From positions 52,700,001-52,764,000 of the forward strand of contig JAGIQG010000013.1 in assembly GCA_024679065.1 (NCBI GenBank): DNA of 64,000 nucleotides, given 5' to 3'. This DNA is from Sphyrna mokarran. Its lineage: Eukaryota. This document shows, piece by piece, positions 1-64,000 of the stretch. Numbering within the stretch: the first letter of the stretch is position 1; every line of letters starts with the position of its first letter. A program made the position numbers and the translations under genes. The notes under the pieces are model-generated. The model was not told where the DNA came from. It searched no databases and saw only the letters and a program-made list of their open reading frames with translations.

Positions 1-872
1 TCTTGTGTGAGCGCAGTGGCTCCAATCTGCAATCTGCAATTGCTGTCCAGCTCAATTGTTGACCAGCTCGGGACCACTGTAGTGCTCCTCCTCCAGCCTT
101 CCCCCCTATGGCCCAATCACGGTCCCACAACAATTCCCAGGCCAGCCTTGATTCCCTCTCCTGGTCCTGGAGTACCCCGATGTCCAGCCCATCCCTTGCA
201 TCCCCCACAGTGGCGACCGACCCCACTACCTTACTCTGGCAGACTCCCTTCTGCAATCCCACCTCAGGTGGCAGCTCCTCCCTACTTCCAACAGACCACC
301 ATCCCACTCCAGCTCAGACCAATTCCCACGCAGAATGGCAGTGGGACCCCCCCACCTCTGATTGCCCCTAGGTCCCATCCACAATAGGTCCCGCTTCTTG
401 GCACTGCCTGATGGGCAGTGCTAAGGTTCCCCCGGATATATGTACTTTGCCGTCTGGGTAGTGCTGGGAGCACAGGCTGTCACTGTCAAAAAGCCCATGC
501 TTAGGAGCATGCAACCCCCTGCTACCCGACCCCTTCGAAGGCTCTGATTGTTCCCCCCCTTCATTCCGATGGATTTCCCTCTAGTTCCCTGAACGTTGGG
601 AGCTATTCTAAACCACACTGGAATGAAGTACCATTCCAGTGTGGAGTGGGAGATTCAATTGAGCCTGACTAAACACATTAAAAAAAAATTCAAATTACTT
701 ACTTGTCTTCCCACCAGTTTCCAGCGTGGTCTGGACTCCGACTGTTCTCTGGTTCTGGGAGATGCGCATGCACTCCTGGTGCATGTGCAAATCCCAGGAA
801 AAGGCCAACAATTCACATCTCTCAACCATGCCCGCCAGAAAAGTTGTGGGTCGCAATGGGAGAATCGAGCCC
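1..872. mobile_element. Right part of a GC-rich non-autonomous DNA transposon (Harbinger-like MITE family)
   Basis: C-rich low-complexity interior ending in GGGAGAATCGAGCCC, the reverse complement of the GGGC..GATTCTCC-type terminus seen in other copies here. Confidence 0.5.
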
Positions 873-3800
873 AAAGTTGCAAGTGAACTATTAAAGGAGG
901 GAATGAACTACCTCTGCGGGTACATTACCATGTACCCATCTATGTAAAATTGATAATTTTATTATTTTCCATTTATGTAGAGAGATGGGATTTGTTTGAG
1001 TTTATCCATGTAGAAATCACAGGTGTTTGTGATACATTGATGCTAAACTGCAGCTTGGAGGGCAATTTAACAAATATTAAGCTGTGACCAAGTGACATTA
1101 AAAGAAGGAGGGAAGGGTGAAATGGGTCACGGCAAACATGCAAGAAGAGTTGATTCCCCAAAAGCAGGACAAGCACGTCATTGAAAATTAGAATTGTGTT
1201 GGAGCTGCCCCAAAATTTGGCTACCAATACACTAGCTGGAAATATTGTTGCGGAATCTGGTTAATTCATCAATAAATTACATCTTTGATTTACAGAATGA
1301 ACTCTTCAGCTATTAGCCCAAATTCCAAAGGATGACCACAGTGCTATACAAAGCAACATGGAGGTAGGCAAACATTTCCTACCCTCGTTTAATATTCTTT
1401 TATCTCTTGCATGAAAAGGGATTTCTGGAATCTATGAGCTTATTAGGTTCTCCTGTTTTCCTATGTGCTGAATTCTCAATGCTGTTATTTGTTCAGCTGC
1501 ACAGAATGAAAAATATTTTCTGTATTTTTTTTGGTAGTTTAGCATAAACATTTTTAAGATATGTCTCAAATATTTATGGGGGCTCGACTAACAAGAAAAA
1601 CTAAGGCTTATGCTCAGCTCCCACAATTAATGCCAAGATTCCTGCAGCTGAATATCAAGTCTCAACCAACATCTAAAGTCCACACAAATACAAGTAGGCA
1701 AAGTATCACTTATTCTTTTTCCTCCTTGTCAGACCATCTCCCATGTAGTGCTGCCATTTGAAATACAATGTTTAGAATAATAAATGTAGAGTTAACCATC
1801 ATTCATTAAAGTAGGGTTGCTGGAGAATGCATTAGGATATGAAAAATTTAATGTCTTCTGGCATTCCAATGCTTGGAAATGTGCAAAGCTAATTTTCACT
1901 TTAAAACATTTTAGACTTCTTTATTCTGAAGCCTGATGAAACACCTTAACCCAGCCAACAATGTTTCTTCAAACATATTAAAAAAGAGCATTTTTCCTAT
2001 TTTGAGCAGTATCCAACACTTTATGTTCAATCTCTCCATTATGCTTCATTGGCATCTGGCGGATCATGATCACAAATCTGACAGCATAAAAAAGACATCA
2101 CAATCTTTCAGAATAGGCTGTAACTTTTGGGCTCCGCAGCCTCAGACTTAGGAGATACCCCAAGAATTATTGAGAAATCCTTCTCAGGACTTCCCAGTTA
2201 AGCTTTTGCCCAGTAATTGTCAATGAATGCTAATTTTCCCTTGGCAATTGTGAACCATTCAAAAAGCTAACTTTGAATCGTTCTACCAAGGTTATGCAAA
2301 CAGTTATTTAGAAAGAAGTTGGATAAATAAAACCGCTTCTAACTTCTGCGTTATTTTTAAACACCTAGAATAATCAAGACACAGGACTGCCCCCACCAGC
2401 TTCCCCATCTTCACCCCTCCCCAGTGACATTACTGGATCACCTCCCATCAACCCTCCACCCTCCATTCTCCACCAAGTGTCCAACTCACTCACTTCACTG
2501 TATATCTCAAGGACTAATGGATCACATCAAACAGCATGTAAGTAATGAAAGGGACAATGGGCAAGATACAAACTGTACTCAACTAGCCCGTGCTTGCAAA
2601 ATTCAAACCGGGTCCAACATTTAATGTGATCTTGTGTTTTGACAACATTTGCTAATAATCCTCAGTGAGCTAAAAGTTATACTGACGACCAATTAAAGAT
2701 TGTCAGTCAAGCCTGCAGTGGGCACATGTATTGGAGGCTACATCTCTTAATACACAAGGACTTGTATTTTACACACAGGAAGAATATCTACACACCCTGT
2801 AACAGTTTCAGCTTAGCGAAATATTTGATAGTTGGTTCATTCCTCAGGTCAATGTTTTGACTAGAATCAAGCTTCCATTCAAACAATGTTTGGCAGTTAA
2901 TGGTAATTATCATTGGCTGGTGCATTCATTATGGTAATATCTCTACCAGAGTTCACATGCCAACCAATCAACACTCTTCTCTAACATAGTATATATTTAT
3001 TATTTTTGTATTTTGTAAAATGGCCAAGAGTGCAAGATGGAAAAGTTTGACAAAAGCCCCTTTTTTCAACAATATTTTCTATATCCTTTTGTAGCCTCAT
3101 GTTCTCTTCACAACTTACTTTCCCAAGAGCAAATTTAACAACCACACCTTCAATCCATTTACCTAAATAAATTAGATGAATTGTAAAAAGTTGAGGCTCC
3201 AGCACTAATTCCTATGGAATACCACTCATTAATTCCTGCCAACCAGAAAGCAACCTACTTATGTCTATTCTCCTTCATATTAGCAGCTAATCTTCTTCCA
3301 TGCCAGTGTGTTGTCACAGCAAGCATTTATTTTCTGCATAAAATTCTAAATAAAATAGCCCTGTCTCAATGTCATAGAATATTTGAATTATTGCAAGCTT
3401 GTATACCAACATTGGATGTACTAACAGTCAGTTGTATTGTGGCTTGGATAATAGATTCTTCCCCTCTTCACCATCCAAACTCCCCACCCACCAATGCTGC
3501 AACTAATGCCTAGCTCAGTTCTCTTGTGAAACCTGGACAGAGATAAGTGGTTGTCCAAACCAGGAAATTGAGAATGAAATTCAGTACAGGCAATTTTTGA
3601 ATACTTCTAGACAACAGTTTAAGAACACCAAGGGTTTGTGCATAAACTATTTTCGAAATGACTTTTCAGTGTGAGAACAGTGTGTTGCAGATTGCACCCT
3701 TACATCAACATTGTCCAGTTCTTGTCTCTTGCATTGAGAGTTGACTATAAACTGAGATAATGGCAAGTGGCCAGACCTGAACACGTGTTTCGAAATTCTC

Positions 3801-5000
3801 ATTAATCTTTATTAAACATGTGCTGAGTTCACCAAAACTGTTCTGCCAAGTAATAACTATACAAATTTTTGAAGATATTAAAAGCAGCACACAGACTACT
3901 ATTCAGAGCTATTACAATTGATATTAGCCACAATTAAATGCTTGGATCACATCTTTGCCTATTTCTACTCAAACACTTAGCTAAATAAAGAACACCTGGG
4001 AATCAAATAATTTTCATAGTTTGCTAAATTAGTTCTTGAGTCTGGTTACTGTATGCCCCTTTTACAAAAAGCCCATTGCAATGGTGCATGAAATTGAACT
4101 CAAGAGAGTCACCATTTTTTGCAACATGTGAGTGGTTACAATTTAGATGTAAAGCCTCAAGCATGGACCGCTGGAGGGGAACTCAAAAGATTCTGCACTG
4201 CTAAAATTAATGAACACATGCACCTGGTAATTATGCTACTTTATCTTTCTAAGAACATTCACATTGTTCCATCAGCAGGTTTAAATGAAAATCCATTCTT
4301 AATATTCCCCTGCTAAGAATCCATCTAAAAAAAAATTAAATACCAGGCTGAAAACTGTTAAACACACAAATCTCTACTGCTGTGTGAGGAAACAACAATA
4401 ACAACCTTTTGAATGTCAGTTCTGTGTTCAGCAAGTTCCATCTGAAACACTCTCCATTCACAGGCTAGCTTTGACAGAAAGTAGTATTTAAGGGTTCAAG
4501 ACAAAGCATAAAATAAAAGATAGCCTGCTCATAACCTCCAATTGTGCACTCGAGGATGAATCTCAGCGAGGACTGTGTTCTTATTAAAAGGGAGCAGTAT
4601 ATCAAACACCTTCTTTAGTGTATTCATCAAGATTTTTTTCCCTGATCAGCAACCTTCAAAGTAACTGAATGAAACAGCACCTCTTACACCACCTTGTGTG
4701 AGGCTTGTGAGCGTGGGGATGTTGGCCTTCTACAGCACCTTAATGAATTCAGATACTAGCTGGGTACTGATGAGTAATTGAAGCAGGCAGTTTGCAGCAT
4801 GTTTTGATCACTGAATCCCCTTGCCTCTCATCTCTAACAAGCCATTATGCAAACATTCAATCTGGACCTTTATATCCTTAGTGTAAAAGCATCTCCTCCC
4901 ACCCCAAGCAACCCGACAGACAACTGAAAGGAAAGCCCAGATGCTACTTCGACTGAGGAATCAAAAATTACCATCAAACCCTGGCATATCTTTCTCTTAC

Positions 5001-5095
5001 CTCAATGTCAGAATTTACAGAGACCAGTAAGCTTCTGTTCAGAGCTATGTTACTTTAACACATCCGCATTCACACACAGCTGTGGCATCGCTGTT
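5001..5095 (-). other. DMD: Candidate Dp140-like non-coding alternative first exon
   Basis: Strong donor GAG|GTAAGA at 5001/5000 in gene sense. Sequence AGCGATGCCACAGCTGTG...TGCGGA...GCTCTGAACAGAAGC...ATTGAG resembles my recollection of human Dp140 exon 1 (AGCAATGGCAAAGCTTTGTGCGGA...GCTCTGAACTAAAAGC...ATTAAG). Lies in the expected intron. 5' boundary uncertain. Confidence 0.6.
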
Positions 5096-5270
5096 GTTAT
5101 TCAACAGAAGTGGAGGCTGTCGCCTGGATGCTGAATTGCACAGCAACTAACTTTAATGTAGCAGAGGTTCAGTGGAAAACCTGGCCTGTTACTAAGTGAG
5201 CCGATGGACTGGATTAATCAATCAGCCTGTAACGCTCAAAGTCAGTGTCAATCTCTTTAGGATGCTGAGA
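5096..5270 (-). promoter_or_regulatory. Putative internal promoter upstream of the Dp140-like exon
   Basis: Repeat-free; adjacent TGATTGAT (PBX-type) and TAATCC (OTX/PITX-type) at 5211-5224, and an X-box-like GTTACTAAGTGAGC at 5188-5201. Motifs only. Confidence 0.4.
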
Positions 5271-6362
5271 CTGCACATAATAATTTTAAACACAAATACA
5301 AAATGGCTGTTTTGCAACATTAGAAACCACAAAGGGAAGATGACTTTAAAACAAAAATCATGAACAAGCAATATGATGTCCCTGATACTAGTCAATGAGT
5401 CAAATAGATTATATAATACAAAAAAAACTAGGGGGGATCTGTGTTGATATTGGTAATTATAATTGATTCCAGAGACAAGGTTAATAATGCAATGTCCAAG
5501 ATGTTGAATTAACCAATAATTGGCAGCAATGCAGAATTATTAATTAAATGTGTAAACTCTGATATTTGATTTAATAAATAGTTCATCGAAGGGGAGAAGA
5601 AGTCAAACAATTACCCTGTGCATATACATAGCTCTTTGCTCTTGCTTACATTTACTGTCATTTGCAGGCCATCTATACATTGTATCTGATTTATATTAAA
5701 ATCTATTAGTTCATGTGATATGTATTTTTTATTCAGGAAGCTAACTACTGTAAGAATACTTGCCATAATCTTAACCATATCAAATGCATTATCTGGAAAT
5801 ATAATTTAGCTTCCTTACATCTGTTGGGCTGAAATGCCACTGCTGTCACTATCTCTAATTGTTTATACAAAAAGTCAAAAAGCTCACAAGTGTAGAAAAA
5901 TAAAACTTAATAATGATCATAACTTTTGCAATTTATTTTTCTAAAAATCAGTTCTCAAGACAAAACTCACTAAGCAAGGTAGGTTTAATGAAGTCAATAT
6001 CTCAGGGATACGTATGTATGTTTCGTGCACCGCTGTTTAATTATCTGCCTTATAACACCATTCAAGGAGCATGGTGTGTAAGTGCCCATCAGTTGACATC
6101 TACTGTTACACAATAATCAGTGTTCATATGCAGTCACATACAAACCAAAGCGTATAATACTATTACGCACAGAGCTGTGCTCATATACTTTTACATTTCC
6201 TCATTGAAATTCTTGAAACTGTCATGGTATTCATGCACAGCGACATGTCACATTATCTTTCATACCGTTGTGTGCAAAATAATGAAAAGATTGCCACACG
6301 TGCACCAGCCAGCACCACAGATTGTATTAAGGATCATAACCATATTTTGGCAAATATAATTG

Positions 6363-6462
6363 TGTACATACACATACAGAGAGAGAGAGAGAGAGAGATA
6401 CTACATATCTAAATACATACATATATATCTATACAGACCTACACACAAACACATTCACACAT
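6363..6462. repeat. Compound microsatellite (CA/TA, (GA)n)
   Basis: catacacatacagagagagagagagagagagata...catacatatatatctata...cacacaaacacattcacacat. Confidence 0.85.
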
Positions 6463-8384
6463 ATCCCCATTAGTTGTTGAATAGGAGAGCCTCTATCTGC
6501 TACCACACACAGATAACTGCACCAGCATACTGCTACACAAGGAGAATTGCCTCTAAGCTGTGGCTTGTAAAATCCTGTTAAAAAACTAACAAAGTACAAC
6601 TTTATGAAAAGTAAACAGTTTAATCATTAATTGTCATGCTTCAATAAAGTCATCACATTAATACAATCTTACTTTCACTCAAAGGATATCAGGTTAGAAT
6701 GTCAGTTATGGCTCCTCTATTTTGAAATCAGGACTGGATCATTTTGGATCTAGGTTTTGCTGGATCGGTTGAGTTGCTTTCCCTTTCTTTAACTGTTAAC
6801 TCTTTCTCGGGTCCAGTTCATCCCATTGAAAGGCTGTTAGCCCATCAGTACTTTCCTGAAGTTACCATTTATGAGCCTATATGGTCCATACCACCATTTC
6901 AGAGGGCCACAGCCAAGACCAGGCTGTCTTCATCGAATTTGCATGCACCAATGCAACTCATGAATTATAATCAGAGTTCCATCTCGCCTCCAACAGGTGA
7001 TTGCACTGCAAAGTTTTACCTTCTTTGGCTTAATATTTTCATATCCACCAAACCAGAATTATTAAACAGGGAATTTCCTCAGCTGCTTCTGCTCCCGTTG
7101 TAACACCAGCAGAAGTATGGTGGAAGCCAGTTACGTATCCAAATAGGTTTTCTGCTCCACTTCTTGAAGCAAGCTTTATTGGAGGAGAATGGACCGCACT
7201 GAGGAGGTTTCTGGCGTTGATGCCCAATGTCATTCTGCTGTCCTATAGCTACACGCAAATTCAGAGAAACACAGTGTTTTACTTAGAAGAGGTCACATGC
7301 AGAGTAAAGGAATCCTGTAATTATGCACAGCAGGTTTGAATGTGAAAGGGAAAGATAGGCAAAATATGTGTAGTCCAATATGTTCACTGCATATGGCATA
7401 TCAGGCAGACATGTGGCAAATTATTGTTCTTCTACAGATGAGAGATTTTAATCAAATGGGTATCAGTATCTTGCAGCAGCCTATTCAACTGAGGATGCAG
7501 TTCAAGATTTTGTCAGACATGATTCGTGTCTGTATAAAAAGTGGAAAATTCTACAAGAAAAATAATCTTGAACATTTGAAAACTGTAGTCTAGCAACATT
7601 ATGGTATGCAGTTAAAAGGTCAGCATTAAAGGAAGTGTAAACATGTTGAAATATTCTTTTTGCTTTGCCACAACTGGACACTGTATCATGATTAGTCACT
7701 GCTACCAAAAATATACTTGAGACATCTGCTGTCGTAGTTCACTATTGTTCATTTATAACCTATCCATCAATCTCAGTTCATCTATGCAACTTTGTTACTT
7801 AATTCATCCCATTCGTCACATATACTTTGTATCACCTGGTAATTATGGTGAGCTGATACAAATTTGGCAAATGTCAAAAATCCTTTTGGATTATACAGGG
7901 ATGAATGAGTCATCTCCAAAGCATGGTTTAGTCGGTCTTAAGATATTCTTAGTCTTAGGTAGTTTAATAATAAGTATTTATTAACTATTCCAACTCTGCA
8001 ATGAATGTTGTGTCCACCATCATTGCATGGATAGCAGTGTACAAAGTTCCACATTTATGCTGTGGAATAGACAGATAATACTGAGATTTGTTGAACTATG
8101 CCAGTTTAATCAAAAATAATGGGTGGAATTCTCCCAAAAAATTCTTAGTGCCAATATCATATAAAAACAAGAATAAATACCGCTGATTTTTCAGCAGGAT
8201 TTTCGAAATGAATCTCCCACACTTCATGCATCACAGAGAGCCCTAGAGTGAAGCTTGAGAAAAAATATTTTCAACAATGGGTCAATGATGTAGGGCACAT
8301 ATATTACTCGATGTGCCATGAAACTTGAGTGCTGTTCAAGAAACGAGGCCTAGGCTATTTTATACTTTCAGCATCATTCATGAA

Positions 8385-9185
8385 AACAAGCAGCAAGAAT
8401 ACAGCATTTGGTCCTTCAAGCCTGCTCCACCATTCAATATGATAATGACTGATTCTCTACTTCAATGCCGTATTTTTGCTTACTCCCTATTTCCCTTGAT
8501 GCCATGAAAATCTAAAAACATTTCTGTTTCTCTCTTGAATGCATTGTGACTTGGCCTCCACAGCCTTCTAGATTCCCCAAACAGGGAAAACATCTTCCCT
8601 CTATCTAGTCTGTCCATGCCTGTTAGAATTTTATACATTTCAATCAGATCCCCTCTCACCTTCCTAATCTCTTATTAATACAGGCCCAATCAAACCAATC
8701 TCTCCTCAAAGGACCATCCGACAAAGCCAAGTATCAGCCTAGTAAAGCTCCAATGCATGCATCTCTGGCAAACATATCCTTCCTTAGGGAGGGAGACCAG
8801 AACTGCATGCAATACTCGTGGTGTGTTCCCACCATGGCCCTGTATAACTGCAGTAAGAAATCTCTATTTCTGAACAAAATTCCTTGTGCAATGCAAACTA
8901 AATTTCCACTTGACTTCCTAATTACTTGCTAAACCTGCCTCTTCATTTCTATTGACTGGCGTACAAGAACACAGATTCCTTTGTATACCCACATTTCCCA
9001 ATATACCACCATTTAGATAATACTCTTCTTTTCTGTTTTTCACACCAAAATATCTAACTTCACATTTAGCCACATTGTAATGTATCTGCCATGTGTTTGC
9101 CCATTCACTCAGCTTGTCTAGATCACCTTGAAACGTTCTTGCATCTTTCACACAACTCAATTTTGTTTCATCAGCAAACTTGTAA
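8385..9185 (-). mobile_element. CR1-like LINE 3' fragment (decayed RT C-terminus and tail)
   Basis: Minus ORF 8918-9160 FQGDLDKLSEWANTWQIHYNVAKCEVRYFG, the CR1 RT signature; typical 3' UTR toward 8385. Confidence 0.85.
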
Positions 9186-10130
9186 ACCTTATCTTCTTAT
9201 TTTTTTCTCTGAATGTCAACATTAGAAAAAGATGACGGTATTTTAATCATTAAAGAGCTTAAGGCTGAAAATTACAAATGTATAGAAATTTACAATGGAC
9301 ACTGCACTTCAGACAGAAGAAGGTGTCTTTGACTTTGTTGTCAGGAATCCAGAATCTAACCCATTTTCCCTGTGGAATGTATTCAGAGTACTGATGGCAA
9401 CATAAGGTGTGATTGCAACATTTCTTTGTTTGCCACAACCTATTCCAATAAATACTTGTGATATAAACAACACATTATATTTTAAGCATTGCAAAATAGT
9501 TCAAATGTACTTTCTTACTGCTACTTGTTTTTCCCTTTCACTTATGAATCAAACACTTAAAATATTTCTGTTGGCTGTTTTCTCTCCCACTCAAAATAAT
9601 AAGTCTGACAGGGGGATAAATCCCTGTTCAGTGTGAAAATTTATACACCTCCCACACTTCCATTATTTTTCATGAAATTGTTGTGAATCTATGTCCTCTA
9701 ACATCAAAAGTAATAAACAATCTCTGTTGGCTTAATGCTAAAACTCCATAAAGAAAGCTAACACAATGTGAACTGTTTATTCGTAAAGCTTTTCAGTAAA
9801 CTGGCCATTCTTAACATGGGATTAGATAAATACCGATGGTTCTCTGCTTTGGAGAGCTAGACATTATCCACTTGTAAAACCACATCATGGTATAATTCAA
9901 AGACCATTTCAGCCATGTTTCAGTTACAAGAGAGTCATGGCACTTGAGTTATGAGGCTTTTGCATACATGTAAAAATGGCTGCAACTCACAGTTAGTGGC
10001 AAAGCATCTTGATTATGCTAAAGGTGTGCGCTTCCAAGAGATTACTAAGCTCTTTCTGAAGTTAACTGTAGGCTGGATTTTATTGGTGTCATGGTCCCTG
10101 CATCTCTTCCACTGCTTCCCCAGCCACTAT

Positions 10131-10421
10131 CACAGTAGCAGAGCAGTTAGTACTGCTGCCTCACAGTGCCAGGAACCCGATTCGATTCTCGGCTTGGGTT
10201 ACTGTCTTGGCAGAAGTTCTCTGCACGTTCTCCCCATGTCTGCACGGATTTCCTTCGGGTGTTTTGGTTTTCTCCCACAATCTGAAAGACATGCTGGTTA
10301 GGTGCATTGGCCATGCTAAATTTTTCCTCTGTGCACCCAAACAAGCACCAAAGAGTGACAACTAGGGGATTTTCACAGTAACTTCATTGCAGAGTTAACG
10401 TGACACTAATAAATAAACTTT
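10131..10421 (+). mobile_element. tRNA-derived HE1/V-SINE-like SINE with alternative tail
   Basis: gttagtactgctgcctcacagtgccagg..ttcgattc head, V-domain-like core (ttctccccatgtctgc..tttcct), tail ending taataaataaacttt. Confidence 0.75.
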
Positions 10422-10544
10422 CAAACTTAAGCCAGAGGGTGGAGTGCCCATGATTCTGATAGCAATTTAACATAGGAAACAGTGATAATTGCTTTAAGGT
10501 GAGTTTTCTACCCTATCTTTGGAAGAATTCCTGCCTTACAGTGC

Positions 10545-11270
10545 TATTAGTCAGTTGAAAAGCAGGCAGTTCTGTAGTCCCACAATGCCAGCTGGAAATG
10601 GTGGCCAATGCTGGGAGACAGGCAATGCTGAGTAGCCCCAAATATCCCAGACCAAAGATCTTGGCAAGAGAGATGGTGGGATGGGAGTCCATTTCAATAA
10701 GCCAAGTGGGTGGGGAAGAGCATGAAGAATGTCTTGGTTAGGGTGCAGCGGCTCTTGACATGTCCAGGAGATCCTAAAAGCAGATTGACCCATCCTTTAT
10801 CAGCGTGGATGTTGAGTCTTTCATGTGAACATGAGGATATGGAGGGAATAAAGGAAAAGTGCACTGGGTTCAGGCACAGATTGTCATGAATTGTCACTGG
10901 GGCTGTAAAGGATCATGAATATGAGTGGGGGTGTGACATGGATTGGAATTGGGAATACGAGGGGCTATGGATGATGGGTGCGAGTGCATGAGATAGCATA
11001 CGTTAGTATGGATGGGTATGAGAAGCATGTTGGAGCTGAGGCTGTTGTTTTAATCATTTTTAAAATTAAATTCAACAAAGTGCCTCAACACCTAGCAACC
11101 TCTGCACTGGTTCTGAGGCGGTAGGCCTGACAGCACATGCATCCTACCCCCCAGCGTCCCAAGAATGAAAATCAGAATTGTGGGCCACCATTTTTAACAA
11201 GTAATTTTACAGAGCTGGGAATTCTCCCATATCTGCACATCCGACTTGGAAGTGAAAACCTGAATCTGGG
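10545..11270. mobile_element. Decayed GC-rich MITE-like element
   Basis: GC-richer block with G-rich GGGTATG/GGCATG-like low complexity, similar to other MITE interiors in the window. Confidence 0.35.
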
Positions 11271-12341
11271 TCTTTCTAGGATCTGATTTCTGGTTTAAAA
11301 TAGAGTAGGTATCCAATAAATGATGATGTGATAAAGTTGCCTGGAAGTTGAAACAACAGATAAAATGGTCAACATTTTAATTTTAAGGGTAAGTTAGTTC
11401 TTGGTAGTGGTTCTCTGTTCAAGCAGTTCAGTTTTAGGACAAGTGGACTACAGAAAAGAAAATCTCAAAATCTCCCTCAAAAACAAAGTTCATGAGAAGC
11501 TTGGTGTGTTGGTGAAAAGTTTTAAACGCTTGCTAACTAAAGGACTCCTTTAAGAACTGTGAGTGAGATGTCTGGTTTAGCCAAACTGAACAACTGAGCG
11601 TTTAAATGCAAAATTTCCAAGTTAAAGAAAATTAAATCAGAAGTGGCTATGCTTAAGAAATGAGAGATGCTGGTGTTGAATGGGGAGTTTACAATGGGAT
11701 GATTGGAAGATATTTGAAGAAAAAAAACTTGCCAAAAGTAAACAGCAGGCCAAGAAATTTAGCCTTTATATAGAGTTTTGCAATAGTATTCAGACTAAAT
11801 GGTTAATTGTCCAATTTTCGACATTCATCTAACCTGAGATTTTTGGAGAGCATAATACTCTCCAATGTAGAAGGAAATGCAATTTAAAGAATTTGTTTTA
11901 AGTTATAAGTGACTGAATACATTGTAGCTTTACCGCAATGACTATTTAAGATAGAGTGACTTTACTGGTATTCATATTCTTTGAATATTTTTTAATTTAA
12001 ACCATGAACTATGTGACTTCAGCTTCTAGGAAATACTTATGTTTTTGGATTCTAAAACAAATTACTGATCTCTAATGAGATCGTAATCGTAATATGAAAA
12101 CTGACTACTAGAGTGTAGATCTGCAATGGTAAATGAAGGGTTTTAATTAAAACGTGAAACCTTCTAAACCTGTAGTCATAGCTAATTCAGATTTCTGAAA
12201 TAAAAAAATTACAGACCCCCAAGACCGAATTTTACAAATCTAATATTAAATTGCAAGATGCAGCATGAAGAACATTTTGGCTTTTGATGCCGAAAACATT
12301 TTTCCATTTACCCAATTCATTAAGTGACACCTAGTGATTGA

Positions 12342-12679
12342 GGGCAGCTCAGTAGCACAGTGATTAGCACTGCTGCTTCACAGGTCCAGGTACCTGGTTT
12401 CGATTCCCAGCTTGGGTCACTGTCTGAGTGGAGTTTGCACATTCCCCTCGTATCTGCGTACATTTCCTCCTGCTGCTCTGGTTTTGTCCCACAGTTCAAA
12501 GATGTGCGGGTCAGGTTGTTTGGCCATGCTCAAAAAAATGCCCTTACTGTCCTGAGTTGCGTAGATTAGAGGGATTAGTGGGTAAATAAGTAGGGATAGG
12601 GGGGTAGGGCCTAGGTGGGATTGTGGTTGGTGCAGACTTGTTGGGCCAAATGGCCTCTTTCTGCACTGAAGGGATTCTA
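12342..12679 (+). mobile_element. HE1-like SINE, near full length
   Basis: gggcagc..agtagcacagtgattagcactgctgcttcacag A/B-box head; CR1-like tail gggccaaatggcctctttctgcactg..gggattcta. Confidence 0.85.
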
Positions 12680-13859
12680 CAATAGAAAGGCACTATATCA
12701 ATATTTTTTTAAAATAAACAAAGAGGACATACTACAACACAATTACTCCCAATGGGCAACTGTTCTTGAAGGAAAATGAAGGGCAAAAAATCAGAACCAT
12801 AGTGTAGGAGCCCTATCACTATCTTTCATAGAATGTGGGAATGCGAAATCTGTCTACTGCTTTGACCTGCAACACCTACCACGTGTTAGTTAAATGGGTT
12901 AGATGGAAGACTGTTTTTGGAAAACATTTTGGCTGTGGAGAGCCCCATGCTTGTCAGAAAACAAACAGTTATGAATACAAATACCACATAGCATAAAATG
13001 ATTATTTCCAACGTTACTTAGTGAAACAGCTTAAAGTTATGATGATAAGAGAATGGAAAGTAAGCAAATGGTATCTACAGTTTCTATAAGTGTCAAATAA
13101 AGTGTTATTTGTGGATTCTTGGATAATAAAATGAGAACCTAAAATCAATACATCTCAAAGGACTTCAACAATGAAAGTAATATTTTCACATTTTAATAAC
13201 TGACAAGTTAATGAAGTCATGTGATTAAAAGGCAGCCAAATGTGTCAAGACTACTTTCATTAAATCCATAGGATACCAAGACAACTCAAAAGATTACTGA
13301 ATTAGTGTTCACGTTTTAACAGTTTGTGCAATTATCAGTGAATATAATTCTTGAAAACATAAGCGAACTTTACCATCCATTAAACTGTCATATTAAATGA
13401 CAGATATATAAATCAATTTCGACTGTGCTAATTTGTTTTCTTCGGTCTGAGAAGATGAAGCCATGACTGAGCAATTGGAATGAAAAGTTATTATTTAAAA
13501 GACACAAAGATGGACAAAGATGTTCTTCGTTATTCCCATTTTTGTAAGGAACCAACAATTTTGCTTGATTTATTGATTGAATATCAAATCTAATGAGTCA
13601 CTGTGGTGCTGTATTTGAAACTTGGAAGGATACAGGAGTTGTTCACAAAATGGCAGCAACAATGGCACCAACCTATATTATGGCAGCAAGTGCAGTTCAA
13701 AAACTGCTTAAAGTTCTTTGTATTTCCTCAGGCTATGAAAAATGAAATACAATGGAAGTCTTTTTTAAAATTTATTTTCAACAGCAAGTAATCCAGAACA
13801 ATTTACAAACAAAGGAAGGAAAATGTACAGTGAGACAGGAAAGTACAGATTCAAACAAA

Positions 13860-14520
13860 GTAGCTAAGAGCTTCGTTGAGATGGGTTTAATGGAAGCTCT
13901 AAAAAAAGAAGAATGGCATGGAGATACATCAGGAGGAAATTACAGTCAGATTCAGATAATTGATCTTCCACCTGACAACTGCAGAGCAGAAGGATTATAC
14001 AAGAGTCCAGAATTAGAGGAACAAGGAGCTTTGTGGTGGGAAAGGAGGCTAGTGTGATGGTTGTGCATGAAAACAGAAGTCATTCAGATAATGAAGAGCA
14101 AGATTATGGAATGATTTAAAAATAAGAACGTGAGTGATGCGTGGCAAGAATTTTGCGTGGGACAAAAGTGAGCAATGGAATTTTGGTCAAGTTCCAATTC
14201 ATGTAGGCCAGAAGATGACGAATCAACAAAGCTAAGGTATAGTAAAGCATGAAGGTGACAAAGGCATATCTGAACATTTAAGTAGATCAGCTGAGATAGG
14301 GCACGATCTGGTGAAGCTAGGCAAGTAGAAATAAATGGACTTTGTGATGGAAAGAATTTAGGGTTTTAAGGTCAACACAAGATCAAACAGGACCCCACAA
14401 TTGCAAGCAGTTTGGTTCAACTGGAGAAAATGACTGGGAGAGGAATGGAACCCCTGGCAAGGAGCGAGGCTTGTAATGACTAGTCCACCCAAATTAAGAC
14501 ACAACACTTGATATTCGGCA
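13860..14520 (-). mobile_element. Old L2-like LINE remnant
   Basis: Purine-rich decayed tract with L2-like segments (aaggtcaacacaagatcaaacaggacccc..ttgcaagcagtttggttcaa). Confidence 0.4.
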
Positions 14521-17197
14521 AGTGTTCTGACAATTCAGAAACAGCAGAGGGGGTGAATGCTGTGCTGTAGCATAATGACAATCAGCCCACAGGAGTTAGT
14601 ATTGGAAATTGGCCTGCAGATAGTGAGGAGGCAAAGGATGGATATTTATGCACACCTTGTGTCAATGCAGGTCTCATTCTCATCCACTACCAGCCACTAC
14701 CACTACCACTACCAGCATCGAGCCATAAATAGAAACCAACCCTTCACCTATCCCTCCAGCTGACAAGGACACGGATTCCAAGACGAAAGCAGAAAAAACT
14801 AGCACCCCTACTGAAGCAAGACCTCAGGAAGACTGGCATCAGTAGCTTTAAAAGTGAAAGTCTCTAGTCTGGTTCATGCATCCTGATCTGGTCCTCCCTC
14901 TAATCAACCTCAGGTCAATCACCAAGCAGTGGAACTGACCTTTCTGTGGCAGGGGTATTGTGGAAGAAACAGGCTTGAAAGGGGAGGGATACTATGATGC
15001 CAGAGGGGATTACCAATAAATCTCCCCATGGGCTTCGTAGAATACCAGGTGTAAAGGAATTAGGTGAATGGAGGTCTACCCAATAGGCAAGGAGTAGTTG
15101 GGGGTTTCAGGCAGGCAGTCAAAGGACCCTGGAGCTTGATCTGTACTCGCTGAAGGGTGCTTTACGCTGATTGCAAATAAAAGATAATGGTGATGGAAGA
15201 CTATCCTTGATGAGATTAGTACAAGCATAACTATTTAAACATTCGGAGAGCAGTGTAGAAGTGTTATGCAGCTGACAGTCTTTATTTTCTTTTCTGAGCA
15301 AGGTTTTCAAATGAAAATGATTAAAAAGCAAAATTTTCCTCTTTTGTAGGAAAGAAAGTAGATGGAAATCATATTTTTTGTACATTCAAACAGCCAGATT
15401 GCTCAATTACACAGCTTCGCAGTTTTAACTTTCAAACCAAGTTTGCATTTGAAACAGTGCAAACACAATGGTTTCTACTAATAAGTAATTGTGCAATAGA
15501 CAAAGCAATTTCATCCCACTATTAACCAGAGAAAGAAACATGATAGCTAACTGTACAATGTGGGTGAGCCGGTAAATCACTATTAAACACTGAATTTTCC
15601 AATAAAGAATAAATATTTTATGAAAACATGATAATTTACATGCTTAAGTAATTGCTACTTAGTAATTGTAGAAATAAATCAAAAAATGAAACTGGAATTA
15701 ATCATTTAAAAATTTTGAGTTTTGTCAGCAAAACTATAGAACTGAAGTAAAATGGCCAGCCGACTTTCTAATAAACAGTAGCAGGATGTCTGCCAGATTT
15801 ATTTTTCACCACTGATCACATATTAATTAATTAACATCTGTTATAATCAAATGTTCAATCACCATATATTTAATAAAGCAAGGAAAATAATGACTCACTT
15901 TTTCATTCTTTGTTCAGTACTTCTTACTTGATCATATTAAATTCCATCTGTCTGCCCCTATTTTTCAGCCTACTTATGGATTTTAGACTTGTTGGTTTCT
16001 GTTTGACTTCTCAAATCGAGTGCCTCCCTTCCACCCCAAAATACTTTCGTCATCCCCAACCAATTTTGCCCAAAATTGCATTTGGTTTCAACATCATTAA
16101 TATTAATTAGAAGCACAGATTTTAGAAATGACCTTGGGAGAACTCAACCCAGTACTTCATGCAACTGCAAGTACCCTTTGCTTCCCACACTTCAGTCAAT
16201 TTATTGTCCAATGCACGTTTTACTTCAAATACCCACGGCAGTCTTTAGGGGAGAACTCTGCCAAGCTTTTGAATTTTGAAATCCAGCAGCTTTCACACTG
16301 ATTTGTTCAACAACTTGCCAAATCCACGTGAAGTGTCATTTTTTTCATAAATTCAAGAAAACTTGATAAGGAAAATTTACATTAGCTGCTATTTGCTGTT
16401 ATCATACAGGGCATCTTTAATTTTAATCCTGATTATGTGTTCAGATTCATAGCTACTGCTTTTTTTCTTCTCTGATGTGCACAAGCCAACAAGCCAAATG
16501 TGCAGTCATTTTAATCTCAGCACAGCCATCAAAATAAACAGAACTAATTCATAGTCATTGCTTTTCAACGGCACTATCCAGCTCTTGTTCATTTTGAATT
16601 CTAATTTATTTTATTTGGATAATTGCTGCTACTCAGCTACTCACTCAGGATGGAATCTACAAAAGCTCTTAACTGCTCCATGTTCAAATTAATGCAGTCA
16701 ATGAGTAAAAGTAATGCAGGTTTCAGTACTGAAATTAACAATTAGAGCCATAAGTAAAAAATGCAGAGCAAACATTATTATGAATAGGAAACCAGTTTAT
16801 CTTCTTCATTTGTTCCTTGTTATGGTCTATAGATTTAAGGGTAAGAAAGGATGAAATCTATAAGACTCCCCTTATATCACTTGTTCATTCAACTGCAGGT
16901 AAATGGACGGATTTCCAATTCTAATTCAGTTTTTTCTGGGGTATTAATTTGCCATGCAGGATCAGCTTGGATCTAGGTCCTAAATTTTACCTCCTCTCAA
17001 CAGCTCTCTCTTCTCCTTTCAGATGCTCTTTTTGGTCATCTATGCTAATAACTCCTTTTGCAGTTAAATGTCCAGTCTGATCTGTTTACACTACTCTGTA
17101 GTGCTTTATTCAATGAAAGGTGATATATAAGTCCAAGTTGTTGTAGTTACACTCTTGCTTCTGGTGAGTTTACTACTCATGTCAAGTCCAATCCTGG

Positions 17198-17991
17198 TGG
17201 TAGATGTATATTGCCAACAGTGCTTTAAAGAACTGTAGCCACTCTTTTCAGATCAGCCATCTGCAATGTACGGCAGTTCGTGCAGCCGTAAATCATAGAA
17301 TTCTACAGTGCAGTAGGAGCCACTTGGCCCATCAAGACTTCACCACCACAGTTCCACCTTTGTCCTATCCCTGTAACCCCACACACATTCACTCTGTTAG
17401 TGCCTCTGATACTAAGGGGCAATTTAGCACGGCCAATATCTTTGGACTGACAATCTACATCTTCACTATCTATCTTCTTATTCTCAGATTTATCTCCACA
17501 GTTGTGACTGACAGAGTGCAGGTAAGTAAACTTGTGGGTACTGGAGGCAAGGAACTCACAAAAAGGGTGGGGGGAGGTGCAAACTGTTTGGTGAGAGATG
17601 ACAGTCAGTGCAGTAGTTAGTACTACTACCTCATAGTGCCAGGATTCTACTCCGGCCTCAGTGTCATCGTCTATATGGAGTTTGCACTTTCTGCACGTCT
17701 GCATGGATTTCTTCCAGTGCTCCAGTTTCCTCCCACAGTCCAAAGATATGCAGATTAAACTGATTGGCCATGCTAAATTGCCCCTTAGTATCCGGGGCAC
17801 TAACAGAATAAATGCGTGGGGTTACAGGGATAGGGCAAAGGTGGAACTGTGGTCGGTGAAGTCTCGATGAGCCAACTGTACTGCAGAATTCTATGATTTA
17901 CCGCTGCACAAACTACCACATATTGCAGATGGATGTTCTAAAAAGGGTGGCTAAAGTTCTTTAAAGCACTCTTGACAATATGCATCTACCA
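17198..17991. repeat. Inverted duplication, arms about 17198-17437 and 17763-17991
   Basis: Left tggtagatgtatattg..ctttaaagaact..agccac..ccatctgcaat..gtaaatcatagaattct..aatttagcacggccaat is the reverse complement of right attggccatgctaaattg..agaattctatgatttac..attgcagatgg..gtggct..agttctttaaagcact..caatatgcatctacca. Confidence 0.9.
17610..17897 (+). mobile_element. HE1-like SINE
   Basis: gttagtactactacctcatagtgccagg head, conserved core, tail agaattctatga. Confidence 0.8.
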
Positions 17992-18062
17992 TGCCCCATA
18001 ACACAGCCTACTTATGTAAAAGAGTTTAGGCTCACGTAAAAAGATCAAACCATTAGCTCTTA

Positions 18063-18415
18063 TTTATTTATTCTCTTACGATGAGCCTTGCTGGCAAGGC
18101 TACCATTTGTTACCCATCCATAATTGCCCTTGAACTTAGTGACTTCAGGCAAAGCCATTTCAGAGGGCATGTGGATCTGAAGTCACATATGGGCTAGATT
18201 TCTTTCCCTAAAGGGCATTAATGAACTAGATTGGATAATATGATAATCAATGATAATTTCATGGTCATCATTACTGAGATTAGCTTTCAAACCCATATGT
18301 ATGAATTGAATTCAAAATCTACCAACTGTTTTGGTGGGATTTGAACCCATGCTTCCACAGTATTAGCCTGAGCCTCTTGTACTCCAATGACGTTACCACC
18401 ATGCTGCCATCTTCC
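18063..18415 (-). mobile_element. tRNA-derived SINE of a second family (LINE-like tail)
   Basis: ggtgggatttgaacccatg B-box on minus; tail ctggcaaggctaccatttgttacccatccataattgccctt; homologous to 21541-21890. Confidence 0.7.
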
Positions 18416-18442
18416 CCCTAGCTCTTCACATAGTGTTACTGA

Positions 18443-18580
18443 GGGCGTGATCTTGCCACACCCATTCACATTGTGCTCCCACTGCAGCAAGGTCAGAGAA
18501 TTTCACACATAGCCAAATCTCCACTCATTGCAGAGAGATGGGAAAATCCTACCAGTGTGAGTGACTGTAACATTCCAGCC
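18443..18580. mobile_element. Short MITE with imperfect TIRs
   Basis: Begins GGGCGTGATCTT and ends AACATTCCAGCC. Confidence 0.5.
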
Positions 18581-21391
18581 AAAGGGCCTTGCAAGCTTAC
18601 CTCTACAGGCGAATAACCAGCTGCTTGCCTAAGACCATACTGGCCTTGGTTTGGCCTGTCTGTAAGTAGGTAAGTAGGATAAGTTGCTGCCAATGCTCGC
18701 CCAGGTTAGTCAGACCTACTGGTTGCTTGCCAAAGGAGTACTGTGGACCTGGTTGATTTATATTTTGGATCACTGAGGGAACAATATATGCTATGATGAC
18801 TGTTTTGTACAGTATTAAAGGAGCATTAAATAGCTGTTCCTGATTGGGAAAATCAAATGATTTGATAGTTAAACATTAGTTGGTTTTTTTCTAATCAATT
18901 ATTCTGTTTCTTATGAAGGAGGATGGACAATTGCTTCTCATTGTTCAGTATGACATTTGTGCAAACATATTAAGTATCCCATTTATATGTTGAATCAATA
19001 AATAGGGTCTGAAACTGAATCAGAAAAATATTGTATCACTGACTGTTTCAAACTAGGATGCTTCTGAGCAGTCTTTTCTTCAACCCTTTATATTTGAGTG
19101 CTGCTATTTCAACCACATGTTAAGTGCTAATTGCATGAAAATCTGCCTCAGTGAGTACTCTAGATAATTAAAGTAAATATGGTATTGCTGAATGGACATT
19201 GCAGGGTTATTTAGTAATGTATCATCATTACTCAACTTGCATTTACATTTTACTCACTAGCTTTATGTTTTTTTTTCCACTTTTATTTTATACAAGCCTA
19301 TATATAATAAAATGTTTTACCTGACTTATTGCCCAAAATGGAAATGCAGTAATATAAGTAGAAAGATCATTGCAGAACAAAATTATATATCTGATCTTAC
19401 TCCAACCATTTTAAGAAACTTGATTTTCTCTAACATCTGAATCTTAGCTTCAAAAAAATATTCTGTTCAATCCCCTTCCTGGTCTTCCTGTTGAGCAGGC
19501 AGTAAATATGCACCAGGGAAACTGTCTTATAAGTGAGAAACTTGCTGTGTTTCTGCCTCACTGTAACTTGCATATATCAAGAACTGGATGGCAGCTGCCA
19601 ACTTCTGTAGAACTCAAGCAGAGACGTTGCTGTTGAAAATTCTTTGGGGTTTTACCAGATGCCAGTTATAAATCCATTGGGAGGCCAGTGGGACGTCCAG
19701 ATAAATGCCCATTTTCAGATGTTTCCTTGGCAATTCTGCCAATCACCCATGAAAGTTACAGTAGCATACAACAGCAAAAGCCCTCCTGCTAAACTGTAAG
19801 GTCACATAATTTCTTGGTACCACTTCTGATCAGTTTCTGTATTCAAACACAGAACATAGCCAATAGCACAGAAAGGCAGTATCCTTCTCCTTGTGAGTGT
19901 TTAAATACTTTTGGTGCACATGGGATGCTTTGGTAAAGAATTGTTTGCACCCACCTCTATCTCCTAACAGCTACACATTGAATTCAGAACAATGCATTGC
20001 AACATGTAACTTTTTGCTCGAGGTGGATGGTTTCAAAATTCAATCCAGGAGTATTTTTGTGGCCTGAAGCAATAACATAGTAATGAAAACTGATTAAATT
20101 ATGGCCTAACAAAGAGCAATCATTCTTTAAGCTGGATTTGAATGAAAAGATGGACAGAAGCAATTTGTGGATGGTCTCCCGATTCCAACCTAAATCACTT
20201 CAAACAATGGTGTGATTTTAACAAAGGAAAATTCATTTTCCATGTACTTACTTAAAATGATCTTTGAATATAAATGCCAGCTTTCCTATCATTTGTACTT
20301 GTCTTCTTTGACTTGCCCATGTCATCTCTCATTAGTGGATAACAGAAATGGGATAATGGTGTTTGTTGTATGTATGAGCAGAGCTCCACAGGCCCTTTAC
20401 AGAAAAACTAATCTACATATTTCAATGCCGTTGCAATGTTATTAATGCTTCCGTGCACTTACACAATCCAAGATAAAAATATCAATACCAGTGATGAGAA
20501 GTTAAATGTGCATAGATTTTTCTGACTAAATGCTTCAGTTCAGATTTGGTACTATTTCTATTCAAAACTTTGTTCTGCAGACCAGAAAAAACAAGAAATA
20601 ATGGAAAAAGGCCCTCTGCCGAGCACCTTCTTTCCCAAGAGGTTTCAAGGTGGTTAATGTTAGTATCAATTAATTAAGCTGATGAATAGACGAAAACCAA
20701 CACAAAGATGATTTAAGATTTATATATCCAGCATGAACTGAAGTAAAAACAAGAGTCTAGCTCTCACTTTGTATGACAACTACTTCAATATTAACTCTGT
20801 GAAGAGAAGAATGTTATTTCAATTGCTAGAAGTGGGAGGCAACACTTCAACCAGGCACAAACACACTTATTTCTGATTTAGCCATAATGGATTTGGTGCT
20901 GACTGAGTAACTTACCAAGATAAGTAGATTAATAGTTGAAATATTTAGGTAACAATGAATGCCTCAGACTTTGACAGAGAACTCGGCTTAATGTCTGCAA
21001 GCAAGAGGTCCCAGACACAACATTGCTTGCAGACCAGGAGTGCTTCACAATCTATCCCCAGTTCCACCAAGTTAACTTGCCATGATCTGCTTTCCTGTCA
21101 TTTCAATTGAGCAAACTTCACCATGATCTGATCCCTCCTCCTCATGATCCTCCAATCTGATCTGATCTCTGCCTCCCTACAATCTTCCCCACTTCCCTTA
21201 TTACTTCTTTCCTTCTCTTCTTGCTCTTCAGCACTGCCCCACCCAAGTTATTAAACATTTTACAGCCAGTTATTGAAAGAAGAGATCATATGTCAATTAT
21301 TACTTAGTTTTAAATTCATCCACAAAATGAGACTTTACGAATGTATAGCTTCTGTCGCTACAGCCTAACTCCAGTGTTTATAAATGTACAA

Positions 21392-21464
21392 TGCTCCTGC
21401 CCCGTTTGAAACCAAGGACCTCCTACATGTGAAGCAAACACAATAACCACTACACTGGGGAAAC
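21392..21464 (-). pseudogene. tRNA-Val(CAC) pseudogene
   Basis: Minus strand GTTTCCCCAGTGTAGTGGTTATTGTGTTTGCTTCACATGTAGGAGGTCCTTGGTTTCAAACGGGGCAGGAGCA (73 nt) aligns with vertebrate tRNA-Val-CAC; stems disrupted, several changes consistent with CpG decay. Confidence 0.8.
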
Positions 21465-21540
21465 ACCAAACTTTCTTTAAATCCTTAATGTTCTATTGTG
21501 CAACACATTTTTGGAAGTGCAAGTGACAAAATGCAGGCTT

Positions 21541-21890
21541 TCTTTATTCATTTGTGGGACATGGGCATCACTGGCTGGCCAGCATTTATTGCCTATTCCT
21601 AATTGCCCTTGGAGAGCAGTTAAAAGTCAACCACATTGCTGTAGCTCTGGAGTCATGTGGATGTCAGATCAGGTAAGGACGGCAGATTTCCATCCCTAAA
21701 GGAAGTTATTGAATCAGATGCGTTTTTCTGACAATCAACAATGATTTCATGGTCATCATTAGATTCTTAATTTCAGATATTTTTTAGTGAACCAGCTGTC
21801 ATATGGGATTCGAACACCTGTAGCCCAGAACATTAGGTGACTTTCTGGATTAATAGTCTACCAATAATACCATTAGGCCATCACCTTCCC
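21541..21890 (-). mobile_element. tRNA-derived SINE, second family
   Basis: ttattcatttgtgggacatgggcatcactggctggccagcatttattgcc tail; gggattcgaac B-box; homologous to 18063-18415. Confidence 0.75.
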
Positions 21891-23509
21891 TGTCGGGGAT
21901 TTGATCTCAGGAGTTCTCCCATACTCACTCAATGAAAGCACCAAAGGGGAATCATATTCTTGAATTAATGAGTACCAGTATCTCTTTATACTCTTTTGAG
22001 AACAAAGAAATAAACAAATAAACAAATTAACATATGAATCACCTCTTAAAGGAGCACTGTGACAAAATAAAACAGTAAGAGACACCAGAAGTGGTCTGTA
22101 GTGTAGCACTTATCACACTTACATCACATCCCTGTTTCAAAATGAGCAAAACGTTATATTACCTGAATTTATGTTTCCTTTGAAGATTTGTTTTTGTTTG
22201 AGTGTCCTTTCAGGCATTGTTAATTAATTTGTTGAATTCATTTTATACATATACTCAAAAGAGCACAAAGAGAAACATATAAAACTAAATTAACATGATG
22301 TTCCTGGGGCTGATGATGTACTCCAGCCCTTTAGGTGTCCACTGGACCTGGAACGTCTCAAGTGTACCAAGAGACACCAGTGTGGTCCCCAACAGCGCCG
22401 TTTCACTATTGCCTTCCTCATCCTGCAGCTATCTAGCTTTTCAGTCTTCAAGTTGTTTCAGTAAAGGAGCCATATTCTCTAAGTTGCTGAAGATTTAATT
22501 GAATAGCTTGCTTACAGTCTTGATTTTCATGCGAAAATGAACATGCACATCGAATTGAAGGTGGATTCCTACAAATCTGACAAGCTGCTTAATTACAAAA
22601 TTTGGCAGAAAATGACAATAAGAATATAGCTTACTGAAGTGCGTGGAAATTTAAAAAGAGGAGGCACCCAGTATACTAGAAACTAATCAACCCCATACTT
22701 AAATCTAAGACTGTAGCAAATTAATCACCACACCTCAGAATTATAGGAGAGGAAAGCATGGCAATCCACTCAAATAATTCTGAAGGAGGTAAAATTACAA
22801 GGGTTGGCAAGAACACAAGTAGCATTTGAAGCAGTGATTGGAAAGTAAAAAAAAGCTAAATAGTAGGGCTGACTGGCTATTTTAATCTTGTACTCAGGAG
22901 GGGAATTTAATTTTCAAACTATCAGTAATTGAAGCACACTCCTGAACAGTAAGTGCTATGAACTGAGTAGATAGCCTTTAACCTAATTATAAAAGTTCAT
23001 TTTGATTCTTTCTTGAAGATGGCATCTCAAAATACATAGTAAATTCACTGAAATTTTCATTAATACTGAAGAGTTTTCTCTGACAACAAGAATAGAGTTT
23101 CACAAGCAACTACAGGACACGTTACGTTCACTCAAAGGATTTTGAGAGAAAATTCTGAAACATCGGAATATTAAGATTTCAAGGGTTTATGTTTTTGTGA
23201 CCAGTTTTTACAGAATCCTGGGGAAGTTTTATACACTGTTGTTTGCTGGAAATATGGCTTTGAATGGCAAGAACATTTGTCACTTTCAGAATCCTTAAGC
23301 CACAAACAAGATAGCTTCAAAACTGATGATCATCTGAACTAAATGAAAGGGTAAATTATTTGAAGCATAGAACCTGGTTCTTCATTCATCAAATAAGTTT
23401 GTTTGCTTAATCAAAAAATATCAGGGAGACAGTGTGAAGAAAATCTCAAGCTATGCAGTGTTTAATATAACCAATTTCATAAATCTTAGTTTTCTCTTTA
23501 GAAAAATAT

Positions 23510-23610
23510 TGAAGAAGAGCTAAATGGACTGAAAACACTAACACTGTTTCTATCTCCACAGATGCTGCCATGCCTGAGGTCTTCCACTATTTTCTCTTTT
23601 TATTTGTTTT
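23510..23610 (+). mobile_element. Degenerate Penelope-like terminal fragment
   Basis: gaagaagagc..ggactgaaaac..aacactgtttctatctccacagatgctgcc, homologous to 57804-57940 and 26048-26170. Confidence 0.55.
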
Positions 23611-24279
23611 TAAATTTTTAACACTGCAGAAATTCACAATCTGCTCTTAAAACAATTGGAGCCCAATGTTCTGGCAAAAGAAGGAATATGTGCATATATC
23701 GCGCCTTTGATGATCTCAGATATCCCAAAGCACTTTACTGGCTATGAAATAATTTGAAGTGTAGACACCATTATAACGTAGAATCGCTTTTCCAATACAA
23801 GAAGTATGCCCCAGTGGAAATCATCAGCTCCCATTTCCCAGGCAGTTTTATCAGTGGGATGGATTTTTGGCACTTGCAAGGGCATATCACAGGTCCCTGC
23901 CTTGGATTTAAGCATGCAGTAAAGCATGGGCTTCCCAGCCCAGGTTGTCACGTAGCCTATCGGTAAGCCATCAATCAAGATGTTACAAATATACAATGTA
24001 GAAGAGCCTTGCACTCATGATTCTGGTATTCATACTATTTAATTAAAAACTAGGAAGACAGACCTTATTACTGTCATGCTTGGGTAAATGAGAAGCCTTT
24101 TTAAGATGTAAATGGATAAAGGGCATCAACCATTCTGATAGGTGACTATACATTTCAGTAACTAAGAGAGACAGTCCAACCACTGAACTTGAAGACATAT
24201 GGGAGAAGAAATAAAAATAAAATATACCATAATGGTGCCTGCAAGCTATGGACAACCATCTACCCAACTCTAAGTGATA

Positions 24280-24935
24280 ATAGTGACTGATGAAGGTCCA
24301 AGCTCTCTTGGCCACAACTGGCATAAAAAAAATCAGGTTGTAATGGGCCGAGGTTTTTCAGGTATGAAAAGGGGGGTTACCCAAATTTATGAGAAAATAC
24401 AGAAATATCTTCTGTGATAAAGTAGGCAAAATCAAAAAACAAAGAAAAGTACAAACAGGAACAGCTCTTTGGCCCTCCAAGCCTATGGCAATCAAGGTGC
24501 CCAAACTAAACTTAAAAAAAACCTTCTGTCCTTACTTAGTATCTATCCCTGTATTCCCTACTTGTTCATGCACCTAGAACTATAAGCTAAGATTTATGTG
24601 GAATCCAAAAGCAATTCCGTGGTTCATTAGATTAAGACCAGTACCAAATGCTTTATAAAAGAAAGTGAATATTGAGTTAAACAGGTTGGAAAAACTAAGC
24701 ATTATCCAACCAGTTTAGTTGCTGGATTAGGCAGCACCCTTAGCCCAATATTGAAACCAGATAAGAGCACCAGCATTTATGGTGATTGTAAGCTAATAGT
24801 TAATCAGGCTGCCAAACTGGATAAATAGCCAATCTCAAGAATTGAAGTCCTGTATACATATGAGTCACATATTCCAGCATTAGATGGTGCTTCCAGGAAG
24901 TTTGTTATGATAAACACACACAAAAAGATCTCTTT
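24280..24935 (+). mobile_element. Decayed Gypsy/Ty3 pol fragment, interrupted by a short CR1-like tail (about 24435-24575)
   Basis: Translates with stops and frameshifts as LLGHNWHKKIRL ... RLRPVPNAL*KKVNIELNRLEKLSIIQPV ... PILKPDKSTSIYGDCKLIVNQAAKLDK*PISRIE, the Gypsy protease-RT junction and RT N-terminus. Confidence 0.8.
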
Positions 24936-26047
24936 CAGAAATAAAAAAACAGATCCTAAATAGGAGTTCAGGATCATTGTATTGTAGTATTACCATTTTC
25001 ACTTCAACTTCGTGGTTTCAGATGCATATTAGTAAATCAAAAGGGGAGTAAAACTGGACCATAAGCCAATTAAGGTGGTGGATTTTGATCAAGTAATTTG
25101 ATAGAAACTGTACCCTGACTTCAATCCAATCAAAATTCATATTTTCAAACATGTTCAGTTGGACGACAGCATCTCACAATGATTTCTTGAAACTTGGAAT
25201 GAAATCATCTCATATGATATGAGAGAACAGATTCCACTGTCTGCAATCCCTAAAAGTTATTAAAAAACTAATCATCTGGAAAGTGGAGATTTTGAGTCCT
25301 GTACCTGTGACCTAATGACATCAGACAAATGCAAATCTCTTAGAGTTCAAACAGGAAAGTGAAAATTTGAGAAGCATTAGTATCGTTTGTTCCAGTTAAC
25401 CAAGGAAACTGGAACTTTCAAAGTCAAAATTGTGAAAAAGAAATGACATACAGGCAATGAACCACCTCCCCTTGAAGGAAGAATTAATTTCCAGGAATAC
25501 CCAACCAAATGTAGAACACATTACCTGAGTTTAGCCTGTGAAACCATGATAAATTGAATGCTGCACTGAAGTGATCTCACTCAGGAATGAAGTATAGCAA
25601 AGCAGCTCTGTGCAGCACGACTGTCAATCCAATTAGTCCACGCCAAGGAACTACATCTAGTCAGATCACTCACTCTAATCTTTCTAATTTATTTTGACAA
25701 CCAGTCATCAACTAACTTTTATGTAAAATAGGAAGGGTTGTCAACTCCTATATATTAGTTTTCATATTTCAAGGGCTTTTGAAAGTAAGATTGCTTCACT
25801 AGCAAAATAATTTATGAAAGGAATGGCTGGATCACACTAAAAATACATCTTCCCCGGGCAGCATGTTTATTTTGTCTTTTGATATTCACCCAACTTTTGT
25901 TTTTATGGATTGTTAGGTTTAAATAACCCTGCTCTTTTAAAATTTAGATTAGAATGAAGTATTTGTTTTGTCACAAATAGACTAAGTGTATTCATGTTTC
26001 TAACTTTACATCTTACTCACTGGCATTAAAAATAGCTTCCTGAAACA

Positions 26048-26170
26048 ATCTGATGAAAAATCACAGACTTGGGAAGTTAATTTTGTCCCTCTGCACAAGT
26101 TGCTGGCCGACCTGCTGGGCTTCTGCAGCATTTACAGCTTTCCAGCATCCATTGTATTTTGCTTTTGCAT
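26048..26170 (+). mobile_element. Degenerate Penelope-like terminal fragment
   Basis: ctgatgaaaaatcacagactt..gttaattttg..tgctggccgacctgctggg..ttccagcatccattgtattttgctttt. Confidence 0.5.
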
Positions 26171-29100
26171 TTATGTTTCAGGAGAACCAATGAACCAAAA
26201 AGAAATAGTTTTCTGAAGAAATTTGTTGCTGATCATTTCCCATTTCAAATATGTATAAAACAGCAAGGCTGAATGCAGTATATTATTGACCTGACCTTTC
26301 GGCAAACTTTATGAATAAAATATTCATTTTATGTTCAATAAAAGTCAAATTTATGATTTTAATTTATGCTTTCAGATGCAATTTTTTTTTAACATTTCAA
26401 TGATTTCTCTTCAGTAAATGAGTAGTTATATAACAAAAGCCATTTCTGTAACTACTTAAGGTCTGTTTTTCCAAACAGTAATGACATCACAGTAAGAAAC
26501 TGCCAATTTTCCTCAATTATTAATGTCACAAAGTTGATTAAGCTATTTGTTTAAATGATCTTTGTAAACACAACCTCAAAAGTAAAAACTGTGACGAGCT
26601 GAGAACTCTATTCACTACAACTGATGAAGCACAGCCAGATACAGGTCAATGAGTCAGTAGTGAATTGCTGCGTGAGTTAATTTATTAGTTCAAGGTTTCT
26701 AAAGAAGACAGGCACTGTACCCAAACCAAAAGAATCTATGGGGCAAAGGGGCCACTGTTAAAACAAAGTTCTGCAAACATTGCAGTGTTGATTTGAACAA
26801 TTGCCATTTGAATGGTGTGGAGGACACTGTGAATAAAACACCAGCACAATGCAAGCACCTGGCTCCTTACAAAAGGGGCAGGAGGTATTATTCTTTAAAA
26901 TACCACTCTGAAAAAGATAACAATACACCAATAGGACACTTCCAAAAGAAGTGGGAAGGGAGATGTTCCTGAATGCTATGGTCACATTTGGATTCATCTT
27001 TTGGATCACCAATAAACCAAGGTTTGAACTTATACTCTACTAATGGCTCACCAATTCATCTTTGAGTGGTATAACATTGCTGAAAATTGGCAGAAGAATC
27101 TGGAAATCTTAAGTCACACGCCTCATACACAACACTGCCAATTTTGCAGGGAGCAGGACTGCAGTGGGGCTAGGCTTGATGCATACAAAATTTATGGTGG
27201 TAGCTGGTCATTTATGTAATCAATTGCCTCCACTGTAGTAGGACTTTGGTAGACCAGGTGTGTAAAGTCTAACACATTCAGGTTATCCCAGATAACAGCT
27301 GGTTTGAACTTGGCAGATTTGTTTAAATATCCAAGGAACCCCTTGAAGGATTAAGGTTCCCCTTTGGATATGATTGAAGGACACCTTTAGGAGAGGTAAA
27401 GCACCCTTTTTGGTTGATTAAAAATAAACATAATTGTGGTAAAAAAAAAAAGTGCATACAAATATTGCAACTGTCAGAGCTGTAAAGGAACTGTCAAAAG
27501 CTGTGAAAAAATGGTCACAGCTCATTGGGATTCCAAGCTCATTGGAAATGTCAAAGCTCAATGGCACTACCACAAATTAGGTTGTCCTTAATCATATCTT
27601 TAAATATCATCAACAAAGTGCAGAGTACAGGGGCAGACCTTCACTGTCATTCCAACCTGATGTGCTATTCCAGCTCCCATACCGGAACAAATCTAACCTT
27701 CCAGGCCCTCTTTTGCTTCAAATTAAGGGTGAAAATCTGGGTTCTTGCTTTCTACTTGTACAACTGCTAAAAATAGTCTAACACAATAAAGGTGTGCACT
27801 TTATCAATTTGCTGTCATTCAATAACCAAAGTCATAAAATAATCACAATATTCATAAAAAGTGCAAACCTGTTTTCTGTGTTCCTCTTATCGTTTCATGA
27901 AAGAAGACAAACTTAAAGTACTCATGCATTTGATATGTAAATAAGTATTGAATTCTCATTTCAAACATTGGTGTTATCTTTTTCATTTAATCAGAAATGC
28001 AATTAGTCACATGGCTAGTATTTAATATATTATCCAATTCCTGTAGACAATAGTTTCACTAAATGATGTCCGAAGACCATCTTTTTAACCTTCATCTGTC
28101 ACAATTCCACACTGTTCAGAGAATGAACAATATAATTGTACTCTGAACACAAACTAATACAATATTACTTGTTGAAACAGTAATTCAAGTGAAGTCCTTC
28201 ATCTTCCTCTCTAGTCTTACCTTCCCAAAAGGGCCTCATCATCTGTTGCAGTTCCTTTTTAGTCTAATTAGCAATACTTATAGACATCTATTATCTTCAT
28301 TGACTGGAAAGAAGAATACCCATCAGACACATGAAAAAAGAGATATGCTTTCTAAACCACCATAGTATTTACTTCTCCATAAGTAATAGGCTTTAAAAAC
28401 ATACCTAATTGATGCTGGCTGCAAAATCCGTCAAACTATTTTGTTACTAATAGCCGAGCAAAACCATATGCAAATGATAAAATAAACATATAGGCTAGCT
28501 TAATGATTTGAAATTCTATAGAGAGTTATAATTCTGCTAATTAATAAGATACACCTCAGTTGTCAGTCCAGCCACCAGTAGCTACAAAATTGTGCGACTC
28601 CAAATGGCCCCAACATGTACTTCTATTGCATCCTTCAATGTGATATCAAGACTTTTTTGTGGCAGATTCTGTGTTTGGTGTTACGTTTGACTAGCAGTAT
28701 AAATGCAAAGTAGCACCAAACATGTTGATATTTCATACAATATGTCATTTTGTCATTAAAGACTAAAACTTTACAAGTGATTTGTTTGTGTGTTCTTCAC
28801 TGTATTTGCTGTTCTGCAATTTCAATGTATACAGTATATTTTGTAAAGATTTTCATATACCATCTTTGAAGTCTCTCTCTTTTTAAAAATTCTAGTAAGA
28901 CATACACCGTGGGTATTGTCCAGGCAAATCCCAGGAGTTCTCAAAAAATACATGGAGCATATCCTAGGAATAATTAAAAATTTACAATGCAATAGTAGAC
29001 ATGTGTGCAGTTATGTGTGCACATGCTTAATAAAGGTGATCTTCAATTGTACAAGCTTATTTAATTAGATGGCATCTAATTAATCCTATTTTTACATGAA

Positions 29101-32100
29101 CTTCATTTTAGTATTTCAGAAAATAAACAAATGCATAAATATGATAATTTGTCACATCACTTTGATAAGTTTCAAAGGACTTCACAAACCATTTCTGAAG
29201 TGCAGGATTATGTAAGTAAACACAGAAACCATTTTTTGCATGCAAAAAGTAAATAATAATGTGATGCACAATATATTAATCTTTCTGGCATACTTAGGAG
29301 AAAATATTGGCTAGAGTACTCTGAGAATTCCTCAACTGTTGCTGTACAATGTTTAACACAAATTAATATAGTTACACGGAACATTGGTTTGACACCTTTT
29401 TCAAATATAGCCTGCCCAACAATGCAGTACTTCACTCGAGTTTCAGTTTGTATTTAAGCTAATTAGTCTTATTTCTCGTGAAGTGAACAGTAATGTCAAA
29501 TACCCGCATGTCAACTTTCAGTAATTTAACTCATTCTTGCAAGACATAACCTCAGTAATTAAGATAATTAAATTAAAAATTTCCATTGAACACTTAGCTT
29601 CATTTGTGTTCATTTTTATCCCAATTCAGTTCTGTAGCATCTATATATCCACATGGCATTTCCCTAAGTCAGGTGAATATGAGAATCATTACAGTTCTGC
29701 AATAACTGCACTTGAAGGAGCAAGTATGACTGGCAGTTACTTCTGTAAACTCATGTGCTTGGACTACCATTAAGAGATTTGGGTTGTATAGCCAATAGAC
29801 CAGCAAAAGATCTTTATTTAACCAGTTGGCAAAGACATAGATAACACATCTCAAGTAACAAATATGGCTTGCAAGTAACACAAAGAACAATATATAGTGG
29901 CAGACTCTCGTGGCATACTAAAAAGTAAAAGAATTAGCAACATTTTTCTACTATACAAAAATCGCAATTTGCCATCTCACATTAGTTTTAGCATCGGTCA
30001 TGCATCAATATCCTGTTATTAAATTTGAATTAGCAAGCAATTTATTGCTTTATATTAAGTTACTGAATGTATTATAAGGAACATGTATTTAATTGCAAAC
30101 TTTATAAATGCCTTCAGTAACTTTTATTCTTGTATCTGGCACTGTGGCAGATATTTCCAATATTAAGTATATCATACTGTGTGACATATAATAGCTGCCT
30201 TCAACAACACCCCTCCCTGCCACACTACTGCTGCTCAAAAACTGAGATTTTGTATGTTCAATATCAAAATGGAGGTTCGAACAAAATAAACCAATCCAAA
30301 AAAATAAATATTTCACATTAGTATGACTCCATCTATCCATTGAATTGAACTTTCATCCCTTCATTAAGATTTTACTTCAAGGCTTCTCTCAAACTAATAG
30401 GTTTGAATTTGAAAATTTTGCCCAGGGTTATAAACTGAATTTTGATTGTTTAGCCTGACCATTTAAATCCAGTTAATTTTTCTGAATGGATCAGTATGTT
30501 CAGTCAACTCCACATATGTGATATATCCTTTGACTCTAGCACTTTGTCATTCTTTAACTAATTTTTAAAGAAAGGCAATGTGAAAAGCCTTTTATGAAAT
30601 AAAATTGATATTGTTTTTCTTAAAAAAGGTAGTATCTGAAAAGAGAGAAGGAAAAAAATGATACTGCTCTGATTACAGAGTTGCTGCAGGACTTGTTTCT
30701 GTTCTGAAAACTTGCAAGTATATTGAACAGGGAAGAAGTGAATGGTAAAAAAATCTTTCTTTACCATATTACTTCTCCTTTTCAAATAACCTTGAATTTT
30801 AAAGCTAAGAGTTGACAGTTACATAAAAAAAATGACAACCATATAACTCCGTGAGATTGGACTTCTAACATCTAGGAGACATAGCCAGCAAAAAAATGGA
30901 AAGATGTTAACAGGAAGAAAGGCAGATACCACTACACCTGTCCCCCACCGGCCCAACCGTCAGTACTGGGTTAATTTATAATTGAAAGCAATTTGAAAAT
31001 CCTCCCAAAAAGTCACATCCACCACAAAACTGCAAAATATGAACACTTAACCTTAACATACAAATGATATGAATGCAGGGATAACAGAATCTATCCTTTC
31101 AAACATTCTTCCAATCTTGTTGAATGTAAAGGAATGTTAATAAGAAGTATCTACAGGACGGAGAGATGCTCAAAACATACTGCGCACATCCACCACAGAT
31201 TCCAGGTGACAATTCGTTTTCTTCTTCATTGCCCAAGAGTAAATGATAGACAACAGCAAAAAATCAATAATTTTACAGCAGAAGGACCAATAAGTTCACA
31301 AACAAGTATGGCACAGAACAGAAAGACAATACAACTGATGCAGAATTATTGCAGTTGCCTTTAAAACAGATCTTCCAAAGATGTAATACTGAGGTGTCAC
31401 CATGACAGAAGCCCTTCACTATAACAGAATGACAAAGAGTGTCACAGCAGAAGGTGCTGGAACAGAAATGATAACAAACCCCTAAAAACTGGTAAATCAC
31501 TATTGAGAGAGAGCAGTCATTCCAGATATAATGACACAAAGTAGAATCATTTTAAAGGAAGGACATAATTGCTGATCCAGGCAGAGAATTTAATTGAACA
31601 AAAACACTTCTCTTTTAAATGCTAAATTTGGATCTCTAATATAAGCAAAATTCTTAAGTATAACAAAATGCTTGATCAGTATGGTAAATTTTCCCACATA
31701 TCCATGTATAACACTTTGAATACAATTCATTTGCTAAAATCCCACACTTTCAATATTTTATTGTCCAAACTACGAGCTTTGTTATGCAGGATGCAGTTAT
31801 GGGACAGTTTATAGGATTTAATATATAGTTTCTGCCACAAAAAAATTATTAACCAACATAACTCACATTCTGAAACAGGTTTCAAATAGATTACATATTT
31901 ACAAATGATGTGCATGCATAAGATTGCACCAACCAAAACTGCAATGGTGGTCTGTAATGCAGCGACAATAACTTAAATCTCCTACCACAAATCAAAGCTA
32001 CAAAACCTCACATTCCATAGCCATGTCAAATACTTGGTTTGTACATTAGATTTTAATGCAGAATGGCAGCTTAAATAAAAGCAGTCAACCAGATGCCTTG

Positions 32101-32719
32101 TCCTTCAAACAAGCTGCTTGTCCTCAGTTATCACCTGTTTTACTTGCATGTGTCCATTATTGCTTAATTCAGTCACACCTCATTAGGAGAGCGAATTCAG
32201 AGTGGTTGGAGGAGAACCTCAATTATTCACTAAGTAGCTCAGTCTAACTTAGCGTGATAGCACAAGAAATTATATCAAACTGAATTCAAGCACAAACACA
32301 AGTGAGGGGCTGCTGAGAGATTACTATCTTTGGTTAGAAGCAATTAACAAATGCTGATAAACAATTCAAAATATGTACTTGTATTCCAACTGAAATTCAC
32401 CACCACTGAAATATCAGTATTGGCACCATACCTACTTCAAAGCTCAACATTTCAAAAGCCCTCCTCAGTGGCACTACAACTCCAGCCTACACAAGCTCTA
32501 GTTCATTAGATCTCCGCATGTTATGCCTCAATGCCAAAGTTTTGCTGCTCTGCCACACCTGTTTTCAGCAACAATCACTTGCATTTCATCTCCCAATGCA
32601 TTAAATTTGAGGTTTTTCTTCAATTACAAATCACTATTGTGGTCTTATTCCACTTGCAATATTCTCCTCTAGACCTATATTATGGTTCACATCTCTCACT
32701 CTTCCAACTTTCACTTACT

Positions 32720-33430
32720 GTGACCTCAGTCTGGGCACTGCACTTTAGGAAGGACAGATAGACTTTAGGGGACAGTACAGTAGAATTACCAGCCTGGTGC
32801 CAGAGATGAAGGATTACAGTAAATAAGAAAAATTGAAGGTGCTGTGTTTGTTCTCTTGGGGTTCAATGTGACAAAGTGTGAGGTCATCTACTTTAGGCGG
32901 CACAGTGGTTAACACTGCTGCCTCAGAGTACCAGGTACACGGGTTTGAACAGCGGCTTGGGTCACTGTATGTGGATTTTGTACGTTCTACCTGTGTCTGC
33001 ATGGGTTTCCAACAGATGCTCCAGTTGCCTCCCATAGTCTAAAGACATGCAGGATAGGATGTTTGGCCAGGGTAAATTGCCTCTTACTGTCAGGGAAACT
33101 AGCAGAGTAAATATGCAGGGGTAGCTGTTGGGTGGGATTGTGGTCGGTGCAGACTCGATAGGCTGAACGGCCTCCTTCTGCGCTGTAGGGATTCTATGAT
33201 TAGCCCCAAGAAAGATGGAGTATTTTCCAAAAGGTGAGAAGCTAGGAACTGTGAATAAGCAGAGAGATTTACAGATCTAAATATAGAAATTGTTTAAAGT
33301 TCATGGATATGTACAAAAATAATAAGGGAAGTAACGTAATGCTTACTTTTAGCTTAAGGGGGCTGAACACAAAGAGCATGAAGTTATGTTACAGCTTTGC
33401 AGAGCTGTATTTTAATTTCATCTGTATGAC
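32720..33430 (+). mobile_element. CR1-like fragments interrupted by an HE1-like SINE
   Basis: cagtctgggcactgcactttaggaagg and ttcaatgtgacaaagtgtgaggtcatctacttt before the SINE; RT-like sequence resumes after 33200. Confidence 0.6.
32896..33200 (+). mobile_element. HE1-like SINE
   Basis: ggcggcacagtggttaacactgctgcctca head; tail ggcctccttctgcgctgtagggattctatgat. Confidence 0.85.
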
Positions 33431-34496
33431 TCCATTAGCAGGCACTTCAAGTTAACTTTCCATTTAATTTGTTCATTTTATCTCATTCAAACTTCCACAT
33501 CTATAATACAAATTGTCAAAGTAAACTTGTCATGCTGCAGTTACATCTCCTCATCAGGAAGAGTGCAGTTATATCAGTGCGTCAGCCTGTTCTTGGTGAA
33601 ACTCCAACTAATTCTACTTTCGTACTTCTCAAATTATTGTGCACTTTGCTAGCATTATAATTCTTAACTTCAAAACGATAACTGAAGTACTTCAGCATGT
33701 TCCTGCCCTATTATCTTCAGTCTTTTAATCTCTCTTCACCTGAAAACTGCACCTGATCTTGAGATCCCATGAGCAACACAATGGATGTTAGATTTATATG
33801 TGTTTTTTTTTAAATATTTATCTCTGATATCATAGGTCAAACTAAGGGTAAGACATTCTATCTAGTATGTTCTACTTCTCTGCATTTAAGATTGGTTATT
33901 TCTTGATCATATCACAAGGGCATATACTTGCACTTCAAAGCATACACCTTGTTAATTTTACACACGGGTCACCAAGCACTGGTCATAAAGCTCTGCATCA
34001 CTAATCCAGTAAAAGACAGAATACTTAACAGTTTCTATTACTGCCAAGCTAATGGAATTTTTTTATTGCCTTCTATCCCACCAGGCTTGTATCTCTAAAG
34101 TCTTCAAAAACAATTCAGCTCATAAAGACTGATGGTTACTTTGTAATTATACCTCAACATATGCTGCCGCTTAACTGTAAATAATGTAACTCTATGCCAA
34201 AGGATCACACAGAATGCAAATGAAAAATGGTGTAAGTGATGATACACTGCTAACACACTGGACCACGAGCTGCATATAAATCTCAGTGCCTATTACAGTT
34301 GCGTCAGTGTGTCCATATCAGAGTGACAACCACAGATTATTTTCCTCCTTGGCAACAAAGTGGCATTGGTCTTTGCATGGTAACGTAACAAACATTGCAA
34401 AATTCATTACAAAGTGAACAGAAAACACAATTTTCCAGAAATATATATACATATATGAATGTTTATAAAGATCCCTTTTGACTGTTGGACTTCTAA

Positions 34497-34995
34497 TATT
34501 CTGGTCACCTTATTATAGAAAGGATTTTATTAAACTAGAAAGAATGCAGAAAAGATTTACTAGGATGCTACTGGGCTTGATGGCTTGAGTTATAAGGAGA
34601 AGCTGGATAGATTGAGACTTTTTCCTTGGAGCACTGGAGGTTTAGGGGTGATCTTATAGAGATTTATAAAATGATGAGGGCAATATTTTTTCCCAAAGTT
34701 AGTGGAGTTAAAAATAGAAGGAATGAAATTAAGGTGAGAGGGGAGAGATACAAAAGGGATCAGAGCCTTTTTTTTTACACAGAGGGTGGTGAGTGTCTGG
34801 GATGAGTGGCCAAAGGTAGTAGGAGGGCAGGTACAATTTTGTATTTTAAAAAGAATTTAGACAGTTACATGGGTAAGATTAGTACAGAGGGATATGGGCC
34901 AAATGCAAGCAATTGGGACTAGCTTAATGGTAAAAATTGAGTGGTACGGACAAGTTGGACTAAAGGGCTGTTTCCATGCTGTGAACCTCTATGAC
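34497..34995 (+). mobile_element. CR1-like LINE 3' end
   Basis: FWSPYYRKDFIKLERMQKRFTRML-like segment and 3' UTR ending ccatgctgtgaacctctatgac. Confidence 0.85.
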
Positions 34996-35162
34996 ACTAA
35001 TATATTTAATGGCATTTGTGAATTAAACAGTATTATTTGCAAATACAGTTTTCAAAATGTAATTCCTATTGGAAACAGATTCTGATATTTATTTCCTAAC
35101 CAGGAGGACTTGTTCCAACATAAAAGTATGGCTACTTCAAAAAGCATTTAATTAATAATTAC

Positions 35163-35313
35163 CTTGAGTTTCTGCTTGGTTCTCTCTGGCTCTATATTTT
35201 CAGTATCCACCCTAGTATCAGCCAGGATCTGTTCTGCTTCCGTCATCCACTTGGCCAGGTCTTTCATGTCATTGTTGAAGGTACGCCATTTCTCCACACA
35301 TTTATCAAAACGC
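35163..35313 (-). CDS. DMD: Dystrophin internal coding exon, equivalent to human DMD exon 44
   Basis: Acceptor cttctgtacag|GCGTTTT, donor AAG|GTAATT, 151 nt, phase 2 to 0, joining the 61712 exon in frame (AT+G = Met). Encodes RFDKCVEKWRTFNNDMKDLAKWMTEAEQILADTRVDTENIEPERTKQKLK versus human RFDRSVEKWRRFHYDIKIFNQWLTEAEQFLRKT...LK. Confidence 0.95.
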
Positions 35314-38300
35314 CTGTACAGAAGACAAGTGCATTTTTTTGTAAATTTGACCATGATTTGAGATGGGTTTATAAATTTGCAAATCATAACTCAACGACAC
35401 TGATAAACTGCAAAAATGTTATTTTAAACTGCCTGGGTATTACAGAGCTCAAATATACAGTACTGAAAGTTGGACATCAAATTTGTAAAGTATTACTTCA
35501 GAGTCATTCAAAGGGAAAGCTGGCATCATTAGCTTTCCATTGGAGAAGCAGATTTATTACAGCATTCTAATTGAAAAGTTAATTTGAATTTGTTAGCTGC
35601 GCCACCTAACACCAAATCCACCTCCCATCCCCACCTATTCTAGCAGGTGGTCACATTTGTGGAGTTGATTTAAAAAGAAATAAACTCAACATCAGGTAAA
35701 ACTATCATTTTTCCTGAAGGAAATGCTTGCTTGCTACATTGAAGTCACTGCCACATCAAACATTTAAAAAATTTAAATAATGAATAACAGAAGATTTTGA
35801 GGTCAGGAAAAAAAAACTTTTCTACTCAGAATGTCATATTTTATGCAAATTTTCCATTTTGCAAAGGATTTATTGTACAAATTATAATGATTAAACAGGA
35901 AAAATAGAAGCAAAGTCACTTAAGAAGCATTTGCCACATCACAAGTGTTTCTATTCAAATCCTGTTGTTGGTGGTTGTTTGAAAAGACTGGATTGTGAAA
36001 TTGCAAGGACCTCCACAAAGAACAGGAAACAATCTAAACTCTGACATGGTGCCTTGTATTCAAATAGTTGGTGATGGGAGTGGAAAATCTCATGAGAGGC
36101 CCAAATCATGTCTGACATTGGTGAAAAGTGGCATCACAATTGTCCCCACCGCCATCACTGACATCATGTCAAATTCTTAATAATTTATACCCCTTTATAA
36201 TTATAATTTGGCTACAGAACAAAGACCACAGAGCTTCAAAGCAATTTGTTGCATCATAAGGACTCTAAGACATTTCTGATAGATTTGATAAGGTACCATA
36301 TAAATGTAAACTTTTCCATTATAATGTTGGAGCACCAGTGAGAGCCGCAAAAGGAGCAGAGCACTCCTAACTTAGCAGACGGCACTTCAAAGCTCCACTG
36401 GAGCAGCATCTGCACTTGTGAATAGAAATGTCTGTTGCTGACAGATATCACACATGGTCTCCTACTTTTTCAAGTTATAGTGAGCTGAATATGTGGCTAG
36501 CCGAAAAAGACTGGAGGTACAGATCAGCCATTAGTCAAATTGAATGGAGAACAGGTTCAAAGGGATAAATGGCCTTTGCTTGCTCCTGTAGTTGGGGCTA
36601 ATGCATAGACCATGTGGTATCTGGCCAAAGTGCTCTGAAAATGACTGGTGCATGTAAAACCATACCCTGGCTCAGGTCTGAGCCTTCATAAGGGGAGGGC
36701 AAGTAACTGGGAGGAAAAAAGGTATTGCTTACCTGCAAAGCAAAATTAGTTATTGTATTACAGGTAAGGAAAATCAGATTAAGCAATCAGTTTGAATCAG
36801 TCTACTTCTGTCCCTATGTTCCATCATTAAATACATATAAGTTTGTGATGGATAGATTTCTGGTCTCAACAAATGGAGAATATGGGGTTTTGGCAGACAT
36901 GGGGTTTGAGTGGCAGAACAAGCAAGAAGGATCAAATTGTCTGCTCCTTACTCCTATTCAGCCCACTCAGCCTGCTCCACTATTCAATTTGAACTTTGTC
37001 CATTTTCGCCATGCTATCGCCATATATCTTGATGTAACCAATCTCTCAAAATTTATTGATTTCTATTTTGAACATGCAATAGAGAATTCCAAAGATTCAG
37101 CACCATCTGTGCAAATAAATTCCTCATCTCAGTCTACCCTTGATGTCAAGATTATGTTTCGTGGTTTTAGACTCACCAGCCAAGGGAAAACATCTTATCT
37201 ACATCCACCCTGTCTTGTCCTGTCAGAATTTTATAAGTTTCAAATGAGGTCACGGCTTATTCTTTGAAACTCTAGGGAATACACACCCAGTCTCTTGTCA
37301 TGAAATAATCCCATCATTCCAGAGATTTAATTGGAGCACATCCATGATTTCTCTTTCCAGGACGTTCTGTTCCAATATCTTAATATTTCCCAAGAGCCAG
37401 AATCACTTCCAAAACTGCTATGAGAACCTGCAGTACATTTTCTTGCTTTCCATATTTTTAACCCATTATATCAATCACCGCTGCATCCTTCAATAGGAAT
37501 TTTAACTGATTGCAAGTGGGATGAGCAAATTCGCCAAGTAACTTTGCAGACAGTTAGCTTTTTTTTCTCAAATTCTTATTACTTGACGCATGAGCACTTC
37601 TGTAACATCGAATAGAGATGCTGGTTTGTTTATAAAAGGGATGCAATGATGCCCTGAATGAAAAATCAGTAGATTTTGAATTTATCCTAAGAAACTACTT
37701 CATTATTTCTAACTTCATTTGTATCTTTTTCATGGATGGCTTGCTCAGCTGTAATGGTATATCATTAGATAATATATCTGCACTATTAAAGTGACTTACT
37801 CCAGCTATTTTACGTGGAATCGCCACACTGCAATGACTTTAACATGCTGCCATCCCCAAACCTTATGGAAGTAGAACTTGTGTTCCTTGACCTTACTTTG
37901 ATCCTACTTATTGATTCCAATTAATGTTTCAACCAATCCATTCTGCATACTGTGCAGGTGCATGCACTATCCAACATGGTTTAATTAAATGTATCCACAA
38001 CTATATTCATCACTAGATTGAAGCTTATCTCAGACTGATCAATATCATTACCATCCCCTTTTGAACATTTGCATCATGCATTACATTGAAAAACCTATTA
38101 TGCAGTAAATTGTCCCAAATGGAACAATGATGTTTCAAATCATATTTGAATCAATAATTCTTTAATGTTATGAAGAATCTAAGTTTATGTTGAATTTATA
38201 TGCATATTATATATACATATATGTTTTGTTAAGAAAGATAAAAATGGTTCCTATTTAATTTAGCTTTTGTTTGTGACCCTTTGTGCCTAAATGTATGTAT

Positions 38301-38328
38301 AAACCTGTGACTGAAGGCTTTCAGATTT

Positions 38329-38605
38329 GGCATGGTTCCACAGTGATTAGCACTGTTGTCTCACAATGCCAGGGACCCAAGTTCAATTCCGGCCTCAGTC
38401 ACTGTTTGTGTGGAGTTTGACTTTCTCCCTGTGTCTGCATGGGTTTCCTCTGGGTGCTCTGATTTCCATGGTTGATTGGCCATGCTAAATTGCTCCACAG
38501 TGTTCCTGAATTTGTAGATTACAGGAATAGGGCTTGGGTGGGATTGTTATTGGTGCAGATTCAATGGGCTGAATGGCCTCCTGCTGCACTGTAAGAATTC
38601 TATGA
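38329..38605 (+). mobile_element. HE1-like SINE with internal deletion
   Basis: cagtgattagcactgttgtctcacaatgccagggaccc head; tail gaattctatga. Confidence 0.8.
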
Positions 38606-39419
38606 CAGGCATTTTGAATGTTGGGGGGGTGGGGAGGCAGTTGTTCAAACTGTGCGTTACACAGAAAAGACAGTAATTTTAACCTCTCTGAAAAAAAAAC
38701 TGCAAGGATAGTGGGGTTAACGAAATAATTAGTTATGGGACTCAGTAAAATGATCAGTTTAGGATATTTGCTACTGGAAGACTGAACTCAGGGAACTCAT
38801 TTGTTTGCAGAAAGAATCACTGAGAAATTATACTTGGATGCTTTATAATTAATTTCAGCCATTCTGCTCAACAAGTAACTCTGAATCAAATCTCCTGCAT
38901 GATTCAAATTTATTTTTAGGTTTCCAATCCACACCTTTAAAAGACCATCCTCTGCTACCATGGATTTCAGTCAGATGTTGAAGTGCAAAACAAGACAATT
39001 ATCTTTCTTGACAGTAAGTTTATTCACAGGACAGGATTCAATCTTACAAATTTTTGTTTCCAAATCCTACCTACTGCATGTCCCAGTTGACTCTCTTCAG
39101 ACAAAATCCCAGTTCTTAATTAAACATAAACAATACTTGTGTACCATCACAAAGTGAGCAAACTATTAGCAGTATGATCCATTCAACTATGAACTGGAAG
39201 GCCATTAAAAAAAAATTATAACCAACACATGAATAAGTATCTGGATGCAACATAGGAAAATTTGCAGGGGTGTGGTGGGAGGGGGTGTGCTATCAGTCAA
39301 CAATAGCACTTCTCAGAGGTGGGCTTACCAGACTCTTTGGAGAGACTCATCCTGTATTATTTCTCATCTTCACCAACATTCACCTGTGGTTTCAAATAGC
39401 TGTTACAGTGACTGGGGAA

Positions 39420-40285
39420 GTAATGGATGAGGTGGTGGAGTGTTGTAGACTGCAAAGAGACATTGATAGGATGCAGAGCGCGTCAGATGGAGTTTAACCC
39501 TGACAAGTGCAAGGTGATTCATTTTTGACAGGACAAATTTGAATGTGGATTATAGGGTCAATTACAAGGTTCTGAGGAATGTGGAGGAACAGAGAGACCT
39601 TGGGGTTCATATCCATAGATCTGTGAAGGTTGCCACTCAAATGGATTGAGTCGTGAAGAAGGCTTATAGTATGTTAGCGTTTATCAACCGGGGTTTTAAG
39701 TTTAAGAGTCGTGGGGTTATGCTGTGACTATACAGGACCTTGGTGAGACCACTCTTGGAATATTGTGTGCAATTCTGGTCACCTCACTATAAGAAGGATG
39801 CGGAAGCATCCAGAGGAGATTTACCAGGATGCTGCCTGGTTTGGAGGGTAGATCTTATGAGGAAAGGTTGAGGGAGCTGGGGCTTTTCTCTTTAGAGTGG
39901 AGGAGGATGAGAAGTGATTTAATAGAGGTTTATATAATGATGAAGGGGGATGGATAGAAAGGACTTGCAGAGATTATTTCCTCAGGTGGATGTAGCTGTT
40001 ACTACAGTGTTCAGCTATAAGTTCATGGTGAGAGATCTAGGACAATATCCAAGGTAGATTCTTCACTCAGAATGATTGGGGTATGGAATGCACTACCTGC
40101 TGTGATAGTGATGTCGGACACTTTAGGAACTTTTAAATAGTCATTGGATAGGCACATTGAACACACCAGAATGATAGGGGGTGGGATAGCTTGATCTATG
40201 TCCAAATCTTGGGTTTGGACTTAGCTCAGCATAACACTGAGGGCCAAAGGGCCTGTACTGTGCTGTACTGTTCTATGTTTTATGC
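39420..40285 (+). mobile_element. CR1-like LINE 3' part
   Basis: [46 protein letters not shown] motifs; tail ctgtactgttctatgttttatg. Confidence 0.9.
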
Positions 40286-40929
40286 TCTATAAACACTTGG
40301 TTATCCTTTTCAATGAGTCAGTCTCATAACCTAAGTGACATAGGAATTTATCTATCTTGGCACGTGAAGATTGATTGCTATTGATGAGATGGATGAAATC
40401 TGAAGTCCAAAGGTCTTAAAAACAGGCTAGGGATGTGTAGAACTTGACCAAACACAGAAGGCATCCCAGTCACTGTATCTGGCTGTCTAAACTCATCTTA
40501 TTATTGGGCCAGGACAAGAGAGGGGCTCTCAATGAGGAACTCTTTCTCTCACTGTAGTACAATTCACATGCAAGTCATATCATCTTTTTAACATCTATTG
40601 TCCAGTGTCCATCGATCACAATGTGAAGCAATGCAGTTACAAATACAAAGTTATAAGAGAATCTAGCTATAAATAAGTTATAAGATTACAAGAACAGCTC
40701 TCCTATAAAGTAGGGATTAAAAAGTAAAAGCAGAGTCAAACTGCCGGACAAAGTTTTAGAAGTTTATAAATATGCCTGGGAATAGTTATGTGCTCAAGAA
40801 TAACAAATCCTCTAACTCAAGGCAGTTCTGAAAAATCAGGATTTGATCTCTTCTGATGTTAAAATCAAATATTGCATGGATGGGAAATCTGGGATGACTC
40901 AAGACTAAGGTTTCCAAGAAAACATTTTG

Positions 40930-41660
40930 CAATTTTCTGTTTGCTGATGACTAGCCATCAGTTCAGAATTAAACATGCAATGTCGCATGGACTTTTTCTC
41001 CAATGCACACAATGACTTTGGACTTACAACCAGTATGAAGAAAAGTGAAGTAATGTACCAGCCTGCTTCACTCAGAAAAGCCCTAGCTCCTACCTTAAGT
41101 TTCAGTTCATTACCAGAACCTGTCAGCAGTGGATAAGTTACTTCACTCAACAGCACACTCCCTCAGGCTATTTTTACTGATGGCAAAATACATACAAGAA
41201 TTGTCATAGTGAGTGTAGCCTTTGGTAGACTTCAAACATCAGTCTGTAAATTAAGATTTGATTTTGATTTAATTTATTATTGTCACATGTATTAGTATAC
41301 AGTGAAAAGTATTTTTTCTTGCATACTAATTCTGCAAAGATCCTGTCCACTCCAAGACTTAGACTGTGTACCAGTCTCTTTCCAAGAATGTCAACTATTT
41401 CACTTGAGCTGCCTTCAAAGGTTTCTAAAGCTCAGGTGGTAGGACAAAATACCAGGCATTGGAGGTGCTCACCTGAGCTGGCTTTCACACAATATCGCGA
41501 CAGTCAGAATGTTTGACCGCCACTTACCAAAGCAACTCTTTCATACAGAGCTTCAGTACTCTCATGGCAGTCAAATAAAGATCCACAGGATATGCTGAAG
41601 GTTTCACTTGTGCATTTTGATATCAACTTTGAGTCCTGGGAGAAGCTCACCAAACTCCCC
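40930..41660 (+). mobile_element. Decayed RTE-clade LINE RT fragment
   Basis: FLFADD..., DFGLTTSMKKSEVMYQPA, RIVIVSVAFGRL, DMLKVSLVHFDINFESWEKL: RTE/BovB-type RT motifs. Confidence 0.75.
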
Positions 41661-43911
41661 AAATGACGAACATAGTAACTTTCCCCTCAAATGATGAACA
41701 AGACGACAATTTGGGTGTTGTGAATAGAGTATATGGAATCTTTTTGGGATACATGGGATCAATTTTCTAAATTAAATCAGTTGCTTTTCTTCACCTATGC
41801 TTAACCTATCTTGCACCTATAGTACCTGTGAGTGTTCACAAGTGCCATATGTGTCAAACATGTACAAAAGATCTCCTCTTTGAATTCAATATGGAGTTAT
41901 TTGATGAGATTTATTGCACAAACACTGAAAAATTAATTTTGTGTTGCTGCTTCACTTCTAGCTAGCCCAATAATAGTAACAGATTAAATATAAGCCCTAT
42001 GCAGTGAATATGCAATAGAAGTGCCCTATTTTAATAATGGTGTCTGTTGAATAATTATGGAACATTATTAGTCCATTCAGGGAGTCTAAATAAGCTATTT
42101 GCATTTCCATTGTTTCCATTATTAGTCATGTACTGAATATAGTGAATTCTAATGTATATCTAATTAAGGCAAGACTCGGTTCACAGGAAAGAATCTGAAC
42201 AATCTCATTCATGACACATCCTGTTGTAAAAAATTCCCAATTCAAAGTTAAAATACAAATCCAGGACTCAAGAGCTAACAGCAACATTTTTCTTAAATAT
42301 CCCAAGTTATGCTCATCACATATTTTATTATCTCATCACAATTAGACACCAAAATGATTGCAACAACATTTTTTTATACAGATGACTGATATACTGCAAA
42401 ATAGAGGAACAAAGAACTAATTTTCAAAACATTCAGACAGTCAATAGAATAGTATTTATTTCCACTAGGTTTATTTGAATCCAGTAAGCAAGGTATATAT
42501 TAAGGAGGCTGTTTATGAATATTCTGTATTTTAAAATTAGTTTGCCCAGCTCTGATTCGTTTTCAAGCTGCACCCATTTTGCTGTGCCACACTGTATCTT
42601 TAAATGCTAACTTGCCTCATACTTTTAGTCATAGACAGCTCTAAATGCATTTTCCTGCGTTCTTGCTTCTAGTGTTCATCTTTCCTTCTGAATGCTTTGC
42701 AACTAAGTTGACTGTGTATGTCAAAGTCAAGACTAATTTTGAACTTAGTCTATTGTATTTTACAAACAGCGATTTGCTTAAGGGCTGATCTCATTCACCA
42801 ACCTGGCGGCACTTTCTTTACTGCATGAAAAAAAAATATACAACTGGAATTCATATAAATATCAAAAAATGAACTCAGATTTTAGTTTAATTGGGCACAG
42901 TGGCTTGATATGCTTAACAAATTTTTAGAACTAGATGTCAACATTAATATCCACAAATTTCTTGTCTAAGTTTTGGTTTTAGTTTGGTTATTGCAAGATT
43001 AGATACTGAATAGCCATATTGCAGTGTGTGCATCCCTATTGTGAATGAAGTTAAATACTTAGGCGCTGCTTCACATCGTAAGCATGTAGTCTGACAGAGA
43101 AGGAAAGGCTAAATGGGAGACACCTGAAGAAACATGATTGTGGAAAAAATAGTTTTGATGTGTAATTTCCTCTTATTTTGTTTCCTGCATCTCATTGTGT
43201 GACATACATGTGGCAAAACTCTACTAGTCTGTTGGCTGCACAGGCAGTTCATGCTTCTGATATTTCATATTGCACTTTCCAATTGCTTATGTGCCTGTCT
43301 GCAGTAGGTTTGGGAAAGACAGCAAATTTCAAAGGAGAGATTAGCTACACTGGGTTGTTACTCTTATAATGCGTAAGCTAAAGTTTAATTTGACAGAAGA
43401 GTTTGGATTGAACTGGTCAGAGAATATAGATTCAGTTCTTTTTACATCAGCCAAAAATCCAAAACAGGGTCTTAACATTCAAATTAAAAATGAATAGTCA
43501 AACAGAAGAACAGTCAACTCATTCTTGAGTCTGCGAAAGATATAAAAATTGCCAAAGTGAGGGACAAAGTCAACAATTTTTTTTGTAAAGAAATATAATA
43601 CAAGACTGTTAGGTGTGGAAATACATTAAGATAACAATGTAGAAAGCTGAATGAAAAATCTAGATCAGGATTCTATACGTAGCTTAAATGTGTGGGCTAC
43701 AGTTGACAGATAGGTTCAACAGTTATTGCACAAATTGAAAGATCATCCAGATGTTTGCGGGTTCATAGTTCTGATCTTCTATAACTTCCTTTTTAATTGG
43801 AAGCTACATATCATATCAATAGGCAGATTTGCCCTGTAGAAAAATTAAAGGGCAACTTGGCCAAATTTTTCTTACAGGATTCTGAACAAATATCAGAGAG
43901 GAAATTTTGTT

Positions 43912-44260
43912 GAATTCCTACAGTGCAGAAGGAAGCCATTCAGCCCATCAAGTCTGCACCAATTCTATGACAGCGTGTCTTACCCCGACTCATGTTGTAG
44001 CTGCTTAATCCCACAGACCTACCATGGCTAATTCATCTAACCTCTACATCTTGGGACACTGGGGGTCAATTTATCATGACCAATCCACCTAACCTGCGCG
44101 TCTTCGGACGATGAGAGGAAACTGAAACACCCGGAAGAGACCCATGCAGGCACAGGGAGAATGTGCAATCTCCACATAGACAGCAACCCAAGGCCAGAAT
44201 TGAATCTGAGTTCCTGGTGCTGTGAGGCAGTATGGAAACAACTGTGCCACTGTGCCATCC
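43912..44260 (-). mobile_element. HE1-like SINE
   Basis: Reverse complement of the SINE head at 44260 and tail gaattcctacagtgcagaaggaagccattcagccc at 43912. Confidence 0.85.
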
Positions 44261-45149
44261 CACATTTCTATGCTTACTATGAATAGGAGACTGGAGAGGG
44301 GAGATTAAATTTAAAAATTTGGGACATTTACCTCCTGTCAACTTTCAGCTCTAACAGGGAGGTTAAGATGCTGGCTACTTACCCTTATTTTCAGTGGTGG
44401 GACAGTCAGTTAAATGGTTTAATTATCCAAGTATAGTACTGTCAAGGACAGGGAGGGACAAGAGTAGATTCAAAAGAGTTTTCTACAGTAGTATGTTTCA
44501 ATGAGAAATGAAGCATTCCTAAACTTGGTTCATGGAAATGAGATGGGCCAAGTGCATCAAGCATCAATAGGACAATATTTATGGGGCAATGATCATTGTA
44601 TCATAAGATTTAGGTTGACTATGGAAAAGGATAAGAATAAAGAATAAGAATAATTAATTCTGGGAAAATCACCTTCAATGTGTAAGAACAGATCTCGCTG
44701 GAATAAATTGGAGTCAAAGATTAGGAGGAAAAACGTAAAGAAGAGATAATTCAGGCACATTCAATGCATGTTCCTTTGGAAGGGGGAGGACAAATAAAAC
44801 CAGGATATCCTGGATGACAAAAGAATTAGAAATTCGGATCAGGAAGAAAAAAGTGTGCTTATGACAGCAATCAGGTAGAAAATGCAACTGTGAAGATAGA
44901 GACTTCAGAGGGAAGATGAAACAGCAATATGTGAAGCATAGAGGGAGTCTGAAAAGAGTCAGGCAGCCAATATAAAAGGGAATCCCAAAAGCTTCTATTG
45001 GCATACAAGTAGTAAAAGGGAGGTAAAAGGAGGAGTAGGACTAGTTGACCAGATATCAAAAAGGGGATTTTCATGCAGGTGGAGGTAACATAGCTGATGT
45101 ATTAATACATTGGATTTGGCCAGAAACTGAACTGGATTACCCATATAAA

Positions 45150-45715
45150 TTCTGTGGTTATGACAGCAACTCTGAGACTAGGAATCCTGAGGTGAACAAT
45201 ACACCTCCTGACTTCCCAAAGCCTGACCACCCACCCAAAAGGCACAAGTCAGGATTGTGATGGAATAGTCTCCAATTTGATTTGATTTATTACTGTCATG
45301 TGTATTAGTGTATAGTGAAAAGTATTTTTTCTTGCACTTTCAAACATCATTCATTCCTTCCACCACTGACACACACTGTGCATCATCTGCAAGATGCACT
45401 GCAGAAACTCACCAATGCTCCTTTGACAGCACATTCCAAATACATGACCACTACATCAAGAAGGCTAAGGGTGGCAAATGGGAACAGCACTATCTGAAAG
45501 TTTCCATGCAAGGCACTCACCAACTTGACTTGGAATTATATCACACTCTTTCATCGCCATTAGGTTAAAATCCTGGAACGCCCTCCCAAACATACTGTAT
45601 TGCACTGCAATGATTCAAAAACGCAGCTCACTACCATCTTTTCAAGGACCATTAAAGTTTGGCAATAAATGCCAATCTAGCCAATGGCGCCCAAATCCCA
45701 TGAATGAATAAAAAA
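45150..45715 (+). mobile_element. L2/CR1-group LINE 3' end inserted in the CR1-like element
   Basis: ggcacaagtcagga..gatggaata, tgcatcatctgcaagatgcactgcag, tail ggcaataaatgcc..atcccatgaatgaataaaaaa, the same tail as the second SINE family. Confidence 0.7.
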
Positions 45716-45745
45716 GATTCCACAGGACTTGATAATTGCAAATGA

Positions 45746-45989
45746 ACTCAGTAAGAATTTAGCAACACCAATTATTAATCCAACCGATTTATTTGATAGT
45801 AAAAAAGTGAGCTTTCAACACTCTTGTGTCTTCCTCAGGCAAGTGCCGTGTACTTGCCTGAGGAAGACACAAGAGTGTTGAAAGCTCGCTTTTTTACTAT
45901 CAAATAAATCGGTTGGATTAATAATTGGTGTTGCTAAATTCTTACTGAGTTCTTACCACCCCAATCCAACGCCGGCATCTTTATATCAC
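45746..45989. mobile_element. Penelope-derived fold-back insertion: 103-bp near-perfect palindrome with 12-bp TSD
   Basis: Arms 45744-45846 and 45850-45952 with two mismatches and a 3-nt loop; flanking direct repeat AATTGCAAATGA at 45734-45745 and 45990-46001 (the last 2 nt of the left copy overlap the arm). Confidence 0.85.
45856..45889 (+). ncRNA. Minimal hammerhead-ribozyme-like motif (mirror copy on minus)
   Basis: GC-CTGAGGA-A-GACAC-AAGA-GTGTT-GAAA-GCT-C-GC. Confidence 0.6.
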
Positions 45990-48337
45990 AATTGCAAATG
46001 ATGCAGCCTTGTTCAAAAAAATAGGCTGTAAAGATAAACACAACAAGTGCAGGCCAGTTTAATTTTGGTGGTTGAGAAACTTCTAGAAAATAATATTTTA
46101 GGACAAAATTAATAGACACGTGAACAAAAGTGTGTTAGTTAAGGAAAGCCAGCAAGGATTTCTTAAGGTAAAATTCTGTTTAACTTAGTTTTCCTTGCAG
46201 AGGTAACAGAGAGGACTGATGAAGGTAACACTGTTGATGTAGTGTACATGGACTACAGTATTTAATACAGTACCATACGGATTTGTGAGCAAAGCTATAG
46301 TTCATGGAATAAAAGAGACAATAGCAACATGGATTCAAAATTGGCTGAGTGACAGGAAAAAGACTATAGTGGTTAATAGACATTTCTCAGGCTGGAGGAA
46401 GGTTTGCAGTGGAAGTCGCTAGGAGCTGGGTCTGTTATTTTTCCTGATATCCATTAATGATATAGATCTTAGTGTACAAATTTGTGAATGATACAAAAGT
46501 TGAAAGCATTGTAAACGAAGAAGAGAATTGTTATAGCCTCAAAAGGACCATAGATAGTTGGTGGAATAGGCAGGTAGGCGGCAGATGATACTCAATGCAG
46601 TGAAGTGGTTAATTTTGGCAGAAAAACATAGACAGATTATTTATAAGCAGTACAACTCTAAAGAGGATATAGGAACAAAGGTATATAATTGCATAACTAA
46701 TTGAAGATGGCAGGACAGTTTGACAGATGGTTAATAAAGCATACAGTATGCTAGGCTTTATTGATTGGTGCACAAGAACAAGGAGGCTTTGCCCCCATCC
46801 TCCTGGCTGGCTTAAGGAATGGAGAGTGCAAAATAGAAGGAATAGGCTCTCGGCTGGGTTCCTGCCTGCTCTGAGCGCAAACAATTTTACACTAGGACAA
46901 GCAAGACCTGTCTTTGTCCCAAATGAGGCCCTTAAATGGCAACTTATCGGCCATTTAAAGGCTGTTGCATCTCAGCCTCAATTTGAGGCTGATGGGAGAA
47001 TTTCCCAGAGAATTTCCCGCACCTTAAGGTCCGATGTTCACTGGACTTTAACCCATAATGTCCCAGCCTCTTCTCTGACATTCCAGTCATCCACTAACCT
47101 CACTCCACAATGTCTTCACTATCTTCCCTGTCCTGGAGACCCCAAAAGACTTTCCTTCCTGACCAGTCCTGGGACTTAGGCTGCAACGTCTTTAGCAGGC
47201 TCCCCTTCTGTCTACTGCAGCTCCTGGTGCTGCATGGACAAGAGAACTGCCGACCACTCTAAATGGCTGGCAGCCCTCCAAGGTGGGACTTCCATCCAAA
47301 TGGCTGTGGTCAGACAGAATCAGTGGCAGGATAGAGATCTCACCATCTAAACAATCCTGGCCATGATCTCTTCCTCCTTTAACTTAGCAACCGAACAAAT
47401 AATAAATATTGCATTTTGGCCATTTTTAATATGTAGGCTTGAGGAAACAGTCTCAGTGATGCATGGGCAATGCTCCTTGGGTACTGCTATTTTGCCCCTT
47501 GGGCAATGTCAGACAGGCAATGCCCCAGGAGGGCACCCCATCCTTAGCCCTGACCACCTGGGGGACCTCCATGGCCTCTCTTCACTCCAGTGGGGTTGAC
47601 CAGCAGTTCTCCATTAGTGGGGAGCTGTGGTAAATCCCTCAGGAGTGAACTATTCTTGACATGGGAGGATGAGGGGGCGTGGGGAGGCTAACAGCCTGGA
47701 GACTTTAGTCCTGAGCCCACTAATGATATTAAAATTATGATCTTAAAATGTAAATCAGCTCTGTTCCAATTTACTGTGTGGAGCTGATGACACTGGAAAT
47801 GCAGACCCCAGAGATGCGCAGATGCATAGCGTTCAACGGGGAGCCTGCTAAATGGTCTTCACTCACGTTCCTGGCTAGCTATATTGCTAGAGCAGCACAA
47901 TGGGCAGGGAGAATTGCCCTCTTATTTTTCTGCTCCATTCAGTTCAGTTGCACATTAAAAGATGTTTTAAGTCATCAACAAGTCCTCATTATTTTAAACC
48001 TTCTTGCCTATCCTGTAAACAGATTGGCTTCTTCCTCCTCCCCATTTCTATTTTAGGCGTTGGGCTCTGTGTCAGCAGCTGGTGCTCATCCTGGGCTTGT
48101 ATTTAGTTAATATATATTTTCTATATGATGCATATTTCACATTAATTAACTCATGATGTTGGGTGTGTTTTTATTTGCAGAAGATACTTGTAAATTAATT
48201 AACTTTTAGACAGTAATTCTGGTCTCATAAATAATCCAAAGGTTGGGGCTCCCTTAATTAGAAATATAATTAATTTCTTAATCTAGTAAATTTTGATTGA
48301 ATGGTCAATTGCACTAATTCAGAATGAGTGCGCATTA

Positions 48338-48395
48338 CTGGAATTTTACACCCCCTCCCCACTCACCCTGGAATCATGCCAGTAAAATTCTAGCC
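48338..48395. mobile_element. Very short MITE / hairpin
   Basis: CTGGAATTTTAC...GTAAAATTCTAG terminal inverted repeats. Confidence 0.5.
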
Positions 48396-50159
48396 CATAT
48401 GTCTGAAAGTCATAAGCTTGAACATCCTAATTCCTTTTGCTCATGTTTGGAAGCAAAGACACAATACATTCCTTATAATGAACATACATTAGAGAGTGTC
48501 AGCTTTACATTGCATAGAATAAGAAATATCTTCTCTGTTTTGGATAGCATATTGACATTCCTCAGCATACTAAATATCAGGATTCTCAACATCTTTCCAT
48601 CAAATTATTTTTTCTAATGTTTAATAATGTTTTGCACTGAAGAAAAGTTTCACAACAGCCAATTCAGTATAGTTTTCTGAATGAACATTTATGACAAGTT
48701 AGTTAAGATGATCAGGAACAATATGCTGAACAATATCAATGGTGGGTGTTCACTCCCTCATTCAGCTGAGGTAGATCTTGAGATCTGCCTCTTCTACCTG
48801 CCCTATTGTGAGTTCATAGCATTGTTGATACACCACTGGAAACTAAGATGTGTGGGCAGTCATGATTGGCAACCAAATACGCTACATAGATGGGAAAGCA
48901 AGTAAGTTTGAGTGACGTGCTCCCTATTCTGCAGGTGATAGAAACTTGGGCATTATTTTACCATTCCTTTTCTTATTATCTTTGCAGATTCATTAAAACA
49001 GGGCTCTTAGCTTTAATTCTCTCCACCTAGTTTTTCTTTTGTTCCCAGTTTCTCTGACTTGCGTCTACAATATACAAACTTTTAAAATCCAAACTTGGTG
49101 TCATCTAATTATGGGTCTTAGGTTTTTTAATTAAAAGAATGATCTTTTGCTTTACTGTTGTCTTTTGATCTTTGAATGTTATGCAGTTTCCATACACACA
49201 ATACAAATTGAACATTTTAAATTAGAAGTGGGGTGACAGAAACATTTTGTGTGAAGGATAAGATTATTAAGGTCTTTGGGCATAATTGTCAAAAAATAGA
49301 GGTGCAAATGCTGTGAAGACATTTTAATGTTATTCTACAACCATGCCATAGAAATATTAAACAATATCCTGCGATCAACAATCATCTTGATAATGATAAT
49401 TCATAATGTGTGCACTGGTGCCTAAACTATTACCATGGTGACAGAGCCCTCATAATTTGTGTTACCTGCAAATTATCCAGTTAGTGTTCTGAGTGACCAC
49501 CTTGTAGTGGTTTGACTCAAGTAATAGAGAATGCCTGAATTATGTGAGTAGATAGTTAAGTAGTTGATCAACTAAATTTTAAATAAAAGAGACAACAAAA
49601 AAAATTATGACCGTTCAAATCAGCATCTGGCCTACTTTTTTAAAAAAATTAAGGATCAACTGATGTCACCCTAATTAGAATTATTCAACAAGTTATCAAT
49701 TTGTTATCTATCTGGTGTTGACAACATCAGAAGTAGGAACTAGAATAAGCTATTTGGCCCCTTACCTTGCTCCATCATTCAATAAAATCATAGCTGTTAC
49801 TATTATGGCCTAAGCTCCACTTTTCCTGCCTGCCCACGTAACCCTTGGAGATTAAAAATCTGTCTAACTCAGTCTTGACTATATTCCAGTACCGTCTGGG
49901 GTTAGAATTTCAAAGATTAAGGACCCTACGAAAGAAGAAATATCTTCCCATCTCCTTCTTAAATGAGATACACATTTACGAATATTTTCCATCGGTCATC
50001 TGCAGTGTCTGGTCACCTGTTTGCTTAGCTGCTGGTACTTGGCAAGAATACTGAATGCATCCAGTACTGCAGGGTTGCTATTCTGGTTGGCAATCAAGGC
50101 CGGCAGTGAGGAGCTACAGCACATGTGCCGATCTCAGCTACGATAGATCACTGCAGTCG

Positions 50160-50319
50160 TGATGTGTAGAGATGCCGGCGTTGGACAGGGGTAAACACAG
50201 TAAGAAGTCTGACAACACCAGGGTTCGTCTGACGAAGGCCATAGAGCCGAAAGCTTACGCGTTTACTATCAAATAAATCGGTTGGATTTAAAACTGATGT
50301 TGTCAGACTTCTTACTGTG
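50160..50319. mobile_element. Penelope-derived insertion with partial inverted terminus
   Basis: gatgtgtagagatgccggcgttgga head shared with the 45.9 kb and 63.3 kb copies; 25-bp inverted repeat 50196-50220 / 50295-50319. Confidence 0.8.
50226..50259 (+). ncRNA. Minimal hammerhead-ribozyme-like motif
   Basis: CGT-CTGACGA-A-GGC-CATAGA-GCC-GAAA-GCT-T-ACG with perfect 3-bp stems I and II. Confidence 0.65.
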
Positions 50320-52919
50320 ATCGCTGCATGCCCAGTGACCCGCTCAGTGCTACGCTGCTGGCATTCTTGGGGGCACTCTATAGTGCAGAGTGTAGGAGAT
50401 CATTTTGAAAATACCAACAACAATAAAACAATGGAAGTTACCCCCATTTTTACACAAATTTGGCACTTAGAATGTTTTTGGAAGAATTCTGGCTAAAGGA
50501 ATTGATTCTTTTATTTTGATCTAATTGATTTTAGTTGGAAGTAGATGGTCAGATTCAACAATCCCAAGCAATGTTAGTAGGTGTGTTAAAGGTCAGACAG
50601 ACTTTCTGCTCTTAATTACTATACAGATGTTAGAAAGTGAATGTGTGTTGCTGGTCTGTGAAAGAAGGACCACGTTTTACAAGTATTCCCCATTGTCCAA
50701 TCACCTGCTGACACTCACCATCCAGGCTCATATGTAAAATAAATAGCACTTAAGTGAAGCACTAGATGGCCTCTTACATTACAATTCAAAAATACTTCAG
50801 TGGAGTAAAGCACTTTGGAACCTGAGGTTGTGAAAGGTACAATGAAGAGGCACATTTCTTTTTTCTCTCCCAGCTGGCCAATTAAGCCAAAGTACACCAA
50901 ACATTGATGCTTTTAGGAGAATAGCTAAAAAATGGGAAAGAAAAAGTGAAAAAAACTGAATAAATCCAATGGACCAGACAGTGTGTAATACAGAAACATT
51001 AAGTGAAAATGAGTTGAAGCAGGCAATTAAATAGCTTATTTAAGTCCCAATTAAATAAATTTAATTCAGCAATCAACTGAATCTGAACTGTTGATGCCAG
51101 GGTACTGAGGCAAAGAGGGAAATCGGAGATACTCATACAAATCTTGGAAAGGCAGAATGCATTTGTTGCTATACTCAGCTGATGGAAAGGCAAATTGCTC
51201 ATTCATTAACACTGAGATACAGATTACTGCATGGCTGGCAAACACCTTATTGACTCAGGAGTGGCTGATATAAAACAATGATTGGCAACCTGTGCAACTA
51301 AATTAACCATTTCCACGTCCCCCCCCAAAGAATAAACAACTACTCTTACTTAATTTATTCTTCTTCTACCCACGCATGCTTTAATTATTGTCCTTTTTCT
51401 TTTTAATGTCACATATCCAAATAGTAAAATGGCAATTCAGTCTCATTACACTGTTTGTGAAGACATCAACTGTGACAACATGCAGTAGTTTCTTGCATTT
51501 TGTATACTGTTTCAACAATGTTACTTTGTCTTGGACATTAGTATTCAGTTTTTTCTTACAGCAGTCTTCTCATCACATTGTTACATGTTCCTTTTAGTGT
51601 TTTACTTGAACCAGGTATTTCCCTTCATCAACAGTTCAGTGCCTTATCAGCTTTACTACAATCACAGCTTAAGTTTCTGTTCAATATCTACTCTATCATG
51701 TAGCAGATCCAATTATGGTTAACTAGCTGCCATAGTTTATTTATTTTTAGATTTAGTAGGTTGGCTGTGAAGAAATATTTTTCACTGGAGAAAAATTGAA
51801 GCACAACACTTGCATTTATGTAGCATCCACATGATATACAGCATGACACTCTTATTCACAAAGGAAATGAAATAAAGAGATAACAGTGTACGGGCCACAG
51901 CAGCAGATGCTTAACAAAGAGTTGACCACCACAATGCAATGAGACGGACAAGTACCCCTCATAAAAATAAATGATTCCTGTGCATTGAATGTAAATCTCA
52001 ATATATAATAAAACTTTAATAATCAGGGCTTAAGTTAATACTTTAATGCAACTGCATTTCCCTTTCTAACCTATAAGTTATATTACAAGGCAATAATCAG
52101 TAGGTAAATTTTATATCCAGTGCAGTCCTCACGTTTCAAGGAGCCAAAACTTGCTGTAGGTGCAAAACAATCTGGCCATGTGACTTATTAATAGTCATAG
52201 AACATGCAGATCTAATTCAGAACTACTTTCTTCTGAATTGAAAAAGCAGATCTACATCTAATGGGTTCAGTATTTTTTTTTAATCCAATTCAATCAAATC
52301 GAGGCTAATTCATTGTCTCAACAAGTTGAGACATTCCCAGTCGAAGCTGATTGGATTTGGCATTGCACCTCTTCCAAAGCTTGAACTCATTTGCATTTTT
52401 CCAAAAGGCCGAGATGCAGCTTTTAAAAATTACTTCAAATGAAACTAAAATGTAACTTAATGACTTCAATCAAGTACAGCATGTCAATGCAATATTTGAT
52501 CTTGGCCAAAAGGCTAATAGGAGAAAGAATTATGATCTCATCTGGTGGAAATTTACAAGAATTGACTTCAAAAGTTTCCTACTACCAGGATTTGCTTATT
52601 TAGATGACTTTTCCATCCCCGTTGGATGCCATTCCCCAAATCAAAGATCCATGCCAGATGGCTCTCTGCTCCAAATCCCATGTTGGATGGCACCCTGCCT
52701 TGAGGCCATATGAGATGGAACCCTTGGTCTATACCATCCAGAGTTTCAAACAGTCTAACTTCAATGTGCATGTCACCACACAAACAAACAACAGTTATAA
52801 TGTTGCTGTGTGGGTTGAATCCTAAATAAGAACTTTTCCATGGAAGAAGGTTAATAGTTGGGAAGTCATTTTCCTTATTGATAGATGCTGAAATCAAAAC
52901 AGCTATTTCAAGGAATTAA

Positions 52920-53642
52920 GGCAGAAATTCTCCAGTCTCTGGATCATTGGAGAGATGCACATCAGGATTCTGGGGAAGTCCTGATATGTTGACATTTGTG
53001 GGAATTACTCAGAAAGTTTTAACTTACTTTGGGGAATTCCCCTGCTCACAGGACCCTGCATAAATGTCTGCAGCATGGGGCAGTTCTGACGCATTTGCCT
53101 GAATAATTTCCCAAGAATAGTGAGACAATTTAAAATCTACTTTTTAAATCCTTGATAACTACAAAACTAACCCCCCAATCACTCAAATAATTCCCACATG
53201 CCTCAAGATCAACCTTACACTCTACACACTTGCCACCTTATCCATCTACCACCATACCCATCTGCTATCCTATCAACCACCTTACCTATCTGTCCCCTAA
53301 CCACTTACGTATCCATTTACTTCATCAACTCCAGTTACCAACCCACTTAATTCACCCACATTAATCACATGTCTTTGCACCTACCCATTCACTTATTTGT
53401 CCACTTATCCATTCACTAATATTCAAATTGGGCCTTTAAATTCACCATAAAACAGTTAGTAAAATGGGGATGTTCTATCTACCCTGAACTCTGTTGTGAC
53501 CATGCTCTCTGAGGGTGGCTATGCTTTGTATTTTTGGGAAAACCAAGCTCTAATAATCTCAAAGAAAAATGGAGCAATGATGACTTGAGGCTTGTTAGAG
53601 CAAAGCAACAATCTATTGTCCTTCTGGCAGAGATCTAGGCCA
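52920..53642. mobile_element. Decayed MITE-like element in the spacer of the inverted duplication
   Basis: GGCAGAAATTCTCC start, AGAGATCTAGGCC end, C/A-rich CACCCAC/CACTTA low-complexity interior. Confidence 0.45.
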
Positions 53643-53669
53643 GAGTATTTATTCCTCAAATAATACTGA

Positions 53670-53697
53670 GCCTTTTGGCAAAGATCAAGTATTGTAT
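53670..53697 (+). pseudogene. U2 snRNA 5' fragment (mirror copy at 52487-52514 minus)
   Basis: GCCTTTTGGCAAAGATCAAGTATTGTAT versus U2 GCCTTTTGGCTAAGATCAAGTGTAGTAT, 25/28 identical. Confidence 0.65.
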
Positions 53698-54719
53698 TGA
53701 CATGCTGTACTTAGCTGAAGTCATTAGATTACATTTTAGTTTCATTTGCAGCAATTTTTAAAAGCTGCATCTCGGTCTTTTGGAAAGATACAAATAAGAT
53801 CAAGCTTTGGAAAAGGTGCAGTGCCTACTCCAATCAGCTTGGATTGGGAATGTCTCAACTTGTTAAGACAATGAATTGGCCTTGATCTGATTGGATTGGA
53901 TTAAAAAAATACTGAGCCCATCAGACGTAGATCTGCTTTTTCAATTCAGAAAAAAACAGTTCCGAATTAGATCTTCATATTCTATGACTATTAATAAGTC
54001 ACTTGGTCAGACTCTTGACTAATTTGTATTTTTATTCTCAAGTCTGTTTTTACAGATTGTCATTTACATAACTTAATTTTCCAAAGTCAGATGTTTTGAT
54101 TCTGTTCAAGTCTTGAGTGAAAAAGTAACTTGCAATCTTGCATTTAAAGAAGTAATGCTGCAATAAAGACTCTTGCTGGCTTGCAAATGCTTTATAGGTT
54201 TCTGAAAACTGAAGAAGAATGCTGCTTCTGATCATGAAACCATCCTAGGAGTTTATTTTCTCAGCATTGATCTTTTGCATAACATCTCACATCTTCATTC
54301 CCTAAATAACAAATTAGTCCATGGCAGATTTACTCAGGCCTCCAAATGTGCAACTTGCCTATCTGTCAGATGTCAATAGACTTGGGATCCAGTGTTCTTT
54401 CCTTATTTGCTCTCCAGTAAAGAAAGGTAAGAACAATGTTTAGTGGCGTAAACATATTTAATGGCAATGTTATCCTAGTTTGCTAGGTTTCCATGGCCTA
54501 ATTTTATCTTTGCAGTGAGCTTCCACAGATCATAAGATGAAAGAGCCCTAGTAAAATATAACTGTTAGATAGAATTTTTATTGATCCTAGATTTTCTTTT
54601 CTAACAGAAAATGCTTGACCTCTACTCGTCTCATGTAACTTGAAATGAAGCAGCCAATGTAAGCAAAGGACATCAACTGCATTGAAAGGCAGCTATTGCA
54701 TTAAAAGTATTAAAAGACT

Positions 54720-55115
54720 TTCAATTATCTTACTCATTCCATGGCCACAGGACACCCAAAGTGCTCTATGGGCAATGAAGCAACTTCACATACTGTTGTA
54801 ATGTAGGGAAAAATGATGGACAAATTTGTTATGTGATAAGTTCATACAAATAGCAATTGCATCAATGATCTGATGGTCTGTTTTAGTGATAATGGTTGGC
54901 TAATAAATTTACTGCCATGATTCGAGTGTTCCTCTTCATACAGTGCCATTGGATGTTGTGCATCCACACAATTGGGCACACAGTTTTACATCTCATTTGA
55001 AAGAGGTTCATCTCTGATAATACAGCTTAATCTATTAGGTTATGTGCACAAGTCTCTGAAGTAATGACTGAACCCATGACCTTCTGACTCTGAAGTGGCA
55101 ATGCCATCGCTGAGC
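54720..55115 (-). mobile_element. Ancient SINE (SacSINE1/Deu-like); related fragments near 23680-23790, 29130-29450 and 50540-50850
   Basis: caggacacccaaagtgct..caatgaag..ctgttgtaatgtagg tail and gactgaacccatgaccttctgactc head on minus. Confidence 0.5.
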
Positions 55116-55712
55116 AAAGGGGAAGTTCTTTTCCAGTTTGTGCTCTTATTTGCAAGTAATGGTGTTAGAAGAATCTGTTGATAGTACAATGTAAACCATT
55201 CGCTATCATTTTTGATTTTAAAAGCAGATTTAGATGAGGAAGCACAATGCTGGGAAGTACGTGTAACAGTGACAAAACAAGAGGTCATCAATTTATGATA
55301 GCAAGAAAACCAACAGGGAATTCAGAAGAGACATCTCTATCAAAAGAGTGGTGAAAATGTGGAACTTGCTAACACAACGAATAGTTGATAGACATATTTA
55401 AGGAGAAACTTTAAATGCAGATGAGGGAAAAGGAATTCCAATTATAGAAATAGACGAGGAAAGATTGGAGGAAGCTGGAACGAAGTATTAACATTGCCCT
55501 GGACCGAATGATCTATTTTTGCGTAAAATTCTTCAGGGGAGTCAAGCTGAAGCAAATGCTTTGGAGATATTACTTTTCCCACAGTGCTTACTGTTTTATT
55601 CATAAATCTCGAAATCCACCACAATGAAAAATATACCTGTGCAATTCTATAATTTTCCCACAATACAACAGAAGAATATTGAGGATAGCTGCAGCGTAAA
55701 ACATGTCTCATT

Positions 55713-57305
55713 GTAGAGTCATAGAGGTTAGTAGCATGGATACAGGCCCTTTGGCCCAACTTGTCCATGTCAATCAGGTTTCCTAAACTAAACTAGTCCC
55801 ATTTGCCTGCATTTAAGAACATAAGAAATAGGAGCAGGAGTAGGCCATCTAGCCTCTCGAGCCTGCCCCACCATTCAATAATTTATAGCTGATCGGATAG
55901 TGGGTCAATTCCACTTACCCTCCTGCTCCCCATAACCCTTAATTCCCTTATTGACCAGAAATCTATTTACCTGTGACTTAAACATATTCAACATATTAAA
56001 CATATTCACCACTTCAATTGGCAGAGAATTCCAGAGATTCACTTCTGAGAGAAGAAGTTCCTCCTCAACTCTGTTCTAAACTGACTCCCTCTTATTTTGA
56101 GGCTGTGTCTTCTAGTTCTTGTTTCCTTTCTAAATAGAAAGGATCTCTCTGCCTCTATCCTATCGAGTCTGCTCGTTATCTTACGTGTCTCTATAAGATC
56201 ACCCCCCAGCTTTCTAAACTCCAACGAGTACAGACCCAATCTACTCAATATCTCCTCGTGAGCTAACCCTCTCATCTCCGGCATCAACTTGGTGAATCTT
56301 CTCAGTACTCCCTCTAAGGCCAATATATCCTTTTGCAAACTAGCGGACCAAAATTGCACACAGTACTCTAGTTGTGGCCTCATCAGTACCTTGTACAATT
56401 GCAGCAAGACCTCCCTGCTTTTATAATTCATTTCCCTCGCGATAATGGCCAACATTCCATTTGCCTTCTTGATCACCTGCTGCACCTGCAGACTGAGTTT
56501 TTGCGATTCGTGTACAAGGACCGCCAGGTCCCTCTCCAAGTAGCATGTTTTAATTTTTCACCATTTAAATAATAGTCCATTTTATTATTCCTTCCAAAGT
56601 GGATAACCTCACACTTGCCTACGTTATATTCCATCTGCCAGATCCTTGCCCACTCACTCAGCCTATCCAAATCTTCTGCAGATTTTCCACAGCCTCCACG
56701 CAATTTGCTTTCTCACTCATCTTTGTGTCATCAGCAAACTTTGTTACCCTACACTCAGTCCCCTCCTCCATATACGGTAAACATTTGAGGCCCCAGCACC
56801 GATTCTTGTGGCATGCCACTAGTCACTAACTGCCAACCAGAAAAGCACTCATTTATTCCAACTCTCTGCTTGCTGTTAGATAGCCAATCCTCAATCCACA
56901 CTAACACTTTACCCCCAACTCTGTGTACCTTAATCTTCTGCAGCAACCTTTTGTGAAGCACCTTATCGAACACCTTCTGGAAATCTTAAAACACCACATC
57001 CACCGGTTCCTGTCTGTCAACCGCACTCGTTACAGCCCATATTCCTCTAAACCTTTTCTATCCATGTACTTATCCAAATGTCTTTTATATGTTGTAATTG
57101 TACCTGGCTCCACCACTTCCTCTGGCAGCTCATTCCACATACACCCCGCCCTCTGTATGGAAAAAGTTGCCCCTCAGGTCCCTTTTAAATCTTTCCCCTC
57201 TCACTTTAAACCAATGCCCTCTAGTTTTGGACACCCCTACCCTGGGGAAAAGACCTTGGCTATTCAGCTTATCGATGCCCCTCATGATTCCATAAATCTT
57301 TATCA
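55713..57305 (-). mobile_element. CR1-like 3' end (55713-55813 plus 57032-57305) split by a younger CR1 insertion
   Basis: ..ctagtcccatttgcctgcattt | agcccatattcctctaaacc.. rejoins into a continuous CR1 3' UTR. Confidence 0.8.
55814..57031 (-). mobile_element. 5'-truncated CR1-like LINE (RT C-terminal part, frameshifted)
   Basis: ORFs 56755-56973 (FDKVLHKRLLQKIKVH..SGMPQESVLGP), 56473-56703 and 56039-56539 (RPQLEYCVQFWS..RTELRRNFFSQ); tail aagaacataagaaatagg. Confidence 0.92.
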
Positions 57306-57474
57306 GGTCTGTACTTCCAGAATAATCAGATTTAATTTGTCACAGATTATACTACTAGTTTTCAAATTTCCCAGAACAAACAAAGTGAATTTCAGAATAC
57401 AATCCCAAAACATTCATAAAAATGCTGAAATCCAATGTAAATAAACTGGAGTTATTTGGTCAATTTTAAGTTGT

Positions 57475-57940
57475 CACATGTCTGTCCTTGACCTGCTGCA
57501 ATGCTCCTCTGAAGCCCGGCACAAGCTCGAGTAGCAGCATTTTATCTTTGGATTGGGAACATCTTACCCTTGGGACTCAAAGTTGAGTTAGGCAGCTTTA
57601 GAGTGTGACTTTTCTCCTCCATCTAAAAGCTCTTCTTTAAAAAAAAATCCCATACACGTATTGCCTCGATGCGGTTCCCCCTCGCCGGCCCCACACCCCC
57701 GGCCACCCACCTCTTCCCACACCAAGCCATCTGTTCTTGTACTGAAAAGTTGCTACTTTCTCTTGCAATCTCTTACAGCTCTAACACATTTTCCCTCCCT
57801 TCAGTTCCCATGAAGAGCCAAAGGACTCAAAACCTTAACTTTGCTTTTCTCTCCTTATAAATGCTGCAAGACCAGCTGCATTTTTCCAGCATTAATATTC
57901 TTGTTTCAAATTCCAGCATCTGTAGTATTTTTCTTATTTT
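57475..57940 (+). mobile_element. Penelope-like element 3' end: GIY-YIG endonuclease C-terminus plus terminal repeat
   Basis: HMSVLDLLQCSSEARHKLE*QHFIFGLGT..PLGLKVE matches the PLE endonuclease ending (E..I..LGT..P.GLN); followed by a degenerate hammerhead-like motif at 57804-57839 and tail ttccagcatctgtagtatttt. Confidence 0.75.
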
Positions 57941-59399
57941 AATATTAAGTGGTGGCCTTGGATATAGGTCATTATTCATGGTTTTTCTTCAACTTTGTGT
58001 CATTTTTGAATTTCTATTTTTTGGGTGGGAGGGTGGTCGCTGTTCACCTTTTTAAGCAGGTCTCTCATGTTTCAATTTGGTGTTTTTGTGACAGCCGGAG
58101 ATAATTGCAACAGTGCACAATTTAAACCTCAATTTTACTGCAAAAAGCAGCAGATACATCTAGGTAGACCTCTTTCACTCAGAGGTTTAAGAAAATAAAC
58201 CTATATCCAATAAATGCCACACTCAATTCAGAAATGTCTCTGCAGTGGCGTGATTAATTTTGAGTAAATTCTCCAAGGTGATAGTTGGAGAAAAGCAGAA
58301 CGAGGCATAATTAAATGACCAGATTGTGTGTAAAAGTGGAGAGACAGCTGTAGACAGTGAAAAGACTGATACTGTTCAAAGTGCTTAAATGGAACACTAA
58401 AAAGATGGCAAGGGAAAAAATACATAAAGCTGGTCTCATTATTTAGATCCTATTTCAGATCTTCTCCAAATCATGTGTCTTTTCTCTCCAGCAATAGTCT
58501 GAAGGTATGCTACAATCCTAATATTATATATCTGATGATAACCTGCAACCTTAAACAGAAGCTGAAAGCAGACTACAAACTGAAGTTGATCTGAACAGAG
58601 TAAAATACAAATAATAAGGACTGTTAGAATGAGCTCGAACACACAGAATGACACAAGGCACACATGTACAGAAGCAACTGGTAATGGCAGAGGAAGAGGA
58701 ATCTATCATCTCAGAAGCCTTGGTTGATAAGTTGGGATCTTAAGGGACCTAATTAAAAAGAATGCTTCCTCAGCCTTAAGTGCTAGCACTATTGTCAGAG
58801 TTAATGCAAGCTTATGGGAAGCTGGTAGGGAGGTTCATCAGTTGTATGTACATGGTTTAGAAACATTACGGTCCACCATGAAACTATCACAACTCCATAT
58901 GTTTCAGCATTGGAGCACCTTCCATTACTCCTCACTACGCCTCCAATCTCTCCAAACAACATCCCCTCCACCTTCTCCCATCCAACTTCCTTGTACTAGG
59001 GCCTAATAGTAGTGAGCATTCTGTTTCCCTAGAATATCAGATAGTTGTCACCAAATAAGAGTTGTCTGCATTGAAATAGTGCCTACAAATGTAGTAAAAT
59101 ATTCCAGGTGAAATATTCCACTGCACACCAAGCCCCATAAGAAAATTTCAGATTAGGTGACCAAAACTTTGGTGAATGTTGAAGGTTTTAAGAGAGTCTT
59201 AAATGAGGAAAGAGACAGGCAGAGAAGTGGAGAGAATTCCAGAACTTAACAGTCTTGATAGCAGAAAGTTTGCTGCCAATTGTGGGGAAATGAAAGTTGC
59301 ATACATAACATTAGGAGCAACGCTACACTATCCACTGACCAAAATTAAGCAGGGCTCAGCAGCATAACATACTGGAACAGACACAGGTGATGATATTGG

Positions 59400-59800
59400 A
59401 GGGGGATTTTCCGCTCCCATTTTTATATTAAGCAGATTTCCGAAAAGGCTTTTACACTGGTAGGATTTCCCTGATTAATAGTCTCTGCTCATCCTTACCA
59501 AAGACGTAATGGAAATTCTAACTTTCATTAGCCTCAATCTAGATATCACTATCATAACTTTACTCCTCGTTAAATGTTAAACTGTCCATGGGGCAGTGCC
59601 AGAGGCTGGGTGCCATGGTGATGGTGGTGGTTGCGGAGCTCTGCCGGAGGCGAGTTCTGTGGGTGGAGGGGGACAGGCTTCCCAATCGATTAAAAACCTA
59701 AGTTGCTGGCAGGGCAGGCTGCCAGCTGCCTTTCACATGCCTTCGGGCTGTCTTCTGCTGAAGTCTGCCCAATTGTTCCCTCAAGTCATGTGATCCTCTT
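59400..59800. mobile_element. GC-rich MITE-like remnant
   Basis: GGGGGATTTTCC start; gggcagtgccaga..gggtgccatgg interior shared with other MITE-like blocks. Confidence 0.4.
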
Positions 59801-61711
59801 CTGCTGTGCTGTCCTTAAAGGGTCAATCACCACAATAATAATATGATGGGATTAAACTCTATATGCTGATGCTTAACTGTAGCTTTGGTGAACACTTGCA
59901 TCAATCTGGGTAAAACGGTTTAGTTATCTCGTTCGTAGCACGTGCTGGATTGCTATTGAAGGTTAAAACATTATCTATAGCGCATTGCATGGATTTCAAA
60001 GTGAAACTAGGGCAACTGGAGTTTTATATATATAGCTACAAGTTAAATACTTCTCCAACAGTGTCACTGTTTTATCTCACCAGGTTATTTTACTTGAGTG
60101 TAATTGTTCTTGTGATACATTAAATTATGGATAGTTGGCAGCATTATGAATGTAATTTCTTCTGATTGTGATGACATCATAAGCTATGAAAGCTAAGCAG
60201 AAGTGATTTATGATTGCCATCTGAACCCTCAGATTAAATTACAACTCCTCCTCATTTATCATTTAGAATTGTTTCACAAAATCTATTGTAGCCTCAGGAA
60301 AGTGAAGATGGTGTTGAAATCATACTGTGCACTGTGAAGTTCAATGGTATTGCTACCACTATGATAGGAAGGAAAGATATTTGTTCTAATCGCTGTGCAG
60401 TGCCACAGGAAGCCCTCTCATAGTTCATTCAAGCAGCCACTTGTCCAGATACTGAACGTTGGTGGCTAGACGTTCATGGTAAGCATCACAGATGCTATCC
60501 TCATCTAATGACCTCAGTTGTAACTTCCATCAGGCTATCATTGGAAAATAATTAGAAGCAGGAACCACAGTTTGGTTTCCTAATGCCTATCATGCTGCTG
60601 ATCTTTGTGGTTCAGGGCCACACTAGTGTATTTGCCTTTTGAGGCATCAAAAGTGCATTGTTGTAGTCCTCAAGTAGAATTAGGTAATAGTTAAAAGCTT
60701 AATGGTAAAATAATTCCATTTCAGTCTCAATGTTAATATATGTTCAGTCATTTTCACAGTAAGCCTCCTAAAAGACAGGAAGAGACGGCAAGAGATTTGT
60801 TGGACTAATAATATCCATCGTTGCTTTATGAAGCATGACTTGCTGTCCCAAGTACTACAATTTTGCATTTAAAAGTCCAGAATGCAGTGAAATTATCAGC
60901 TATATGAAAATAAAAAGACAGGGGAGATTTTAAAGAAAACAATATTATTGAAGAGAGAACCAGAGTCTAAACCACATAGGGTTTCAAATTACACATCATA
61001 AAGTAAATCCTTATCATTGTTCCCAAGTGCTTCTTTGTTGTCTATAAATCTCATGAGGCTTATTACTTATTTTGTTTTGCTTATCACATAATTTTTGGGT
61101 TTTAGAAGTCGGCAGTACCATGATTGTGACTTTTGGGTGATGAGCTAAGTCCTCTTGTAAAATGCTGTGTTTTGTTTAATTGACAGAAGTTTCGTCTTGC
61201 TTTTTGCATCATGAAGAGTCCTATTTCCTCATGAAAAGTAAAACCAATCACCCAAACTGAATTTCTTGGCAACCCCAGACCACGTAGTTATTTACCTTAA
61301 AAATTGTCTGAAATCATCACAACATTCCTTTTCTTTTCAGAGGTACTGAATTGAAGGCATGAGCTGTTTGAACTTTCCAAAGAAGTACTTAATAATATCA
61401 AGTGAAATTCCCCAGTGTGGCATTTCAGCATAGCCATTAACCCCTGCACTATAGTAATTTCACATGAATATCTTAGTCAGAATATACTACCAGAAATAAT
61501 TAAGCTTCATTAGCTGAGATTACTCTGTGTAGCAGAGGTTTCAAGCCATTAGCGGAGAAAAAAAAACTTCAGCTGGAACTACGCATTTGTACATTGTCAT
61601 CCCATAATGTGTTTCAAGGCCATAGTTCCCCACCACTAACACCCCCGCCCACCTAGTAACTAAATCATGAAAATGGGCAATTATTAAAACTAGTCAGAAG
61701 CAGGAACTTAC

Positions 61712-61884
61712 ATTTGTCGATCAGCACACATCTTGTTCACATTTTCCCATTCCACATCAAGCTGAGTCACTGCATCCTGTATTTGCTTTCCGTCTGTATA
61801 TGAGACATTCCGCAGAACACTAGGTTTCTTGCTGTGAACTGCTTCTACTTGGCCCGAGAGCGTCTCCAAGTTCCTTTTTATTTT
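61712..61884 (-). CDS. DMD: Dystrophin internal coding exon, equivalent to human DMD exon 43 (spectrin-repeat rod domain)
   Basis: Acceptor ctccag|AAAATA, donor CAAAT|GTAAGT, 173 nt (same as human exon 43), phase 0 to 2. Encodes KIKRNLETLSGQVEAVHSKKPSVLRNVSYTDGKQIQDAVTQLDVEWENVNKMCADRQ, matching human dystrophin motifs HSKK, QLD.WE.VNKM..DRQ. Confidence 0.95.
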
Positions 61885-63300
61885 CTGGAGTTCAGAAAAG
61901 ATATGAGATTGATTTTTTTTTCGTTGTGCAAGATAAACAAATAACAGCAAAAACATATCTGCTGACTGATAGGATTTACAAGTATTAGGGTTATTCAAAT
62001 CTTGATTTACATAAAAGATATGAAAAACATCCACAGTATGTTTTTTTAACTTAAGTGAGTTCAGCCCATCAGCAACTCTTTGTAAAGCAGAACCATTCCC
62101 ATATTATGAATAAAACAAGATTATCTTTTGAGAATGCAGTACTAATTCTTTATCACTACCAGAAACTCATCTTTACCCATCCAGAAAAGGGCAGCAGTCC
62201 GATGCAGACTAAAAATTCAGAATCTAAGACAGATGCTCCCAAACCACAGGCCGTGGATGATCATTCATGGTCGCAATCTCTGAGATAGTAATGGGGAGAC
62301 TCTGGAGGGACAGTCCTGAAGTTGGTGTCAAGAGTCCATTACACGTGCAAGACAATTTGTAAGTAAAGGCCAGACCACAGTTTTCAAAACGATTGTGAAC
62401 AAAACTATTGCCCCACTCTACAGCTCGATAGTTCTCCTCCCACTCTCACCCTCTCTGGATTACATCAATTTTTAAGCATCACTATGGAATCACTACGGTT
62501 GAGAAACACTGCTCTAAGAAGTAATGTTATCCAAAACCATCATTATGGCTAAGAATTGGAACAAATGTTGTTTCTTCCACATACAATTTATCTCTATCCC
62601 AAAATAATTCCTAGAAACTACAAAACAAAAACAGTATTCTCATCTGACAACAGAATCTTTCAATGAATCTTCCCTGATACATGTTTTTTCTGAATATGTC
62701 ATGCGTATTTAAAAAGAAATTAAGTCAATTGGGATCATGGATATATTTTCCACTAAATTCCGCAATGAAAGGAACCAATAAATTGTGGATTCAAGTTGCA
62801 GGTTATGTTTGGTTATTTGTAAAAACAATTCAACCAAAAACAGGTGAAAAGCTGAGGGATCTGATAATATACCGCACGGGCTTCAAGATCTCACTGGTTT
62901 AAAATCTCTGGAATGGGAACTAAGGCCAGAATTTTACAGATTGCTTATGGGCAGTCGTGTCCCTTACCCAGAAGAACCCAAAATCACATGAGGAGGACCA
63001 AGCACTCATCCCGGTATCACTGTGCACCCGCATGATATTTTGGTTAGTGGGTATAAGTGAGTCAGTTGTGTGCCTGCCAATTATTAAGCTGCCAGCTTAA
63101 TAAATTAAGTTTTATTGAAAGATTCTGTTGCCAGATGGAGAAAGCTGTTTTTGTTTTATAGTTTGTAGGAATTCATCTGAGGTAGACATAAATTGGAAGT
63201 TCAACTAACTTGAATTTTACGTTGCTGGTGCCATATTTAGGTCAATGCAAAACAACAAATTTGTCATGCAAGAGCACAATGACTGGAGAATGGAGCAAAG

Positions 63301-63534
63301 ATGTGGAGATGCCAGAGTTGGCCTGGGGTAAATAGAGTAAGAAGTCTCACAGCATCAGTTTAAAGTCCAACAGATTTATTTAGTAGCAAAAGCCACTAGC
63401 TTTCGGAGTACTCGTTGTCCTTCATCAGATGAGTGGGACTTCATTCAAATCCCACTCACCTGATGAAGGAGCAATGAGACTCTGAAAGCTAGTGGCTTTT
63501 GCTGCCAAATAAACCTGTTGGACTTTAATCTGGG
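63301..63534. mobile_element. Penelope-derived fold-back insertion with two hammerhead-like motifs and a probable 10-bp TSD
   Basis: Arms about 63356-63438 and 63450-63532; flanks TGGAGCAAAG (63291-63300) and TGAAGCAAAG (63535-63544). Confidence 0.85.
63457..63494 (+). ncRNA. Minimal hammerhead-ribozyme-like motif (mirror copy about 63394-63431 minus)
   Basis: Plus: CAC-CTGATGA-A-GGAG-CAATGAGA-CTCT-GAAA-GCT-A-GTG. Minus: CAT-CTGATGA-A-GGA-CAACGAGTAC-TCC-GAAA-GCT-A-GTG. Confidence 0.65.
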
Positions 63535-64000
63535 TGAAGCAAAGGCAGATTGAGTTGATAAAAGCTACTGAGAGTTAGGTGTGGGGTTAAATTAGAGATT
63601 TTTCTCACTGCTTTCTTGTAACGTCTTTGCACATTTTCTTTAGTCATTCTGAGAATTTGAATCCATTGGCACCTTCAGTGCACTGGTTAAGCCCATTAGC
63701 ACCTCAACAGATCGATACTGTTTATTCAGCAGGGGCACCTCCTCTGAGGAGGAAGAGAGGGGCTGAAAGGAAAGGAGGCCCAGGTGGACATACATTGCCT
63801 CAGGGATGAACATTTGGGAGATGAGGTACAGGCACAGGGGATGTAGGGAAAGCAAGAATGATGAATCCACAGATGACACCACTATCAGCTGTCAGGCAGC
63901 AATCCAATCACCTCAACATGACAGACTTAAGGGTGATTCCAACCTACTACTTTTTTGACAGGTTCGGTCGGGAGACGTGCGCGTGCTTCGATCCACATTG

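Follow-up and report, generated by a model that had tools for sequence, protein, structure and literature searches.

Whether the internal dystrophin promoter that gives rise to Dp140 arose with the tetrapods or belongs to an older stock of jawed-vertebrate control sequences is the question that this locus raises. Jin et al. (2007; PMC1790709) work with three criteria for Dp140: a methionine in exon 51, no in-frame AUG between exon 45 and that methionine, and a conserved stretch of ~2 kb in intron 44 that contains the first exon. These features hold from human to frog and do not hold in three teleosts, and the Dp140 promoter is termed a tetrapod innovation, with the rider that it may be older and have been lost in teleosts, and that cartilaginous fish might resolve the matter (PMC1790709). 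Human Dp140 exon 1 is placed at c.6438+61447, and the transcript has a 1041-nt 5'UTR with its ATG at c.7381 (Taylor et al., PMC2808359); subtraction of c.6439-7380 from this leader leaves 99 nt for exon 1. In Duchenne dystrophy, loss of Dp140 is linked to impaired cognition (PMC2808359, PMC3835293). Among the matches listed in a search of the freely accessible literature, nothing on Dp140 in fishes goes beyond Jin et al., and a 2024 review (PMC11967788) contains no passage on Dp140 evolution.

The DNA considered here is a 64,000-nt stretch of the Sphyrna mokarran genome (referred to below as the window), in which an initial annotation, made from the letters alone, had proposed a Dp140-type internal first exon. 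In our reading the minus-strand segment that ends at 5001/5000 lies in a conserved core and is likely to be orthologous to the first exon of Dp140; it would be transcribed from a likely promoter in that core and spliced to exon 45.

Dystrophin as the host gene

Exons 43 and 44 of dystrophin are found in the window in the same orientation as the candidate exon (Table 1). ('Intron 44' is used here in an operational sense, as the DNA downstream of exon 44; exon 45 is taken to lie past the end of the window.) Identity of the two exons to bony-fish dystrophin is about one half: the exon 43 peptide matches paddlefish dystrophin at 28 of 55 positions, and the exon 44 peptide aligns over 50 residues with the dystrophins of paddlefish and sterlet without a gap. 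This distance, together with SINE copies that are presumably of the shark and ray HE1 type (Table 1), points to a cartilaginous fish. Utrophin was considered as the host gene and rejected on the scores of both exons, which are higher with the dystrophins of sturgeon and paddlefish (145-149 for exon 43, 123-131 for exon 44) than with named utrophins (114-124 and 94-117, respectively). In a tree of exon 43 with 20 rows, the row of the window falls off the utrophin side with support 83/91, although its branch is long. No shark dystrophin came up when the peptides of exons 43 and 44 were used in protein searches, and a search with sturgeon exon 43 gave paddlefish and sterlet only. The candidate exon is thus placed on the sense strand, within intron 44 of a dystrophin gene and not of a utrophin gene.

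Compared with the mammalian chain of PDB 9c3c, exon 44 has one extra codon. Since it aligns with the paddlefish and sturgeon proteins without a gap, 151 nt is likely to be the older length.

Table 1. Coordinates of features in the 64,000-nt window
Feature	Coordinates	Strand	Remarks
Dystrophin exon 43	61712-61884	minus	173 nt; PDB 9c3c residues 2037-2096, E 1.6e-08
Dystrophin exon 44	35163-35313	minus	151 nt, phase 0 end; PDB 9c3c residues 2098-2142, E 1.4e-06
Candidate non-coding first exon	5001-5099	minus	3' end is the donor; 5' end projected from the 99-nt human exon
Exon end and donor ATTGAG/GTAAGA	4995-5006	minus	from the sequence; compare mouse ATTAAG before exon 45
Short upstream frames	5050-5088	minus	ATG 5088 (12 codons); ATG 5069 and 5063 (4 and 2 codons; exon-45 frame)
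Best site of dog Dp140 exon-1 primer	5025-5046	minus	14/22 letters, 9 in a row
Two 5' blocks of the initial annotation	5063-5092 (5092-5078, 5068-5063)	minus	present in the window
Conserved single-copy core	~4601-5219	.	candidate exon with ~120 nt on its upstream side and 400 nt of the intron behind it; borders are set by contig ends and not measured
TGATTGAT and TAATCC, which we take to be homeodomain-type words	5211-5224	minus	pattern match; upstream edge of the core
SINE copies	10131-10322, 12347-12682, 17612-17991, 43907-44255		presumably of shark/ray HE1 / V-SINE type
Broken LINE reverse-transcriptase fragments	56039-56985, 8918-9196, 2981-3211		RVT_1 match 56758-56985, E 1.3e-05; presumably CR1 type

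The candidate exon and its likeness to Dp140 exon 1

The donor ATTGAG/GTAAGA at 5001/5000 is located 30,162 nt past exon 44. Scored with a frequency-based weight table, it ranks 9th among the 3478 minus-strand GT sites of the window, takes 4th place within intron 44, and outscores the donors that exons 43 and 44 themselves use. The initial description of a strong donor about 30 kb downstream of exon 44 is thereby borne out, as is its statement that the exon-45 reading frame is closed with no ATG to follow (the TAA is at 5057-5055). All three ATGs in 5099-5001 come to a stop inside the segment, so that no frame is read into exon 45. The candidate exon is non-coding in this sense, having no open AUG into exon 45.

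No measurable mark singles out 5095, the upstream end first proposed, as the 5' end of the exon. A pattern scan found no TATA word in the conserved core, and the CpG ratio stands at only the 72nd-79th percentile. Up to 310 nt upstream there are 22 AG sites, none of which has as many pyrimidines (12) as the two true acceptors; an AG site at 5343 does carry 12. The want of a good acceptor close by speaks for a first exon. Rfam returned 0 matches, comparison with plasmids gave no match, and a scan for bacterial promoters (which has no bearing on shark DNA) stayed at chance level.

The three blocks that the initial annotation had set against human Dp140 exon 1 are all present in the window (5092-5078, 5068-5063 and 5045-5031). 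For the two 5' blocks, equivalence to human exon 1 is presumed; no paper printing their mammalian counterpart was found in the literature search. Mammalian exon 1 was otherwise compared through published primers for human (PMC2839293; PMC5626779), dog (an exon-1 primer, PMC7372313) and mouse (PMC9896479; PMC12468484; PMC12744854). The best site of the dog primer, which begins at 5046, tops 35,141 sense positions (3 others also have 14 matches, and 1 other has a run of 9). Its nine-letter run, at 5045-5037, is common to the human and dog primers, and the 3' block (5045-5031) is in agreement with both. At the exon end, ATTGAG of the window compares with ATTAAG of the mouse junction primer, which then continues into exon 45; five of the six letters agree, and the ATTRAG end of the initial annotation thus has a printed counterpart. 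Judged by sequence, the candidate has a donor preceded by the exon end seen in tetrapods. Spacing is not the same: the distance from the 9-mer to the donor is 45 nt in the window and 57 nt in human (as calculated from a 189-bp amplicon, PMC2839293), that is, 12 nt longer. The mouse primer that lies upstream of the 9-mer, between the second and third blocks, matches the candidate poorly (12/20 letters at best, with 51 sites equally good), and so does the mouse probe.

A joint score that combines primer match and exon end was set up after the sequence had been seen, and its results are to be read with that in mind. In its first form it places the candidate 1st among 1030 GTR sites, and as high a value is found at 0 of 2274 control sites and in 14 of 300 simulated introns. 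With the dog primer, the candidate ranks 1st of 1961 GT sites in 8/8 settings; when a donor term is included its score is reached by no control site of real sequence and by 1-8 of 150 simulated introns, and when the donor term is omitted by 9-84 of 150. With the human and mouse primers the candidate ranks anywhere from 1 to 107 of 1961, and since 121-150 of 150 simulated introns reach its score, these primers are not significant (16/16 settings). The resemblance to Dp140 exon 1 is accordingly suggestive rather than proven.

A second ATTAAG/GT site is found at 4738, inside the core; it is a weak donor and comes 2nd in the first joint ranking. A search pattern composed from the window and the primers (and accordingly circular inside the window) picked out 14 metagenome loci, none of them core-like and all with long open frames; these were dismissed as chance microbial hits.

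Conservation of the core in close relatives

The segment had been described as repeat-free, and this is confirmed in two ways: the window contains no self-repeat between 3250 and 8565, and the contig of a relative is single-copy, with flat read depth across the site. Twenty-four sequencing runs of 11 studies share 0.19-1.00 of the words of 4400-5700; one of these may stem from the source itself, and none is recorded as RNA. Contigs of four of them (X11, X16, X20 and X21) were aligned to 3600-8400. All four cross 5001/5000 without a joint. (Differences are counted as substitutions alone; pieces that start at 8112 or later, mostly in a high-copy repeat, are left out.) In X11, 9 of 563 letters differ in 4601-5163 as against 178 of 2499 elsewhere (Fisher p 3e-08), and in X20, 4 of 456 differ in 4622-5077 as against 34 of 391 elsewhere (Fisher p 1e-08). 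X21 differs at 5 of 414 letters in 4806-5219, its only unique piece among those listed, and in X16 a single long piece across the core differs by 5.9%, compared with 8.3% in its other pieces. The core thus differs by 0.9-1.6% in three relatives and the flanks by 7-9% in the two relatives with flank cover, which shows conservation in related organisms. Flank differences of 4-13% identify these organisms as close relatives. The runs were selected by way of the core stretch, and cover of it is therefore by choice; the comparison within each run stands regardless. The core is under purifying selection, which is seen in close relatives only. The host gene and its intron, the donor, the closure of the AUG frames, the conservation and two short stretches of agreement with Dp140 exon 1 are shown by these data.

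Two stretches beside the core also show low difference (3.6% each), 5454-5619 in X20 and 7452-7760 in X11, and may be weaker conserved elements. The stretch 8110-8250 is a repeat that has no second copy in the window and is present at thousands-fold depth in the runs of all four relatives.

Alternative readings and the age of Dp140

Conservation of the core could have a different origin. An old enhancer, homologous to the Dp140 region and accompanied by no working promoter in the shark (the promoter being a later gain of tetrapods), would agree with the location of two thirds of the core beyond the donor, in intron sequence, with the lack of a promoter signature and with the homeodomain-type words nearby. 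An enhancer needs neither the donor nor the exon end to be kept, so the match of the donor and its six preceding letters to the mouse exon end counts against this explanation, as does, weakly, retention of the exon-51 methionine in paddlefish and sturgeon; we judge it unlikely. It is improbable that the core is a lineage-specific conserved element which resembles Dp140 exon 1 by chance, because the best dog-primer site, the strong donor, the ATTRAG end and the conservation peak would have to coincide at one spot of 35 kb. What speaks for chance is the shortness of the verified match (the 9-mer, a few following letters and five of six end letters), the non-significance of the joint score with human and mouse primers and the attainment of the first joint score in 14/300 simulated introns.

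The segment might also be a cassette (poison) exon, internal to the gene between exons 44 and 45, by which nonsense-mediated decay would adjust the level of full-length dystrophin. AG dinucleotides at 5091 and 5151 would define exons of 90 and 150 nt, an in-frame stop is present in all 23 candidates listed, and the conserved flanking intron, a typical attribute of poison exons, fits as well. On the other hand, these acceptors have 9-10 pyrimidines versus 12 at the true ones, a level that 30-45% of all AG sites reach, and the primer matches would be left unexplained. We hold this to be very improbable.

The reading of the segment as a Dp140 first exon carries with it a scheme of expression for which tetrapods provide the precedent, and from which we infer start site, splicing, protein and tissue. 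Transcription would start near 5100 from a promoter in the same core, and the candidate exon would be spliced to exon 45; its short AUG frames would be closed by stops and exons 45-50 would serve as 5'UTR. Translation from the exon-51 methionine would then yield a dystrophin of ~140 kDa without the actin-binding N-terminus, expressed probably in nervous tissue and kidney.

Dp140 exon 1 of tetrapods (in human, dog and mouse as well as in chick and frog; PMC1790709) and the candidate are alike in being located in intron 44 on the sense strand, in being non-coding and in having a phase-0 donor. They also share the ATTRAG end, the 9-mer (with human and dog) and conserved surroundings, and would be of similar size if the candidate starts near 5100. 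They differ in that human exon 1 is 61 kb from exon 44 and the shark candidate 30 kb, in that the conserved region is reported as ~2 kb in tetrapods (PMC1790709) and is ~0.6 kb as seen here in the shark, and in that tetrapod Dp140 is a known transcript whereas the candidate is known from DNA alone. The gnathostome-wide first exons of Dp116, Dp71 and G-utrophin (PMC1790709) are likewise internal start points within the dystrophin family, with an origin as far back as fishes, but these are located in introns 55 and 62 and encode N-termini of their own, whereas the candidate is non-coding. The human lncRNAs ncINT44s and ncINT44s2 (PMC3448672) are also sense transcripts of DMD intron 44, but are unspliced, 2.5-2.7 kb in length, and placed at 29 kb upstream of the Dp140 promoter and 61 kb downstream of it.

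A conserved, donor-ended stretch with a partial match to mammalian Dp140 exon 1 makes it likely that Dp140 dates from early jawed fishes. With a shade less confidence than we attach to orthology of the exon, we consider it probable that the Dp140 promoter and its non-coding exon predate the split of sharks from bony fishes, still serve sharks and, probably, sturgeons and paddlefish, and disappeared from teleosts along with the exon-51 methionine. If so, Dp140 would be a character of jawed vertebrates and not a tetrapod innovation, with the core as its oldest control sequence. The question posed by Jin et al., whether teleosts lost Dp140 (PMC1790709), would be settled, the inability of zebrafish to model Dp140 would be explained, and the 0.6-kb core would be usable for shark-mammal promoter footprinting. 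Mechanistically the finding brings nothing new, and the candidate exon may already be visible in whole-genome alignments or in annotations of shark genomes.

The exon-51 methionine was followed in paddlefish and sturgeon dystrophins, the former found through a search with sturgeon exon 43; 15 of 38 cluster members are listed, and all 15 are full-length. The methionine is kept in 15/15 of these, in the context KLEMPS. The 301-302 residues from exon 45 to that methionine are methionine-free in 12 of the 15 listed, and the other 3 have one methionine, in a longer variant. The corresponding stretch of teleost utrophins (n=4) contains 9-11 methionines. Paddlefish dystrophin also has a methionine-free run of 432 residues just upstream of the exon 45-51 stretch, and because this neighbouring run is the longer one, the shorter counts as weak evidence. 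The first two of Jin's criteria thus appear, from the protein sequences, to fit a non-teleost ray-finned lineage, the second of them weakly. Two of 12 variants of a predicted Dp140-type C-terminal part were searched for as exact matches, and neither was found, which is a weak negative given the number of other splice variants. The sterlet variants P0037, P0041 and P0046 have 20 additional residues between exon 45 and the exon-51 methionine, with an extra methionine directly before the latter.

Follow-up and report, generated by a model that had tools for sequence, protein, structure and literature searches.

Penelope-like elements (PLEs) leave insertions of a recurrent architecture, in which an inverted 5'-truncated copy stands next to the pLTR and a tail of 30-40 bp is often present at one end only, as set out in the available part of PMC8557442, whose authors treat the origin of the inverted structures of PLEs as an unsolved problem. 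Inverted pLTRs, target-site duplications (TSDs) of 8-10 bp, a 31-bp tail and palindromes at head-to-head junctions are described in the sections seen of PMC3846280. In vitro, both DNA strands are cleaved and then extended by a PLE protein, reverse transcription starts at two internal sites that delimit a tail of 30-40 bp, and the main substrate is uncleaved RNA (PMC11167929, in excerpt). The terminal repeats carry minimal type I hammerheads, which combine CUGANGA, an extra base before helix II, GAAA, a palindromic 15.2/16.2 and UH with a short helix I and an AU-rich 3' flank, and opposite-strand pairs of hammerheads 100-700 bp apart are mentioned for Schistosoma (PMC4209133, in part). To judge from the excerpts of PMC4209133 and PMC11167929, the published minimal hammerheads are weak and dependent on a dimer or on protein. 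The Penelope promoter and the retrozymes are treated in PMC2377424, PMC6155905, PMC7229834 and bioRxiv 10.64898/2026.07.22.740005.

How does the locus described here compare with these elements? In the window, by which we mean the whole 64-kb stretch of DNA analysed, a fold-back insert (copy A) lies inside an older LINE, and we consider it likely to be the dead-end insertion product of a PLE family of cartilaginous fish: two head-to-head, 5'-truncated repeat ends and a one-sided tail between exact 12-bp TSDs. All four of the PLE structural features tested are present, namely a hammerhead in the terminal repeat, an inverted truncated copy, a one-sided tail and a short TSD. Copy A encodes no protein. 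The searches described below found no RT/GIY-YIG ORF linked to the repeat, so that membership of the PLEs rests on architecture. The parts of the insert and its surroundings are as follows.

45714-46467, plus strand: RT region of a decayed older LINE ORF2, the host of copy A (tblastn)
45734-45745, plus strand: left TSD copy, 12 bp, whose last 2 bases pair with the arm end too
45746-45989: copy A insert proper, 244 nt
45746-45851, minus strand: tail-less arm, a copy of the PLE-like terminal segment, inverted and truncated at its 5' end
45809-45838, minus strand: minimal type I hammerhead, dystrophin-sense, N17 = 45809
45845-45851: head-to-head junction (apparent loop), from folding and contig loose-end letters
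45852-45952, plus strand: tailed arm, a direct, 5'-truncated copy of the tail-less arm's segment
45858-45887, plus strand: minimal type I hammerhead, antisense to dystrophin, N17 = C45887
45953-45989, plus strand: one-sided tail, 37 nt, or 39 counting two microhomology bases
45990-46001, plus strand: right TSD copy, 12 bp, an exact match to the left copy

The strands of the two hammerheads are named after the host gene, of which the window contains one exon, presumably the counterpart of dystrophin exon 43.

61712-61884, minus strand: dystrophin-like exon, 173 bp, with AG/GT borders

This exon matches dystrophin residues 2037-2096 (PDB 9c3c_D, E 4e-8), and copy A probably lies in the dystrophin intron downstream of it. 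Because the exon is on the minus strand, the pre-mRNA is the minus strand and does not contain C45887; the sense-strand counterpart of that cut position is 45809. The preliminary description had predicted a cut after C45887: a motif does end there, on the strand antisense to dystrophin.

The inverted arms of copy A (45744-45844 and 45852-45952) are 101 nt each and 99% complementary, their sole mismatch, T45808 versus G45888, being a CpG-type change. RNA folding adds a G·U pair (45845/45851) and a C-G pair round a 3-nt loop, which reproduces the 103-bp palindrome with two imperfect positions reported earlier, with a folding energy of -183.4 kcal/mol (z -30) that was equalled by 0 of 200 shuffles. 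A miRNA reading of copy A was rejected. At its outer end the left arm overlaps the TSD by 2 bp, and this overlap is likely to be priming microhomology. The tail, between the right arm and the right TSD, has no pairing partner, and the unit is therefore not a pure palindrome; the earlier label of a perfect-type palindrome suits the near-perfect arms, but not the 37-nt unpaired tail or the outer 2 bp that belong to the TSD.

One arm and its flank (45849-46190) were compared with the contigs of four of six sequencing runs. Run X1, which supplied 93% of the words sampled and may come from the very sample that was assembled, contains PLE-like family contigs that stop at 45988, i.e. at the tail end of copy A. 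In runs X3 and X6 the depth of related sequence is 260,000-300,000 at 45909-45920 and only 38 and 31 at 45945-45956, and this near absence marks the subfamily of copy A as lineage-restricted. Together with a single difference in 99 arm positions, the restricted distribution supports the view, already taken in the preliminary description, that copy A is a young insertion. Homogenisation of the arms is another possible cause of their near identity.

The target site can be examined independently of the insert because it lies within a decayed reading frame. We take the LINE ORF2 at 45714-46467 to be CR1-like. A LINE fragment in the window has its named relatives in rays, a skate, a sawshark and a chimaera, an indication that the DNA is from a cartilaginous fish. 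In the native sequence the tblastn alignment of ORF2 begins at the right TSD of copy A. When the insert and one TSD copy were deleted in silico and the result was searched by tblastn with 4 of 18 LINE-related proteins, the alignment gained 4-8 residues in frame into the left flank with all four, and every bit score rose (62.0 to 66.6, 63.5 to 67.0, 72.0 to 76.3 and 64.7 to 70.5). Since removal of the insert restores the LINE frame, the 12-bp duplication, proposed from inspection of the sequence, is a genuine target site; the chance of such a TSD is about 3e-4 when 50x50 boundary choices are allowed for. A contig of 434 nt in runs X3 and X6 has 110 unaligned letters at its start and matches the window from 45990 exactly, as would be seen if the site were empty or if the contig represented a further copy of the LINE. 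About 20 nt to the left of the target site the older LINE is adjoined by a different repeat, resembling a LINE 3' end, at about 45360-45710, and the site is thus a nest of three insertions.

Two further fold-back copies, about 75-80% like copy A and belonging to sister subfamilies, were found in the window by blastn and profile search.

50146-50328 (core about 50156-50319): copy B, with the tail at the left and a 10-bp TSD with 1 mismatch
63291-63544 (core about 63300-63534): copy C, of an older sister subfamily, with the tail at the left and a 10-bp TSD with 1 mismatch

An inverted 5'-truncated copy joined head-to-head is seen in all three copies. Copy B has one hammerhead, on the plus strand (N17 50256 = U, helix I 3 bp); the whole hammerhead part is missing from its left, tailed arm, either through deeper truncation or through deletion at the centre of the palindrome. 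Copy C, which lies upstream of the dystrophin-like exon in the direction of transcription, has hammerheads on both strands (N17 63397, minus, and 63491, plus; helix I 4 bp), and its arms of about 83 positions show 74 identities, 7 mismatches and 2 gaps.

The existence of these copies bears on two quite different explanations of copy A. Near-perfect palindromes are a known assembly and library artefact, and a fold-back read could have produced a chimera here, the read check being confined to the right junction of copy A. Such an origin is very improbable, given that a true TSD interrupts an older reading frame, that the arms differ by a CpG-type change, that two older copies of the same design exist, and that a contig of run X1 (possibly the assembly's own sample) crosses the right junction (45962-46137) with 0 differences. 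It is just as hard to credit that copy A is a MITE or a DNA transposon of the fold-back type, bounded by long terminal inverted repeats: although the long, near-perfect inverted arms and the TSD would suit such an element, 37 nt of conserved family sequence stand between the right arm and the TSD, the tail is one-sided in all three copies, which contradicts this reading, the arms contain a covarying hammerhead, and the TSDs vary in length (12, 10 and 10 bp).

When the whole window was scanned on both strands with a hammerhead descriptor, and 100 dinucleotide shuffles served as control, five hammerhead motifs emerged, all within copies A (plus and minus), B (plus) and C (plus and minus). In the shuffles the loose descriptor gave a mean of 0.4 matches and a maximum of 6. 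A strict form that also demands the extra A and the GC palindrome, defined after the sequences had been seen, gave 0. The core CUGANGAH ... GAAAN-N-UH with palindromic 15.2/16.2 is present in all five motifs and invariant apart from N7 and N17. The extra A, which the preliminary description had placed after A9, and GC between GAAA and UH are likewise common to all five, in agreement with the PLE minimal consensus. That description had also given one hammerhead-like motif to each arm of copy A, and the sequence of the motif is as it stated, with the correction that the two lie on opposite strands. An alternative alignment as the D. virilis helix III insertion variant was rejected, GAAA-N-N-UH being the standard minimal form in the published alignment.

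The two motifs of copy A are not equivalent. In the plus-strand motif helix I has 2 bp and helix II 5 bp, with G10.1-U11.1; in the minus-strand motif the first helix I pair is a broken C x A, leaving 0 bp from the core, so that only the plus-strand motif has a helix I of at least 2 bp. This pair was likely lost from the dystrophin-sense strand through CpG decay. A 2-bp helix I is the published minimum (Oikopleura and D. virilis rows), and it and G10.1-U11.1 both occur in PLE-associated rows of Fig. S3 of PMC4209133. The 10.1/11.1 pair is G-U in copy A and G-C in copy B and in the minus motif of copy C. Across the five motifs, three of the five stem pairs tested change on both sides, and 88% of pairing cells are paired, against 16-58% in slid controls; the covariation score was reached by 10 of 500 shuffles and the count of both-sided pairs by 169 of 500. 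Compensatory changes among these five related sequences are suggestive, not strong, and are compatible with the fold having been under selection in the source elements. Rfam returned 0 matches at the gathering score in the whole window, and at E up to 10 the interval 45700-46050 gave 20 matches, all under gathering and to generic hairpin models, with no hammerhead family among them.

Among the described PLEs, the closest likeness is to EN+ elements (Penelope/Poseidon and Neptune; Pen2a of Adineta vaga and PAc of Anolis), which share with copy A the head-to-head inverted 5'-truncated copy, the 30-40 bp one-sided tail, a short TSD, a minimal hammerhead in the terminal repeat and fixed internal 3' ends (PMC3846280, PMC8557442 and PMC11167929, each in part). 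Copy A differs in that its arms are cut to about 100 nt with no ORF left, and in the length of its TSD, 12 bp against 8-10 bp in the published cases seen. The PAc ORF starts inside the hammerhead, whereas the family of copy A shows no ATG before the end of the tail, and there it depends on a weak consensus of loose ends: the letters behind the tail (run X1; 84 contigs, agreement 0.38) form ATG with A45988, and an autonomous ORF may start there. Unlike the opposite-strand pairs 100-700 bp apart in the available part of PMC4209133, the pair in copy A is 20 nt apart and mutually base-paired. Non-LTR retrozymes are also reminiscent of copy A, being short, non-coding, furnished with a type I hammerhead, pLTR-related and found in the one chondrichthyan sampled (PMC7229834; bioRxiv 10.64898/2026.07.22.740005, both in excerpt). 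Retrozymes, however, are head-to-tail tandems in which dimeric ribozymes are possible, and copy A is a head-to-head pair with a TSD and a tail and one sense motif per transcript. No tandem unit was found in 44500-47500 or by the profile search of the window, and the retrozyme reading was rejected.

How might copy A have formed? The PLE protein would have nicked both strands 12 nt apart inside the old LINE, and two cDNAs would have been primed on uncleaved family RNA at the two internal start sites known from PLEs; counted downstream from the hammerhead cleavage position, the inner site lies at 63 nt and the outer one at about 100 nt. Each cDNA would have ended a few bases 5' of the hammerhead and been joined via 2-3 nt of microhomology to give an arm, an inverted arm, a tail and a TSD. 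The hammerhead would then be an inheritance from the source element, where it would have been under selection. The tail-less arm of copy A terminates 63 nt 3' of the cleavage position, and the tail-less arms end 63 nt after N17 in copies A and B and about 43 nt after it in C; the tails end 102 (A) and 97 (C) nt from N17. By analogy with the in vitro reaction, these ends would be as expected from two fixed RT start sites, from which the tail-less arm of C deviates. The loose-end letters before 45852 (run X1; 38 contigs, agreement 0.79) match minus-strand 45845-45851 at 6 of 7 positions, and the simplest account of the loop of copy A is therefore that two copies truncated to unequal lengths meet there, of which the tail-less one reaches further upstream. 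Since the catalytic core survives in every copy, together with a few bases upstream of it, we infer that the template had not cleaved itself.

The main rival for the joining step retains the PLE origin and lets the fold-back arise by self-priming on an antisense template, the model by which PMC3846280, in the sections seen, explains the head-to-head orientation. The junctions of A and C, with short imperfect palindromes and loops of 3 and 5 nt, would suit this model. Against it, the 3' end of the left arm of copy A forms no stable DNA snap-back (z 0.04), and the inner and outer ends, being fixed, correspond to the pair of internal sites at which RT was measured to start in vitro on both strands (PMC11167929, in part). 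Because the second arm is tailed, simple snap-back of one cDNA is insufficient, nor can it yield copy A if the tail-less arm reaches further 5'; an antisense RNA template could. We regard self-priming as a possible but rather unlikely route, and prefer the joining of two cDNAs.

A more fundamental question is whether the fold-back is itself a mobile unit or a by-product of each insertion. In the preliminary description it was a unit mobilised in trans; the PLE insertion product matches better, and the centres differ among the three copies, with a C3-to-C3 distance of 20 nt in A and 32 in C and a single motif in B. The whole palindrome could nevertheless be a non-autonomous fold-back ribozyme SINE copied in trans by PLE protein, and several observations would be in keeping with such an element. 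Its subfamily is young and very abundant: in run X1, 13,525 contigs align to 45849-46190, 3,706 of them at 99% identity or more, and the summed depth over the arm reaches 4.8 million, while the first 60 nt of flank have about 100-800. Single-copy contigs in X1 have a depth of about 15, and the summed arm depth is not a copy number; if overlapping contigs inflate it up to about 30-fold, it suggests at least some 10^4 copies of the PLE-like family in the X1 organism. Short copies dominate, given that X1 depth at the hammerhead end is lower by a factor of about 20 than in the middle of the arm. In addition, pLTR sequence by itself can bring about mobilisation in trans (PMC3846280, in part), and retrozymes are non-autonomous relatives of PLEs.

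Several features speak against a palindromic SINE, which we think improbable. The centres of A, B and C differ, although these copies come from different subfamilies. The loose ends before 45852-45854 in runs X1 and X2 run into non-palindromic family sequence, and different centres with non-palindromic upstream contigs are as expected if each fold-back arises at insertion. Only 210 of the 13,525 X1 contigs pass either end of the compared stretch, and no strand-change joint is listed, a weak point in that contigs may break at hairpins. A 100-bp duplex would be a poor RT template and masks the ribozyme. A palindromic master within the subfamily of copy A is therefore unlikely, and a short, linear, non-autonomous source RNA is possible. 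In its boldest form, with the PLE protein copying fold-back RNA in trans, so that the subfamily would propagate itself and fill the introns of the shark with near-perfect 100-bp duplexes, tens of thousands in number, each silencing its own hammerheads and serving ADAR and Dicer as substrate, the SINE is an equally doubtful proposition.

In the reading that we favour, the fold-back as a by-product of insertion, what would copy A do in the dystrophin intron? With the motifs on opposite strands, each transcript has one motif and its antisense. Considering secondary-structure energies only, a hammerhead-compatible fold costs a single arm 3-4 kcal/mol and the whole of copy A 54 (minus) or 67 (plus) kcal/mol. 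The hammerheads of copy A are thus predicted, as had been proposed, to be locked in a duplex of about 100 bp, whichever the direction of transcription. Taking this cost together with the weak, dimer- or protein-dependent activity of published minimal hammerheads, the motif of copy A is predicted to be silent, and copy A should not cut the dystrophin pre-mRNA. In dystrophin-sense RNA the 45808/45888 difference becomes an A opposite C within a long duplex. An A opposite C in a duplex is a preferred ADAR context, and putative editing of the A at 45808 would restore the first pair of helix I; masking by the hairpin would stay.

Protein searches and DNA pattern scans beyond the window gave no record that links the repeat to an ORF. 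A protein search with a copy B peptide (a frame of 30-40 aa) gave 0 relevant among 3 candidates in collections with little or no shark DNA, and a second gave 4 matches, all to repetitive proteins without RT or GIY-YIG domains. DNA pattern scans of similar scope, again with little or no shark DNA, gave 0 and then, with a looser pattern, 5 matches in metagenomes, 0 in viral sequences and 4 in prokaryote genomes; these nine matches, without hammerhead or tail, are due to chance. No entries for sharks, Callorhinchus or Leucoraja occur in two of the three supplementary files of PMC4209133, and literature searches that covered few subscription journals returned no record of shark fold-back PLE stubs; the family may already be named, for instance in Repbase or Dfam.

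On its own, copy A matters little: it is likely a PLE stub that sits inert in a long intron. Taken as a family, many young, short and resolved insertions would offer a read-out of the two RT start sites, of nick spacing and of junction microhomology. The family could also show why no 5' end in the window lies more than about 20 nt from the hammerhead; run-off at the 5' end of the RNA is one possible cause. In cartilaginous fishes the fold-back copies may, moreover, contribute much intronic double-stranded RNA.

The window also holds three inverted pairs in which the descriptor scan found no hammerhead motif: 17198-17437 and 17763-17991 (85% identity), 52171-52515 and 53669-54011 (89%), and 62584-62671 and 63107-63195 (84%). 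They are possibly DNA transposon ends or inverted SINE pairs, and further putative sources of intronic duplex. A direct repeat of 61 bp, 90% identical, is present at 41263-41323 and 45276-45336, about 4 kb apart.

Follow-up and report, generated by a model that had tools for sequence, protein, structure and literature searches.

The window analysed here, a stretch of DNA of 64,000 nucleotides, contains five hammerhead-like motifs near an exon of a dystrophin-family gene, and the question it raises is what kind of element carried them there. The exon matches dystrophin residues 2037-2096 (E 6.7e-08), and the three insertions that bear the motifs (A, B and C; Table 1) likely sit in the introns flanking it. 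The favoured reading, held with a probability of roughly 0.78, is that these insertions are dead-on-arrival 3' ends of an abundant, endonuclease-bearing lineage of Penelope-like elements (PLEs), the terminal repeat of which contains a minimal hammerhead of the AGCU class.

Table 1. Features of the three insertions and of the host exon, numbered by window position
Feature	Position	Strand	Remarks
Left target-site duplication of A, 12 bp	45734..45745	.	12/12 identical to 45990-46001
A inverted arm, without tail	45746..45844	-	98/99 letters match 45852-45950
Minimal hammerhead A-	45809..45838	-	C:A mismatch interrupts stem I at 2.1-1.1
A sense arm: hammerhead, AATAAA box, 3' region, tail	45848..45989	+
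Minimal hammerhead A+	45858..45887	+	2-bp stem I; 5-bp stem II with G:U at 10.1-11.1
One-sided tail of A, 39 nt	45951..45989	+
Right target-site duplication of A	45990..46001	.	alignment of relatives' contigs starts at 45990 (3/3 relatives)
Left target-site duplication of B, 10 bp	50146..50155	.	9/10 match to 50319-50328
B sense arm: 40-nt tail (50156-50195) and 3' region	50156..50222	-	truncated downstream of hammerhead
B inverted arm: hammerhead and AATAAA box, without tail	50223..50318	+
Minimal hammerhead B+	50229..50256	+	stems I and II 3 bp each, every pair Watson-Crick
Right target-site duplication of B	50319..50328	.
Dystrophin-family host gene exon, 173 nt	61712..61884	-	AG and GTAAGT ends
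Left target-site duplication of C, 10 bp	63291..63300	.	9/10 match to 63535-63544
C sense arm, 3' end complete but decayed	63301..63444	-
Minimal hammerhead C-	63397..63428	-	stem I 4 bp including two G:U, stem II 3 bp
C inverted arm	63445..63534	+	ends ~20 nt earlier than inverted arms of A and B
Minimal hammerhead C+	63460..63491	+	stems I and II 4 bp each, G:U at 10.1-11.1
Right target-site duplication of C	63535..63544	.

Five minimal hammerheads in three insertions

All five motifs named in the original prediction are found in the window, each reading CTGANGA-A-stem II-GAAAGCT-H, and they are genuine and above chance expectation. GAAAGCT occurs at 16 sites, five of which belong to the hammerhead motifs, and a relaxed minimal-hammerhead descriptor run over the window matched these five motifs only. 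In 300 dinucleotide shuffles the relaxed descriptor gave a mean of 0.25 matches (maximum 3); with AGCT required, 300 shuffles gave a mean of 0.017 (maximum 1), against the 5 observed. The motifs represent three independent sequences, carried by insertions of 163-244 bp. In all five, the CUGANGA and GAAA-NN-UH cores stand without a helix III, a single unpaired base, an A, lies between A9 and 10.1, and the palindromic 15.2-16.2 positions hold G-C.

The minimal hammerhead of PLEs (min-HHR) was published in 2014 by Cervera and De la Pena (PMC4209133). It shares with the present motifs CUGANGA with an extra base after A9, stem II, GAAA, a palindromic two-base centre, U-H and a short stem I, along with consensus families whose stem changes compensate one another and motif pairs lying on opposite strands. 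Fig. S3 of that paper has AGCU entries for Schistosoma, rotifers and painted turtle. The painted turtle entry has a CAAAUAAAUC box downstream, the same box as in the insertions of the window, and is given without the star marking linkage to a coding PLE. What differs from the published families is the stem sequences, which are particular to the present subfamilies. The searchable part of the supplement text has no shark entry, and a literature search on cartilaginous-fish Penelope-like ribozymes yielded, as judged by its listings, no shark-specific description; these families may already have names in Repbase or Dfam.

An Rfam search with E-values up to 1 returned no hammerhead family among its matches. 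Three matches to microRNA precursors, located on hairpins, and one weak match to U2 all fell below the gathering score and were read as hairpin look-alikes. Scans for the motif pattern gave 0 matches in viral contigs and 0 in genome contigs. In metagenomes the pattern scan returned 6 loci, all dismissed as chance occurrences without stem II and without a BLAST match to the elements; 2 of the 6 sit within prokaryote-like coding sequence.

Stem covariation and predicted folding

The stems had been predicted to change in compensatory fashion under selection on RNA structure. Covariation does hold between the subfamilies, which amount to three lineages, but the stems quoted were those of the better arm each time. 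Stem I GC/GC is present in A+ only, A- having a C:A mismatch at 2.1-1.1, and stem II GGAG/CTCT is present in C+ only, the fourth pair being C:C in C-. At 10.1-11.1, where the pair is usually conserved, two of the five motifs have G-C and three (A+, A- and C+) have G:U, which is the change expected from CpG decay. Across the three lineages, 19 or 17 of 21 stem cells are paired, as against permutation means of 14.7 and 14.0. With slid partners pairing falls from 88% to 16-58%, a comparison likewise confined to three lineages and limited to 5 pairs because the MAFFT alignment opened a gap within stem II, on its 3' strand. No letter variants fall within the hammerhead columns among the variant rows listed from the contig alignments. 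The excess over permuted and slid partners supports selection on the stems between subfamilies.

This selection most likely acted on the parent elements rather than on these copies, since the predicted hairpins of A and C make dimer activity of the present copies unlikely. In both insertions each motif is predicted to pair with its own antisense arm in a long hairpin, the core having an unpaired probability of at most 0.001. The proposal that AGCT indicates activity as dimers thus stands as far as the architecture is concerned, which is of the dimer type, but self-cleavage of these copies as dimers is improbable with the motifs of A and C predicted to be locked in this way. The present copies are predicted to be inert, and they show decay, in their stems and, in C, at the 3' end. 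Folding of A and C also yields a second, candidate helix on the 3' side of the hammerhead, with an unremarkable folding energy (z -1.16 and -0.91).

The same folds bear on whether the motifs could serve the host, as intronic ribozymes or hairpins acting on the processing of the dystrophin-family pre-mRNA. A- and C- do lie on the same strand as the host gene, but folding predicts that each of these two motifs pairs in full with its antisense arm, and the decay of the stems also argues against use. So does the distribution of the insertions: B is missing from the orthologous site in one relative (X11), where a single contig record passes over it and the alignment resumes at 50319, leaving an empty site, and the alignments of relatives break at the boundary of A. 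Host use is barely credible.

Insertion layout and the family in relatives

In each of the three insertions inverted arms are joined head to head, and just one of the two arms has a complete 3' end. The common terminal sequence noted in the original prediction is present once per insertion as the ccaacgccggcatct end, but on three of the six arms only; in B the arm that has it lacks the hammerhead, and in C it has 3 mismatches over 16 letters. A and B have one-sided tails, of 39 nt and 40 nt respectively, and their inverted arms reach 63 nt and 62 nt past the cleavage site. The arms of C are identical at 72 of 86 ungapped positions. Target-site duplications match at 12/12 positions in A and at 9/10 in both B and C. 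The score of the A duplication was equalled by 0 of 300 random flank pairs and that of C by 14 of 300, which taken alone is moderately beyond chance.

Contigs from relatives extend this picture. In one of them (X3) the contig alignment ends at 50155, the boundary of B. The 3' end of the family is fixed at the B tail, loose ends before 50165 occurring in 890-1729 contigs per run, and it is fixed in all four contig runs among the loose ends listed. Inversion junctions are many: among those listed, 50193-50222 is joined to 50251-50288 in 1-3 contigs each, and most fall downstream of the hammerhead, in a table that holds the top rows only and favours short arms that fit B. In the best-matching run, sequence of the A type reaches a depth ~50-100 times that in three relatives, and this difference in depth between lineages bears out the claim that the family has diversified.

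The lengths of the arms invite another reading, in which the insertions belong to a discrete, non-autonomous family with units of ~140 nt (hammerhead, AATAAA box and tail), transcribed alone and dependent on a Penelope-like protein for copying in trans, with several subfamilies. All five hammerhead-bearing arms, representing three independent events, start 6-16 nt upstream of the core, giving units of ~137-144 nt in 3/3 insertions. A 3-kb element truncated at random would suggest a wider spread, and this counts against truncation. The window holds no copy longer than these units, depth is very high and varies between lineages, and mobilisation in trans of pLTRs alone is on record (PMC3846280). 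However, the arm-start pattern was ascertained from copies that keep the hammerhead, and the same lengths would result if copying tended to stop or fold back close to where the terminal repeat begins. Inversion points, moreover, vary across the family, often lying downstream of the hammerhead among the junctions listed, and the sense arm of B is 67 nt only. A discrete family is considered unlikely, though the lack of a coding partner in the window lends it some weight. It is also rather doubtful that the insertions represent a self-propagating mini-element of ~140 nt, a Penelope-dependent SINE with an RNA starting just upstream of the hammerhead, amplified to very high abundance in lineage-specific subfamilies without ever having a coding region, and with the second helix bringing the AATAAA box beside the tail. 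Were this the case, the two-ended insertions would form a genome-wide record of the Penelope protein priming on both target strands.

The insertions had further been described as retrozyme-like. Animal non-LTR retrozymes (PMC7229834; 10.64898/2026.07.22.740005) share with them a non-coding nature, a core of the type I hammerhead kind and a relationship to PLEs; they are tied to PLE terminal repeats, have been found in one cartilaginous fish and are allowed minimal motifs too (10.64898/2026.07.22.740005). On a retrozyme origin the insertions would be tandem monomers that excise themselves and circularise, and retrozymes are known for same-sense tandem repeats, circular RNAs and canonical hammerheads (PMC7229834), whereas the arms here form solitary inverted pairs whose hammerheads are minimal. 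Inverted arms leave one sense motif per transcript, and no tandem array occurs at any of the three insertion sites; two consecutive hammerhead-bearing units, the criterion of the preprint (10.64898/2026.07.22.740005), do not occur here. All five motifs are of the minimal type, with no canonical helix III and no loop-loop contact. The insertion ends do not coincide with the cleavage site: measured from the core, they fall 96-102 nt away on the downstream side and 6-16 nt away on the upstream side. Inversion points also vary across the family. The description is not supported, and a retrozyme origin is highly improbable.

Proposed origin and significance

The Penelope origin put forward for these sequences is supported, the layout matching that of published 5'-truncated PLEs and the motif being the PLE min-HHR (PMC4209133). 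Insertions of EN+ PLEs (Penelope/Poseidon, Neptune; PMC3846280, PMC8557442) share head-to-head inverted terminal repeats, a one-sided tail, short duplications and 5' truncation. They differ in that no coding region lies between or beside the arms here, and a check for an autonomous partner found no reverse-transcriptase or GIY-YIG frame among the 24 frames of at least 100 aa in the window, which counts against the favoured reading. An inverted pLTR, a 31-bp tail and duplications of 8-10 bp are described in PMC3846280, where self-priming is preferred as the origin of the inverted copy. PMC8557442 describes 5'-truncated insertions that have an inverted copy and a tail of 30-40 bp, and such a tail at one end also appears in PMC11167929. 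The latter work, on Poseidon of Anolis carolinensis (PAc), found that both strands are cut and extended, that reverse transcription has two start sites, and that hammerhead cleavage is dispensable for insertion in vitro. PAc and the present insertions share two reverse-transcription start sites defining the tail, the mechanism being taken over by analogy rather than from sequence comparison, and a terminal-region hammerhead, dispensable for insertion in vitro.

Under the favoured Penelope-like origin, a GIY-YIG nuclease together with a reverse transcriptase would cut the target with a stagger of 10-12 nt. Both target ends would then prime copying from the 3' region of the RNA, at two start sites ~40 nt apart, a twin-priming step proposed on the model of PAc. 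Copying would halt after ~65-145 nt, and the two short copies would join head to head. The template was presumably RNA that had not been cleaved, since every copy runs across the cleavage site and includes the entire core. In the parent elements, two same-sense terminal repeats would likely pair via AGCU as a dimer, with the stem covariation arising from selection there.

Both the motif and the insertion layout are already published, and the copies described here are further examples; as the findings stand, their significance is small. Their useful angle is one of scale, an abundant family with subfamilies rising at different times providing a natural data set for questions about PLEs. One such question is what maintains selection on the hammerhead, given that insertion proceeds in vitro in the absence of cleavage (PMC11167929), and another is how the head-to-head inverted copy is formed. 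Among the insertions of the window, A and C are symmetric, as self-priming would produce, which counts against twin priming.

Hammerhead-like motifs within three short insertions

A pattern search of the window with the form CTGANGA-A-stem II-GAAAGCT-H recovers five motifs, which account for 5 of its 16 GAAAGCT sites. A relaxed descriptor allowing any two central bases returns the same five and no others, and on 300 dinucleotide shuffles it yields a mean of 0.25 motifs, or 0.017 when AGCT is required. The five hammerhead-like motifs of the original prediction are thus present above shuffled expectation and confirmed as a genuine feature of the window; no hammerhead family is listed there by Rfam. 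Named by insertion and strand, they fall in three elements (A, B and C) and so represent three insertions rather than five events.

Positions of hammerhead motifs, insertions and dispersed repeats in the window
Feature	Position	Strand	Basis or structure
A- hammerhead	45809-45838	-	pattern search
A+ hammerhead	45858-45887	+	pattern search
B+ hammerhead	50229-50256	+	pattern search
C- hammerhead	63397-63428	-	pattern search
C+ hammerhead	63460-63491	+	pattern search
Insertion A	45746-45989		two arms head to head
Insertion B	50156-50318		two arms head to head
Insertion C	63301-63534		two arms head to head
Dispersed repeat copy	10131-10322
Dispersed repeat copy	12347-12682
Dispersed repeat copy	17612-17868
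Dispersed repeat copy	32900-33199
Dispersed repeat copy	38339-38605
Dispersed repeat copy	43907-44255

The arms of A are identical at 98 of 99 letters and those of C at 72 of 86 ungapped letters. The complete common 3' end is carried by one arm per insertion, the sense arm. In A and B the inverted arm reaches a common end point beyond the cleavage site (63 nt in A, 62 nt in B), so that 39 and 40 nt, respectively, form a tail on one side only; in C it extends 43 nt past the site. Flanking direct repeats match at 12/12 letters in A and 9/10 in both B and C; among 300 random flank pairs none scored at least as high as the A repeat, and 14 at least as high as the B or C repeat. Both arms of A (45852-45950 and 45746-45844) have G:U at 10.1-11.1 and an N7 unlike the loose-end consensus of other copies in sequencing-run contigs, differences which were therefore either present in the source copy or homogenised between the arms after insertion. 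A candidate second helix, from the GTTGGA box to the tail, can be drawn at 45912-45971 (+) in A and 63314-63371 (-) in C, where one pair is C-G in C but U-A in A; its folding energy is unremarkable (z-scores of -1.16 and -0.91).

The motifs of A, B and C add members to an already described kind of hammerhead. The minimal hammerhead of Penelope-like elements (PLEs) is defined in PMC4209133 by an extra base after A9 and a palindromic 15.2-16.2, and the same source reports families with compensatory changes, opposite-strand pairs, action as dimers and a low level of cleavage in vitro. AGCU entries appear in Fig. S3 of that paper, so the constant AGCT belongs to a published class, and the painted turtle entry there is followed by the same CAAAUAAAUC box as the window copies. 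Dimer cleavage is ascribed to Lunse et al. by a review (PMC6765202). In PMC8557442, PLEs are described with 5' truncation, an inverted copy and a 30-40 bp tail; most PLE insertions are reported as 5'-truncated with a single terminal repeat retained (10.64898/2026.07.22.740005), and an expansion of PLEs in the introns of the whale shark is described in 10.1101/443036. Literature listings yielded no shark-specific description of such elements.

In all five hammerhead-bearing arms, from three independent events, the core is preceded by 6-16 nt of upstream sequence, and no longer copy occurs within the window. This could reflect a separate, non-autonomous unit about 140 nt long, or simply a preferred stopping point combined with ascertainment. 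The arm starts at 45848, 50223 and 63444 delimit units of about 137-144 nt. A retrozyme-like identity, also proposed originally, does not suit these loci, since retrozymes are described as same-sense tandems (PMC7229834; 10.64898/2026.07.22.740005) and A, B and C are not. Pattern scans of viral contigs, genome contigs and metagenomes gave no true relatives.

Stem pairing and accessibility of the cores

Covariation was assessed with one sequence per insertion over seven pair positions (21 cells). The better arms pair in 19/21 cells against a column-permutation mean of 14.7 (P 0.002) and the other arms in 17/21 against 14.0 (P 0.037). In a five-row alignment 88% of cells pair, versus 16-58% with slid partners, and 11 of 500 shuffles attain this value. 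The predicted stem covariation is thus supported against permutation and slid-partner controls, albeit from three lineages only, in a register taken from the tested sequences themselves and by a test other than R-scape.

Stem decay in the copies is seen as C:A at 2.1-1.1 in A-, as G:U at 10.1-11.1 in three of the five motifs and as a C:C mismatch in stem II of C-. When whole insertions are folded, the probability that the core is unpaired is ≤0.001 in A and C, where it is predicted to be sequestered because each arm pairs with the opposite arm. The B+ core is partly free (0.65) in the predicted fold, but B+ lies antisense to the host gene, and no partner of the same sense occurs within 4 kb. 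Given this decay and the predicted pairing of the A and C cores, selection on hammerhead structure most likely acted in parent elements. Two terminal repeats of the same sense, as in a full-length tandem parent, would pair via AGCU to form helix III, a pairing established for the minimal-hammerhead class.

Boundaries in other genomes and a proposed route of insertion

Contigs from four of 24 listed runs (the best-matching run, X1, which may be the source of the window itself, and three relatives, X2, X3 and X11) were aligned to 45848-50700 at 82% likeness. Summed contig depth, which is not copy number, is 2.0 million on the A sense arm in X1 and 21,000-42,000 in the relatives, 0.67-0.97 million on the B tail in all four runs, and about 12-35 in most unique bins of 47306-49735 in X1. 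The family is shown to be very abundant, with its A-type subfamily expanded in one lineage.

B is absent at the orthologous site in X11, where record 14 aligns to 50086 and again from 50319, with 46 letters between versus 232 in the window; an X3 contig ends at 50155, the last base of the left duplication of B. Contigs of all three relatives start aligning at 45990, the first base of the right duplication of A, and from this right boundary we infer an empty A site. Between 890 and 1729 contigs per run have loose ends before 50165 whose sequences agree for a few letters before diverging (agreement about 0.4), so the family has a fixed 3' end. Among the joints listed, 50193-50222 is linked to many points in 50251-50288, each link in 1-3 contigs. 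The point of inversion thus shifts between copies, is in many cases asymmetric and in many cases excludes the hammerhead; the leading joints and loose ends favour arms short enough for B and speak to the existence of junctions, not their frequency. In X1, a few contigs (2-4 per joint) join 45954-45988 to 50165-50197, an A-type 3' end directly onto another copy's inverted end, suggesting that units are occasionally arranged in tandem or nested.

Boundaries, duplications, tails, fixed 3' end and variable junctions form the observed part of the insertion mechanism. Penelope protein is reported to nick and extend both target strands, with two nearby reverse-transcription start sites defining the tail and hammerhead cleavage dispensable for insertion in vitro (PMC11167929). 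By analogy, each end of the cut target would prime a short copy, with a tail in one case and tailless in the other, and the two would then join head to head. The copies span the cleavage site with an intact core, so the template was uncleaved RNA. The unequal arms of B fit two-ended priming; for A and C, whose arms are symmetric, the self-priming model of PMC3846280 is suitable as well.

Genomic setting and other repeats

None of the 24 frames of at least 100 aa in the window matches a reverse transcriptase or nuclease. One of these frames contains a 173-nt exon (61712-61884, minus strand) with canonical AG and GTAAGT splice ends, which matches dystrophin residues 2037-2096 and, if the gene is dystrophin rather than utrophin, presumably corresponds to DMD exon 43; A, B and C therefore likely sit within introns of a minus-strand dystrophin-family gene.

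An inverted repeat at 52166-52515 and 53669-54016 (arms of about 350 nt, 89% identity, 1.15-kb spacer) probably represents a mobile element of its own. At 53660-53808 Rfam gives a weak U2-like match that falls short of the gathering score. Inverted-repeat pairs without a hammerhead occur at 17198-17437/17763-17991 and 62570-62671/63107-63209 (78-90% alike), and a dispersed family of 200-350 nt repeats, of 65-80% identity, is unrelated to the hammerhead elements.
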